From positions 21,328,001-21,392,000 of the forward strand of contig JAQFVV010000001.1 of the NCBI GenBank assembly GCA_028023455.1: DNA of 64,000 bases, in the 5' to 3' direction. A program made the translations under genes and the position numbers. Positions 1-64,000 of the stretch are shown in pieces. The notes below the pieces were generated by a model. It was not told where the DNA came from, made no database searches, and saw nothing but the letters and a program-made list of their open reading frames with translations. Position 1 is the first letter of the stretch. The number at the start of each line of letters is the position of its first letter. Source of the DNA: Epiperipatus broadwayi. Taxonomy: Eukaryota > Animalia > Onychophora.

Positions 1-444
1 GTTTTCTTTTATGCAATAAAGAAGTTCATATTTCATTTAAAATTGGGATTTCCTCATTTTATATACATGTATTAAATTTTACATACTTTAAATGCCTGTT
101 GGAAAAAGGTTTGGCAATAAATTTAGATACAGTAGAAGATTTAGAAAAAGATAATGAAACAGAAGTGAAACCTGTTTATTTCACATCAAAAATGATTCCA
201 GAAAATCTTCAACTTTTTAATTAATTGGAAAATCTTTTTAATTGTTAATGACACAAATTATGAACTAAATTTCAATGAGAGCTAAATAGTTATATGTCTG
301 TGTATGTTTATATTTTCTTTTATACACATACATACATAAAGAAACTTTTAGACAAAAAAAAGTACAAGTAAAAATATTTAAGAACTTTTCATTTTTACTT
401 AAAAAGAATGTATTTTTAAAAGTTTTTAAATATTTTTATTTGTT

Positions 445-3400
445 CTGTTGGGTGCACCATACTGTGCCGGTAGTTGGCGCTTTAGTGCTCATCAAGAAGC
501 ATGCAATCGATAAATTTCTTTTGAAGAAATTGTTCAAAATACGTAAATTTTAAAAAGTACACACACACATTCAAGTACATAAAATACCCCCCCCCCCAGT
601 GATTAACTGAAATGTCTCAAAAATAAGTAGAATACAAATTTAAAAATTGCTGCCCCAAGCGATTAATTGAAATGGCTCAAAAATAAATAAAATAGAAAAA
701 TTCATAAATTTTAAAGAAGTACACACACATATCAAAAACAGCAATAATGCCATTATTTTTTAAATCAAAACAACCACCCCACCCCGAATGAAGAAATAAC
801 TCAAAAATAAGTAAAATACAAATTTAAAAATTACTGAAATCAGTAAAATACCCTCCCCCCCCCCCAGCGAAATAAATGAAATACAAAAATTCATAATTTT
901 TTTAAAAAGTACACACACATCAAAAACAGCAATAACATCATTATTTTTTATGTTAAAAAAAACCACCCACCCCCTGAATGAAGAAATGGCTCAAAAGTAA
1001 GTAAAATACAAATTAAAAAATCACAGCCCCAAGCGAATAATTGAACGCACATTCATGCATATATGTTCTATTATCATTTTATTAAGTTGCTTTTAATTAA
1101 TATACACTAACTTGGAGGAGTTTAAACTAATAAAAATATACTACTATGGAACATAGTAGAGTAAAGCATTAGGATAGGTAAAAAATACCATTGCAATATA
1201 TTAAAAAATATAATCGCTTGGCAAAATGAAATGACATAAAACCCAAACTCTCACCCCCACCCACCCCTGCCAACTAATTTTTAAATTGGATTCATAACAT
1301 TGGATTATTTATATACTTATTTTGGCACTTTCATGTAATTAAAAGCTTAATTTATATAACTGAAATTATTTACTCATCATCCTATTACATAATTTAACAT
1401 AATATAGCATAACTATTCCTTGTCATGATGGGTTCTACTCTGACAACTCTATGCATTAATTAATAGATTTACTTTATTTGATTTATTTAAGATCCTAAAT
1501 AATAATAATAACTTGGCATCTTCATGACTTTGTCAGTCCAGTGGGGGGGGGGGGTTGAAAGAATCAGGAAGAAGCATAAACAAAATTTATAATTTAACTA
1601 TTGGTTCCTGCTATCATTCAAGGTAAATACAATTATACACACATAAAAAAATGTTGTCTATTAAAATGTGATAACTTATTTTAAGAAGTGATAACTAGAC
1701 CAGCAACAAGATTAATGATTCAGTGTAATAAATAAAATACATATAAAGATTATATAAATTATCTAGGTTAAGACCAGCAATAAAATTCTTACATTTTCAA
1801 GTTACAGTTATATGAAATAATAATATTAAATGTTTACTGGCATTCTTGGGGGCTTCTTTGAAGTGGTTGAGCAAATTCATGGTGAGAAATGGGTTGTATG
1901 TAATGAAAACATCTCTTCTTTATATTAAGCACAGGAACGGTTCAAGCTCTCAGTTCCCCACTGTTATGACCCAGAAAAGCTGATGCCAACTTGCTACCAC
2001 ATCTTTTCAGGTACAGTAGACATTGCTATTTTTATTTTAAGTGTAGGATAGTTTCAAAGTAGGTAAAAAAAACTATTCAAACTAAGACTTTTGCTCAAAA
2101 TACATAAATTTTTAAAAAGTACACACACATCAAAAACAGTTGTAACAGTCTAAATTTTATATTAAACTCCATTCCATATCAATCATAGCATATTCATATA
2201 TTTTCAAACAAAGATAAAACAACATGGGTATAATCACCTCAAGTGAGTTTCGTTTAGTTTAGATGAATTTAAAATTATATATGATTGAGAAAAACTTACA
2301 AGATTAGATTTAACAAAATTATACTAAACATAGAATAAGTGCTGTACTCCTAGAGCAATACTAAAATAGTTACAGTTGTTACCCTTACAGGGGAAATACA
2401 TTGTAATAGTAAATATGAATACAATGCATAGCAAAACAGAGTGGCAACATAGAGGTATGCAAGGAAGAAACACACTTAAAGAACATCTGCTAATAGTTTT
2501 TTTAAATATGCTGCAGGCAAAACCTCATGTATATAAGGAGAGAGAATGTCTTTATTATAGTTGATTTGATTCTTTTTACAATAATTATTAATATATGAAA
2601 TATTGAAGAACTGTTGGTGATAGAACTTTTACTATATCATAAATTAAAAATAGCAATATGTATTGTACCTGAAAAGATATGTAAGTCAGCATCAGCTTTT
2701 CCAGATCATAGCAGCTGGGAGCCAAAAGCATGAACCATTCTTGAACATAATGTAAAGGAGAGAAGATGTCCTCATCACCCACCATTTTTTCCTTGCCATG
2801 GATTCAATCATCTACTTTAAAGAAGCTCTCAAGAATGCTGGTAAACATTTAATATTATTTCATATAACTGTAACTTTAAAATGTAAGAATTTTATTGCTG
2901 GTCTTAACCTAGATAATTTATACAATCTTTATATATATATATATTATTTATTTTCTTGAATCAATAATCTTGAATAATTTAAACAATCTTTATATATATA
3001 TATATTATTTATTTTCTTGAATCAATAATCTTGTTGCTGGTTTAGTTATCACCTCTTAAAATAAATTATCACATTTTAATAGAAAACATATTTTCTATAT
3101 GTGTATAATTGAATTTACTTTGAATGATGGAGGGAACCAATAGTTAAATTATAAATCTTGTTTACACTTCTTCCTGACTCTTCCAAACCCCCCACTGGAC
3201 TGGCTGAGTCACAAAGATGCCAAGTTATTATTATTATTTAGGATCTTAAATAAATCAAATAAAGTAAATCCGTTGATTAACTTAAAGAGTTGACAGAATA
3301 GACCCCCATCATTACAAGAAATAGTTATGCTATATTATGTTAAATTATGGATGATGAGCAAATAATTTCAGTCATATAAATTAAGTATTTAATTACATGA

Positions 3401-5104
3401 AAGTGCCAAAATAAGTATATAAATAACCTAATGTTACAAATCTAATTTAGAAATTAATCAGAGAGGGGGTGTTTTATGTCTCATTTCATTTTGCAACTTT
3501 TAATATTGAAATGGTATTCTTTATCTATCATAATGTTTCACCTACTATGTTTCATAGTAGTATATTTTTCTTAGTTTAAACCCCTCCAAGTTAGCATATA
3601 TTAATTAAAAGCAACTTAATAAAATAATAATTATATGTATATGCATGTATGTGCGTATATTTATATAAATGCATACTTAATATAATACTAGATGAACATG
3701 CATAAATAATTACCAATTTAAAGTTATAAATTTAAATAATAGATGTAAACATTACCTGGTGTGGGGGTTTTCACACATACATATATGTGAAGGGAGTGAT
3801 AAGGTTATAAATTTTTAAGCTTTGCTATTTTTTTTTTTAATTATTTAATTCTAAGTTATAAATTTCCTTATACAAAATTTGCTTTTTTTTTTCATGTGTC
3901 ATAGCATCGGCTGAGAAGCGAACCCGCTAACTTGGGACAACTGCTTGTAAGGCAGCTGTGATGACCTCTCGACCACCAATGCTTGACAATTTGCTTTTCT
4001 TTGCATAAGAGTGACAATTTCAAGGTAGCCTATCCACATATATAGAGAAATATTTTTCCAAGCTAAAATTTGTTTTTGTAGTTTATTTCTTGGAAACTGT
4101 TCACCCACACCTTGGAAAAATAAAAATAAACTTGATAATAATTTTAAAATGTATATTTGGAACAAAGAGAAAGTTAGCCCATTTTTTAATGTTAAATTTT
4201 TCCCCTTTACTCAACATTTTCTTTCAAAACTGTTTTAATACATCATAATAAAAGTTAAGTAGGTGTATCAAAAGGTGCAACATGTCTATCCTTTGTATTT
4301 TTTCAATAATTGTAAAATAATAATTTTAAATTAGTGGGGGGGAGGGGCAATTTCTGTTTTTGCAATTTGTATTTTGCTTATTTTTGAGTGATTTTTTTAA
4401 TTTGTATTTTACTTATTTTTGAGTCATTTTTTCATTGGGGGGGGGGGGTTTAACTTAAAAAATATTGGTGTTATTGCTGTTTTGATGTGTGTGCGTGTGT
4501 GTGTGTGTACTTTTTTAAAATTTATGAATTTTTGTATTTTACTTATTTTGCTTGGGGTGGGGGATATTTTACCGATTTCTGCTAATTTTTAATTTGTATA
4601 CTTATTTTTGAGCCATTTCTTTATTCAGGTGTAGGATGGTTTTTTTTAACTTAAAAATAATGGTGTTATTGCTGTTTTGATGTGTGTGTATGTGTGTATT
4701 TTTTTAAAATTTATGAAATTTTTGTATTTTACTTATTTTGCTTTGGGAAGGGGGGATATTTTAGCAATTTCAGCTATTTTTTAATTTATATACTTATTTT
4801 TGAGCCATTTCTTCAATTAGGGGTGGGGTGGGGTTTTTTTAACTTAAAATATAATGGTATTATTGCTGTTTTGAAGTGTGTGTTTGTGTGTTCTTTTTTA
4901 AAATTTATGAATTTTTGTATTTTGCTTATTTTTGAGCCATTTCAATTAATTGCTGGGGGATGTATTTTATGTATTTTGCATTGTGTGTGCACTTTTTTAA
5001 ATTTAGGTATTTTGAGCAATTTCTTCGAAAGAAATTTATCAATTGCATGCTTCTTGATGAGCGCTGAAGTGCCATCTACTGGCACAGTATGGTGCACCCA
5101 ACAG
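445..5104. repeat. 4.66-kb nested imperfect palindrome (foldback-like): outer arms ~445-1045 / ~4330-5104, inner arms ~1060-2040 / ~2640-3650
   Basis: CTGTTGGGTGCACCATACTGTGCC at 445 is the reverse complement of GGCACAGTATGGTGCACCCAACAG ending at 5104. The outer arms consist of ~150-190-bp subrepeats (AAAAAGTACACACACATCAAAAACAG...). The inner arms match in reverse, e.g. CCAGAAAAGCTGATGCCAAC...CTTTTCAGGTAC at ~1970-2015 versus its reverse complement at ~2665-2710. No TSD seen. Confidence 0.85.
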
Positions 5105-5697
5105 TACCAAATGTTATTTTCAAATTATGATGTTTCCCATGTTGTTTAGATGAAAAATTTAGCTTTTTTCTTTCAAAATTTTTAAATCCTTGTTGAAAAT
5201 TTTATATATTTGGAAAAAATCTCTTTTGTCAAGTTAAAGTAATATTTCCAGCATAAATGAATGTCCTGCATCTATAAAATCTGTGAAAATATATTAAACA
5301 AAGTAGATGAAATAACTGAATCATGTGTTAGATCATTCTGTAAAATTTTATATTTTTTATGCATTTAATGACACTTCATTTTTTTATTAGAGAGCTTTTT
5401 TCAAGAAAATTAATGATTCTTCTGCATTTAAGGAATTTAGAAAATTTATCCAAACAAAATTATTAGTTGAAATTAGAACAATAATATTGCACTAGTTTTT
5501 AATTTATTTTGAAAACTTTTTCACCATGATTTTATATCAGCTTTTTTTTAATCTAAATAGATGTCTTTCAAATACTGGAAAATGTTTTATTAATATGATC
5601 CATTCAAATAGCATATAGAGAATACATAATAATCATATTGTTTTTATATATTCCCCTTTACTTTTTTTTTTTGCTTTTCTCATCATATATTCATATA

Positions 5698-8600
5698 AAC
5701 CTGTGTCTCATTTTATGTGGTAGATAGGTTCCTCAGAAAATATGCACAAAAGAAATCACATGAAAATTGACTTTTGAAAAATGGGGGATTGTACTATAAT
5801 TTTCAAAAATCACATAAAAGCAAAGCAACAATGTAAAATTACTTTAAAATTCACATAAAAAAATAAGGAAATAAAATATGACTAATAAAAAATTTCAAAT
5901 TTAAAAAAAATTGATACAAGACAAACTTTTTTTATTAACTACAGTATTTAATTTTTTTAAAACAATATATTTTTATATGTAATTTACAATATTTTACATT
6001 TTTTCATACATGTATAGTATTTTAATCATTATCGCTATTTGACAATATGCAAGTTTGTTTGTGAACTTGTAAGACATCAGATTCATCACAAGAGGAAATG
6101 CAACTAGTACCAACTTCAATTTTGTTAATTGCTCTTATAGTACACTTGCCCAAACTAAAATGTTTTCCAATCACTGTTGATCCTTCTCATTTGCTAAGCG
6201 ATCTAAAATTAAAATTTTTGTTTCAAAGAAATTCATTTTCTTAGGTGTTTTTCTCTCTTCATTAGGATAAACTAAAAGTTTAAAACAAAAATAAAAACTT
6301 AGACTTATGATGATAAAAAGACACCTACTCACCACTGTTGGGCAAAATTTAATTAAAACTAACAATTAAAAATTCAATTCTTATTCTTGTCTTTAATTTT
6401 TAATTTTCAATATTTTTTAAATATCAAATTTCATTGTTTCATATCACATTAATTTCAGATCATGTTATGTAATTTTTAAATTGTTAATTACAATTAAAAA
6501 TCAGATTTTAATTTTTAATAGTCAAATTTAATTGTGCCCACCACTGTTATTCATCTTTTAAAAATAAACTTGTGGACACTAAATGATTAATTGATTATGC
6601 ACTCTTTTTTTAAAAAGCAAAAATAGAATGTGATTTAAAACACAAAAACAACAACATGCATAGTATAGGCATCTGTAACGTTTGAACAAATTTACATTAT
6701 AATCTTGTAAAATTTATTACTTGCGGACACTAAATGATTAATTGATTATGTATTCTTTTTTAAAAAGCAAAAATAGAATGTGATTTAAAATGCAAAAACA
6801 ATAACATGCATAGTATAGTCATCTATAACATTTGAACAGATTTACATTATAATCTTGTAAAATTTAATGTGTGTATTGAAAGAGATTTTCGTTTCACCTT
6901 TTTTCACCTATTTCCTACCCTCATACCTTAGTTTGAACCCCAATCTATCGTAGTGTGTCTGCAATACACTTATATACCGAAAATCCCGCCTAATTTTAAA
7001 CCATGAATACAATGCTCATATTATATATATAACTCATTCCCAAATAAATAAAAGATTATAGATTATGTATATGTTCACATAATTTTGATTTATTAAAAAG
7101 TAGGTTATATAAGTCGTAATTGTGCACACACTATGATATGCATTTATAACATATCAAAATTATAAATTGTTAAAAGTTATTTTGTTTGAATCTATTTACA
7201 AATATATATTACTGTCGTAATATATTTTGATTTAAAATAAAATTCATTTAGTAAATATTCGTTTAGTAAATAGATTCAAATATTGCAATTTAAAAGTAAA
7301 ATAATTTTAGTTTAATTTAATAAAAGTCATTCCAAATATTTCTGTTAAAATAAATGAGGGACGATAGTATAATTAGTTAATGTTATATAAGTTTATCTAA
7401 AACAGCAGATGTCCACTTAAGGTTTTCTTTAATTAGTAAGAGTAATTTTTAATTAAATCTAGTTTGTAATTCAAATGTTGAAAGGGAAGATAACAAAAGA
7501 AATTAATTAAAATTTTGTTGAATTCCTTTAGACATTCGAATAGATTTAATTACAGCTGATAAGTCCGATATATTTTTGTAATGCTCCAGGGCAGTTCTAT
7601 TGTTAAATTCTACTATAAAAGGAGTGTTTTCTTTTGTTCTGGATTCTAATGTTTCTCAGAGAAATCATTCTGAGGTCTAATGTTTCTAACCAAAATTATT
7701 GTAGTAATTTGTAAATCTTGACATGATGGAGTAGAGCGCAAGAAGGCTATTTCTCTCTGGAATGGTCATATGCTGCCGTAGACCATCGGAAGTTATCACA
7801 CAAGGAACCCGAGAACTGCTGCCGCTGCCAAATATATGAACATTTCCAGATTTTGCTGTTAAATTATATAAAAACCTGCCAACCATCAATCTACCCAAAA
7901 TGCTTCTCCAGAGGTAATCCTAAATTAACCCAAGAGCTCTTGTGATAACTAACATGCTATAGCTATTTTAAATTTTCTTATATTTCACATAACGTCATTA
8001 TGTACTTCTTTAAATATAATCAATATTTTGCTCTCTATCCTTGGGTTAATATTTTCTATTGATTAAGCTTTCTGTTATTTTATTATGATAATGTGTCAGA
8101 ATCATCTTTGACCGAGTGAATTATTCCTTTTGTTGAAAATAAGATGCCGCTATGAAGGCATATTTTAAATTTCTAAATAATTTCCAATTTTATTATCTTG
8201 CAAATCACTTGTTCGAGGGCGATTCTTTTCTTTAATATATAATGTAATCACATAGTTTAAAATCTACATGTTATTGATTTTAATCTAATATGAGAGTATG
8301 TGCGAGGTCAATGATTAAATGTGTCCCCTAATGCATGATTGCGTATATAAATCTATACTTACTTTTCAAACCCGCAAGTATGCATTTTCCTATTTTAATT
8401 GCCATGTTCTACTTTAATTACAAAGTTCATCATTGACATCGAGAATGTGCGGACCCTTTTAAATGAATTTCTGGGAATTTGATTGGGCATTTCTCTTAAT
8501 CCAAGTAAAACCCATTCAGTATGTTTTATATACACTAGTCTCGTATTGCTGGTAAATGAATTGGTTGTTGAGACTGCTTTGTTTTACTTTTCCAAGGATT

Positions 8601-9904
8601 TTTTACATGGCCAAGTCCGTTCTCTTCACTTATTGTGGTTTCCAGGCAGAGTGTGTCCACAAATGACACACCTGGGAATTAAATGCAATTGTCACCCAGT
8701 CACTAAGTTTTGGCTGTTCATAAAAATACTTTCCTATGGGTTAGCGGCAAGATGTCCTCTGTAATCATTTCGGATCTTCAATATTGTTTTATTTTATATT
8801 TATTTTTACAAAGCATCCGTGACTTAAACATGTCACACCCTCCAACTTTAATAAATTCATTATTAGCAATACTGACCTCCCAATGTAACTTTTTATTATT
8901 ATTATCAAATAAATGCTTTGATCACATTCCCACTTTGATGCTTTGTAAGCTTTTGTCCGTGCTATTCTCGAAATCAATAAATATTTTAGAACACTTAATT
9001 TTCAAATATTTTCTTAAACTTGTATAATTGCTCAAAGCACCTCGCACATGTTCCTATCTCATCAAGCACATTATCGTAATGCTATTAGCTCGAGGAATAG
9101 AATATATCATTTTGCTTTAAAACCCTTTTTGTCATTTGTTGGAATATAATGCCAACAATTATTTAGTACGCGTCCCTGTCTCATATAAGCAGACAGTGGC
9201 ATGATATATATATATTTTATATAAATAAATTCATTTAAACTAAATTTGATCTCTTATTTTATTGATTCCTATCACTGTCTCGGTCTTTATATATATATAT
9301 ATTCTGCATTTCTTTTGTAAATCCATAGACGTTAATTAGCCACCCAAGCTTCTTTTAGTATAGAGTCTTTTGTTTCTCCCTGACCACCAGGCACCAGTCA
9401 AAGGTTATATTAGTAATGGCATGAGATGCATTATCACATAGATGGTGCTGTGAAATTTGGACTTTAGATTCGAACTTAGTAAATCTAGAAGGCAACCCCT
9501 CCTAGAATGTTCAGTTTCATGTCTGGGGTTTGAATTCTGCAGCATGTTAGAGAGATAGATGATTCTGACTGTTACAGTATATAAAATGGGGAAATCCTGA
9601 TTTTAAATGAATTATGAACTTCTTTATTGCATAAAATCTATTACAGTACTATTATAAAGTGCTGAAAATATTGAAATTATTAGATGGAGGTTGAACTCCA
9701 ATAATGCGATTACTTTAAATATGACATTTGAGTGCACAAAATTTATAATATTTAAAGCAATAGCACATTATCAGAGCTTGACTTCTCATCTAATAATTTT
9801 TATCACATAAAAGAAAACTGCATACAAAGATATTAAAAAGAAACATGAATTGCATACCTTCAAAAATCACATTTTAAAAATCCACATAAAACAAGACTTG
9901 GGTG
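5698..9904. mobile_element. TA-flanked MITE (Tc1/mariner-pogo type non-autonomous DNA transposon), copy 1, interrupted by a solo LTR
   Basis: TA|AACCTGTGTCTCATTTTATG ... CATAAAACAAGACTTGGGTG|TA ends. 5698-6876 and 9581-9904 are colinear with the uninterrupted copy at 52545-53576. There is an internal ~145-bp tandem duplication at ~6570-6866. Confidence 0.85.
6877..9576 (+). mobile_element. 2.7-kb solo LTR (Ty3/Gypsy-type) with 4-bp TSD GTAT
   Basis: The segment is absent from MITE copy 2. It begins TGAAAG and ends CTGTTACA, with GTAT on both sides (6873-6876, 9577-9580). Its 3' end ATTCTGACTGTTACA resembles the ATTCTGACCGGTACA end of the LTRs of the element at 19633-30916, and both LTRs start TGAA. 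Confidence 0.88.
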
Positions 9905-10149
9905 TATATTAAAAAATTTTTATCATCTCCTCATATATGCAATTTTTTTTCCTATAATTCCTTTTTTATTTTGCTTGTGAAGACTGCAGAACAGTCAAAA
10001 TTGTAAGCAAAATAAAGAAGAAATTATGCAAAAAATATTGTATTTAAGTGTATATGAGGAGATGATAAGAAAATTTTAATATATATGAATAATCATATTG
10101 AATGCTAATTTTTTCCTTGTATTTATTTTGTTTTAAGACTGATGTAGAC

Positions 10150-11450
10150 TTATTTTCATGCCAAAATTTTAAAATAAATTTTATTTAAATAACATTATGG
10201 AACAGTCTTGGTCTCAAGGGAAAATTCAAGTTCATTAAATATTAGAGGAACATTGTGTTCTTGCAACACTTTTTTAATGATGCTTTTCTTTGTTCTATCA
10301 ATATTGAGCCTATAAATCTGATATATAAAAATAGCAATCTCATTAGTGATGATATTAGTAGTTCTTTTATATGTATTATTTTTTACAACCCTCAATTTCA
10401 CATAAGAATGACGAGATATTATGATTAGATCTTATAAGAATCTGTTTTTCATGATTTTTCTCAACTTTTCTAACATCATTCTCTCATTTAATAAGTTTAA
10501 ACAACAATTTTCAGATCTTTGATAGATGAATATTGATGATAAATAGCTCTGCTGGATTTGTTTCAATCTGAAATCTTATTTTACAGATCCTTGAGTAATT
10601 GACACTTTGATCATTGTTGTTATGCATTTAAATTTATCATAGAAAAAAAGAATTGAAGATATTCTATTAATATTTTATTCAAGACATTTAATATATTGGA
10701 TCCAGTTAGCTGTCCTTAAATCCCATCATGCAACAAAATAATCTTCAACCATAAGAATGTGAATTTCAAAAATGATTAGACTTGATTATGTTGACTATGA
10801 AGAAATTGTTCCAATATTCAGTAAATCAAAAGCTAATAATGGACCATTTTTTGTCAATCCAAATATAAGTAAGGAATAGTTCATGTTCCTTGTATGTCTG
10901 AATGAAATGTTTTTCTTTAATTGGCATTGTAAAATAAATGCATCTTGTTTAAATTTGTCCATTCTAAAAGTTAATAACCTTTTTGATTCTCATTTGTTAT
11001 ATCTAAATTTTACTTTGAAAATTGATATTTATTGATGGTAGTAATATTCTAGGTTTGAATTCTAACTAGCAATATGCACCTCATGGTATAGTAAGAAGAG
11101 GAGGATAGAGCTAGTTTGAATTAAAAGGTTTATAAATATTGCATAAATAAAAAATTATTTATCTGAATACTGCAATATTACTTAATTATTTTTAATAAAA
11201 CGGCTTTTACTAAAGATTGTGATTTCAACCAGAGATAACAAATTCTACTTTAAAATGCATTCTATTAAGAATCAATGTAAATCCAGGAATTTTAAGAAGA
11301 TGCATATTATTAAGAAAGACAGAAGGACTTCTGAAGTGCAATAATATTAATGTTATGCTGAACAATTATTGTGTATGAAATTTCCCATTTTTCAATTCTG
11401 ATATTCCCTCAGTATTAATTTGAAATAAATTTGTGTTTCCTAACTGAAGA
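10150..11450 (-). pseudogene. degenerate, internally deleted LINE ORF2 remnant (APE endonuclease start plus RT fragment)
   Basis: Minus-strand HNINIIALQK (~11357-11325) and LKIPGF (~11296-11278) match the APE N-terminal pattern xDIIxLQE...IPGY. ITQGS (~10600-10584) matches the RT motif VPQGS. Many stops and frameshifts. Confidence 0.45.
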
Positions 11451-12941
11451 GAAGATCACTAAGTAGAGAATGTGATTAACAACACTATATAATCATTTTT
11501 ATTTTAAGAGCCGAGAACTCTCATCTCTATAATTCTGGTGTGATTATATTCCACAATATTTTCTAAGCTTACGTTAGTAAATTTATTGTGTGTTTTTATA
11601 ATTTGATGTCTTTAACCAGGAGTTTTTCACGATAAAGTCTGGCTTCTATGCATGTGGAGATTTGTCTCATCGGATGACTGTCATATATACAGCCCACTCC
11701 ACTAATAACGAAATAGTTTATATATAAAAGATAATAAAATATTTTATATGCTAATTAAATAATTATCATAGAATATCAATTTTGAGGAGGTCTTAAGCAT
11801 TGGAAGCAAATTTATGTATGCCTTCATTGATATCTAATATACTGAATCTGCCTGACAGATAATGAATTATGATAACAAAGCCATTACTAAATAAAATATT
11901 TTTATTGGTTCATTTATATAATCTATTTCGTTACAAATTTTAATATAATACAAATTATTATCATTTAAATATAAAAATGAAAAGCACATTCTTTTTAGAT
12001 AAAATTTTAATTAATGTTACATTTAATAAAAAATAATTAATATAAAACCCGATTTATGATCTCAATTTATTTTTAAAAAAAAAAAAAAGATATGCTTTCA
12101 ATCATATTAACAACATAGTTTTAAAAATAAAATATCTCCTTTAATGTCAAATTAAATTATTGATTCTAACTAAATTAAATTATTTAGCCATCTAACTTTA
12201 AATATTCTTTTATCAATTTTTAAGAAATGTGGAGGAATGATTTCAATGACTAATTTTAATAATTTCTTTAACGTATTTAATATACAGATAAAATTTAATC
12301 TTTTATGTTTTATATTTTACGAAAAAGATCCTTTTTATTCTGTATAATCAATAACTTTCACATTAATAATTAATCTATTATTTCGTTTTATAATAATTAC
12401 ATTATCTTAAGTATTTTGCACTTTTTTATATAAATTTTATACTTTAAAAATATATGATGTATTATATTACAGTAGAATTGTATATACATATATGAGCCTC
12501 TTAATGAAGTACCTAATGATTCTGTAGTTAATATGTTTGTTAGTAACGCCAAGCAGACGAGAAAAAAATAATAATTTCAAATAAACTTAATATTTTTTTT
12601 TTAGCTACAAGCCTATACATAGCTATTCGAGCTATCCATTTAATTATTGATTAGTAAATGGGTATTCAAATATTTTTAGTTAAGGGGTAAAGCATGTAAA
12701 ATAAACATTTATTTTCTGTGTTTTGATTAACCTAAGCTACCATTTACCCTACAATGACTTACTTTAAAAAATACTATAGACTTCTATTGTTTAATTATCT
12801 GAATAAACTTTAAAAATTTACTAAATTATATTAAAAATTTAGAAAAAAAAAGATAAATTATTTTCGGTGATAATTAATTATTATTTCTTATTCACAGTAT
12901 TGTCCCAGTCACTTTCAAGTACTTTTGAGATGGAAAAAAGC

Positions 12942-12974
<33 letters not shown>

Positions 12975-13552
12975 CGTGTGTGTGTGTGTGTTTTATTAAA
13001 TATATCATATCAAAAATAATATTTGAATATGCATAATAACTTACACAGATGAGTATCATCATTTATAATATATCGAAAAATCTATATTTATACAAAGTGT
13101 GCAAAATGTTGAAGACAACATGAAGTGCAGTATTACAATTCTTGTGTGCTTTATATAGTATATATTGTAACTGACAGAACCCATATGAAAATCACCTCAG
13201 GGCAATCCACATGTGCATTCCATATTCTGACATTACAGACAGAAACTTTCCTTTATAGCCTGCCAAGGTTAGAATAAAACAAAAAAACTCTTAACTATTT
13301 TACTTAAGTCATTAATTGCAATTAATGATGGCAAACTCCCAAAAATAATGAGACAAACACTATTTATGTATATACAAAATAACACACATTGGCAGGACTT
13401 TAGTTAATGGCTTTATAAATTAATTAAAGTTAACTTAACCTTTCTAAATCTTATTATTAAACATCATATGATCACCATTTCTTATGTTTGCTCATAATTG
13501 TTATAAAAACAGGCAAAACTCTCCATACAGTAGTGCAAAAGGCTTCTGCCTA

Positions 13553-13613
13553 CTTATCCAATATCTCCAGACTAGTTTCAGCCTTGTGGCCTTCGTGAGT
13601 GAGAAACCTTGGA
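13553..13613 (-). ncRNA. hammerhead ribozyme motif, inverted copy with mutated core
   Basis: The reverse complement reads ATCCAAGGTTTCTCA-CTCACGA-AGGCCACAAGGCT-GAAACTAGTC-TGGAGATATTGGAT, so the CUGAUGA core is mutated to CUCACGA. Confidence 0.55.
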
Positions 13614-14131
13614 TCTGAGAGCACTGCACCTAGATCTTAGGATCTAATGCAACCCTCCAGCAGCCACTTTTTATCTGTACTTAACTACAAAACAATGATG
13701 AAGGCCATAAGCCAGAAACTAGTCTGGGAATATTGAATGAGTATGCACTAGATAGGGATATTATGCACAAGCCTTCTGGTATCCATTAATTACTCTGGCT
13801 TGCACTGAATGGCACTACTGTATGGAGAGCTTTGCCTGTTTTAATAACAGTTATGAGAAAGCATAAGAAATGGTGATCATGTGCTGTTTAGTGGTTTAAT
13901 ACCAATCCTGCCTAATAGAATAGTGGTGCTTATGGTTATTAAAGAATAAAGACACCAAAATGTATGTGTACTGAACTGAGTTCAGATCTATATGACTATA
14001 TAAGTTAATGAGCTTAGATTTAAAATATTGTGTTTTTCAATTTTATTCTCATAGTTTTGTAGTTAAATATAGATAAAATGTGGCTGCTGGAGGGTTACAT
14101 TAGATCCTAAGATCTAGGTGCAGTTCTCTCA

Positions 14132-14192
14132 CATCCAAGGTTCCTCACTGATGAAGGCCACAAGCCAGAAAGTAGTCTGGGGATATTGGATG
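14132..14192 (+). ncRNA. type I hammerhead ribozyme motif (degenerate copy)
   Basis: CATCCAA-GGT-TCCTCA-CTGATGA-A-GGC-CACAA-GCC-A-GAAA-G-TA-GTC/TGGGGA-TA-TTGGATG. Stem I pairs TCCTCA:TGGGGA plus CATCCAA:TTGGATG; the CUGAUGA and GAAA cores and a GUC cleavage triplet are present. Sister copies read GAAAC-TA-GTC, giving the palindromic ACTAGT stem III. Confidence 0.72.
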
Positions 14193-14381
14193 AGTTGGCA
14201 CTAGATAGGGATTTTATGCATAAGCCTTCTGGCATCCATGGATTACTCTGGCTTGCATTGAGTGGTACTATTGCATGGAGAGTTTTGCCTGTTTTAATAA
14301 TATTTTAATTTAGGCACAGAATATAGTATATGATAGCTTAAATGTTTTTAAACAATTGAGATTTAGTAATTTCTATTAGGG

Positions 14382-14422
<41 letters not shown>

Positions 14423-15240
14423 GTTGTTTTTGAATGGATCCCAATCTAATGCATAGACATCTATCCACTTGGACCTCTCCTTATCATTGTTCTAAAACTC
14501 AATAACCCTGCCAAATGAGGATAATACAATATTATAAGTGAAGAACAATTTATCTAATTGTCTGTGTGCTTAATTTCAGGTTATGATATTAGAAAGCAAT
14601 TAAAACAATAAAATAATTGTAAAATATAGAAAATCACATCTGTACTAGAATAGTTTCTGAATAAGAAACAATATATGTATAAATTATATGCATATGGCAG
14701 GAATTAAACTTCTACCACACTTTACTTAATAGAGTATTTGGTATCTCATATGAGTGACCAGCAGTTAGAAACATATCATTATACAATATGTATAAAATTA
14801 AAATAAATATATATGATAGCAATTGTTCATTCACCACACATCACTGTTTAAACAAATAAAGTAAGTTACCAGCAGTCACAAAAGGTTTTACACTCATTGC
14901 ACTAATCTGTTGCATAAGAATGAGTTCCAGGTGTAACTAGTATAACCTGAAATGATGGATTAATAGACATCCATTTTTATCAATAATATTGCCTCAAAAA
15001 AAAAAGTGCAGTTTACTCAATCTGAAAGCTATTAGATACAACCTTAATATATCTTGTCTATGCAGCACAAATAAACTTAATTCATAATTTATAAATTTAC
15101 CACTTTAACATATTATTTATATTTTAAATAAAATGGAAATAACTGATTTAATTAACATACAATTTTCAATAGAACAGTCAGAAATCATCAAACTATGCTT
15201 TAACTATGTATTATAAAATTATTACTTTATAATTATCACC

Positions 15241-17940
15241 AATTAAATTATGGCTTGCTAAAAAAAACAACACAGTAATCTCTTGCCATATATGCTCATA
15301 AACAGATTTAAACTAATAATTATTTAGTAACATATTTTTACTAGATCAGAGATAAATAAGATTAAATAGAGATTTGTCTAAAGTTCATATCTTTTGTTAC
15401 ACCATAAAAGTTCACATTCAGTCTTTTATGTATAGATTTATTTTTGCAGCATTTTTTATTAAACCATAGCTATGGTGATAGTAGGTTTAAGTCACAAATT
15501 TAAATTTATATAGAACGCTTAAGTCCTAATTTAGTCTTTGTGGTGATTGGTTTTTCCTGTAGCATTGGATATTAGATTTATTCATATAAGTTACTGCATT
15601 GTGAACACATGTTCAGGTGGCTTTTTCACATATAGACAGCATCTTTAAGGTACTTAGCAATGATCTTTCCCAGATTTCCCTCTGCCAGATTGACATAGTA
15701 GTGTAAATAATGGCTTCTCTACTCTTGCATTATAGAATTGGCAAAACAACAGAATAATTGTAATCCTCTTAATAACAGCATACAAAGAATAATGGAAGCA
15801 AAATCACAACTGAAAAATAATGGCAGAATAATAATAATCTTTAATAACAGCTGCTGAAAAATAATGGAAGCAAAATCCCTCAAATGAACTATAAGCACTT
15901 TCTATTCACTGAATTTAGTTTATCAGTAAAATTCATATTACATTGCTTGCTTTTAGAATCCTTTGAATTTTTGGCTATAGATGACTCAAGAGAATCCACT
16001 GTAGTCTGCTACTTATTTGCCCAATACCATATTTACAAGTTATCTTTGAATGGGAATAACAACCTTTTTAATTAAATCATGTCAATTATTTATCTCTTTA
16101 ATTTAACCTATCAAATTGTTTACAAGCATTTTAATTACTTTTTCCTTTTACTTTTTAAATAATATTTTATTTAACTTGATTAACAAAATAACTTTATAGT
16201 TATTATACTGTATATATTTATCTGAGCATATAAAATAGCTATATAACTTTAATTCATTAAAATTATTTAAAAACTTTTAAATGTAAAACTTCTTCATGAT
16301 TTTTAATTTATGGACATGAAATATATATATGAAAGCATATCGCCAATCTGCCAAAAAAAAAAAAAATTAAAAAAATGATTTTACTTGTTTAGTAAATTAT
16401 TTACATATATTTAAAAACTAGTATGTAAAAAAATACATAACTTATATATTCAAATTTGAATCATGATTATTAATATTTCCACAACTAATTGATTTTATCT
16501 GGTGGTTCATTTAGTTTTTTGCCATTCTAAACTGGTGGCATGCCATCAACATACCCAGACTCATATCCACCTTGATAATAGGATGTCTTTCTATAACTGC
16601 TTTAATAATCTCATGCCAATTATGTGTATTTACATATCTGGCTCCAAGTATATTTATAATTTATTATCCACAATGGTGGTATTATGCAGCAGCTGTCCCT
16701 CAGTTTTATATATTTTATCATTATTACAGGCAATACTGTGGTAATGTATTTATAAAATTTTCTAATTTGGCCATTCCACAGTCTTTGAGTTTTATCTATC
16801 ACATTGCTCAGAGTTTTACTAAATAATTATATACTCTGCTTTTCTTTTATTCCATAGAGATCAGTCCTACAAAATTTTGAAAATAGCCATTAAAACCTGA
16901 ACCCTGCCATTCTTTGTATGTCATAAACTTGATTTTTATAAATCAAAGTTTCCTATTCATTTCTAAGTTGGACTAAAATTCCTTTTCATACTCATCTTTT
17001 ATTATTTCTTTACTGTGTTCATCTAACCCTTCTTTCTGGCTATCTATAATTATACTTTTTGGTTTTATCTCTTCTCTCATGTCACTAATAACCAGGTCAC
17101 TTTTTGTGACTTCTGTCCTATCACTTTTATAATATTTTATTTTCACTAACATTTTCTTTCTCTTCTTTTGTCTATAGCTCTACTACTCATATCCTCTCTC
17201 ATTTCAACAATCTCTTCTTTAGACATCCTAATTTATTGCTTTACTTCTTTTATATTTTTATTTAGCTTTTTTTCTATTACATTTTGCATTTGATCTTCCC
17301 TATTCCTCATCTCTTGCTTTGTTTATTCCATCTTTTTCATTATTTGAAGTAGATTTTCTCTCATTTCTTGATTAAATTATGGCTTGGTAAAAAAAAAAAA
17401 CAAAGTAATCTCTTGCCATATCAGTTTATAAACAGATTTCAAACTAATAATTATTTATTACCATATTTTTACTAGATAGGAGATAAATAATGATTAACTA
17501 GAGATTTGTCTTTATTTTTGCAGCATTTTTTAAATAGCCATAGCTATGGAAATGGTAAGTTTAAGTCACAATTTAAAATTCATTTAGGATTTTTAAGTCT
17601 CAATTTAGTCTTTGTTTGAAAGCTGGTTCTTCTTGTAGCATTGGACATCAAATTTATTCATGTAGGTTATTGCATAGTGGACACACATTTGAGTGGCTTC
17701 TACACATGTAGTTGGTGTCTTGTATGAATTCAGTGATGGGTTTTCCAGATTGCCCTTTGCCAGATTGACAGAGTGAAGCAGATAATGGCTTCTTTATTCT
17801 TGCATAACAGATCTGGCAAAAGAAGAGAATAATGAAAATCTTAATAACAGCATACCAAGAATAATGAAAGTGGAATCACAACTGAAGAATAATTGCAGAA
17901 CAATAATAATTTTTCAATAACAGATAAAGAATAATAGAAT
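15241..17940 (+). repeat. local direct duplication of ~0.6 kb (15241-15875 and 17371-17940)
   Basis: AATTAAATTATGGCTTG...CTCTTGCCATAT...CCATAGCTATGG...GTAGCATTGGA...TAATAACAGCATAC occurs colinearly at both positions, and a third time within ~59590-60110. Confidence 0.75.
16500..17370 (-). pseudogene. possible degenerate LINE ORF1 remnant
   Basis: A purine-rich, coiled-coil-like minus-strand stretch is followed by Cys/His-containing fragments reminiscent of a zinc knuckle. Heavily decayed, with no intact motif. Confidence 0.25.
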
Positions 17941-18049
17941 ATAACTAACACATCAAGAGAACATATTCTAAATTCAAAACTTTTTAATAATTTGCTGTGG
18001 TGAACCGATTTTGACCTATAGAAAAGAGCACAATATATAATGAGATTTA

Positions 18050-19260
18050 AATAATTTATGAAATATGGAAAACCTTCAAGAACTAGTGGAATTATTATGT
18101 ATATTTAAAAATGCAGATAAAGAAATAAAGGTTGGCAAAGCATTGCAAAAAAAAAAAAAATTAATAGATTAATAGCAATGTTGATATATAAAAGGTGAAA
18201 AGGAAAATATTGAAAGTTACAGAACTATTAGTCTTTTGTATGTTTTAAACAAAGTATTTATAAAGATCTTAACAACTTGTTAGAAAAACATTAAACTCAA
18301 ATTGATTTTAAAAAACAAACTAAATTAAGAATATGTCATAAAGCAGAGTAAATCATATATAATTATTAAGGGAAGTTATAAATAAGACCGTTTAATATAA
18401 TTTGTAACTTTGCTTTGAATTTATAAATTGTAAAAAGTAGTTTATATACATTTGGGTCATAATTAAAATGTTATAGCCTCAAGATGTAGATTTAGGATCC
18501 TGTCAAAATTTAAAAAATACTTATCACTTTGTAGTTTGCAAATTAAAATGAAACGGTAAAGAATTAAAAATAAATGCATATTAGTAAGTCATCTATACTT
18601 TGCAAATGATATGTGATTGTTTTCACAAATAATGTTTCAAAACTTGTGAAAATGTTACAGAGAGCTATAAGATGAAATTAAAAAATTAAGTCTAAATATA
18701 AATGCTAAAAAAGCAGTCTTCAGTGACTTTTTAAAAATGGAAACAATAAAAGTTAATAATAATGAATTAGAAAAAGTTAACTAAAAAGACCTTTGTAAGA
18801 AGTTGTAAATATAAAACATAATTAATTGAACTTCTATGCAACTTGGACTAAAAATAAATATGCCTACATTTTTGAAAAGAAAGTAAAAAAATGTTTGCCA
18901 TTGTTTGATTATGGGTGTAGAACTTGGACACTTAATAGAAGAACAATATAGAAACTTCAAATTACAGAGAAAAATATGGAAAGATGTATGTTAAAATTAA
19001 CAATAAAAGACAAATGTTTAAAAACATTAGTGAAAAAACAAACAGTTATCACTACCATCATTGACCAAATTATAATGATAAAATGAAGGTTGAAATGACA
19101 TATCATTAGAAAATATGAGGATAGATGGGTAAATAAAGTCTTAAGCTGAATACCAAAAAATTATAATAGATTTTTAAAAAGATATCACATGAGTAGAAAT
19201 TGAATTAACCTTGGAGAATCCTTCATTTCGCAATGAATCAATAACAATTGAAACAGAAAT
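18050..19260 (+). pseudogene. RTE-clade LINE reverse transcriptase remnant (5'-truncated, decayed)
   Basis: KGEKENIESYRTISLLYVLNKVFIKILT (~18190-18275), FANDM resembling FADD (~18600), YGCRTWTLNRRTI*KLQITEKNMERCMLKLTIKDK (~18910-19015) and HIIRKYEDRWVNKVL (~19100-19140) are typical RTE ORF motifs. Confidence 0.8.
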
Positions 19261-19632
19261 GATTCTAAAAATAAACATTTATTTTAAAATGCTACATTAT
19301 AAAAATAAATCATTAAATCAAAATTAAATAAATTATTTTATTTATTAGATCAATAGTTATAACATTATTTTAAAATCTTATCTCAACCAATTATGATTTA
19401 AAATATTTTGAATAATTGAAATATAACTGTATTCTTAACCTTCATTTAAACATAAACAACATATTTATATAAATTATCAAATTCCTTATTGTAAAGATAT
19501 TTATTTAAATATACTTAAAACATTCGCTCCATCATACATTTTTAAAAGATATGTGTGAATAAAATAAGATGTCCACAAAAAGAAGTTGGATTATTAATTT
19601 CATGTGTTTATGTTTAATTAAAATACATATAT

Positions 19633-22384
19633 TGTACCTGTCAGAATTGTATGTTCATTTAACAAGGTTTAGAATCTAAGCAAAAGTACCCTAAATCCAC
19701 TCATGCCCGAGATACACAAGTCAGGAGCAATCATGAATTCTGCCCTATTTGCTCTTCTCTAAAACTATAACATTATAAACAACACTTCTGATGATAACAT
19801 GAAATTTTATTCATTCTGGTCCCAGAGACACAGCAAAGAAACACTAGGGTAATTAATGTAAATAAATAATATCAAATCTTGGCTCAATCAAATATCTTAT
19901 GTGAAGGGGTAATTTATAAATTTTAAATGAATTACACACAGCTAGCATTGCAAAAGAAACATGAATTATAAAATAGTATCCATCCAGAATGAGCAAAGAT
20001 AGAACAACCTAGAGATAAATGTTCATTTAAAATAATCAATTATAACTTCTAAACATTACTAACACTATTATAAATATTTAATGGAATTCAATGAGTGAGA
20101 GTCAGTAAGACACAATGCATGAGTAATTATTAAAACATAATAATTTAATAAATATAAACAATTTAATTTACATTAGAAAACATAGCACAAATTTAATGCA
20201 GTTATTACTTTGCAAATAAGCAACTGATTTGGTATGCTAATGAGTTATAGTATAATAATAAATTAATGGTATCAATGCGGTGATCATTACTTTAAGTAAT
20301 GATAAGGACATTTACAGATTCATCTCTAAAGAGAGGTTTACTCCTGATATGATAGTTAATAATTTATTGTTTATGAGCATATTTGGGCCTGTACAAATGA
20401 GGAATGGGTTAGCCTAAATTAGCTTTACTGTGACAATCCTAAAATATTTGACTAATTATAAAATGAGTGGTTTACAAACATCACTGCGCCACATCTTATA
20501 AATAATATGAGAACTACCCATAAAAGAACTCACAGTGCTAACTATAATGACAGTGTTTAAAATGGAGAAGATGTCCGTCTTGGGACTGAAAAACTTTATC
20601 ACATATATGTATCCTCTTGTATTTATCACAAGGCAGTATTCTAAAATATGAATGGTAAGGATTCCATGGTATGCCCTCCAATGTGTCACATGCATAGCCT
20701 TAATACTCTAATGTTTATCCCGAGATCGGTTCTACCAAACCTCATTCCTAGATGAGTTACGTGAAGAAAATACGGAGTTTGGATAATAAATATGATAAAG
20801 CAAAATATAAGTACTTTAAAATGCTATCGTAAGTAAGCAATGCGAATATGGCTTAAGTCTTAAATGACTAATGAAATAATTTAAGCTTAAATAAAGCAAT
20901 AATATCATATGTAATGCCATGATAAAATAATAACCCACTCAGCATCGTACGTATAACTTTAATAAATTTAGGATGTCGAATATAGAAGAGGGAAAATATT
21001 ATTTCATATTCAACAAGTCCAAGTATTTTAAACAACAATATATTATAAGCAATTTAACTCTTAATGGCGTATAAATAATAAATAGTTATTAAAATATATT
21101 AATAATCAAATTTATTTTAAGAAGATAAAATGCATTTAAATATCGATAGTGATGACAACAAAAGGTTTATCTTATGCCATAATATAATTTTTAAACCATC
21201 TGCCATTAAGCATATATTTCAAATATTTAACCGAGTGAACAGCGTTCAGTAAGAAATTTTACGTTTAACTATTTAAATATTCCAAAATATCGGAATGATG
21301 ATTGAAATAATATAAGTTTGCTAGATTAAAACATTAGCATACTAAAACTAATTTAATAAGATATATATTTAAAATAAGTTTTTCTGCATGAAATAAAATA
21401 ATTAGAGTGTGAAACTTAAAAAGCTAATGATAGATTTAAAGTACATAATTCTGTGCTTAGCGTTTCAAAGAACCAGTTTAAAAACTTAAGAGAGAAAATC
21501 ACAAATTTAATGATAATTAAGTTTATAGTCAGTTATAAAATAAATAAAAATTACATTCTGATTACAATTAAGATTTAGGAAAGAAATGAAGTGAGGATAA
21601 TTAAGAGTTCATTCTTCGGCAAAACGGATTACCTTTAGTATTTATGGCGGCCATTTAGCATAAAAACACGAAGTTTGGATGCAAAGGCAGAATCTTGACA
21701 AAATAATGGTAAACATCTTCAAATAGTTCTTCCACAGTTAAACATAACAGTTCTGAAGTAGCGATGGCATGGCAGAAGGCAGGTCAGAGGTGATTTAAGA
21801 TCAGGGAGGCAAATTCCTTTTACTCACAGTCCATTTTGTTTCCACTTTCTACACAAATACCAGAGAAAAGAGTGATTTGAACTTCTTTTGAGCATTTCTA
21901 GAACTTCTGCTCCTACTATACTTGAAATTTGGCAATATTGGAAGATGTAAACAATACGTTCCAGAAAGCATTATTTAAATGTATTTTTTAAAATTGCAAA
22001 TAACTTTAAAATATGATTTTTGGTTTGACTTGAAATGAGAATGACATTTTTAAATTGTAATAATACTTTTTAGAATTTTCTGGCATTGCTTTAGCTTTAC
22101 ATTAATTTTATTTATTTTTATATCTGTAATACATATACGCATATACACAATTATCCAAGTGAAGGGAATTTACAAGCTTGAAAATAAAATATACTTAAGC
22201 TAAAATAATAATTCAACTGGTTACACATAACCATTTCTTAAATAAACAGGGTGGAAGTTATATGCATGTGCTTAACATTCCTGGATGACCAAATAAACAT
22301 ATAAACTGGTTCAAACCCTACTTTAAAGGTATGTAATGTCATCAGACAGTGAAGTTAAATATGTACTACAGATTTACCACTTCA
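19633..22384 (-). repeat. 3' LTR (2752 bp)
   Basis: Second copy of the LTR, ending ATTCTGACAGGTACA on the minus strand and followed by the ATAT TSD. Confidence 0.92.
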
Positions 22385-22546
22385 CATTCCCGTAATTAGA
22401 GGAACAAACACAAACAAAAAAAAATTGTTAAAAAAAAAAATGATTTGTCATCAGACAGTGAAGTTAAATATGTACTACAGATTTACCACTTCACATTCCC
22501 GTAATTAGAGGAACAAACAAAAAAAAATTTGTTAAAAAAAAAAAAG
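22337..22546. repeat. 109-bp tandem duplication spanning the PPT / 3' LTR junction
   Basis: TGTCATCAGACAGTGAAG...CACTTCACATTCCCGTAATTAGAGGAACAAAC...AAAA starts at both 22337 and 22446. Confidence 0.9.
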
Positions 22547-22699
22547 ATTTTACTTATACTTTTAAAAATTGTTATTCCAAGTAGCAAAGAAACACATGGT
22601 CAACTAATAATAGCAAACTAGTCTGTCTATTCCCCACTATTATGTTTATATCTCACTTCATGAAATTCTAATCACAATATACTAATTGGGATCTCCCTA

Positions 22700-22953
22700 T
22701 TCTCTTAAGTCTTTTTGAAAATCAATGGTCTGTTCTGGTGCATTATGCCATCCTATCAATCTCAAAATACTTTTTACTATTCTTTTCCCGGGTCGGGCAG
22801 TATATACAACTTTAATTGGCATGCAGCATTATTATACTTAAGAACCTTAAGCCACACTTGATCTACACAAATTCTATGATGAGGAATATGCCCCTGCCTA
22901 ATTCTAATTTTGGCCATATGAGCTAACCTTGATCGAGCACGTTGCTGGTCACA
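22700..22953 (-). pseudogene. probable Gypsy integrase C-terminal (GPY/F-region) remnant, fused in frame to the MELT segment
   Basis: QQRARSRLAHMAKIRIRQ...DQVWLKVLKYNNAA matches the AR..L...A..R......F..GD.V.LK...LSNAA pattern of Gypsy integrase tails. LIGWHN in a shifted frame (~22760-22742) resembles G.HNV. Composition and CpG content change abruptly at ~22953. Confidence 0.45.
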
Positions 22954-24645
22954 TTTTTGATGGATACAAATACTCTTGTTCAGTAAGGATTTACAAATAT
23001 CTGTATCACTATAACTAATATTTCTAAAAATTTTAGGTTTATCTAATATTGGGTTTGTAATCATCTCCATCTCAAAAACATTATTACTACCACTAAAGAT
23101 GATATTCTTATTGGTTGCAGGATCAATATGTTCAGCAATAAATAAATTCATTTCATGAAACTTTACCTCTTCATACTTTTCAATAGTATAAATAAATGCA
23201 CGAACATTTTCTTTATCTATAGCAGTTTTGATAGATTTATTAATAGAAAACCGAACATTTTCTTTACCATAAGCAATTTTTTGAAAACACTGTCCTATAG
23301 AAACTTCATCAATACACTCTGCTATTTTCATATCAATATCTTGGAATTTAGAAAAATAATCAGATTCTTGTTTACTGATCAAAGAATGTCTATCAAATTT
23401 CTTTTCAAAATTATTAGTAACTATAACATCCATATCTTTAGTGTTTAGTAAAGTCAATTTTGAATCCACAGAGAATGAATTGTTAAAATAATTTCCTGCT
23501 TTCATTGTAGATGCTATATCCCAATTAGAATTTATATTCTTAGCATGGGGTTCACTAATATTTGAGATTAGATTTTTCTCAATCTTCCCAAAATGACAAT
23601 TCACTTCAATTTGCTTTTCAATTATGTCACCCAAACCAAGAGAATTTATTTCTATATTACTTCTATTTACTTCATCTAGAGAATCTACTTCAATGGTATT
23701 TCCACTATCATGCACCAAATAGTTCAAATCCATCTGCCTCTCATTAGCATCAACTACATTAGGCAAACAAGTAGTTATTTCCATATCACCTTTATTTAAA
23801 GAATCACTAAAATTCATCTTGTTCTGAGAATCCATTTTAGTAATATTCACAACTGAATTCTTTTCATGATTATGAGTAATATAATTTAATTTAGCTTCAT
23901 CACCAATTTTGTTAGACAAGCAAGAAGCAAATTCCATATCATTTCTGATAGAAGGATTATCTAATTTATAAAAATTACTAGTTTTCTCAGATATCAATTA
24001 ACAATGTTGAGTGTTAACAGTGTTTGAAGGAACCTTGTCATTTTCTTTATCAGAGATGATAGTTTTCTGCAGACATTTCTTGCCAGTTTTAATATTATTT
24101 ACACCAGTTGTCATTTCCATATCATTAGTTATTGAAATATTTATGTTCTTATCAACTTTGATAAAATCATTTAAATAAGTTGATATTTTTATATCATCTG
24201 TTATGGTATTTAACTTATTACACCTTCTTTTCTTAAAATTCTGAGCAGTAAAAGTAAAATAATCATTTGGCATGAGTTTTCTTTTCCTACAATCTAAACA
24301 TTGCTTTTCAGAAAATGTCTGGTTTGATAAACAGTCATGTGTTTTTTCAAACATTATATTTTTATTTGAAAACTCTTTATTAAGACTTTCAAAAGATTTT
24401 GCAGCACATTCAGATAAAAAGATGCCCGGTTCAATTTTACCCATTAAAAGAGAATCACTTTTGTGAAAGGGTAGCGTTTCATATCTGTTATCTAATGCTT
24501 GAACTTTACAATTACTTTTATCTAACTGTTTATCAATCAATACATTTTTACCACATTCATTTAACAAAGCATTACCTAAATATGGAATATCACTAGAACC
24601 ATCTTCAAATTTGTTTTCAGCATGAAAAATAATTCTATCACTATC
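22954..24645 (-). pseudogene. KNL1/Spc105-like MELT-repeat segment captured inside the LTR element (one in-frame TAA at 23998-24000)
   Basis: Intronless, Asn/Asp/Ser/Lys-rich, disordered-type frame with repeated motifs NDMEMTT (~24120), NDMEFAS (~23935), GDMEITT (~23780), QMDLN, KDMDVIVT, IDMKIAE and EMEMITN (~23065). Some are preceded by hydrophobic-Phe-Ser boxes (NKMNFS, KNIIFS). Three KEN motifs (DKEND, GKENVRF, DKENVRAF). MELT arrays with upstream hydrophobic motifs define the KNL1 N-terminal region. Confidence 0.55.
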
Positions 24646-26151
24646 CATCTTTCCAGCAATTCTAACATTAATACAAAATTTAAGCTCATTCTCTTCATTA
24701 ATTGATAAATCTTCATGCAAATCCATTGCAGAATCTAAACATCTTGTTGACTTATCATTGCTGAAAGAATTCAAAACAAATGGCTGAATTTGGTTTTCAT
24801 CAGGTACTGTGTTAGAATCAAATGAAATTTCTTCTTTTTGATAAATCTGACTAACTGTAACAAATTTATTGATGGAGGTATCAATCAAAGTTTCACAATT
24901 TGATTGATTATCTGGATTATAGAGTGGATCTATAAACTTTTCAACATTTTTAGACTGATATTCCAATAAAGAATCTCTTTGGATTTCTGTTGGAACATAC
25001 AATTTAGATGATTCCATCCTGTTTGTTTCTTCTGCCTTCAAAAGATAACTGGGATCAAGCTTTTCATCAGACAAAAAGGGATCCTGAGTAGAAATATTTT
25101 CATCACATAAAGTTATATCTTTGGGTGTTTCAACATTAATAGCATTTCTATTAGTTTCTTTAACCATATTTTCCTGATAGTTCAAATCAGTTTCACATTT
25201 TTGTGTCATAAGAGAATCCAGACCTTTCATATTTTAATCATTATTTTCAGAGTCTTTAAAATCCAGTTGTATCTTTGTCTGAGTTTCTTGAAATATGTAT
25301 TTAATCTCATTTTTAGACATCTCATATTCATATTTAGCCTTATTATCTGGCTCATAAAGATGATCACTAATTTCTCCTTGGACTACTTGGAAATCTCCTA
25401 ATTGTTTCTCATGCTTTATCATGTTCTGTTGTGGATATTCTACTTTCATCTCTTTGACAGCAAGTGATCTTTTACATAATTTTGCTCCCTCCATTCTTCC
25501 ATCTTCTGATGTCTTTCAGCTCGTTCTTCTAATAGAACCTGCACCCTCTTCTGGGATTCTTCAATTTCTTTGTCCATCCATTCTTCCATCTTCTGTTGTC
25601 TTTCATCTTGTTTTTCAGCTTCTCTCTTCCAGAATTCCTCAGCATCTTTCTTCCATTCTTCAGCTTCTTTCTTCCAGAATTCCACTTCTAACTTCCAGAA
25701 TTCTTCATCTTCTTCAGCTTCTAACTTCCAGAATTCTTCATCTTCTTCAGCTTCTAACTTCCAGAATTCTTCAGCATCTTTCTTCTGAATTCTTCAGCAT
25801 CTTTCTTCTGTTCTTCAGCTTGTTTCTTCCAGAATTCCTCATTTTTTTCTTCTGTTCTTCACCATATTTCTTTATGAGATCTTGCATCATTATATATAAC
25901 TGGTTATTGTCAATGACCTCTGGTCCCTTATTCACATCTCCCAACAAAAGCTCTGGCTCCTTGAAAGTAATTTCTGGGCTGAGAACATCCATTGAATTGG
26001 CATCCCCTAAAAAATCTTGTTCCAACTCCCCATTACTGCTTCCATTCTCATCTTCTAATTTGTTAATCTCTTCTGAATCTCCGTATCCGTATTCTTCACT
26101 ACTTATTTCATATTGTTTCATTTTACTGATATCGCTAACTCTATGACTCAT
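24646..26151 (-). pseudogene. decayed gag-like ORF with Glu/Lys/Trp coiled-coil repeats, ending at a possible protease N-terminal fragment
   Basis: It is the first ORF after the leader. QLYIMMQDLIKKYGEEQKK is followed by repeated (D/E)AEEFWK(K/L/R)E units. At least three frameshifts (A7 at 25842-25848, ~25755, ~25495) and a TAA at 25234-25236. ELKFCINVRIAGKM (~24690-24646) resembles the segment just before a retroviral-type protease D-T/S-G motif, which is missing. The gag identity is inferred from position and composition. Confidence 0.5.
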
Positions 26152-26296
26152 TATTATTTGCTATGGGTTATTTGCCTATCCCTTTTCCCCAATCGCCTCT
26201 ATACTACCATTTCCCACCATACCTACTACTTTCTTCCTGCCCTGCCCAACTTATATGATGCCTAACCACTTTATTATTTATGCCTACTCTTCTCAC

Positions 26297-26407
26297 TACT
26301 TGAATCTGCCTATATCATTTAAGCTATATATTATACTTGAATCTGCCTATATAATTTAAGCTATATATTATACTTGAATCTGCCTATATCATTTAAGCTA
26401 TATATTA
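26297..26407. repeat. 37-bp tandem repeat x3 in the element's 5' leader
   Basis: TACTTGAATCTGCCTATAT(C/A)ATTTAAGCTATATATTA occurs three times head-to-tail. Confidence 0.9.
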
Positions 26408-27229
26408 TAAAATTATTAACTATTAATTCTATAACACAAAATATATTTAAAAATTACCATACCTTTAGTTCTTTTGCCACTTTCCATCTGTTCTCTTTGC
26501 ACCTGGAATTGACTAAAAATCTTTATTAGAAAATTGATAATACAAAGTATAACAGAAAGCCAAAGCAAAGTATGATTTTCTCTCTTTTAAATATTTGCTT
26601 GCGTTTGAATCTCACTCAATGTAAGTTATGTTAACACATGAACTAACTGGTTGGCAAAATTTATAATTGTATAAATACAAGGCGCCATGCCAACATGGCA
26701 AGATTAATAACTTATTACACAATATTTAGGTTATTCATGCTCACAGAGATGGACACCAAAATTTCCTTTTGCATTGATCAAACAATTCAAAATTATTATA
26801 CTGAACAAATATATATTTTATTTTCAATGCTGTTTTGAAATCAACAAGATACATCACTATATGTATCTCTTTGCAATAATCTGCAACAGCTATAAAATTT
26901 ATTTCACATAAATAAACCTTATGTATACATAAAATAGTGTTTAAGGTGATTTTATGTTATAATCTAGCAAATAAAGCTAAGAAAATATTATGACAATATG
27001 CAAGTTATACAACATGGATTGACATCATTTAGAATAAAACAATTTATTTCATGAATAGTTATTATTTACTATAAACTAACAATGCGTGACTAACCTAAGT
27101 TTGAATATAGGAATTTAACTCAATTATCTATCATTTCCAAGGAGTGTGAGGCTATCATAAAATGTCAAAATTAATATTCTTCCCAGTAATTTATATTTAT
27201 CGATATCAATTTTCACTTTCGCTTGCATA

Positions 27230-27605
27230 AGAATATGTAAACCATTAAAGCATTTTGCCAACTACATCTGGCTGCTTGGTGTTACATAAAAGGTCTTCAC
27301 CTGCTTCGAGGTTACTCTAATAATAAGAAACGAACATTTAAAATATCAACTAGCAAGCAACTTTTCTTTTGCTAGCATGAGAACATGTAAACCATTTAAG
27401 CATTTTGCCAACTGCATCTGGCTGCTTGGTATTACATAAAAGGGTCTTCACCTGCTTTGAGGTTACTCTAAGAATCAATGTCATTGAAGCATAATGTCCA
27501 CTACATTGGACCGCTTGACATAGAATTCTATTTTTAAGGTCTTCACCTGCTTTGAGGCTACTAATAATAGGAAACGAACATTTTAAATACTTGCTAGCAA
27601 GCAAT
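27230..27605. repeat. ~150-bp tandem repeat (about 2.5 copies) in the element's 5' leader
   Basis: GCATTTTGCCAACT(A/G)CATCTGGCTGCTTGG...AAGGTCTTCACCTGCTT(C/T)GAGG...GAAACGAACATTT recurs at ~27250 and ~27400, and partially at ~27535. Confidence 0.8.
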
Positions 27606-28124
27606 ACTTTTATATTAAAGTTTTTAACATAATATCGATATTGGATACTTCTAAATATCAAAACTGAGATATACACTACTTAATTCTGACAAAGAAAAAT
27701 TATTTCTTTCATCCATTCTACCCCTTGCTCCAATCTACTCTTACTACCTTTCTAACACTTTAATTTTCTTTCTCCTTATTGTCACGAACACATATTAACA
27801 AATGTATAATATATATACACTGAGATAGTACAAGCTACACATATAATTAATTTATATATCTATTAACTATCTTATTACTTTTTAAATAATTATTTTGACT
27901 AACAATACTGTTTTACTCATATAGCTTATGGTATTTAACCAACAAAATTAATTAATGAGCCTACATTTAGATAATCTTGGAGACATTAAAATATAAGCCA
28001 CCAAAAACATAAACACTTTACAAGGTCTGGTATTTAATTAATATAGACCCCAATGATTGAGCCAACAACAAGATAAGCAGTCTACAGGGTGTGAGATTTA
28101 ATTAATCGAAGCCCCAAATGTTTG

Positions 28125-28132
28125 GGTCGCCA
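28125..28132 (-). promoter_or_regulatory. candidate primer-binding site (tRNA-Arg-like, TGGCGACC)
   Basis: TGGCGACC is complementary to the ...GGUCG-CCA 3' end of metazoan tRNA-Arg(UCG), the primer of 412/mdg1-type Gypsy elements. The match is only 8 nt and lies 24 nt from the LTR end. Confidence 0.45.
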
Positions 28133-28156
28133 AGCCCAAGAAAGAAAAAAAAATCC

Positions 28157-30916
28157 TGTACCGGTCAGAATTGTATGTTCATTTAACAAGGTTTAGAATC
28201 TAAGCAAAAGTACCCTAAATCCACTCATGCCCGAGATACACAGGTCAGGAGCAATCATGAATTCTGCCCTATTTGCTCTTCTCTAAAACTATAACATTAT
28301 AAACAACACTTCTGATGATAACATGAAATTTTATTCATTCTGGTCCCAGAGACACAGCAGAGAAACATGAGATCTATAGGGTAATTAATGTAAATAAATA
28401 ATATCAAATCTTGGCTCAATCAAATATCTTATGTGAAGGGGCAATTTATAAATTTTAAATGAATTGCACACAGCTAGCATTGCAAAAGAAACATGAATTA
28501 TAAAATAGTATCCATCCAGAATGAGCAAGAACAGAATAACCCAGAGATAAATATCTATTTGAAGTAATCAGTTATAACTTCTAAATAATATTAATATTAT
28601 TATAAATATTTAATGGAATTCAATGAGTGAGAGTCAGTAAGACACAACGCATGAGTAATTATTAAAACATAATAATTTAATAAATATAAACAATTTAATT
28701 TACATTAGAAAACATAGCACAGATTTAATGCGGTTATTACTTTGCATATAAGCAACTGATTTAGTATGCTAATGAGTTATAGTATAATAATAAATTAATG
28801 TTATCAATGCGGTGATCATTACTTTAAGTAATGATAAGGACATTTACAAATTCATCTCTAAAGAGAGGTTTACTCTTGATATGATAGTTAATAATTTATC
28901 GTTTATGAGCATATTTGGGCCTGTACAAATGAGGAATGGGTTAGCCTAAATTAGCTTTACTGTGACAATCCTAAAATATTCGACTAATTATAAAATGAGT
29001 GGTTTACAAACATCACTGCACCACGTCTTATAAATAATATGAGAACTACCCATAAAAGAACTCGCAGTGCTAACTATAATGACAGCGTTTAAAATGGAGA
29101 AGATGTCCATCTTTGGACTGAAAAACTTTATCACATATATGATTCCTCTTGTATTTATCACAAGGCAGTATTCGAAAATATGAGTGGTAAGGATTCCATG
29201 GTACACCCTCCAACATGTCACATGCATAGCCTTAATACTCTAATGTTTATCCTGAGATCGGTTCTACCAAACCTCATTCCTAGACGAGTTACGTGAAGAA
29301 AATCCGGAGTTCAGATGATAAATATGATAAAGCAAAATATAAGTACTTTAAAATGCTATCGTAAGTAAGCAATGCGAATATGGCTTAAGTCTTAAATGAC
29401 TAATGAAATAATTTAAGCTTAAATAAAGCAATAATATCATGTGTAATGCCATGATAAAATAATAACCCACTCAGCATCGTACGTATAACTTTAATAAATT
29501 TAGGATGTCGAATATAGAAGAGGGAAAATATTATTTCCTATTTAACAAGTCCAAGTATTTTAAATGACAATATATTATAAGCAATTTAACTCTTAATGGC
29601 ATATAAATAATAAATAGTTATTAAAATATATTAATAATCAAATTTATTTTAAGAAGATAAAATGCATTTAAATATCGATAGTGATGACAACAAAAGGTTT
29701 ATCTTATACCATAATATAATTTTTAAACCATCTGCCATTAAGCATATATTTCAAATATTTAACCGAGTGAACAGCGTTCAGTAAGAAATTTTACGTTTAA
29801 CTATTTAAATATTCCAAAATATCGGAATGATGATTGAAATAATATAAGTTCGCTAGATTAAAACATTAGCATACTAAAACTAATTTAATAAGATATATAT
29901 TTAAAATAAGTTTTGCCGCATGAAATAAAATAATTATAGTGTGAAACTTAAAAAGCTAATGATAGATTTAAAGTACATAATTCTGTGCTTAGCGTTTCAA
30001 AGAACGAGTTTAAAAACTTAAGAGAGAAAATCACAAATTTAACGATAATTAAGTTTATAGTCAGTTATAAAATAAATAAAGATTACATTCTGATTACAAT
30101 TAAGATTTAGAAAAGAAATGAAGTGAGGAGAATTAAGAGTTCATTCTTCGGCAAAACAGATTACCTTAAGTATTTATGGTGGCCATTTAGCATAAAAACA
30201 TGAAGTTTGGATGCAAAGGCAGAATATTGACAAAATAATGGTAAACATCTTCAAATAGTTCTTCCACAGTTAAACATAACAGTTCTCAAGTAACGATGGC
30301 ATGGCAGAAGGCAGGACAGAAGCGATTTAAGATCAGGGAGGCAAATTCCTTTTACTCACAGTCCATTTTGTTTCCACTCTCTACACAAATACCAGAGAGA
30401 AGAGTGATTATTACTCCTTTTGTGCGTTCCTAGAATTTCTGCTTCTCCTATACTTGAAATTTGGCAATATTGGAAGATGTAAACAATACGTTCCAGAAAG
30501 CATTATTTAAATGTATTTTTTAAAATTGCAAATAACTTTAAAATATGATTTTTGGTTTGACTTGAAATGAGAATGACATTTTTAAAGTGTAATAATACTT
30601 TTTAGAATTTTCTGGCATTGCTTTAGCTTTACATTAATTTTATTTATTTTTATATCTGTAATACATATATGCACATACACAATTATCCAAGTGAAGGGAA
30701 TTTACAAGCTTGAAAATAAAATATACTTAAGCTAAAATAATAATTCAACTGGTTACACATAACCATTTCTTAAATAAACAGGGTGGAAGTTATATGCATG
30801 TGCTTAACATTCCTGGATGACCAAATAAACATATAAACTGGTTCAAACCCTACTTTAAAGGTATGTAATGTCATCAGACAGTGAAGTTAAATATGTACTA
30901 CAGATTTACCACTTCA
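28157..30916 (-). repeat. 5' LTR (2760 bp)
   Basis: Minus strand starts TGAAGTGGTAAATC and ends ATTCTGACCGGTACA. Near-identical to 19633-22384 (5 mismatches in one 120-bp block compared by eye). Confidence 0.92.
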
Positions 30917-31649
30917 ATATATTAACGTTTGACTAGATTTAAAAATCATATATGAGCTAAAACTGTTAGATAATCTCTAAATTAGTAAATAATTAGTAAT
31001 AATCATTAACATATTTATATGAATTGTGTCAAAGTTGTGTATGCATAAATTTGACCTTGTAAATCATATTGTATTAAAAATGGAGAAAATAATATATATA
31101 TTGAACCAAATGCATTATCTATTTAAAAAGTTCCATCATGAAATTAAAACATATTTTGTTTTATAAAGTTTTAAAAGAAAACTATTTTAAAGTTTTATAT
31201 GTTATAGCAGACATATGCAGCTATATTTTAATCTGTGATTTTAATTTTGTCTTCAATCGATTTTACTTTTCAGTTTAAAAATGTTTCTTTTGACACTTTT
31301 TTTAATCAAATTGTAAAAATATTTTAATTTGAAAACTTTTAATCTTTTGGAAAGAGCTTTTCATTTTGGAGAGTTTTATTTGCATTCCTGTTTTTTTGTT
31401 TGTAATCTAATTTTAATTTATTTGTAAAAAGAAGGCTGAAATTTAATTTTACACTTACTTTTTTTTTTAATTCTTTTGTATAAAATAGGAACCCTGGTCA
31501 GATTTTTAATTAAGATTGAGTCTGAGGTAGAGATTTTCCCTGAGCAAAAACTGCTAATTAAAGATGTATTTGGATATAAGAGTACATATAAATAACCCTG
31601 AGATTTCATACTAATTATTATTTGGCTATTTATTTTTATTCTGCTTGTT

Positions 31650-33000
31650 GAATTTTATCTTTCAGTATGCTGTCTTATATTTTAAAGATTGGTGTCTTCT
31701 GTTAGGAAATTCTTCTGATATCATACTATGAACCACTATGGTTAAATAGCACTGTTCTCTGAAAAATGCTAAAATTATCTGCCATGATGAATTTTTACTA
31801 CAACATACAGTGCTAAATCAATCTGAAAACAGACTCTGGATCCTGAGTTGTTCCTTCAAAGATCATGCCATAAAAGCATAAGAAAGAATTGATCCAGAAC
31901 TTGCCTCCATACTCTCTACCAAAAAGATAAATCAGAAGCCTTTATGATGGACTCAAATTAAGAAAAGCTTTGCCTGTCTCACTGGAAGAAATCTGACAGA
32001 CTTTACATTAGGCTTCATGATAAAAGATTTTTATATTCTAATCAGGTTTTAAATCTGTTAAAGTCTCAGCTTAATCTTAAATAATCCTGTATTTATTATA
32101 TAGTTTGAATATTTCTTTGATGGTTTTAATGTTCTTATATATTTTTTACTAGTATATTTTAGTTTTTTTTTATTATGCATTTGTCTGAGAGTTTATTGTG
32201 AGTTTCTATTTTAAATGCTTAGTGTTTTTATTTATATTACTAATGTGTGATAAATGCTTTGGCAGATATTCATAATTTGATTTTAACTTACCTGTCCTTT
32301 ATTCTTTCCTTGTAATTTATTTAGCTAAGCTTGATTTGCAATTTCTGCAAACCATAAATCTTTTGCCTAGCAGTTTATCAAGAAGAGTGTTCTGTTTTTC
32401 CTAGATCAGAGATTTTATTTTCTTCTATTTAAGATTATACATAATCATAATCTTTTCTTGTTTTATTTTTTTTCTTGTATTTGAGTCAACCTTGATATCT
32501 TGAATGTGATTTATCAGCTGTTCTGCAGACATATGACATTCTTAGTCCCAATGCTTTTTTCAGGGCCATGGAAAGATCACCTGAGCTGTTTCCTTACAAG
32601 TCCACTTTATTTTTGAAATCTCTAGGGAAAGTGTAATTAGTTTTTATAAATCATCAGGAAGATAGTTTAAATCCCACTTTTTAAATCATAGGTGAGAAAA
32701 AAAACTTATCTGCCAGAGTATTTAATGTTTTCAATACTCTTGTACACTCTCTGATAAATACACTAGTAAAATCTAGATAAAAACTTTTGTATTTTGTTTG
32801 CCTGAGATTTATTTTTTTTGCTTGAATTTAATGAACTTTAAAATTATTTAAAATTATTCTGAGCTGATGTTTGTCTCTGTATTCTTTTCTCAATTGTCTG
32901 AACAATCTTAAAGATCTTTTTCTCTTCCTGGGTCTAGCTTGTGGCATTCATCATCATTAACTTTTGATGACTGTAAATTAAAATTTCTAGGTTGTTGGAA
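31650..33000 (-). pseudogene. possible decayed LINE RT remnant
   Basis: Minus-strand GTTQD (PQG-like, ~31855) and MADNFSIF (YADD-like, ~31785-31765) sit in a relatively GC-enriched block with many stops. Confidence 0.3.
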
Positions 33001-33044
33001 ACTTAGTGGTGCCCTTGGTAATCAAAAGAAGTGAAAAAGTGACC

Positions 33045-33160
<116 letters not shown>

Positions 33161-34532
33161 AGTTAAAGTAATATTAAACTTTAATACTTAAAGTTTTAAA
33201 TTCAAATCTGCTATTTTTAAGTTTAATGTTTTATTTTATGCTTTTTACGAACACTATAATTTAAACTTTCCAATCCATGCACACTTTAGTCATTAAAACA
33301 AATGCTGTACTTAAAATCCAACAATTATAAACTTTAATTTTATTCATACACGAGAAAGTAGCTTGTTTATAAATAAATATTTCCTGTTACTTTTACATGT
33401 AGAATAACATAAACTCTTTTATTTTCCCCTTTATATTTATAATGGCTAGACTCTGGTCATGTTAAACATTACAAGCTTATAAAAATAAAGTTAGAATGAG
33501 GAAATAATATTTAATTTTCTCATATTTTTATAATAATAATAATAATAATAAGTATTAATTTAGTTAAATATTTTTTATTTATCAAATAATAATATGACAA
33601 TTCTAAACATAGTTTTTTTTTCAAAAAAAAATAATAATGTGAATATTTATAAGATGTTAGGGGTTAGTTATAAAAAAGAAAGGTATAAAATAAAATACAT
33701 ATTTTTGTTCTTTCTCTTCAGTAATTTTATTTACTAATTTTGAAAAAAGATACCAAGATAAATATTTTTACCCTTCAATAAGTTATAGATAAGTTTTAAT
33801 TTTAACTTTATAGAAGAGGTAATGAAATAGAGTGTTTTTAAAAAAACAGTGTTATGGTCTTTATTCCTGCAGCTATCTGTTTTATAAATTGGCAGTATGT
33901 GTTACTTGATTTCATTACAGTACAGTATTTAAGAGATTTGTATCCTAGTAAAACTATTCAAATTAAAGTAATCTTAAACATGTATATTTCTCTTGATCAC
34001 AATACAATCTCTAGGGTCTTATGATCTTGAATATGTAGGATTTATGTTTGTGTTTGGATATCCAGAAAGTTCTCTGGGTGACACAAAGATATCATCTTTA
34101 AAGCCCATTTATTGCAATTTATTTTTTTAGATTAAAAATTAATTTGTAGTAAGCCTGTACACTCATGTACTTTATGGACTGAGCATTAATGATGATCAGT
34201 ATGTTTCAGGATGCTAGCAATATTTTTATGATTAATAAATTAGCACTTAAGGATGTGTATGAGGAGGATTGTTGTATATCATGCTCTAAGTTTGACATTA
34301 ACTATTGAATCTCTTTTAAAATCCACACATAATGGATGACTAATAATTATATTTGATAAGTTCTGGTGATGCAGCTTATAAGTATAATTATTAGTGTAAT
34401 TACTTATATTATTATTACAGTGCTTATATTATGCTCCTCATATATTTATTTCTTCTTATTCTGTATTTGTTCATTGTCTATTTGTCAATTCATTGTTTTG
34501 ATATTGATTATTGATCAATAAGGATGGTGATG

Positions 34533-34534
<2 letters not shown>

Positions 34535-34612
<78 letters not shown>
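34535..34612. repeat. (TA)n microsatellite
   Basis: Perfect TA dinucleotide run. Confidence 0.95.
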
Positions 34613-34614
<2 letters not shown>

Positions 34615-37501
34615 TCAATTTCATACCATCTTTTTATTTAATAAAGATTTTGATTGTTTAAACAGATGTGCTTTTTCTTTTTTTTTTCTTTGTTTTATTT
34701 TTCTAAAAATTTAAAAAACTTTAGAATTATATTCACATATTATCAAAACCTTTAAATATGCAACTGTCTGATTTTTTTTACTCCATGCAATTTAATTCTC
34801 TCATTTAAATTTTCTTTTTTTCCTACATGAGATATGTTGAGATTTTAAAAGACATTTAAATTCATAAACTATGTTTCTTTTGTTTTCTTTATTAATATTC
34901 CCAATAGCAATTAATTATGATTGCAAGTTTTTGAATAGTTTACACAATATACTCAAATATCTATCCTTATTAAATATAGAAATCAGTTTATTTTTTGAAA
35001 GTTGGAATATTGTGGTTAATGCTTACAGTAGAAAGAGCAATTTTTTTCTCCTTATTTATTTATTATTATATAATTTCTATTTTTTCTTTTTGAAATTTCA
35101 TTTTTAATTGATTATATTGGATGAGTGCTTTAATTTAGTTTTGATTTAATTTTATATTACTTGCTATAATATTAATTCTATTAGTAAAGCTTTTTAATAA
35201 TCCAATGGAGCAATTAATTTAGAATGAGTAAAAAATATTTTATTAGTGGCATTTTCATTAATGGAAAAAAATTAATTGTTGTTTACTATTTTAATTGTTT
35301 TCATTTATTATTCCCTATTTTAATTTTGAAATATGAAAATTTAACATTTTTCATTACTACGTTTAGTATTTATTTTTGTATTTCTGTTTTTTATTTACCT
35401 GTCTCTATTTTAAAAAGAATAATATATATATAAAAAATCTGCTAATATATATATTGTAACCTGTACTTTGTACATTGGTTCTTGTACAAGCTAATTTAAA
35501 GGTAATAATCAATAGTGGCTAATGTTTAAAAAAAAATAGTAAGTAATAAATAATATTTAGCTATTTAGTGCCTTCAACCAAAATTGCAGTTTATAAAGCC
35601 ATTTGCTTAAATTAATATTTTAAAGTCAGAAGAAAAGCTTGTTAAATTAGATTAGGTTATAATAGGATGCATTATAATAAAAATGTAATTACTAATTTTA
35701 AAATGTGTTGGCTATTAAAGATATGTATTTTAAATAAGTAAAGTTGTAAAGACAATTTGGCTTAAATAAATTCAACTCTTATGGTTAAATAATAATTTTA
35801 AATGCAGTTGTTTAAATTAGCCTCAATTTAATGTTAAAGTAGTTTAAAAATAAAGAACTAGTTAACTTCCTTGACAAAATGTGTGTGCTTGAATGTTTGT
35901 GCTTGTATGTGTTTAATAATTACTTGGTCTTAATTGCTAAATAATATAATTCTAAAACTTAAAATTTCAATGTTAAAACATTATTAAGAAAATATGCAAA
36001 ATAGAGGGTTAATTTTATTAATTTATTGGATTTATTTTGTTATTAAAAAAAAATGAAAGAAGGAATTATTTTATTTGAGAATAGAATAATTATTTAAAAC
36101 ATTTTTTTTTATGTTTAAATTTCATTAATTAATAAGTTATAGAGTCTCTCTTTCATTCAGACAGTTATAGCACGTGATTTTTTTGTTTTGGATTGAGTAG
36201 AATAGTTATTAATTAACAAAAGGTCAATTAAACCTTTTAAAACCCAGGTGTCCCTCCTAAAAAGAAGTGGCTAAATTTGATTGACCAAGGTTGTTTTTTT
36301 CTATAAAAACAGCTGATCATCATGATAAGGTGGGACAATTACAACTTGGTCAACAGCTACTTAATTCCTGTACTCATTTCCAGAAGTGTGTAATTTTTTT
36401 TAATTATTTTTTTTTTTGAGCAAAAGTTTTAAGATTTATTTAAATTTCAAAACCATTAATAATGTGCTGAGAAAAATATAAGGTAACACTGTCTTTGTAT
36501 TCTCTTTCAACATTTGGATTTTTTTATCTATTACTTAAAATGTCTCGAAACACTAAATCAACTCTTCAATGTAAATTTCTTCGTTTTTGTTTAAATTTAA
36601 ACTGCATAATATTTTGGGTAATATGTTTCAAAAGATTTATTTATAATTTCATGTCAAACTTTATACTAATCCACTTTTGTTGCACTTATTATTATTATTG
36701 TAAAAGGAAGAACAAGTCAAAGTTTAGAGAAGAGCTTATTTTAATCATAACTTAAGAAAATTATACATATCATTTTACTGACATTTCTAATAGGATAGAC
36801 TATTTGAATAGAAAAATTATGTTTCCTGTTAAATATTGATATTATGTTCATCAACTCTAAGAAGAAAGGAAAAGTAAAGAATTAATTATGCAGTTATATG
36901 AAAATAATCTATTGTTTTAGACTAGAGATACTGCCAAGATATATTTGTTTTCTGTCTTGAACTAATACTATTAAAAACTTATTATCTGTAGAAAACCTGA
37001 AAATGACTTTTATATATTATTGTTGCTATAATGTTAAAAGTATAAAATTTTATCAAGATACGAATGGAGGAAACTTTAAGAAAGGAAATGTGTTTAATTA
37101 AACATTACTAAAAAAAAAACAATGCTTTTAAAAGAAATTTATTAACTTTAATTACCTAGAATTGACTTTTATCATTGCTTCATGAAAACTTATATATACG
37201 CGTGTGCTTATTAAAAAAATTATGTAAAAACTACAAATATATTATTTTGCTTTTATTTAAAACTGTGAATCCGGAAAGGAAAAGGAAAATTCTATAAAAT
37301 AAATAGCTCTATATTTTGATGTCATTAAATAAATATATTCCAAAAAAATATTATTATATTGGCCAACTTCTATGAACTGCCACTAATTTATAATATATTA
37401 TTAGAATTAAGAACTTTAATAATTATTTTCTATTGTTATTATTGTGCTTACCAGAATTCCATTTGCCATTTTTAAAAATGTTCATTTTCATTGACACGCA
37501 G

Positions 37502-37751
37502 TACATTTCCCCATATGAACAAGCCATCAGAGAAGGACTTTACAGACCCAGTAAATCACAATGGAAAGTTCCCATTAAATGGACTCATGTGTTTATTATT
37601 TTTTTATTATTCACATATGAATTTGACTTTCTTTTGGGTTCTAAATATTATTATGATATTATTATAATTTCACATGTCAAAGTAATTATATTGATATTAC
37701 TTTATTTAGGGGTTTATGCTAGAATGTGTTGGGATGTCCACACATTCCCAG
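37502..37751 (+). CDS. two candidate host exons (37502-37550, 37710-37751), product unknown
   Basis: ttttcattgacacgcAG|...|GTaaat and tactttatttAG|...|GTaatt flanks. The spliced reading YISPYEQAIREGLYRPRVYARMCWDVHTFP is open and phase-compatible with the exon at 48956. A second frame is also open, and no protein family was recognised. Confidence 0.28.
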
Positions 37752-40179
37752 GTAATTTTATATATCTATTACGTGCTGGGTTTTTTTTAATTTCATTCGC
37801 AAAGTATTTTATCAGTAAGAGATATTGATCTCTTTCATGTATTTGCTATTTTAAGATTTTGAGTATTTCAATCACTCAGTAGCTAAATAGTGCTTAAATA
37901 TTTGCTGGAAGTCTAGTATTTTTAATAATTATTATAACAGAATAGTTTACAGTTATATATATATATATATATCAGTTAATCATGAATCTAATTATTTTAG
38001 AATGCCATACTTTATTTTGCATTATGTCCACTTATTCATTTAATTTATATGCTATATTTTATATATGTGTGTACTTCTGTTATCCATTGCCCAAATTTAT
38101 GTGCTTTTTGTCTTAAATAATTTAATAGTTGTTTGACAAACTGCTATTGCTGGTTTCAGAGGTTGCTCATTGTTTGATAATTTTATGCGTATATTAAATT
38201 AGTTACCTTTAGTGTAAGTTGTGATCTTGCCATTGTTTGTTTATATGAGGTGTCTGCCTTACTAATTGTTATTATTTATAATCATTTATAAGATAATCTA
38301 CTATATAATCTTAATACAGTAGATGTCCATTTAAATAAACATCATTACTTATCAGTTTGACTTCAATTTATTTTTGATGCATTGTTCCTTTTTTTTCTAT
38401 GTAAATGTAATAACAGTCTGATTATCAACAGGTTATGTCCTCCAGTTATTTTGATGTTTTTAAATCCACATTGATTTTACAAATGTACTTAAATTTTGTA
38501 CAACTTTTAAGCATTTTATTATGCAAAATAGGCTTATATATTATAATCTTTTATTGTGCCTGCATGGGATTGAGAGATTCTCCCCATGGCTTATAGTTAT
38601 TCCATAAGTTTGATAGTGTTATATATTTTTTGTGATATTGATCATTTTATTGTTATTGAAGGTACCTATATCCCTGAAGAGGATCATTTATATTTCGTGT
38701 GTTTTCCCATATTTTCCTGATACACTGTGACAGAGTCCAGGCATCTTCTTTTTTCTACCTCAAAGATAGGCATTTGGAAGCCACCATTCTTTTTGATATT
38801 TACTTGCTCTGTGAAGCTTTGTTGTGCCTATCACTCATGATGAACTTTATATATTCCATCATAGTAGGTAAGGTAGTATTTGTATTTGAATTGGCATGGC
38901 AATGATTAGTAAGTTTTGAAGAGTTAGTTCTTCAGGTTGCATTATGTACAATGCTTAGTGGTAAATGGTGATGTCTGTATTGTGTTGCTGAGTCGATTGG
39001 CCAGCCTCAAGTAAACTAGCAATAGATTATAGTTGTATGCGTTTAATATTTAGCACTTGGCATTTGGATAATAGATACACAATATGTTTGCTGTATACCC
39101 ATTTGGATCAACTCACCGATGGAATTGTAAGTTCTTTGGTATTTAAATATTATTATTATTATTATTATTATTAGTCTGTGGACAGTAATTTAGTATGATT
39201 TATGTGTGACTTCTGGTAAATGGCCCATTTCTATTTAAAAAACAATGTAGAAACTTAGATTCATATTAGACCATCTTTGTTAAGTTGATTGCATTCTTTA
39301 ATTATTAATATTTTCACCAGCTTGTTAGTTCAAATTTAGTTAATGCATAATGCCAGATTTATATAATTGCCTATATCTAATGTTCATTGATACTGTATTA
39401 GTTTAATTTCTATAAAATTAGTCAATTACAATTTATCTAAATAGTGTGTTAAATTGCCTTTCAAGGTTGTAAATTACTTGACAAATATAAATGTTTTAGT
39501 TATATGATAGTTTAGCTTAGACCAGCTAAAACTTTTGGTATCATTTCTTTAAAAATTTCAATATGTTTAAAAAGTATATCAAGCTAGTTTGGGATGACTT
39601 AATTTCATTTATAAGTTAATTTTTGTGGAAATGTTTGTGTCAAACCCACTTATTGGTCCTGTAGTTAATCCTTATGATAACTAATAATAAAGGTTTGGAT
39701 GTGCTTATGTGTCAACTGATAAAAAAATGTATAATGACATTTGTAACAGCACTTGTAGTAGCAAGGAGTTCTGAGTATTATCTGTAAAATAAATAAAAAA
39801 AGAAAACTTGTATATAATATTTATGTTTGACACTTAATGTTTAATAAATTAAATTATTTTATTATTAAAATATACAGTTTCTGTTTTCCTTTTCTATATG
39901 TCAATTGTCTTGGGCTCACACACAAATCTCCATATATCTATTAGAATTAATGAGTTTATCATTTGCAAAGTTTATAATGTCACAGTTCTGATTTCTGTCA
40001 GATAAATTTGGGTAACAGATAATCTAAATGTACAGTTCCAAAAACTTGCTATATTTAATAAAAATCTTTTGTGAAGCTTTTCAATTTTAAAGAATGAAAT
40101 TTTATAGGAGAATAATTAGAATCGAATATTGTAAATATTCACTCAAAATTGATATAATTTAGGTTTAGATTATTCTAAC

Positions 40180-40620
40180 TATTCATACTGCATGGATTTT
40201 ATAGACCATTCCATTATAATGTGGATATGCAAATTGTGTACTTGATAATTTAATTTGAGTTGTCTGTGGGATAGTGGAAGGACATAAAAAGTACCCTTTT
40301 CCTTCTATTATTTTTGGATGATGACCTGGATAAATGGCTATGGTTATTCTGAATTTATAATATTTACTTTTGCCATTATTTAGCAAATGAGATGCTTTCT
40401 TTCTGTAATTATTTTTCTTTTAAGTATATGTTGGGAGAAATCTTCTTGCAAGAAAAGTTTATGCCTCCTAGAGCCTTCCAGGAATGTCATTCATACATTG
40501 GCAACCAGTGATTATAGAAGAAGACTCCAAAGTACTTAAAACCCTGAGATCATTATCAGCATTCGTATTCCTTTCTTTACTGTAACTGCTACTGAGCAAA
40601 AGCCCATTCTGTAGGAGTCT
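40180..40620 (-). pseudogene. possible LINE RT C-terminal remnant
   Basis: QNGLLLSS (PQGS.LSP-like), NADND (ADD-like) and LNNGKSKYYKF...IYPG (LN..KS...YLG-like) occur in the expected order on the minus strand. Confidence 0.35.
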
Positions 40621-40689
40621 CTTTATTATTATTATTTTTATGATTATCCATCTTTCATTACTTTCCTCACCATCACATCCCTCTCTCTG

Positions 40690-41200
40690 TGATCCTCTTC
40701 CCACCCACCTTCCCATTTTTCCAATCTCCATCATCATCATTTTCCCCCATCCATAATCATTCTACATCCATCTTCACCCTTCCTTCATCCAACATCACAT
40801 CCCCCCTCTCTGTGTTTCTCTCCCTATCCACCATTCCCATTTTCCCAATCTCCATCATCATCATCATTTTCCCCCATCTATCATCATTATTTTCCCCCAT
40901 CTATCATCATTCAACGTCCCTTCACCCTTTCTTCATCAATTCCCATTAGGTCACAATTGGTGCCCAATCGTGGTGGCCTGATAGATACATTTGACACATC
41001 AGTAGATATCATTGTCATCATTTTCCACCATCCATCATGATTCTACATCCATCTTTATCCTTCCTTCATCCACCATCACATCCCCCTCTCTGTATTCTTC
41101 TCCCTATCCACCATTCCCATTTTCCCGCTCCATCATCATCATCATTTTTCCCCATCCATCATCATTCAACATCCCTTCACCCTTCCTTCATACATTCCCA
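40690..41200. repeat. CAT/CCAT-rich compound minisatellite (two ~200-bp related blocks)
   Basis: CATCACATCCCCCTCTCTGT...CCCTATCCACCATTCCCATTTTCC...CATCATCATCATTTTCCCC recurs at ~40790-40880 and ~41070-41155. Confidence 0.85.
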
Positions 41201-41311
41201 TTAGGTTACAATATATATATATAAAGGACTTTATGTAAACATTAGCCAAAACAATATTAGGTTACAATATATATATATAAAGGACTTTATGTAAACATTA
41301 GCCAAAACAAT
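41200..41311. repeat. ~57-bp tandem duplication
   Basis: TTAGGTTACAATATATATATATAAAGGACTTTATGTAAACATTAGCCAAAACAAT occurs twice head-to-tail. Confidence 0.9.
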
Positions 41312-41749
41312 TTTTCTTAGCAATAATTATTTTACTTTTTTACACTGTATTTTGTTCGATTAAAAATTAAAAATCATCTATTATTAATAATTAGTGATAA
41401 ATTCTGGATAAAATTATGCATACATAAAATTAAACTTTTAAAATGCTTATAACCATTGAAACTCTTTGAAAGTTTATGTATATTACATTGCTATTAATTA
41501 TGTAAAGTTATAGTATCAGTTTAATGAATTAACCTCTTTCATATAAAATGCAGACTGCATTTCTAATTAAAATACTTTTCAGCCATACATATATTTCTTT
41601 CAAAAACTATGTAAATGCGATTTTATTTCAAAAACAAACTTTATTTATGCTCAAAGAAAAATACATTAGGTTGATTCATATCCACAGTCTCTTTAGACAA
41701 CTAACAAGTGGTGGATCAGAGATACAAATGTTAATTCAATAAAGGAATT

Positions 41750-44700
41750 ATACATATAAACAAGAAAATGAGAAGGTTTACATTAAGTATAGTAGGTTCA
41801 TATAAATGTTCACTCTCAATTACATTATACTAGATCTGATAAAACCCTGTTGATTAGTGGAAAACAAATTATAAGACGGTTACAAAATGAAAATAATATG
41901 TGTGAATTTACTTCTAATAGGTTGTTAAATAAGGTTCCAGATGCATCCTTATTATATGGTAATATGTTAAACAATAGGGAAAAAAGCAAGTCAACGTGTA
42001 AAATAATCAAAGCAAGATGGGGTTTTGAAAGTTTGACCAGACTAAAGATTAAGTCCATATTGAAGCTCAGCAAGACAAGATAAAGTTCAAGTGCATATTT
42101 GGGGGGACATGGAAATTAAAAAAACAAAGGGAACTAGAACCCCTCTGAGTTCCAGGTTTGATCTGTGAGCCATAGCATACAAGTTTTCTTGTCTTTATCC
42201 GTTGATTTCCACTGTAACCTGAAGAATAGTACATCTATGGAACAGTCAAAATCCTTTTTGAATGGTGCCTGGCATCTAATTGCCCACATTATAAAGTTAA
42301 TGTGAAGAGCTAATTGAATAAAGCCAAATGAGCCTTTATTGATAGTGAATTAGGTGAACTTGAGCCAGATCAGGCATTGTCATTTTTATTTGGGCAATGT
42401 TGCAAAGATGAGCTTACATTTCACATTGACTAAGGATGTGAGTCATTGACTCATCATGCTTTTGACATAAGGGGCAGATGGGGTCTATTTTGTATCCCCT
42501 TTCAAAGCAAAGGAACATACCAGAGTGTATGGCAGCAAGGTTGACCTTCTAAAGGAAGTTCACAAACTTTGATTTTATTTTAAGGAACTTGGTGAATCAG
42601 GTAAGATGGGGGATCTCAACTGGAAGAATGTTTTGAGTCTTGGACTGTCCAACATTGACAGCAGGTAAGAATCCCAGTAGGTCATCTTCTCTTGAAATAA
42701 TGAGTGAGAAGTTTTAATTGTGTTGAGCACCAATGTAAGTTGTTGCTGTATCCAAAGGATTGTCTCTCTAGAAGGGAGCCTATCTGTAGTCTTGACCTCC
42801 TCTATGGGAAAAGGCTTTGAATGTTTAGGTTGTCTCTGAAAATCTTCACAAGGATATTATTCTTTCGCTGTGTAAAAAACACCTTGATAGAGTGTTGTCC
42901 CAAATCCAAGGGATTTGGGCTTTTGGAGTAAATTTAGGCTGATGACAGGAGTTTGCCCCATCCAGCACAATTTTTGCACAGGGTTTCAACCTTCCTGATA
43001 GAGGTGCTAGTAGGGTAGAAAATGGTGGGGTAATATATGATCTTTGGCAGAATAACAGTATGCAGGAGAGCCATCTTTACAAACAAGAAAAGGAAGATCT
43101 TGAATAAGGAGTTGATGGTGTTTCAATTTTTGTTAGAAGAGAACTCTAAATGTTTTCTCATTACTGACATGGTGAGGCAAGGTGAAAACCAAGAAACTTC
43201 TGAGGAGCTATAAATCTACCCATGATTTGCTTCCCCATCAAGATGGACCACATAGCTGATTTCCTTCCATTGACTCACAGACTGAATTCATGAGCAAGGT
43301 GGTCCAAAAGTTCTTTGAACCTAGTAAAATCATCCTGAGATGAGAAAAATACCATGTCATTCATATAGAATATGTGGTGTATGCTCTCTCCCAGCAAAGA
43401 GATAACAATTACCAAAAGAACAGCCTCTATGCATAGCAGCAATGTGTTTCTATATGCCATAAAAAGGAGTGCACTTAGTGGTGAGCCCTTAGAGATTGAC
43501 ACACAAGACTAAAACCCTGGGGAAACTCTTTTGTCCAGTAAGAGAAACAGTTCATAATTTTGTAGGTTCTTGATCATCTGGATGTATGCCAATGGCACTT
43601 GGAGCCCCACTAATGAGCACCTTGATCCAGATGCAGTCAAATGCACTGACAAAGTCAAGTTGGATTGTGACTGGATGAGACATCCTTTTCCTGTGCACAT
43701 GATCCACCTGAAGGCAAAACCTGCTGATAATATCAGTGGTCGAACTCCCTCTTTTGGCAAACTAATAAGAGGATAGCTGTCCAATGATGTTGTCTTGGAC
43801 ATCCTCATTTATAAGGCCCTTTATTGCTTTGATCAGCAGTGAAACCATGGAGATTGGATGAAGGTTCTTTAGGTCACTTAGGACTCTCAGGTCTTTTGAT
43901 GAGAGGAACCATTGTGATCAGGCAGTGTCCAGCCACCACTTGACTTCCACCAGCCAAAAAACTGACCATTTTCATGACATTTGGGATCATGATGGCATGC
44001 AGGTGTAGCAGTAGGAATTTAGGAATTCCATGAAGGCCAGGATGAGTCCCATTGGAAAAGGATTTAATATTCATTAATACTTCAGCCTCAGTGACCTTAT
44101 GTTTATCTGCATCCTCCCAGAAGTATGGAAGTGGTCTGAACCCAGGGGCTGAAATTTATTTGGAATAAAATTCCCAGATCCTGGCCAACATAAAAGAACC
44201 CAAATAACAATTGTCCCAGACCTCAATAGATCTAGGGGTCTTAGACTTTTGGACAGAACTCATGGCCCACTGGAGATAGTTCCTGGTCAGCAATGTTGTT
44301 GATGAAAGTACTGTGGAGTCCTTTTGATGGAGAGGTACTCAGCAGTGGCTTTTTGTTTGGATTTGTACTCTATCTTCAATGCAATTATTCTGGTGATGTT
44401 CTATACTTCATGAGGCAGGTTTTTCCATTCATATGCAATGGAAAGGTTCACCAAGAAGGTGAACAGTACCTTTAGAATATGCTGTGCAAGAGTCAATTAG
44501 ATTACTTAGGGTTTAGGAAAAGATATTTTATGCTTCTTCAGCAGAGAGGATTAACAGTTTTTCCCTGTGAAAGGTGATCTATGTCTGCAAAACCAGCTTG
44601 ATTGTAATATTGGCTTGAGCTAACATTCTGATGGTTCTGGGTAACTCAATTATGGGTTTATTGGCTTTTGGTTGATTTAGTTTGACTTCCAATGCATAGT

Positions 44701-47700
44701 GGTCTAAGAAGGTTGTGGGCCACAAGTGTGCCTAAATTATTGAGATTAAGGAAGGGGAGAAAAAACAAGGTTGATAAGGGAATGAGATTGCCTAGTGTAG
44801 AATGAAAAAGCTTCATCTGCAAAAAACATTTTTCCACTGGATAGACATTATATAATGGCCAGGATATATTTTATTTTGGAATGAATGGTTTGAATGATTG
44901 AAGTCACCTAGGATTATGGTTTGGAAATGAGGACTGTAATTTCTCTTTGTGATATCAGGTGATTTTACTAGACAGACACTGACCAAATTGAAGTACCAAC
45001 CTCTATTATATAATTGCAATAAGGCAGTTTAAATCAATAAATAAGATTTTAAACAAGGTAAGAGGTGAGTTTTTGTTTATGATAGTGGCCAATCTTCCTG
45101 CAGCAACATAAAAGAAAAAGTAGTGAAAAAACCCGAAGCTATTGATCAAATTGATTATGTGAGAGTCAGACTTCAGATGGAGCCTCACCTCACTAAGGCA
45201 TAAGATATCCAGTGCACTTCAGATGGAGCCTCATCTCATTAAGGTGTAAGATATCCAGTGCCTGGAGGCAAAACCAATGTGACAGAGCATATGCTCTGAC
45301 ACAGGAGTTCAAGCCCTGAATGCTGATACATTCATGACCTTAAGAGGCAAGACTACCACAAGACTGTGGTCATCCAAGTTCAGGTCACTTTTAATGGGAA
45401 GATCATCAGGCTCCAGGACTGGACTGGATTGTGATTCAATAGAAGGTGTGTCATTGGGAAGACTAATTGTGATGCTGGGTCAGCAATGGAAAAGATTGGC
45501 AGCCTGCCTAATTCCATCTTGGAGGTGTCCATCAGGGATACAGGAGAGTAGAGCTAATCCATCTATGCTTTCTAGATCCATTAGCAGATTGAGCAAAGGA
45601 AGGATCTAAAAGGTCTAGGAGAACATCCATGGCCACCCAATCAGCATCAGAAGAGGAATGTGATAGGGAAAATTTGAATTTTGGTTCATGATGTCTATTC
45701 TTATGCTACCAAACAGGAAGGAAAGGAGTGATGAAATTTAAGACTTCAGACACCATACTGCCATCAGCATCATTCTCGATGAAATCATTAGCCAGCAGTG
45801 CTCCAGCAAGATTCTTATTTAAGATGGGCTTGGGAATCCCTCATAAACATTCTGCTGCTTCAATGAAGTGGGAGAGTAAGAGTGGAATCCTGTAGAACCT
45901 GATGGTTAGACATTGAATCAAGCAATCTTTGGTAAGATGGAGATAGCAACTAGAAAGTCCAAAGAAGAGATTTCAAGGGCATAACAGAGTTGGAGCTGCA
46001 TTTTCTGAAATTTCCTTTTTATAAGATTATATTGAGAGCATATCTGGGCAGAGCAGGATTTCATGATGTGGCCCCATTGAGAACAAAAAACACTGGGGGC
46101 CATGCATCACAAGATTGATTATGAGGGGAAATTTATTACAGTGAATGAGCCCCAGGATAGGTAGCACGGAAATTCCCTTCCCTAGCACAATTCAAAAGTT
46201 GGCGACATTAGTGTATACCTCAGAGCCAATGTTCCACAGTTGGTTGTGTCCAAAGGAAATTACATTGCCAAAAGATGCCTAAAGCTTCTGTAATTTGATC
46301 CTCCCAAAATTGATTCTGCAATTCTGCATGTAGCCCTAAATAAATGCAGGGTGGTTGAGATCAATAGAGATTAGATATCATCCATCAAGGGATTTAGAAT
46401 TATTCTGGAAGGCCTCCTTAGCAACTACATTATGAAATTGGACCATCACATAGTGGTCATTCAGGTGAAACATATCTTAAAAACCAAAGGCCAGCTGTTA
46501 TGAGCCTTAAACAATTTATACAGGGCTTAGATTGGGAAATTTAAAAAGTTTCAAGTTATTATCTAAAGTGAACAGGATTATTGTGTTTGGATTTTTATAG
46601 ATCTTGAAAGATCTCATGAGGAGACCAGTTATCGATTGATTGAAACTTTCGTTGATAATATGATGATTTGAAATGTCATATGGGGAGGTTAGATTGGAAA
46701 AAGGTAATTGATTATCATAGCCATTTTCCCTGAAGTTGTTGTTGTCCCTGTCAATAATCATCATGGCTTTCCTGATGTTATCCATTTGAGGAGTTGCTTC
46801 ATCCATACTTATGTGGGCCAGGAAGGTAGGTCCTGGAGAATTTGAGCCAATAGCTGCTTTTTTTAGCATGGGGGGCTTTGTGATTAGAATTATGAGGTAA
46901 GGATTTTGGGTTAGGATTTTGGAGATTGAAACTGTTCAAGCCAATAGGTTGATTTGAAGCAAGTTCAGGGAATGATTCTTTGTATTTGGAATTGTAATAA
47001 TTGTCTTATCAATTTAATTTCTGATTCAATTCTTGGGTTACTTTTTGAAGTAAGTGCATTGGAATGTTAAGAATTAATTGTGTGTCTCTCTGAACTTTAA
47101 AACTTAACTCAGTTGATTTTGGATCACTTGTGGAATGGGCATTGGACCTAGATTCCTTATTATAGGCTCTTCTGCCATCAGAATTCAAACCAACTCCCTC
47201 TGAGTGATGCTGAGGGTCTTTCAACAGCTCTGTGGCTTTATCAGTGACACTATGAGCTTTCATGGTCCCAGAGCCACTGAAAAATGGATCAGGAATAGGC
47301 AATGCCTTATTATTTAGAGGATAAAATTCCTGATCATTGGGGTAATAAAAATATGGAGTCTCTTCTAAGAGACTTATGTGGTTGATTTTGGCATTTTCAT
47401 AGTTTATATCAATGTTTTCTGAGTCAGAAATACATCTGTTAGGCTTTACAGTGTTTTTTGAAAAAAATTTAAAAATTAATGGTGCTACTGTTTCGTCACT
47501 TTTTAGGTCATGTCTTTTTTTTTGAGACATGATAAAAATCCAATTTTTTCACAATGGGACTTTTGACCATTGAGATGTTTTGCCACATTTTAGCACTTTT
47601 AGTTTGACACTTTTTTGCTTTAAAACTTGAAATTTTTGGTGTTTTTGCAACAGATATTGCTTTTTGTGGACTTTGGAAAACTTGTTTATTAGTGAAGGCA

Positions 47701-48190
47701 TTAGGTTTTGTTTTAGGATTAGTATGGTAAGTTTTGCGATTAGAGTTCACATTATTTATTTTTTGCATTTCTGAAGATTTCATTTGTAAAACTATTGGTA
47801 AAAACTGACATTTTTTATTGCACTGAGGTAGAATTTAGGTTAGCAGAGAAACTTCTAGTTTGTCTCCTGACATTAGCTTTCTTGTCAGGCATAGCAAGTG
47901 AATTATGGCATCCTTATCCTGGGCAACTGTATCATTGCATGTTCTAGTTTATAGAAGCCTTTTTGCAAGTCACCATGAACATTCTTTACAATGAACAATA
48001 AATAAATCAAATAGTGAATTAAATCAGTAAGGTTTTAGATTAAATTAGGTTTAAATAGTAAAGGTAATCTTACTTGAAATTTTGGAGAACTTTTTTTTTG
48101 AAATCTCAAACTTATTAAATGCAAGTTAGCCTGCCTCAAGAGGAGATAAGGCAGAGCAATTCATCCAATATGGCAACTGGAAGAAGTCAT
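41750..48190 (-). mobile_element. degenerate near-full-length L1/Tx1-like LINE (ORF1 ~47990-45400 with zinc knuckle; ORF2 ~45345-41830 with APE and RT)
   Basis: ORF1 has a frameshifted C-x2-C-x4-H-x4-C knuckle (PQCF.CSQWGHIMKSC, ~46070-46020). The endonuclease shows LKVMNV, LDILCLSEVRL and IILGDFNH (~45345-44900). The RT shows IKSFSNGTHPGLHGIPK...ITMVPLIK (~44070-43890), KGSPLSALLF and FYMNDMVFF (~43495-43345). Numerous stops and frameshifts. Confidence 0.82.
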
Positions 48191-48955
48191 TATGTAAACA
48201 CAATTTATTTTTAAAAATATTTAAGTAAGCATATGTATATGAATCAGCATTAAAATGTCCTCTATTGAATTCTATATACAATACGATATTAAATAATATA
48301 TAAAGTAACACTACATATCCACAGTCTCATTAATCAGAAATTTTCATAACTATAGATTTGAAATATATATATATATATTGTAACGGTATATGCCATTACA
48401 TTAATTTAAAATTAGAATAATTTTTTTTTTTAATTCGTAAATAAAAACTAAAAGCTAAAAAGAATTAAAAGTTGTTTAACGTATATAATATATCGCACAG
48501 ATGCAAAACTTTAAAGTTATTTTTTTTTTTAAATAAAAAAAAAAGTATTTGAACATACTTTTTTATAAAAAATTATAATATCTAAAGATAAAATATATTT
48601 GTTAAAAGATTATTATGTAGTCTCAGTAAATGGAAATGATTGTTTTATAAATTAAATAAAAAGCAAACTAGCACTTGGGGCTCTTATATAAAAAAGTCAG
48701 ATGAAATATAGATAAGAGAACAAAAATAAATTAGATGTCCAATAGAAGCAGCAATGAAGGCTTGGACTGTAATGAAAATTTGGAACAGGAAACCATTGTT
48801 CAGTGAATTCGGTTGATCGGTATAAAAGGAAAAAATATTGAAATTAAAAACAGTTCCAGCTTGATTTTTTTTGAGGAGTGTGATAAGATGCAATTGTCAC
48901 TCTCTCTTTTATTTCAAATGAAATGACTTATGAATTATAAATGGTACTATTTCAG

Positions 48956-49088
48956 ATCCTGAATCATATGGGTTCTGCAATCAAATAGTACTAGGATTGA
49001 ACCAGCTAAGGCCATCTCCAGAACAACAGACCAGTCTTCAAATAGAGACATCACAGGAATTGGCATCAGGAACTGGGATTCTTCTACT
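48956..49088 (+). CDS. candidate internal host exon (133 nt), product unknown
   Basis: ctatttcAG|...|GTaaga flanks, GC above background, and one open frame (D)PESYGFCNQIVLGLNQLRPSPEQQTSLQIETSQELASGTGILL, phase 1 in and phase 2 out. The opposite strand also has a ~50-codon open frame here. Confidence 0.38.
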
Positions 49089-50533
49089 GTAAGACATGAA
49101 CTGTAAAATTTAAAAGTAATTAAGAACTTTCATTAAGATTTGACAAGCTTTTAATATTCAGCTAACCTAAATTTTAAAATGAACTTTTATCTGACTTAAT
49201 GTTTAATTTTTATACATTTGAGCTTGCTAAAAATCATTTCCATTTTTTTTTTATTAATATTTATTGTATAAATTATTTAAATGCATTAAATTTAAGTTGG
49301 GTATAGATGCTTGCACAGATTTGTTAACATTTAATTATGTTTTGTTTTCATATTTGATTAAAATATATAGACATTCGGTAAATAATGATACCGTATGTTG
49401 AGTATATAAAATGTATTTATTTGGATGTCTTTTAAGTTATTGGTGTCAATGCAGCATCTTATGATGAATGCCATTGGGTTTCTTGTAAATTTCCCTCTGC
49501 AATTCCATCAATGACTTTATATTTTGTTCATTTATGTTTATTTTGAAATGTTTTTAACTGTGTAATCTATGTAGCTGATCTATACTCAACTTTGAAAAAC
49601 AAACTTTTATAAAATTCAGCTGTGTGAAATTATAAATGTTAAATTTAAGTTGGGCATGAATGACTATATAGATTTGTAAAGTTATATTAATTAATTAAGG
49701 GAGGGTTAATCTTAGGTTATTTGTTGCATAGTTGGATTGGGTCAATGGATTGGATGTATCAGTGTAATTAGTAAATGTAGTATAAGGTCCGCTATGTGCA
49801 GGATAACCATTATATGCCACACCCTCCCTTTTAGCCTATGGAATGAGATAGTAAGACAGAAAATGCAGTCACTTCCTATGGATTTTTTTTATTGCTCTTC
49901 TCATCAGACAGATGTAGTATTCCTGTCTGGATGAGAGTCAATGTTTTCTATAACCATGCTGTTCAGATGCACATTCCTGACTGCATGGTATTTGTGCTGT
50001 CATATTCATACCCCATTGAATACATCGATGTATCAGATGGATTGATGTTGATTTAACTGCGAACTTTTGGCCTAAAGTTAAGTAAGGGATAGAATATTTT
50101 CTTTTCAAATGCAATCTATATAGTTTATTCATACTTGACGCTTTTAAAAATATTATTAAACAAATCTGTGCAGATTGTTCAAACTAAAAAAATAAATTTA
50201 AATTTAAAAATTAAATTAATAACCAACCTAAAATAATAAATTTTATTCCTCAATTTTATCTATATGTGTGTAAATAAATGTTTGTGTGTTAATTACTGGC
50301 AGTGGCTTCTTTTATTTTTTATTTTAATATTGAAAATATTTTTAAATAAGAATTTATATTTTATAAATCTCTGCATCTCACTGAGCTAGTGGCATTGGCT
50401 GATGGTCTGAATAAAACATGTAAAATGTGAATCTTAACCTACGTATCTGCCTACTATATAAATTTTCTAGGTTCTAATAACCTAGTGGTGCCCTGTAGTG
50501 CAGATATGGTAAGACTCTTTTTCTTTACAGACC

Positions 50534-50540
<7 letters not shown>

Positions 50541-50594
<54 letters not shown>
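50541..50594. repeat. (TA)n microsatellite
   Basis: TA dinucleotide run. Confidence 0.95.
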
Positions 50595-50599
<5 letters not shown>

Positions 50600-50942
50600 G
50601 AATTTATGAATTTTTCATACAGGTACCTTCCTACATGAGAAGCATCATGAACCATCATTCAAATAAACTTTTATTCCTTTTCCATAGCCAGTACCATTTT
50701 CACAACCATATAATTGAGATCATTATGATTTATTAAAGGAAAATTGTGTTTAAAATAGTCCTCAAAATATAGAATTAATGAAGATGGTAATTATTTGTAA
50801 CTATTAATAGGGGAAAACAATTAGAATGCTAAGCAAATGCATTCACATATGTACATTCTTACTTAAATTTGGGTAAATACATGTGAAAATGTGCTTTATT
50901 TCTATCACTTCATTAAATGGTTTGTAATGATGGTATATTATA

Positions 50943-51475
50943 AGATGTAATATGTTGGACTATTTCTATCATTTATGAGTAAATGTTGAATGTATAGAAA
51001 ATTTTAAACTTTATTTAAATTTTTCAAATACAAACAACTTGTTAGTAATAACACACAAATAGACAATACAGGTTAGTAATTACACAATGTTTCGAGTAGT
51101 ATTATTTTCCACTCTTCAGGTGTTGCTGGCATATATGCACAGTGACAATATTCGCTTAGAAGTTGAACTCACACCTTTGACAGAATAGCTCAGTGGTAGA
51201 GCATTTGCCTTAAATTCAATATACAAGGATCTAAAGGTGTGAGTTCAACTTCTAAGCGAATATTGTCACTGTGCATATAGGCCAGCAACACCTGAAGAAG
51301 AGTGGAGAATAATACTACTCGAAACATTGTGTAATTACTAACCTGTATTGTCTATTTGTGTGTTATTTATTACTAACAAGTTGTTTGTATTTGAAAAGTT
51401 TAAATAAGGTTTAAAATTTTCTATACATTCAACATTCACTCATAAATGATGGAAATAGTCCAACATATTACATCT
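50943..51475. mobile_element. fold-back of a tRNA-headed SINE-like element with a hammerhead-like core (arms 50943-51178 / 51233-51475, spacer 54 bp)
   Basis: Near-perfect ~240-bp inverted arms. The spacer holds ATAGCTCAGTGGTAGAGCATTTG (tRNA D-arm / A box) and the right arm begins AAGGTGTGAGTTCAACT (B-box-like). CTGAAGA-A-GAGTGG-agaataata-CTACTC-GAAAC lies at 51292-51325. Confidence 0.72.
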
Positions 51476-51954
51476 CAGAAAAGATGGTTTTTTAAAAAAT
51501 AATATTTAGCTTTATTAATTGATTTATCTTAATAATATTTATTGATATATTAATGTACATTTATCCAAAAATTATAATGAATTTGATCATAAAATGTTTT
51601 ACAAAGCTTTTAGATATAAGGGGGTTTGTATATCCTTGATTATGCATTTCTTTAAGGATTTAAATGTGTTTTTTTTTACACTGGTAATTTTATTTATGTA
51701 AATTGGAGGCAATAAGAAGTTGAATTTTGAAAATTATATTAAAGATTTAGTAAGTGAGAATTATAATGAGAATTTGTTATATAGATATTTAAAATCATTT
51801 TATAAAAAAAAGTCAAATTAAAGCTTGATGATTTTAAAATTAATGTTAAAAAAATGGATATCTTTGCCTTGTTCTTCAATTCTGGTTCCATTTTGAAAGA
51901 GGGCATTTCTACAAATTTTAATATTGGATTCAGGTTTTTTCTATCCTTAAGTAG

Positions 51955-52071
51955 ATTAATAATTAATAGTAATGACAGAATAAATCAGGCTGATAAGCAT
52001 CCATGCAAAGAACCTGGTTATCCAGTTATTTACTATATTGAAACTAAGGCTAGTTTATCTATGCATTTAAA
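51955..52071 (+). CDS. candidate host exon, product unknown
   Basis: tttttctatccttaagtAG|...|GTAAGT with a strong donor. The frame LIINSNDRINQADKHPCKEPGYPVIYYIETKASLSMHL is phase-compatible with the 48956-49088 exon. Confidence 0.22.
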
Positions 52072-52544
52072 GTAAGTAAATTTATGAGAAATATAATTCT
52101 CAACTTAATTTTTTTTTTAATCATAGGAAAATTCTAGACATGATTCTTCCCCTCACAGAGTGAATCAATCAAATGAAATGGAAAAAAAAATTAGGAATTT
52201 GTTGCGATGCTAATTTTAGTAACATTAGAAATCAAAGATTTAATAGTATGACATTTAAACAAACTTTGGAATTTTGACTGGAATTTTTTTTAATTTAATA
52301 ATTAGTTGCTGTGATTCTGTATACTATGCCAAAAATATATTCAATTACTATATTTTTAAAAATAATTACTTTAAATACATTGATAAAATGTTTTATTGTT
52401 TACAGTTTATATACAGAGTTTATATATATATTATTTTTATAGTTATTTTTTAGTAAATTATACAGCCATAATTTTGTCTATTACTTTGATTTATTTATAA
52501 TTTATCAATTAAGAGAAATATATATATATACACACACACACACA

Positions 52545-53576
52545 CACCTGGGTCTTGTTTTACGCGATAGATAGGTTCCTCAGAAAACACACGCAAACAA
52601 AATTATGCAAAAATAGACGTAACTTACATTGAAAAAGGGGGAATGCAGTCTGTGATTTTTCAAAATTCATGTAAAAGCAAAGCACCAATGTAAAATTACT
52701 TTAAAATTCGCGCAAAAAAAAATAAGGAAATAAAATATGACTAATAAAAAATTTCAAATTTGAAAAAATTGATACAAGACAAACTTTTTTTAACTATAAT
52801 ATTTAATTTTATTCAAAATAATATATTTTTGTGCATAATTTACAGTACAGTAATTTACATTTTTTTATATACATTTTAATTATTATAGCTATTTGTCAAA
52901 AAAACATGTTCATTTGCAAACAATTAGCACCAACTTCACACTCATGTTGTGTCAATGGTTTTCTGGTGACAATGTAATTAGTAATTAATCTTTGAGATGA
53001 TGATTTTATTAATTGTTTATGAAACTAACAACTAAAAATTAAATTCTTATTTTTGTCTTTAATTTTCAATTCCATTTAAAAATCAAATTTCACATCACAT
53101 TAATTTCAAGTCGCCGCCATAAGTAATTTTTAAATTGTTAATTACAATTAAAAATCAGATTTTAATTTTTAATTGTCAAATTTAATTGTGTCCACTGCTA
53201 TTATTGACCTTTTAAAAATAAACTTGTGGACACTAAATGATTAATAATTGATTTTGTTCTTTTTTAAAAAGCAAAAACAGAATGTGATTTAAAATGCAAA
53301 ATTAACACGCACAATGTTTGAACAAATTTACATTATAATCTTGTAAAATTTAATGTGTGTATACATAAAATGTGGAAATCATAATTTTAATTTCATTATT
53401 GCATAAAATCTTACTATTATAAAGCACTGAAAATATTGAAATTACTAAGATGAAAGTCGAATTCCAATAATGTGCTATTACTTTCAAAATTTATTATTTA
53501 AAGTAATAGCGCATTATCGGAAACGTGTAAGTTCAAAATTGTGTTAAATAAGTCTGCATAAAAAGAGACCCAGGTG
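52545..53576. mobile_element. TA-flanked MITE, copy 2 (uninterrupted, ~1.03 kb)
   Basis: Terminal inverted repeats CACCTGGGTCT...AGACCCAGGTG|TA; colinear with 5698-6876 plus 9581-9904. The left TSD is obscured by a (TA)(CA)n run. Confidence 0.88.
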
Positions 53577-55407
53577 TATATATGTATTACATTTATTTGA
53601 TTGATTCGAGCACTATCTGAAATTAAACATCTGAAAATAGATTGGCACATATATTTTTTACACATATGTTTAAATAAGCTTTGAAAATATTTTCACTAAT
53701 ATATTGATGATGATGACCACTGCACAGCCATTATTTCCAATACCAGAATAGATTCCTTTAAAAATAACTTGCTCCTGATGAAATGGACATGGAATAAATA
53801 TGCGGACCAGACAACATTAATATAAGTATGTTAACACACTATTTAAGTTAATAACAAAACAATAGTTTATTACAAAATATTATAATTATCAAACAAAATA
53901 TAATTTTCTTCTTTATTATTAGTATTTTTTTAAATTCCCATGCACGATAAAAAAAAAAATAGTTATTTATAAAATGGCTAAGGTTTATTTTGTTTAATTT
54001 TAAACCTTTAATCTTCCGATTAAATCTTATAATACAATTTTTTATGATTAAGCATAATTGATCTGAATCCCAATTTAAGACTAACACAATCAAATTATAT
54101 AAGGTGATTCTTTAAATATGATCCCAATTTACTATTAATATTCCTTAATTAATTGAGTAGTCCTTTGTATCTGACCCCAAATTTATAGAACAAAACCATA
54201 AACAAATCTGGCAAATAAATATTGTGTATAATTATTATCTATTTAACAATGATCTAATAATTGCATGTATCTAATAAGTTCTTATATACATAAAATTTAA
54301 CTCACAGACATTAATACAAAGGTACATATATGTATAAATAGACTTGATCACATTTCAAAATAAAAGAACTTAAAATACTACTAATTATATTACATAATCT
54401 TTTTTCCTTTTTTTCACTTGGGTTTATTAACTATTTTATAAACTTACATATTTATTTTAAATTGAATATCACACTTTTGATTATTTATTTGATAATTTCA
54501 CATTAAAGAAAACTTTTTTAAAAAAAATCTTAACATATCAACTATCAACAGGCAAAAATATCTTCTTCTTTTTTTAGACTTCAATTGCTTTAAGATTTAA
54601 CTAATTGTTTTTTGTTTTTGTTTTTTAAGTTTCATTTTCTGTTTTAATCAATGAATATGTGAGGATAACTGTCTAAACAGTTTTTTTTTTTTTAACTTAC
54701 AAAGCAAAAGTTGTGAAGCTAATATTTTTACTGTGATAGCAAATATTAATTTGTTGCAGTTGTAAGTTGCCATAATGCCCTTTAATAATCCCCTGTCTTT
54801 GAAGTTTAAGATTGTTTTTTTCATTTTAATTAGAAATTTCTTCAAATATATATCTTGATCAGTCTGTCAAAGATTCAGGGTAGATTTCAGCAGTTTTTTT
54901 CAATTATCATAATGAAAGTTCAGTTTAGTTTAAATAAAGTGAGAATCCAAGATTTTTTTAGCTTGATTAAAACATGAATCTAGACTAACTGCTTTCAATA
55001 AAAACTGACTATATATAGGTTTTGATATCTTGTTTTAAAGACCTATCTTGTTTTTAACATTTTTAATAATATTTTATTTTTAACAATTTTATGACCTGAT
55101 TTTTATTTTAATTGCAAGAATTTCAAAAACACTTATTATTTAATTGACTGAACTCTCAAAATACTGTAATTAATAAATTGCCTGAATTTTTTGTTGTTTT
55201 TGAATCTCATATTAAAATAGGCTTAATCATTTTTTAATTTAATTATTTAAAATCTATTTCTTAATTGAGTTGCTTTGCAATTCATTCTACACATTCTTTG
55301 ATAAGAGAAAGTTTTGACATAATATATATTATTTATCAGTTTCTCTTAAATTTAAATATTGTTAATAAATCTATTCATTGTTTAATATTATTTTACAATA
55401 TGACATT

Positions 55408-55865
55408 TATGTAATATAAAAGGGATTCGAACTCAGACTTTTACACAACCCTCAACTCTCCAAGCCATCTCATATTGCTGACCCACCTGATCACACACAT
55501 GTTGAAAAGATAAATAATCACCAATGTATGTATTTTGTGCTAAACCTAAGAAGGGCTTTGAACATTCCATCATCAGATTTTCAATGAAATGGAAGGCTGA
55601 AAAGTTGTGAGTTGGAGTAGTTTGAAGCCTGTCCATTAAAGTATGAAGATTGGCTATCTTAATATAAAGCTGAGCACTGATTGTATATATGTGTGGGGAT
55701 GGTAATCTGGACCAACTGATAAGTACTGGTTTAGCATGAAATACGTATATTGGTGATTATTTATCTTTCAATATGTGTGTTATCAGGTGGGTCAGCAATA
55801 TGAGATGGCTTGGAGAGTTGAAGGTTGTGTGAAAGTCTGAGTTCAAATGCCTTATATGTTACATA
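55408..55865. mobile_element. ~460-bp MITE-like element with ~139-bp terminal inverted repeats
   Basis: 55408-55546 is the reverse complement of 55728-55865 (e.g. GAACTCAGACTTT...CCAAGCCATCTCATATTGCTGACCCACCTGAT). The ends are TA-TGTAA...TTACA-TA. A related fragment lies at ~56172-56190. Confidence 0.8.
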
Positions 55866-56631
55866 TACATATAATATATCTGTATGTGTAGGTGTAAGCC
55901 TGTACAGTGTATTAATTTAAATATGACAATAATTTTAACATATGATTATTAGCTACTTTATTTTAAACCAGTTGTCCTATTTTATATAATAATTTTTAAA
56001 ATTTTCTGAATTCTATAATTATTAGCATCTTTCACAACACTGAAAACCTGCTTACAATGATATGGAAGACCACATGTCTGACACTGAAATGAATAAGACA
56101 TTATTCATTTTAATATATATATATATAAACACAAGTGTATTGTTTATATTAAACTTAATGTAATTAAAAGAAATTTGAACTCAGACTTTCAAGCTCCATA
56201 CATCTATCCATTCCATCTTATTCAACCGATATATAAATATAATTATTATCCATTTCTTTTCTACTTTTTTTTAGATCATAGTTTTTTTTTTCATTCATTA
56301 GTATTCTTTTGAAAAAATATGTTATACTTTTTAAGAATATGTAATTATATCTATCTTTTTTTTACTTACAATATGCATATTTTGCAGCTTTGATAATTTC
56401 TTTCAGTCTAATTTTTTATATAATTATCTCTATAATATTGTTATCTTAATTTTTGAAATAATGCAGATTATTTTTTTTTTGCATTTCACAAACTTCTAAT
56501 ATTTTTTTAATTATATAAGTTTTTGATTTAAAATATTATCACCTTCAAAGGAAACATTTTATTGAAGATTTATGAACAAGTGACAATAATTTACATGCTT
56601 TAACTTTTAAATTAAATCAGAATCATTATTT

Positions 56632-56678
56632 TTGACTACTACTACTACTACTAATAATAATAATAATAATAATAATAA

Positions 56679-56731
<53 letters not shown>

Positions 56732-56732
56732 A

Positions 56733-56779
<47 letters not shown>

Positions 56780-56785
56780 ATAATA
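56632..56785. repeat. compound (ACT)n/(TAA)n/(TAG)n trinucleotide microsatellite
   Basis: Directly visible; it accounts for the spurious T/N/S-run ORF at 56632-56847. Confidence 0.95.
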
Positions 56786-58149
56786 ATTCATCAGATATTG
56801 TTCTACAAATTAATATTTTTATTTTATATTATTATTGGCGATATTGAATAGGATTGAATTTGATTTACCTTAGGTTTAGGTTGTATAAATGCAAGTAACT
56901 ACTAAACTTATATAAAACTGTGGTATATTCCAATATTGTATGTTTTATGAGATCTTAAGTTTAACTTCAAAGTTAAAATAGAATTAATTATTCTTATTTA
57001 AATGTGTAAATCTGTAAAAAATATTTTATGTATCACTCATATATTAGTATAAATTTTGAAAATCCTATTAGTATGTAACCAGACCTTTTAATGATCTACT
57101 TAAATTTTGATAGTATAGTATTTCTTCTAACATTTAAGCCTGCAAATGAATCCAGTAAAGAATCTTGAGATAAAATAAATAAGCCCTATGTTGTAAATAT
57201 CATTTAGATATACTAAGTAATAATTGCACTTGTTTCTTTTAAAAGAATAAAAACTTCTCCAGTATTATTAAGGGCAGTTGATTAATAAATAATTAAGTGG
57301 TTGTGGAAAAAAACTAATTAGAAACAACATAAATCAGTTATCATTTATCATTATGATGATTATTATCCTTCAGTATTTAAATTGAGAATTATTTTTAAAT
57401 AATATGCAACCTATTCCTATTTAATGTTAGTGTCTTTGCAACACTGTATGTTAATACACTTTTCATATCCTGAGCTTAAAATTAGATTTAGGAAACAGAT
57501 ATTAATATTTATGATATATTTTACTTTATTTTCTTTCTTTTTATTATTTGCTTTTATCATTTATTTATATTGTATAATAAATCAATTGTTAATTTTTTAT
57601 TCTTTTCTTTTGTCATTATTAAAGAAGCATAGCCATTGCATATTTACAAAATAAAAGTCATATTTCAGATATTGGATTATATATAAATCTATTTGGATTA
57701 AATACATCATTATTGTTATTGATGCTATCTAAAACATAAAAGTATTGGGAAAGATGATATAAATAAAATCATTTTTACGTTATCATATTATATCCTAACA
57801 TGCATAAACACACTTTACATCCATGCATTTATTTTCTTATTTTACATAAACCTGAGATAAATGACTAGTCAACCTTTTATTTAAAATTGCTAGCCTTGGT
57901 TTAAAACACAGATTAAGTTACTCTTAATTAATTTTCATAGTAAGAAACAATATTTCTTAGTACAAGTACTATTATTGAAAAACCCTGAGAAATTTATTAT
58001 TTTATTAAATTAAAATCTATTATTAAAGTATTGAATAGTTTTATTTTATAAAGAAATATATAATCTGTATGTTTTACAGTTGAGTTACATTAGTAATAAT
58101 CACATTGACACCGTCTCAACAAATCTGTGAGAGTCAAGATTGCCAATTT

Positions 58150-60126
58150 TTGATTTCAATATATATAAGTGTGTATGTGTATGAGAAAGAGAAAGTATTA
58201 AAAAAAGATCTAATATTTTTTTACTATCGTACACTATGCATAAAATATAAAAATGGTATTTAATCTGTATTACATATCTTCATGTTAATATATATAGCAA
58301 ATACCATAAATTGCTTTATGTAGCAAATATTTGATGGATCTTGTCATTTTGTATCCCTCTGTCAATCAGATCTACATCAAGTTATTTGCTAAATATAATT
58401 TTATTTTTTCCAATCATACAATTTTAGTTCATCTTTGTGATATATATTGTAACTGTCAAAATTGCATAATGCACATGCAAATCACTCGAGGGCAATCCAC
58501 ATGTGTATTTCACATTTTGATCTCACTGAATACTAATTTTTTTACAGCCGACTAAGATCAGAGAGAAAATAAGAGACTCTTAACTATTTATGTAAGTTAT
58601 TGATTGCAAATAAAGATTACAAACTGTCAAAAATAATGAGACAGCACTATTTATTCATGTATATACAACCCAAAATATATTCTGGCATGATTTTAGTTAA
58701 TTAATAAATAAATTAACTTAAGCTAAATAAACCTTTCAAAATTTTATTAGACTAATTTAACTTTAATAATGCACAACTATAGTATATGGCAGTATAAAAA
58801 TTTAAAACAATTGATACTATTTTAGAATACTATTGATGTTAATTGTTTGAATGGATTCCAATCTACTGCCCAGACATCTAACTTCTCTCAACTCTCATAC
58901 ATGCTGTTCTAATACTGACTGATACATATAAATTAATGTTGCTCTTACTAACTAACCATTGGGATCAATTAGTAGCAAAAGGTAATTAAATAATTGTAAA
59001 ACACAAATTCACATTTGTAATATAATAGTATCTACATAAGATCAAATACATATGATATATGCCTACAGTAGGAATTAACCTTTTACCATGTGTATAGCAC
59101 ACAATGGCCAGAAGTCCTATATGTATCACTGTAAAATCTATGAAAAAAAGTGGCTGGCATGTGATAGGAATTGATAATATACCACACATCACTGTTTAAC
59201 TAAGGTAATAATTGTAAATATTCAGCAGTCACAAATGATGTTAAAATCATCATACTAATGCATTACATAATAATAAGTTTTAAATGTAACTCATAACCTG
59301 AATTGACAGATACCCACTGTCCATTTTATTAATAAAAATACAAGACTAGTTAGCTAAAATCAACATCTATTTAACAGAACCCAATCTAGCTTGTCGATGC
59401 AACAGGCTTGTCTCCCATTCATAACTTTAAACTTTTACTGATTGAACATACCTTTATTAACTAAATGTACTGGAAATAACAATTTCATTAATATACAACT
59501 TTTAATAGCATAGCAAAAATCTATGATTACAAGCTAATTGTTTTAATAAAGTAATTTATTACCATTAGTGCTGACTAAATTGTGACTCATGAAATAGAAC
59601 AAGACAATCTCTTGCCATACCTGCTCATAAATAGATTAAGTATATAACTATTCATTAACATATTTCATTAGCTAGAAGACAATAATTAACTAAAGATTAG
59701 TTGAAAGTTTATACTTATTTTTTCAAAAGTTCAGGTTTAGTCTTTAGGTATTAGCAGATTTAATTCTTAAAACCATAGATATTGTGGATGAAGGTTTAAA
59801 TCACCATTTCACATTTATTTTGGATGCACAGATATTAATTAAGTCTTCATTTGGCAGCTGATTCTCCCTGTAGCACTGGACATCACTTTTTTCCTCTTCT
59901 AAGATGGATATTGTTCAGATTGTTTCTTCTATTGTTGACAACTTCTTTGATGTGACTCAGCAATATGTTTTTGACTTCATCTCTGCTAGCTTGACTTAGT
60001 GAAGCATATAATGACTTCTCTACTCTAGCATGGTAGACTTGCTAGAACTAGCAGATAAAAATTGATTAAAGTAGAATAATACTGCAGAATAATAATCACT
60101 GGTAAAATAAAGATAGATATAATAAT

Positions 60127-60173
<47 letters not shown>

Positions 60174-60720
60174 TAATAATAATTTTCAGTATTATTTATA
60201 TGGTTTGGAGCTATCTTATCTGTAAAATTTGGATACATCTCTTATTGTTTGAATCATTTGATCTTTTGCTCTAGACAACTCCATTAATTTCATTGAGATT
60301 TGAGTTTATTTGTCAATATTCTATTTGCAAGCTTATATTTTTGAATAGAAATAACAGATATTTATCTCCTAAAATTAAATCTAGTAATCTGTTTACAAGC
60401 ATTTTAATTACTTTTTCTAAAATGTCATTTTCACTTTTTTTATTGTTAAATGAAAATATTTTTTTTAAGCTACTTTTAAACTAAATTTAGAATCTATTAT
60501 CCTTTTAAATTTTAAAAAAATATTTTATTTTTTAATGTAAATTAACTTTATAATTAATTATACCCTATATCTCTATTTGTGCATTTACAATATACATTTA
60601 TTTTTATTTATAAAATTGTATTAAAATTTCTTTTAAATTTTGTTCATACTTTTTAACATGCGAACATGAAGTGTATATATGTGCACATATATATAGTTTC
60701 AATATATCTGGTGAGATTGA
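58150..60720 (+). repeat. ~2.6-kb diverged dispersed repeat, copy B
   Basis: Colinear with ~12850-16450 minus the Penelope insertion; contains a (TAA)n run at ~60127-60183. Confidence 0.7.
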
Positions 60721-61449
60721 AATTTCTTGTAAAGATTTATTGTTATATATTTAATGTGAATCATTCTTTTGTTTATTGTTTTGTGTATAACATTTTCACT
60801 ATAATTTCTATATTAATGACTTAATTTGTATGGCTGTTTAAAATCTTCTAATAACTAAAAAGATATATTGGCAAAACTAAAAATATTTTTAATTATCCTT
60901 ATTTTAAAATAACATTAATTTATCATATCCTTTTATAAAATGAAGAAATTGTATTTTGCTTTGAAAATAATACTCATATTTTAAATATTTCTATGCCAGT
61001 TTTAAATGATGCACTTAGTAATAAATTGTTATTATTAATATGGTTTGTGTATTGGTAATGACAGACAAAAAAACTAAGAATACTTGAATGGTACTCAAAT
61101 ACCACATAATCTCCCAAACAATAAATTACTTGATTATTTTTATTATTAATATGTCCTTCAAGTTTATGTTTTTAAGATATTTATATAAATATATTAGTCT
61201 AAAGAGAAAGTTTAGAAAATGCTTAAATATTGACTGAAATAGAAATGTTTTTTTTTTTCCATTAAGCTATTTTTTAAGTACCAATATTTTTAGATGGACA
61301 TTATTTTATGTGGTTCAAGATCAATATACAGTTGAAATATTTGGATAGGGTAATTTTTTCACAAGAAAATTAAAAACATAACTTATAGTCACTTATAATA
61401 AATAAATTCAAATTATTTTTACTTAGAGAGCAAAAAAAATTTCAGAAAA

Positions 61450-62600
61450 ATATGGATAAGTAAGATTTGCAAAAATGATTGACTGCAAACTATAAAATTA
61501 TAAAGCAATACCATTAGTAACCAAAAAAGTATAAACTTCACTAATACTGCTACATGATTTATCTTCACTTTAGATTTTATATAATATTTTTTAACAGTCA
61601 TTCTTTATCCTTAAATATAAACTATTCTAAAATACATTAGTCTTTTTCAAAATAGCTTCATATATAATAGAGCAAAAATAACTTTCCTTGAGCAAAACAG
61701 GATGTAAAGTAATATAAAATAGCTCCTTTGTAAATGAAGTTTAGAATGTCATATTCCCTGAGACACTGTTGCTCAGGTTAATTATTCTTTTTTTTTATGA
61801 AACAATTAATTATCCCAGTAAACCCATCTAATTTTTACTTTTTGTTATTTCCAAATCATTTTCTTGTTTTTTTCTTTTTTATTTTAATAAAAGTAAAAAG
61901 CTAAACAAATACTAAAAATGTCCACTTTTATATTTCTCCTACTCTTCATAAAATTTGTTCTCTACATTTAACATCTTACTTGCCAAAAATAAATGTTCAA
62001 TGTTCCCCCATTTTCGCATTTGCAATCCAAATGTTTGTAACATTTTTTCTTCCTTTCACTGATAGCCAAAGCTTTTATCACTTCACCAAATATCAATAAG
62101 TTCCTTTTTGAGTCACTATATATCATTTTATATTTTATACATTTATTATTTTTATAAAACTTTAAACTATATTTTATTCATAATTATTTTAATTCTACTT
62201 TTTGTATAACATTGAGGTTTTCTACGTTTAAGTAAATATGAAGCTCTTTCAAATAAATCATTTAGGAATCTATTTTGCATAAATAAAATTTTATCCCAGT
62301 TTGTCAGTTGTAGTTACATCTAAGAGATATTACTTTTTATTTCACTAAATAGAGCCACTTTATCTACATTATATACTTATTCTCATTGTTCTGTATTTTC
62401 ATCATAATAATAGTGCTAATTTCTTTTTTTGTTAATATTTTGGAGATGATCAATATTTTTGAATTATAGTAAATACAGAATTTGATAAGACTGTCAAAAT
62501 TGCCATATATTGTTTGTATTATTTATATTCTACAAAAATCTCATAATATAGTGTCTTGTGCATTTGCCTATCATACCCAAGGTCTGATATTTGAGTCTGA
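61450..62600 (-). pseudogene. possible RTE-like LINE RT remnant
   Basis: Minus-strand EVIKAL... (~62080-62020) and SVSQGI..SKLH (GVRQGD..SPKLF-like, ~61770-61735); highly decayed. Confidence 0.35.
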
Positions 62601-64000
62601 CAAGTCACAAACAGCTTTGAATTTTTTTTTTCAGGTAGATAGCCCATAGGTAACTACTCAGTTTGCTGCTTAATACAGTAAATAAATAAATAATTATTTT
62701 TAGCTAAAGGATAAAAAAATAAGGATGTCACATGAAGCAGCCTTCATCACATAAAAGGAGTTGTACTGAGCATTGAGTGTATAATTATTTTTTATTTTAA
62801 TATTCTACTAATCTAATATGTGAGTACTTTAGTTTAGTTTATTTGCATATTTTATTAATATATTGTAGATAATGCCGTTACAAAAAATAGCTTTGTTTTG
62901 TTGTTTTTTTATTTGCATTTAACTTAAAGTGATTTTTTTTTCATTTAAGAATTTATTTTTAAATATATCGATTTTTTTTTTTTAAAGTGCATTTTGTCGT
63001 AATAAACAAAATAAAAAGTTTTACAAAACAATTAAGAATTTTTTATACTTTTTTAAATTCAACTAAAAGCAATTGATACACACAATCTCATAAAAGACGT
63101 TTTCATGATAAGAAATCAATTCAGAATATCAAAAGATGTATTGAGCTAATAAAAAGTTTAAAAGTTGGTCTGTTTCAGATTAATAGTTTAAGCTACTAAG
63201 GTAAATAAAAAAATTACGATAACTTGGTAATAAGTTGCATTGATGAATATATAAGTGCATATTATTATTTTATTATGATATTGTATAAAAACAGTTCAGC
63301 TAAAACTATATTATTATTTATTTTAAAAATAGCCTAATAAATTGTTTAATAAATGAATAATTTTAGAGGTTATATACTTAAACGGTAAATTAAAAAAATA
63401 TATACGTTTTAAAATAAAGTAATAAACATTAGTAAATGCAAAAATAGTATTTTTCTTTTGTATAGGTAATGTATAGCCAACCTAAATAATTATCCAAATA
63501 AATATAATAATATAAATAATTATCTACTTATTTTCAATTAAAATGTAAAACAAATGTCATCTCACATTTTATTAGTTTGGTACAGTTGCATTGTCTTTGT
63601 TTTTATGGATAGGAGAAAGTTTTGTCTTACCTATATGCATATATGTATATAAACAGCTTAAATAGCTCATTATATGGGAAGGCTTTCTAACTCTTTATAG
63701 AGTACCAGTAAAGGAGAATTCATGATTCATCAGGCTTATACAACTAAGTAGTAAAAGTTTTGATAGCTTTTGATCATGTTTTTTATTATTAAAAGATGGA
63801 TTAATCATTACCTGACACTCTTAAAAAACAATTTAACTACTTGATTTTATAGCTACACCATAAAAATTAATCATTTTTACATCCTTAAAAGGCATAACAG
63901 TGACTTATCTTATTAATTTTACTACTGTGTGCATTGTTCCTCTCAAAGTTCTTGTCTTTTTTATAGTGCTCATAATCTTTTGCATTCTCTTTATATTCAG

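Follow-up and report, generated by a model that had tools for sequence, protein, structure and literature searches.

Maize Bs1 is a gene-transducing non-autonomous LTR retrotransposon, and acutely transforming retroviruses transduce v-onc genes by read-through and template switching; in the latter, sequence from a spliced host mRNA takes the place of gag-pol, in many cases fused to Gag, and the product is helper-dependent. Gene-transducing non-autonomous LTR elements have been reviewed (PMC13317346), with maize cases treated elsewhere (PMC2774510), and to the extent that these sources cover them, the maize and rice elements have a coding interior partly replaced by intron-free host gene fragments, keep their LTRs, PBS, and PPT, and rely on autonomous relatives. 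LARD and TRIM elements, which retain nothing but their cis-acting sequences, depend on mobilisation in trans and are more numerous than their autonomous partners (PMC4717578). The element described here, at positions 19633-30916 of the window (the whole stretch of 64,000 nucleotides that was analysed), resembles each of these groups in the respects listed, its intron-free insert, PBS, PPT, and mobilisation in trans being putative, and clearly adds a new case to a known process, host-gene capture by an LTR retrotransposon. We interpret it, with a probability of about 0.78, as a dead copy of a high-copy, non-autonomous, helper-dependent Ty3/Gypsy LTR retrotransposon carrying a captured piece of host mRNA (referred to as the cargo). 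Its features, in the order in which the element reads, are the following:

30917-30922 and 19627-19632, no strand: ATATAT flanks, a possible target-site duplication in an AT-rich, (AT)n target
28157-30916, minus strand: 5' LTR of 2760 nt with TG..CA ends, 96.4% identical to 19633-22384
28120-28132, minus strand: PBS-like TGGCGACCCAAAC, downstream of the 5' LTR edge by 24 nt
26152-28119, minus strand: long untranslated leader, 89-97% identity, common to all copies and the pol-bearing relative
25249-26151, minus strand: Gag N-terminal (pre-capsid) part, an acidic stretch and a coiled coil that contains a variable tandem repeat, common with the pol-bearing relative to ~25248
25019-25248, minus strand: cargo part A of ~76 codons, which the pol-bearing relative lacks
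23005-25018, minus strand: cargo part B, with a MELT-like repeat array, copied from the initial ~2 kb of a single-copy exon of the host
22777-23004, minus strand: integrase C-terminal (SH3_Tf2-1) stub and stop codon, with a 40-residue internal deletion
22385-22500, minus strand: 3' untranslated end with PPT-like GGGAATG abutting the 3' LTR, the same duplication being present in the pol-bearing relative
19633-22384, minus strand: 3' LTR of 2752 nt, paired with the 5' LTR

As the preliminary description of this DNA had stated, the LTR pair is structurally complete: both LTRs have TG..CA termini when read in the minus-strand orientation of the element, and they align over 2760 columns with 93 differing sites (K2P 0.035; 0.0347 before rounding). 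The other terminal features claimed there hold in part. ATATAT is present on both flanks and is consistent with a target-site duplication, but it is weak evidence for one because it belongs to an (AT)n tract; a pol-bearing relative of the element is inserted in (AT)n too. The PBS-like and PPT-like sites likewise exist, the former (28132-28120) being a TGG-initiated 13-mer that is kept in the pol-bearing relative, but 24 nt separate the PBS from the LTR, and the PPT is short and duplicated, with a second GGGAATG and the first 48 nt of the LTR repeated at 22446-22500. The interior between the LTRs amounts to 5.8 kb, and its leader holds an internal direct repeat of ~110 nt (27475-27366 and 27324-27216).

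Pfam searches of the element's ORFs gave no match for PR, RT, RNase H, or an integrase core, in agreement with the earlier claim that RT and RNase H are missing. Pol in the order PR-RT-RNase H-IN is present in a sister element with the same LTRs, and this identifies the window element as a non-autonomous derivative. In this pol-bearing relative (C12561:2433201-2448970), the LTRs are 91-93% identical to those of the window element, the leader is held in common, and Pfam identifies RVP, RVT_1, RT_RNaseH, Integrase_H2C2, and SH3_Tf2-1, together with a sub-threshold match to Retrotrans_gag. Homology between the two elements is limited to 28156->25248 and 23001->22385, and it is this comparison that sets the bounds of the foreign insert at ~25248 to 23005. 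At the position of the cargo, the relative instead encodes capsid, PR, RT, RNase H, and integrase, none of which is similar to the cargo, so the segment came from outside the element family. The "gag-like ORF" of the preliminary description proves to be the N-terminal, pre-capsid part of Gag, for which a Pfam search returned no match, whereas the Retrotrans_gag capsid part lies in the stretch that was replaced. The integrase-tail stub was correctly recognized; BLASTP aligns it to the SH3_Tf2-1 end of the relative's integrase (E 2e-27), which in turn matches PF24626 (E 4e-5).

It is hardly credible that the segment is instead a regular accessory ORF of autonomous members, given what the pol-bearing relative carries in its place, or that the element is an artefact of assembly. 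The architecture recurs at more than 40 other loci, dispersed through the genome, which together with the sites at which the LTRs differ indicates that the LTR pair is genuine and not an assembly duplicate; in addition, cargo pieces are found in contigs of four sequencing runs, one of them with a second organism label. In the capture that we favor, the ancestor would have lost ~6.85 kb, comprising the Gag capsid, protease, RT, RNase H, and most of the integrase, and would have gained ~2.25 kb of host mRNA in their place, most likely because reverse transcriptase switched templates twice while copying co-packaged RNAs. The predicted product is one frame of 1,000-1,100 codons that reads from the Gag N-terminus through a host-derived disordered segment to the integrase SH3 remnant. 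Since members of the family have LTRs, PBS, PPT, and a 2-kb leader in common with the pol-bearing sisters, they are presumably copied in trans by the proteins of these sisters.

A search for the parental locus in the same genome identified a single-copy, 1091-codon open exon at C6219:8407373-8410645, with ..TTTGCAG/G as its acceptor and CAG/GTAGTT at its other edge. Cargo part B shares 78-80% DNA identity and 51% amino-acid identity with this exon, and the number of repeat units differs between the two. Homology begins exactly at the splice acceptor of the donor exon and ends inside the exon, at the point where integrase-derived sequence starts, and these boundaries point to capture from spliced mRNA, with intron loss seen at one boundary only. 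Upstream of the acceptor point, the element has 76 more in-frame codons (part A) where the donor has intron. Part A has no match in the 2.85 kb that precede the donor exon, and among 201 genome candidates for its source, the 150 that were scored all showed 75-100% identity, which is the range of element copies, and none was on C6219; part A is presumed to come from one or more upstream exons of the donor mRNA. Overall, these alignments support the derivation of the cargo from a cellular, single-copy, intron-bounded exon, fused in frame to the Gag N-terminus and the integrase tail. Of the earlier proposal that a non-autonomous element transduced a fragment of a kinetochore gene, the non-autonomy, the foreign insert from a cellular exon, and the in-frame Gag fusion hold, but the KNL1 identity is only partly supported, as discussed below.

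Transfer in the reverse direction, with the C6219 exon derived from the element, by domestication or as a stray fragment, and not its source, is highly improbable. The element family is far commoner than the single host locus, and the identity between the two does not by itself give a direction, but the C6219 locus matches the cargo alone and contains no LTR, leader, Gag, or integrase sequence. Also, the donor frame extends ~290 codons beyond the 3' junction of the element, and a search of the 5.6-Gb genome with this non-cargo tail gave a single full-length match, besides a partial one of 204 nt (79%). An onset of homology at a canonical splice acceptor, with the element continuing in other coding sequence, is expected for capture from mRNA into the element and not for the reverse.

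Phosphorylated MELT repeats of KNL1 recruit Bub3-Bub1 for the spindle checkpoint, and KNL1 arrays evolve too fast for homology searches. KNL1/Spc105 is further characterized by units consisting of a TxxF/Y box and a MELT motif, by a giant disordered single exon, and by turnover in the number of units (PMC4558858). With the MELT unit defined after Tromer et al. 2015 (PMC4558858) and the strict pattern M[ED][LIMVF][TS], the donor exon contains six MELT-like motifs, including a literal DMELTS, three of them with a TOmega box ([TS]xx[FY], 8-14 residues upstream), and 0 of 2000 shuffles reach either count, although the units arose by internal duplication and the counts are thus not independent. The units of the array read D-M-E-[MLI]-T-[TS], several with TxxF/Y before them, and this core is kept across units that have otherwise diverged. 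In its acidic-Met-Glu-x-Thr core, upstream TxxF/Y box, long disordered single exon, and unit turnover, the donor exon resembles the KNL1/Spc105/Spc7 array (PMC4558858), and the donor gene is somewhat more likely than not to be KNL1. Unlike the KNL1/Spc105/Spc7 array, the exon has no significant profile or sequence match, and in place of SILK/RVSF it has just an RVxF-like motif, which reads KYITF in the donor and KNIMF in the element and lies ~70 residues ahead of the array; a search of 10 kb around the donor exon gave no SILK motif.

A less probable alternative, which would leave the account of the capture unchanged, is that the donor was some other long, disordered, repeat-bearing host protein whose DMExT units are MELT-like by chance or convergence. 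The preliminary description had proposed a comparison with KNL1, and neither cargo nor donor exon gave a significant match to it; moreover, no homologue of either was found in libraries of 5.8 and 1.8 billion proteins or in the PDB, and no HMM match was significant. The nearest named cluster in the Atlas protein-language search, "KNL1 fragment/MELT", scored just 0.75, under Atlas's own reliability line, and KNL1/MELT was agreed on by 2 of the 10 best named matches. A six-frame genome search for the Spc7 and Knl1_RWD_C domains (PF08317, PF18210), which stand for the C-terminal coiled coil and RWD of KNL1, gave only matches with E>1, none of them on C6219, though small exons may hide these domains. 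These results, along with the internal duplication of the units, would fit a donor other than KNL1. Against it, the failure of homology searches is expected for an array evolving as fast as that of KNL1, and the two MELT families are the sole Pfam families listed for the donor exon (PF15402, E 3.1; PF19221, E 7.6), both far below cut-offs; no MELT profile of either type was found by Pfam in the ORFs of the window. The number and form of the strict motifs, the conservation of their core, and the giant single disordered exon with its changing unit number also argue for KNL1.

In the window copy, a single frame runs from 25494 to 22777 and is interrupted, as had been reported, by two TAA codons, one at 25236-25234 in cargo part A and the other at 24000-23998 in part B, before the terminal TAG at 22779-22777. 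The two TAA codons are each private to this copy, and so is the loss of 1 nt at 25469, which severs the frame from the upstream coiled-coil part; with a further 3.5% divergence between its LTRs, the copy is inactive, in keeping with the decay noted at the outset. In other copies, reading is continuous from a MSHRVS.. start into the cargo, and uninterrupted frames of 950-1140 codons span both junctions. We counted at least 200-370 copies with the same two junctions, vs. ~30 pol-bearing relatives, based on first-look genome candidates for the cargo (195-372) and for pol of the same lineage (~30 among the scored matches). Both junctions are present in all fetched copies (12+20+6), and the first 917 nt of the LTR has 1756 first-look candidates in the genome. 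In contrast to the maize and rice elements, as far as the two sources cited for them describe these, the present one belongs to an animal genome, a single capture has been amplified to hundreds of copies, and the cargo is joined in frame to element sequence at both ends, with the frame open across subfamilies. It also differs from LARD and TRIM elements, whose interiors are non-coding (PMC4717578), in having a long chimeric frame.

Between subfamilies, stop codons are depleted against the neutral expectation (e.g., none where 7.9 would be expected, P 4e-4), a result that is partly biased since some loci were chosen for their long open frames. Openness of the frame alone seems to be kept, in lineages that went on copying, possibly because a premature stop lowers RNA stability or, alternatively, because the Gag N-terminus needs to be translated in cis. 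A wider and unlikely reading is that this Ty3/Gypsy lineage acts as a serial exon-capturing vehicle, in which each sub-family would have the coiled coil of the Gag N-terminus joined to a fragment of another host mRNA, always at the same recombination-prone junction, with selection holding the chimeric frames open. If that were true, the genome would contain hundreds of expressible Gag-host fusion genes, and the fusions might titrate Bub3 or other partners, or become the starting point of new genes.

The cargo itself looks like a decaying passenger, judging from near-neutral amino-acid drift and the erosion of its MELT-like motifs. Its dN/dS is ~0.9 whether copies or subfamilies are compared with each other or the element with the host exon (0.73-1.28 in frame, vs. 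0.36-0.81 in wrong-frame controls), which indicates no constraint. The window copy has two strict MELT-like motifs (MEMT and MEIT) besides degenerate ones, and element copies in general retain one or two, eroding, as against six in the host exon; one host unit is DDIKMAT in the element, and the phospho-acceptor Thr of unit 3 has been lost in about half of 33 copies. It is very unlikely that the Gag-cargo chimera is functional, binding Bub3-Bub1 through phosphorylated MELT-like units, acting as a checkpoint decoy, or seeding kinetochore paralogues, as the preliminary description had suggested. The survival of long frames in many copies and subfamilies and the shortage of stop codons would fit such a role, as would the three KEN triplets of the window copy, which are retained in 29-31 of the 33 copies, but the dN/dS above wrong-frame controls and the loss of motifs speak against it. 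Unlike the cargo of acutely transforming retroviruses, this one shows no sign of selection for its activity, and the element is endogenous, vertically inherited, and decaying. Identity at motif sites ranges from 0.77 to 0.95, vs. a cargo average of 0.87, and neither the motifs nor the KEN triplets are better conserved than the average site.

The single long direct repeat in the window, detected by self-comparison, pairs 19633-22384 with 28157-30916 at 96.4% identity over 2760 columns, and these two LTRs differ by 69 transitions, 24 transversions, and 8 gap columns (K2P 0.035). The minus strand carries every long ORF between them, which places the 5' end of the element at 30916 and its 3' end at 19633; read in this orientation, both LTRs start with TG and end with CA. 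ATATAT is present on either flank, which is weak evidence for a target-site duplication because the insertion site is AT-rich. The putative priming sites are as follows:

28132-28120, minus strand: PBS-like 13-mer starting with TGG, 24 nt inside the 5' LTR
adjoining the 3' LTR, minus strand: PPT-like site consisting of nothing more than GGGAATG

At 22446-22500, 54 nt upstream of the true 3' LTR start, GGGAATG recurs along with the initial 48 nt of the LTR. This duplication is also found in other copies and in a longer, pol-bearing relative, and thus belongs to the family as a whole; it might serve as a second site of plus-strand priming. The 2-kb untranslated leader contains a direct repeat of ~110 nt (27475-27366 and 27324-27216), whose copy number differs among family members.

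The frame from 25494 to 22777 is interrupted by TAA codons at 25236-25234 and 24000-23998 and ends in a TAG, and none of the element's ORFs gave a Pfam match to a protease, RT, RNase H, or integrase domain. Self-comparison and Pfam thus bear out the preliminary description of an LTR pair, a reading frame with two TAA codons, and missing pol domains. This copy alone has the two TAA codons, along with a single-nucleotide deletion at 25469, and many other copies have one frame of 950-1140 codons covering the whole interior, from an MSHRVS.. start (the homolog of 26151) to a ..PDPGKE end. Protein-language look-alikes were uninformative about the identity of the window ORFs, returning either BRCA1-like disordered fragments at 0.8 or no usable match.

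Two LTR matches 13 kb apart on contig C12561 revealed a longer element (2433201-2448970) that shares the LTRs (91-93%), leader, and ORF start of the window element. Its interior encodes, in order, Retrotrans_gag (sub-threshold, E 8e-4), RVP/aspartyl protease, RVT_1, RT_RNaseH, Integrase_H2C2, and SH3_Tf2-1, and is therefore a Ty3/Gypsy polyprotein. The window element differs from such an autonomous Ty3/Gypsy element in that pol was looked for and is absent. The two can be aligned solely at 28156-25248 and 23001-22385; between these segments, 6.85 kb of the relative, from capsid to integrase, is replaced in the window family by 2.25 kb (25248 to ~23005, referred to here as the cargo). The relative has no similarity to this insert, which argues against the insert being a regular extra ORF of autonomous members. 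On the upstream side the family retains the part of Gag that precedes the capsid, which consists of an acidic stretch and a coiled coil whose tandem repeat varies; on the downstream side it retains the last 75 residues of the integrase (E 2e-27), minus 40 residues of the SH3 domain. About 30 pol-bearing relatives (77-94% identity) were present among the scored matches, some with long open frames, and potential helpers therefore exist; the cargo-bearing form is ~10 times commoner.

(AT)n/TATATA tracts surround both insertions, at 19603-19632 and 30917-30946 in the window and at 172-201 of L023 and 5972-6001 of L024, the two loci of the C12561 relative, suggesting that this integrase lineage prefers AT dinucleotide repeats as its target. 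The Gag coiled coil (25500-26100) is built from heptad-like units of the KKxAEEW type and shows gains and losses of 100-240 nt between copies. In low-coverage runs, contigs are ~100 times deeper on this segment than on the cargo, indicating that it is common to many more elements than the cargo family. Matches to the Gag N-terminus number ~640 loci.

In the AT-rich genome of 5.6 Gb, a first look returned 195 or more candidates for a 1233-nt segment of the ORF (each of the 40 scored was full-length, at 93-96% identity), and a protein query raised the number to 372, with identities down to ~60%; the cargo thus has at least 195-372 candidates, and the first 917 nt of the LTR have 1756. The same order of segments was found in 12 copies retrieved with the whole interior and in 26 others retrieved in part. 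Pieces of the cargo with few differences are also present over 22385-26400 in Logan contigs of four sequencing runs, three under the source organism label and one under a second label. These dispersed copies and runs show that the family is not a product of assembly, and it is probably older than the divergence of the two labels. None of the loose contig ends listed marked a second context at the two cargo junctions. In one run guessed to be RNA (X7), contigs span both junctions, and a contig at 24966 terminates in GAGTTCTACAGTCCGACGATC, the Illumina small-RNA 5' adapter. X7 may therefore be a small-RNA library with reads tiling the cargo, which, if so, would hint at piRNA/siRNA coverage of the family. 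Two interiors with cargo (L019 and L020, C6292:1601700-1616700) are spaced 8.3 kb apart and point the same way; this spacing fits an LTR-interior-LTR-interior-LTR tandem with a common middle LTR, as from unequal recombination.

One locus among the divergent protein matches, L045 (C6219:8407373-8410645), has homology to the cargo only (25011 to 23004, 78-80% DNA identity); the 10 kb around it contain neither LTR nor leader, Gag, or integrase sequence. Its open frame spans 1091 codons, compared with at most 84 codons for the next longest stop-free stretch on the same strand. A pyrimidine tract and ..TTTGCAG|G come before this frame, which closes at CAG|GTAGTT; these splice-site-like borders mark it as an internal exon. 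The genome contains a single full-length match to the 858 nt of this exon that lie beyond the cargo homology, and one partial match of 204 nt at 79%; L045 is, judging from its sequence, a host gene rather than another repeat. The partial match (L054, C6261:846124-846313) corresponds to part of this element-free tail, with neither cargo nor element sequence close by, and may represent a pseudogene or fragmentary paralog of that gene. The window (48364-50566) and the intron that follows the donor exon (6447-8493 on the minus strand of L045) also share an unrelated dispersed repeat at 68-77% identity.

Over 812 columns, an intact natural copy of the element is 51% identical in amino acids to the donor exon, and the host exon contains an extra block of repeat units. 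The 5' limit of the homology coincides, to within a few bases, with the host acceptor; upstream of this point the host has intron and the element has 76 more in-frame codons ending in ..CAG, the pattern that would be expected of an exon-exon junction. On the 3' side, homology fades at ~23005-23020, where the integrase-derived sequence begins, and the host frame runs ~290 codons further. Both boundary patterns argue for transfer from host mRNA to element, and both junctions are common to all copies, which argues for a single capture; the earlier proposal that a host fragment had been captured is thus supported. The source of the first 76 cargo codons is absent from the 2.85 kb upstream of the donor exon, and, of 201 genome candidates for the first 71 cargo residues, the 150 scored all fall at 75-100%, the range of element copies, with none on C6219.

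We estimate a probability of roughly 0.6 that the donor gene would prove to be KNL1. The donor exon contains six strict M-[ED]-[LIVMF]-[TS] motifs, mostly of the form D-M-E-[MLI]-T-[TS] and including one literal DMELTS, as well as MQLT and MEMV variants, and three of the six are preceded by [TS]xx[FY] 8-14 residues upstream. Composition-matched shuffles averaged 0.17 motifs and 0.03 motifs with the upstream box, and none of 2000 reached the observed counts. KNL1 repeat units are defined by two boxes, TOmega followed by MELT, and ME[LF]T is typical in arthropods (PMC4558858). The nearest named Atlas cluster of the donor exon is "KNL1 fragment, PF19221 MELT" (score 0.75), and the only Pfam families listed at any threshold are two MELT families (E 3.1 and E 7.6), all far from significant. 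No sequence homologs, including in the PDB, were found for the two window ORFs, the intact natural copy, or the donor exon, and the only stand-in for a PP1 motif is an RVxF-like KYITF. Whole-genome searches with the Pfam MELT, Knl1_RWD_C, and Spc7 profiles located no KNL1 gene, and none of the Spc7 and Knl1_RWD_C matches is on C6219. KNL1 arrays evolve too fast for homology searches, and the C-terminal domains would be split among small exons, so that these negatives weigh little. The KNL1 origin proposed in the preliminary description is thus plausible from the MELT/TOmega array, but unproven by homology or profile match. Because homology was looked for and not found, we do not file the cargo as a KNL1 family member, and regard it as a putative fragment of a KNL1-like array.

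The suggestion that the cargo might act as a spindle checkpoint decoy is not supported. Pairwise Nei-Gojobori dN/dS over the cargo, an estimate visibly biased in AT-rich sequence here, was 0.86 when 33 young copies were compared with one another, 0.73-1.28 across sub-families, and 0.81-0.98 for the element against the host exon; two wrong-frame controls gave 0.36-0.81, below the ~0.9 of the true frame, and dN/dS thus shows no sign of amino-acid constraint on the cargo. The motifs are also eroded: only one or two strict motifs are left per element copy vs. six in the host, the host unit DDMEMTT has become DDIKMAT, the Thr of unit 3 is substituted in about half of the 33 copies, and motif positions, at 0.77-0.95 identity to the window, show no more conservation than the cargo average (0.87). 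Together, this erosion and lack of constraint argue against a Bub3-binding decoy.

Stop codons behave differently. Between sub-families (200-320 differing sites), 6-10 new stops were expected from the observed substitution spectrum and 0-3 were seen (e.g., 7.9 vs. 0, P 4e-4), a depletion that is partly ascertainment because some loci were picked for long frames; the 33 copies, which were selected by identity, have ~0.9 premature stops each. This suggests that the lineages still transposing kept the frame open. An open frame might spare the genomic RNA from nonsense-mediated decay, or, alternatively, the Gag N-terminus may need to be translated in cis. Such apparent maintenance of a frame without amino-acid constraint poses a testable question about the translation needs of non-autonomous LTR elements.

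Host gene fragments picked up by LTR elements are well known from plants and from transforming retroviruses. In mechanism and anatomy, the window element resembles gene-transducing, helper-dependent LTR elements such as maize Bs1 and related plant cases; it also resembles a transforming retrovirus, but without the oncogenic pay-off, and in copy-number behavior its family is similar to a LARD. To our knowledge, clear endogenous captures in animals are few, above all those for which the two junctions have been mapped and helper element and donor locus are both known. The family adds a well-resolved case to a known process, and an unusually clean one, with one capture, both junctions in frame, a donor exon boundary at the junction, and hundreds of copies outnumbering the helper ~10:1. 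If the donor is KNL1, the genome would contain hundreds of decaying fragments of a kinetochore checkpoint scaffold, which could be annotated as false KNL1 paralogs and inflate gene families, and which would provide a dated series of neutrally evolving MELT units for comparison with the selected host array.

Elsewhere in the window, a short minus-strand ORF at 43275-43502 with the RT-like motif ..YMNDMVFFS.. is probably a decayed non-LTR retrotransposon, and lies in the sole GC-richer part (42-48 kb, GC ~40%). A cluster of inverted and direct repeats at 438-5149 (e.g., 1045-1762 vs. 3656-2974 at 83%, and 4394-4739 vs. 4586-4932) is another repetitive element or a satellite-like block.
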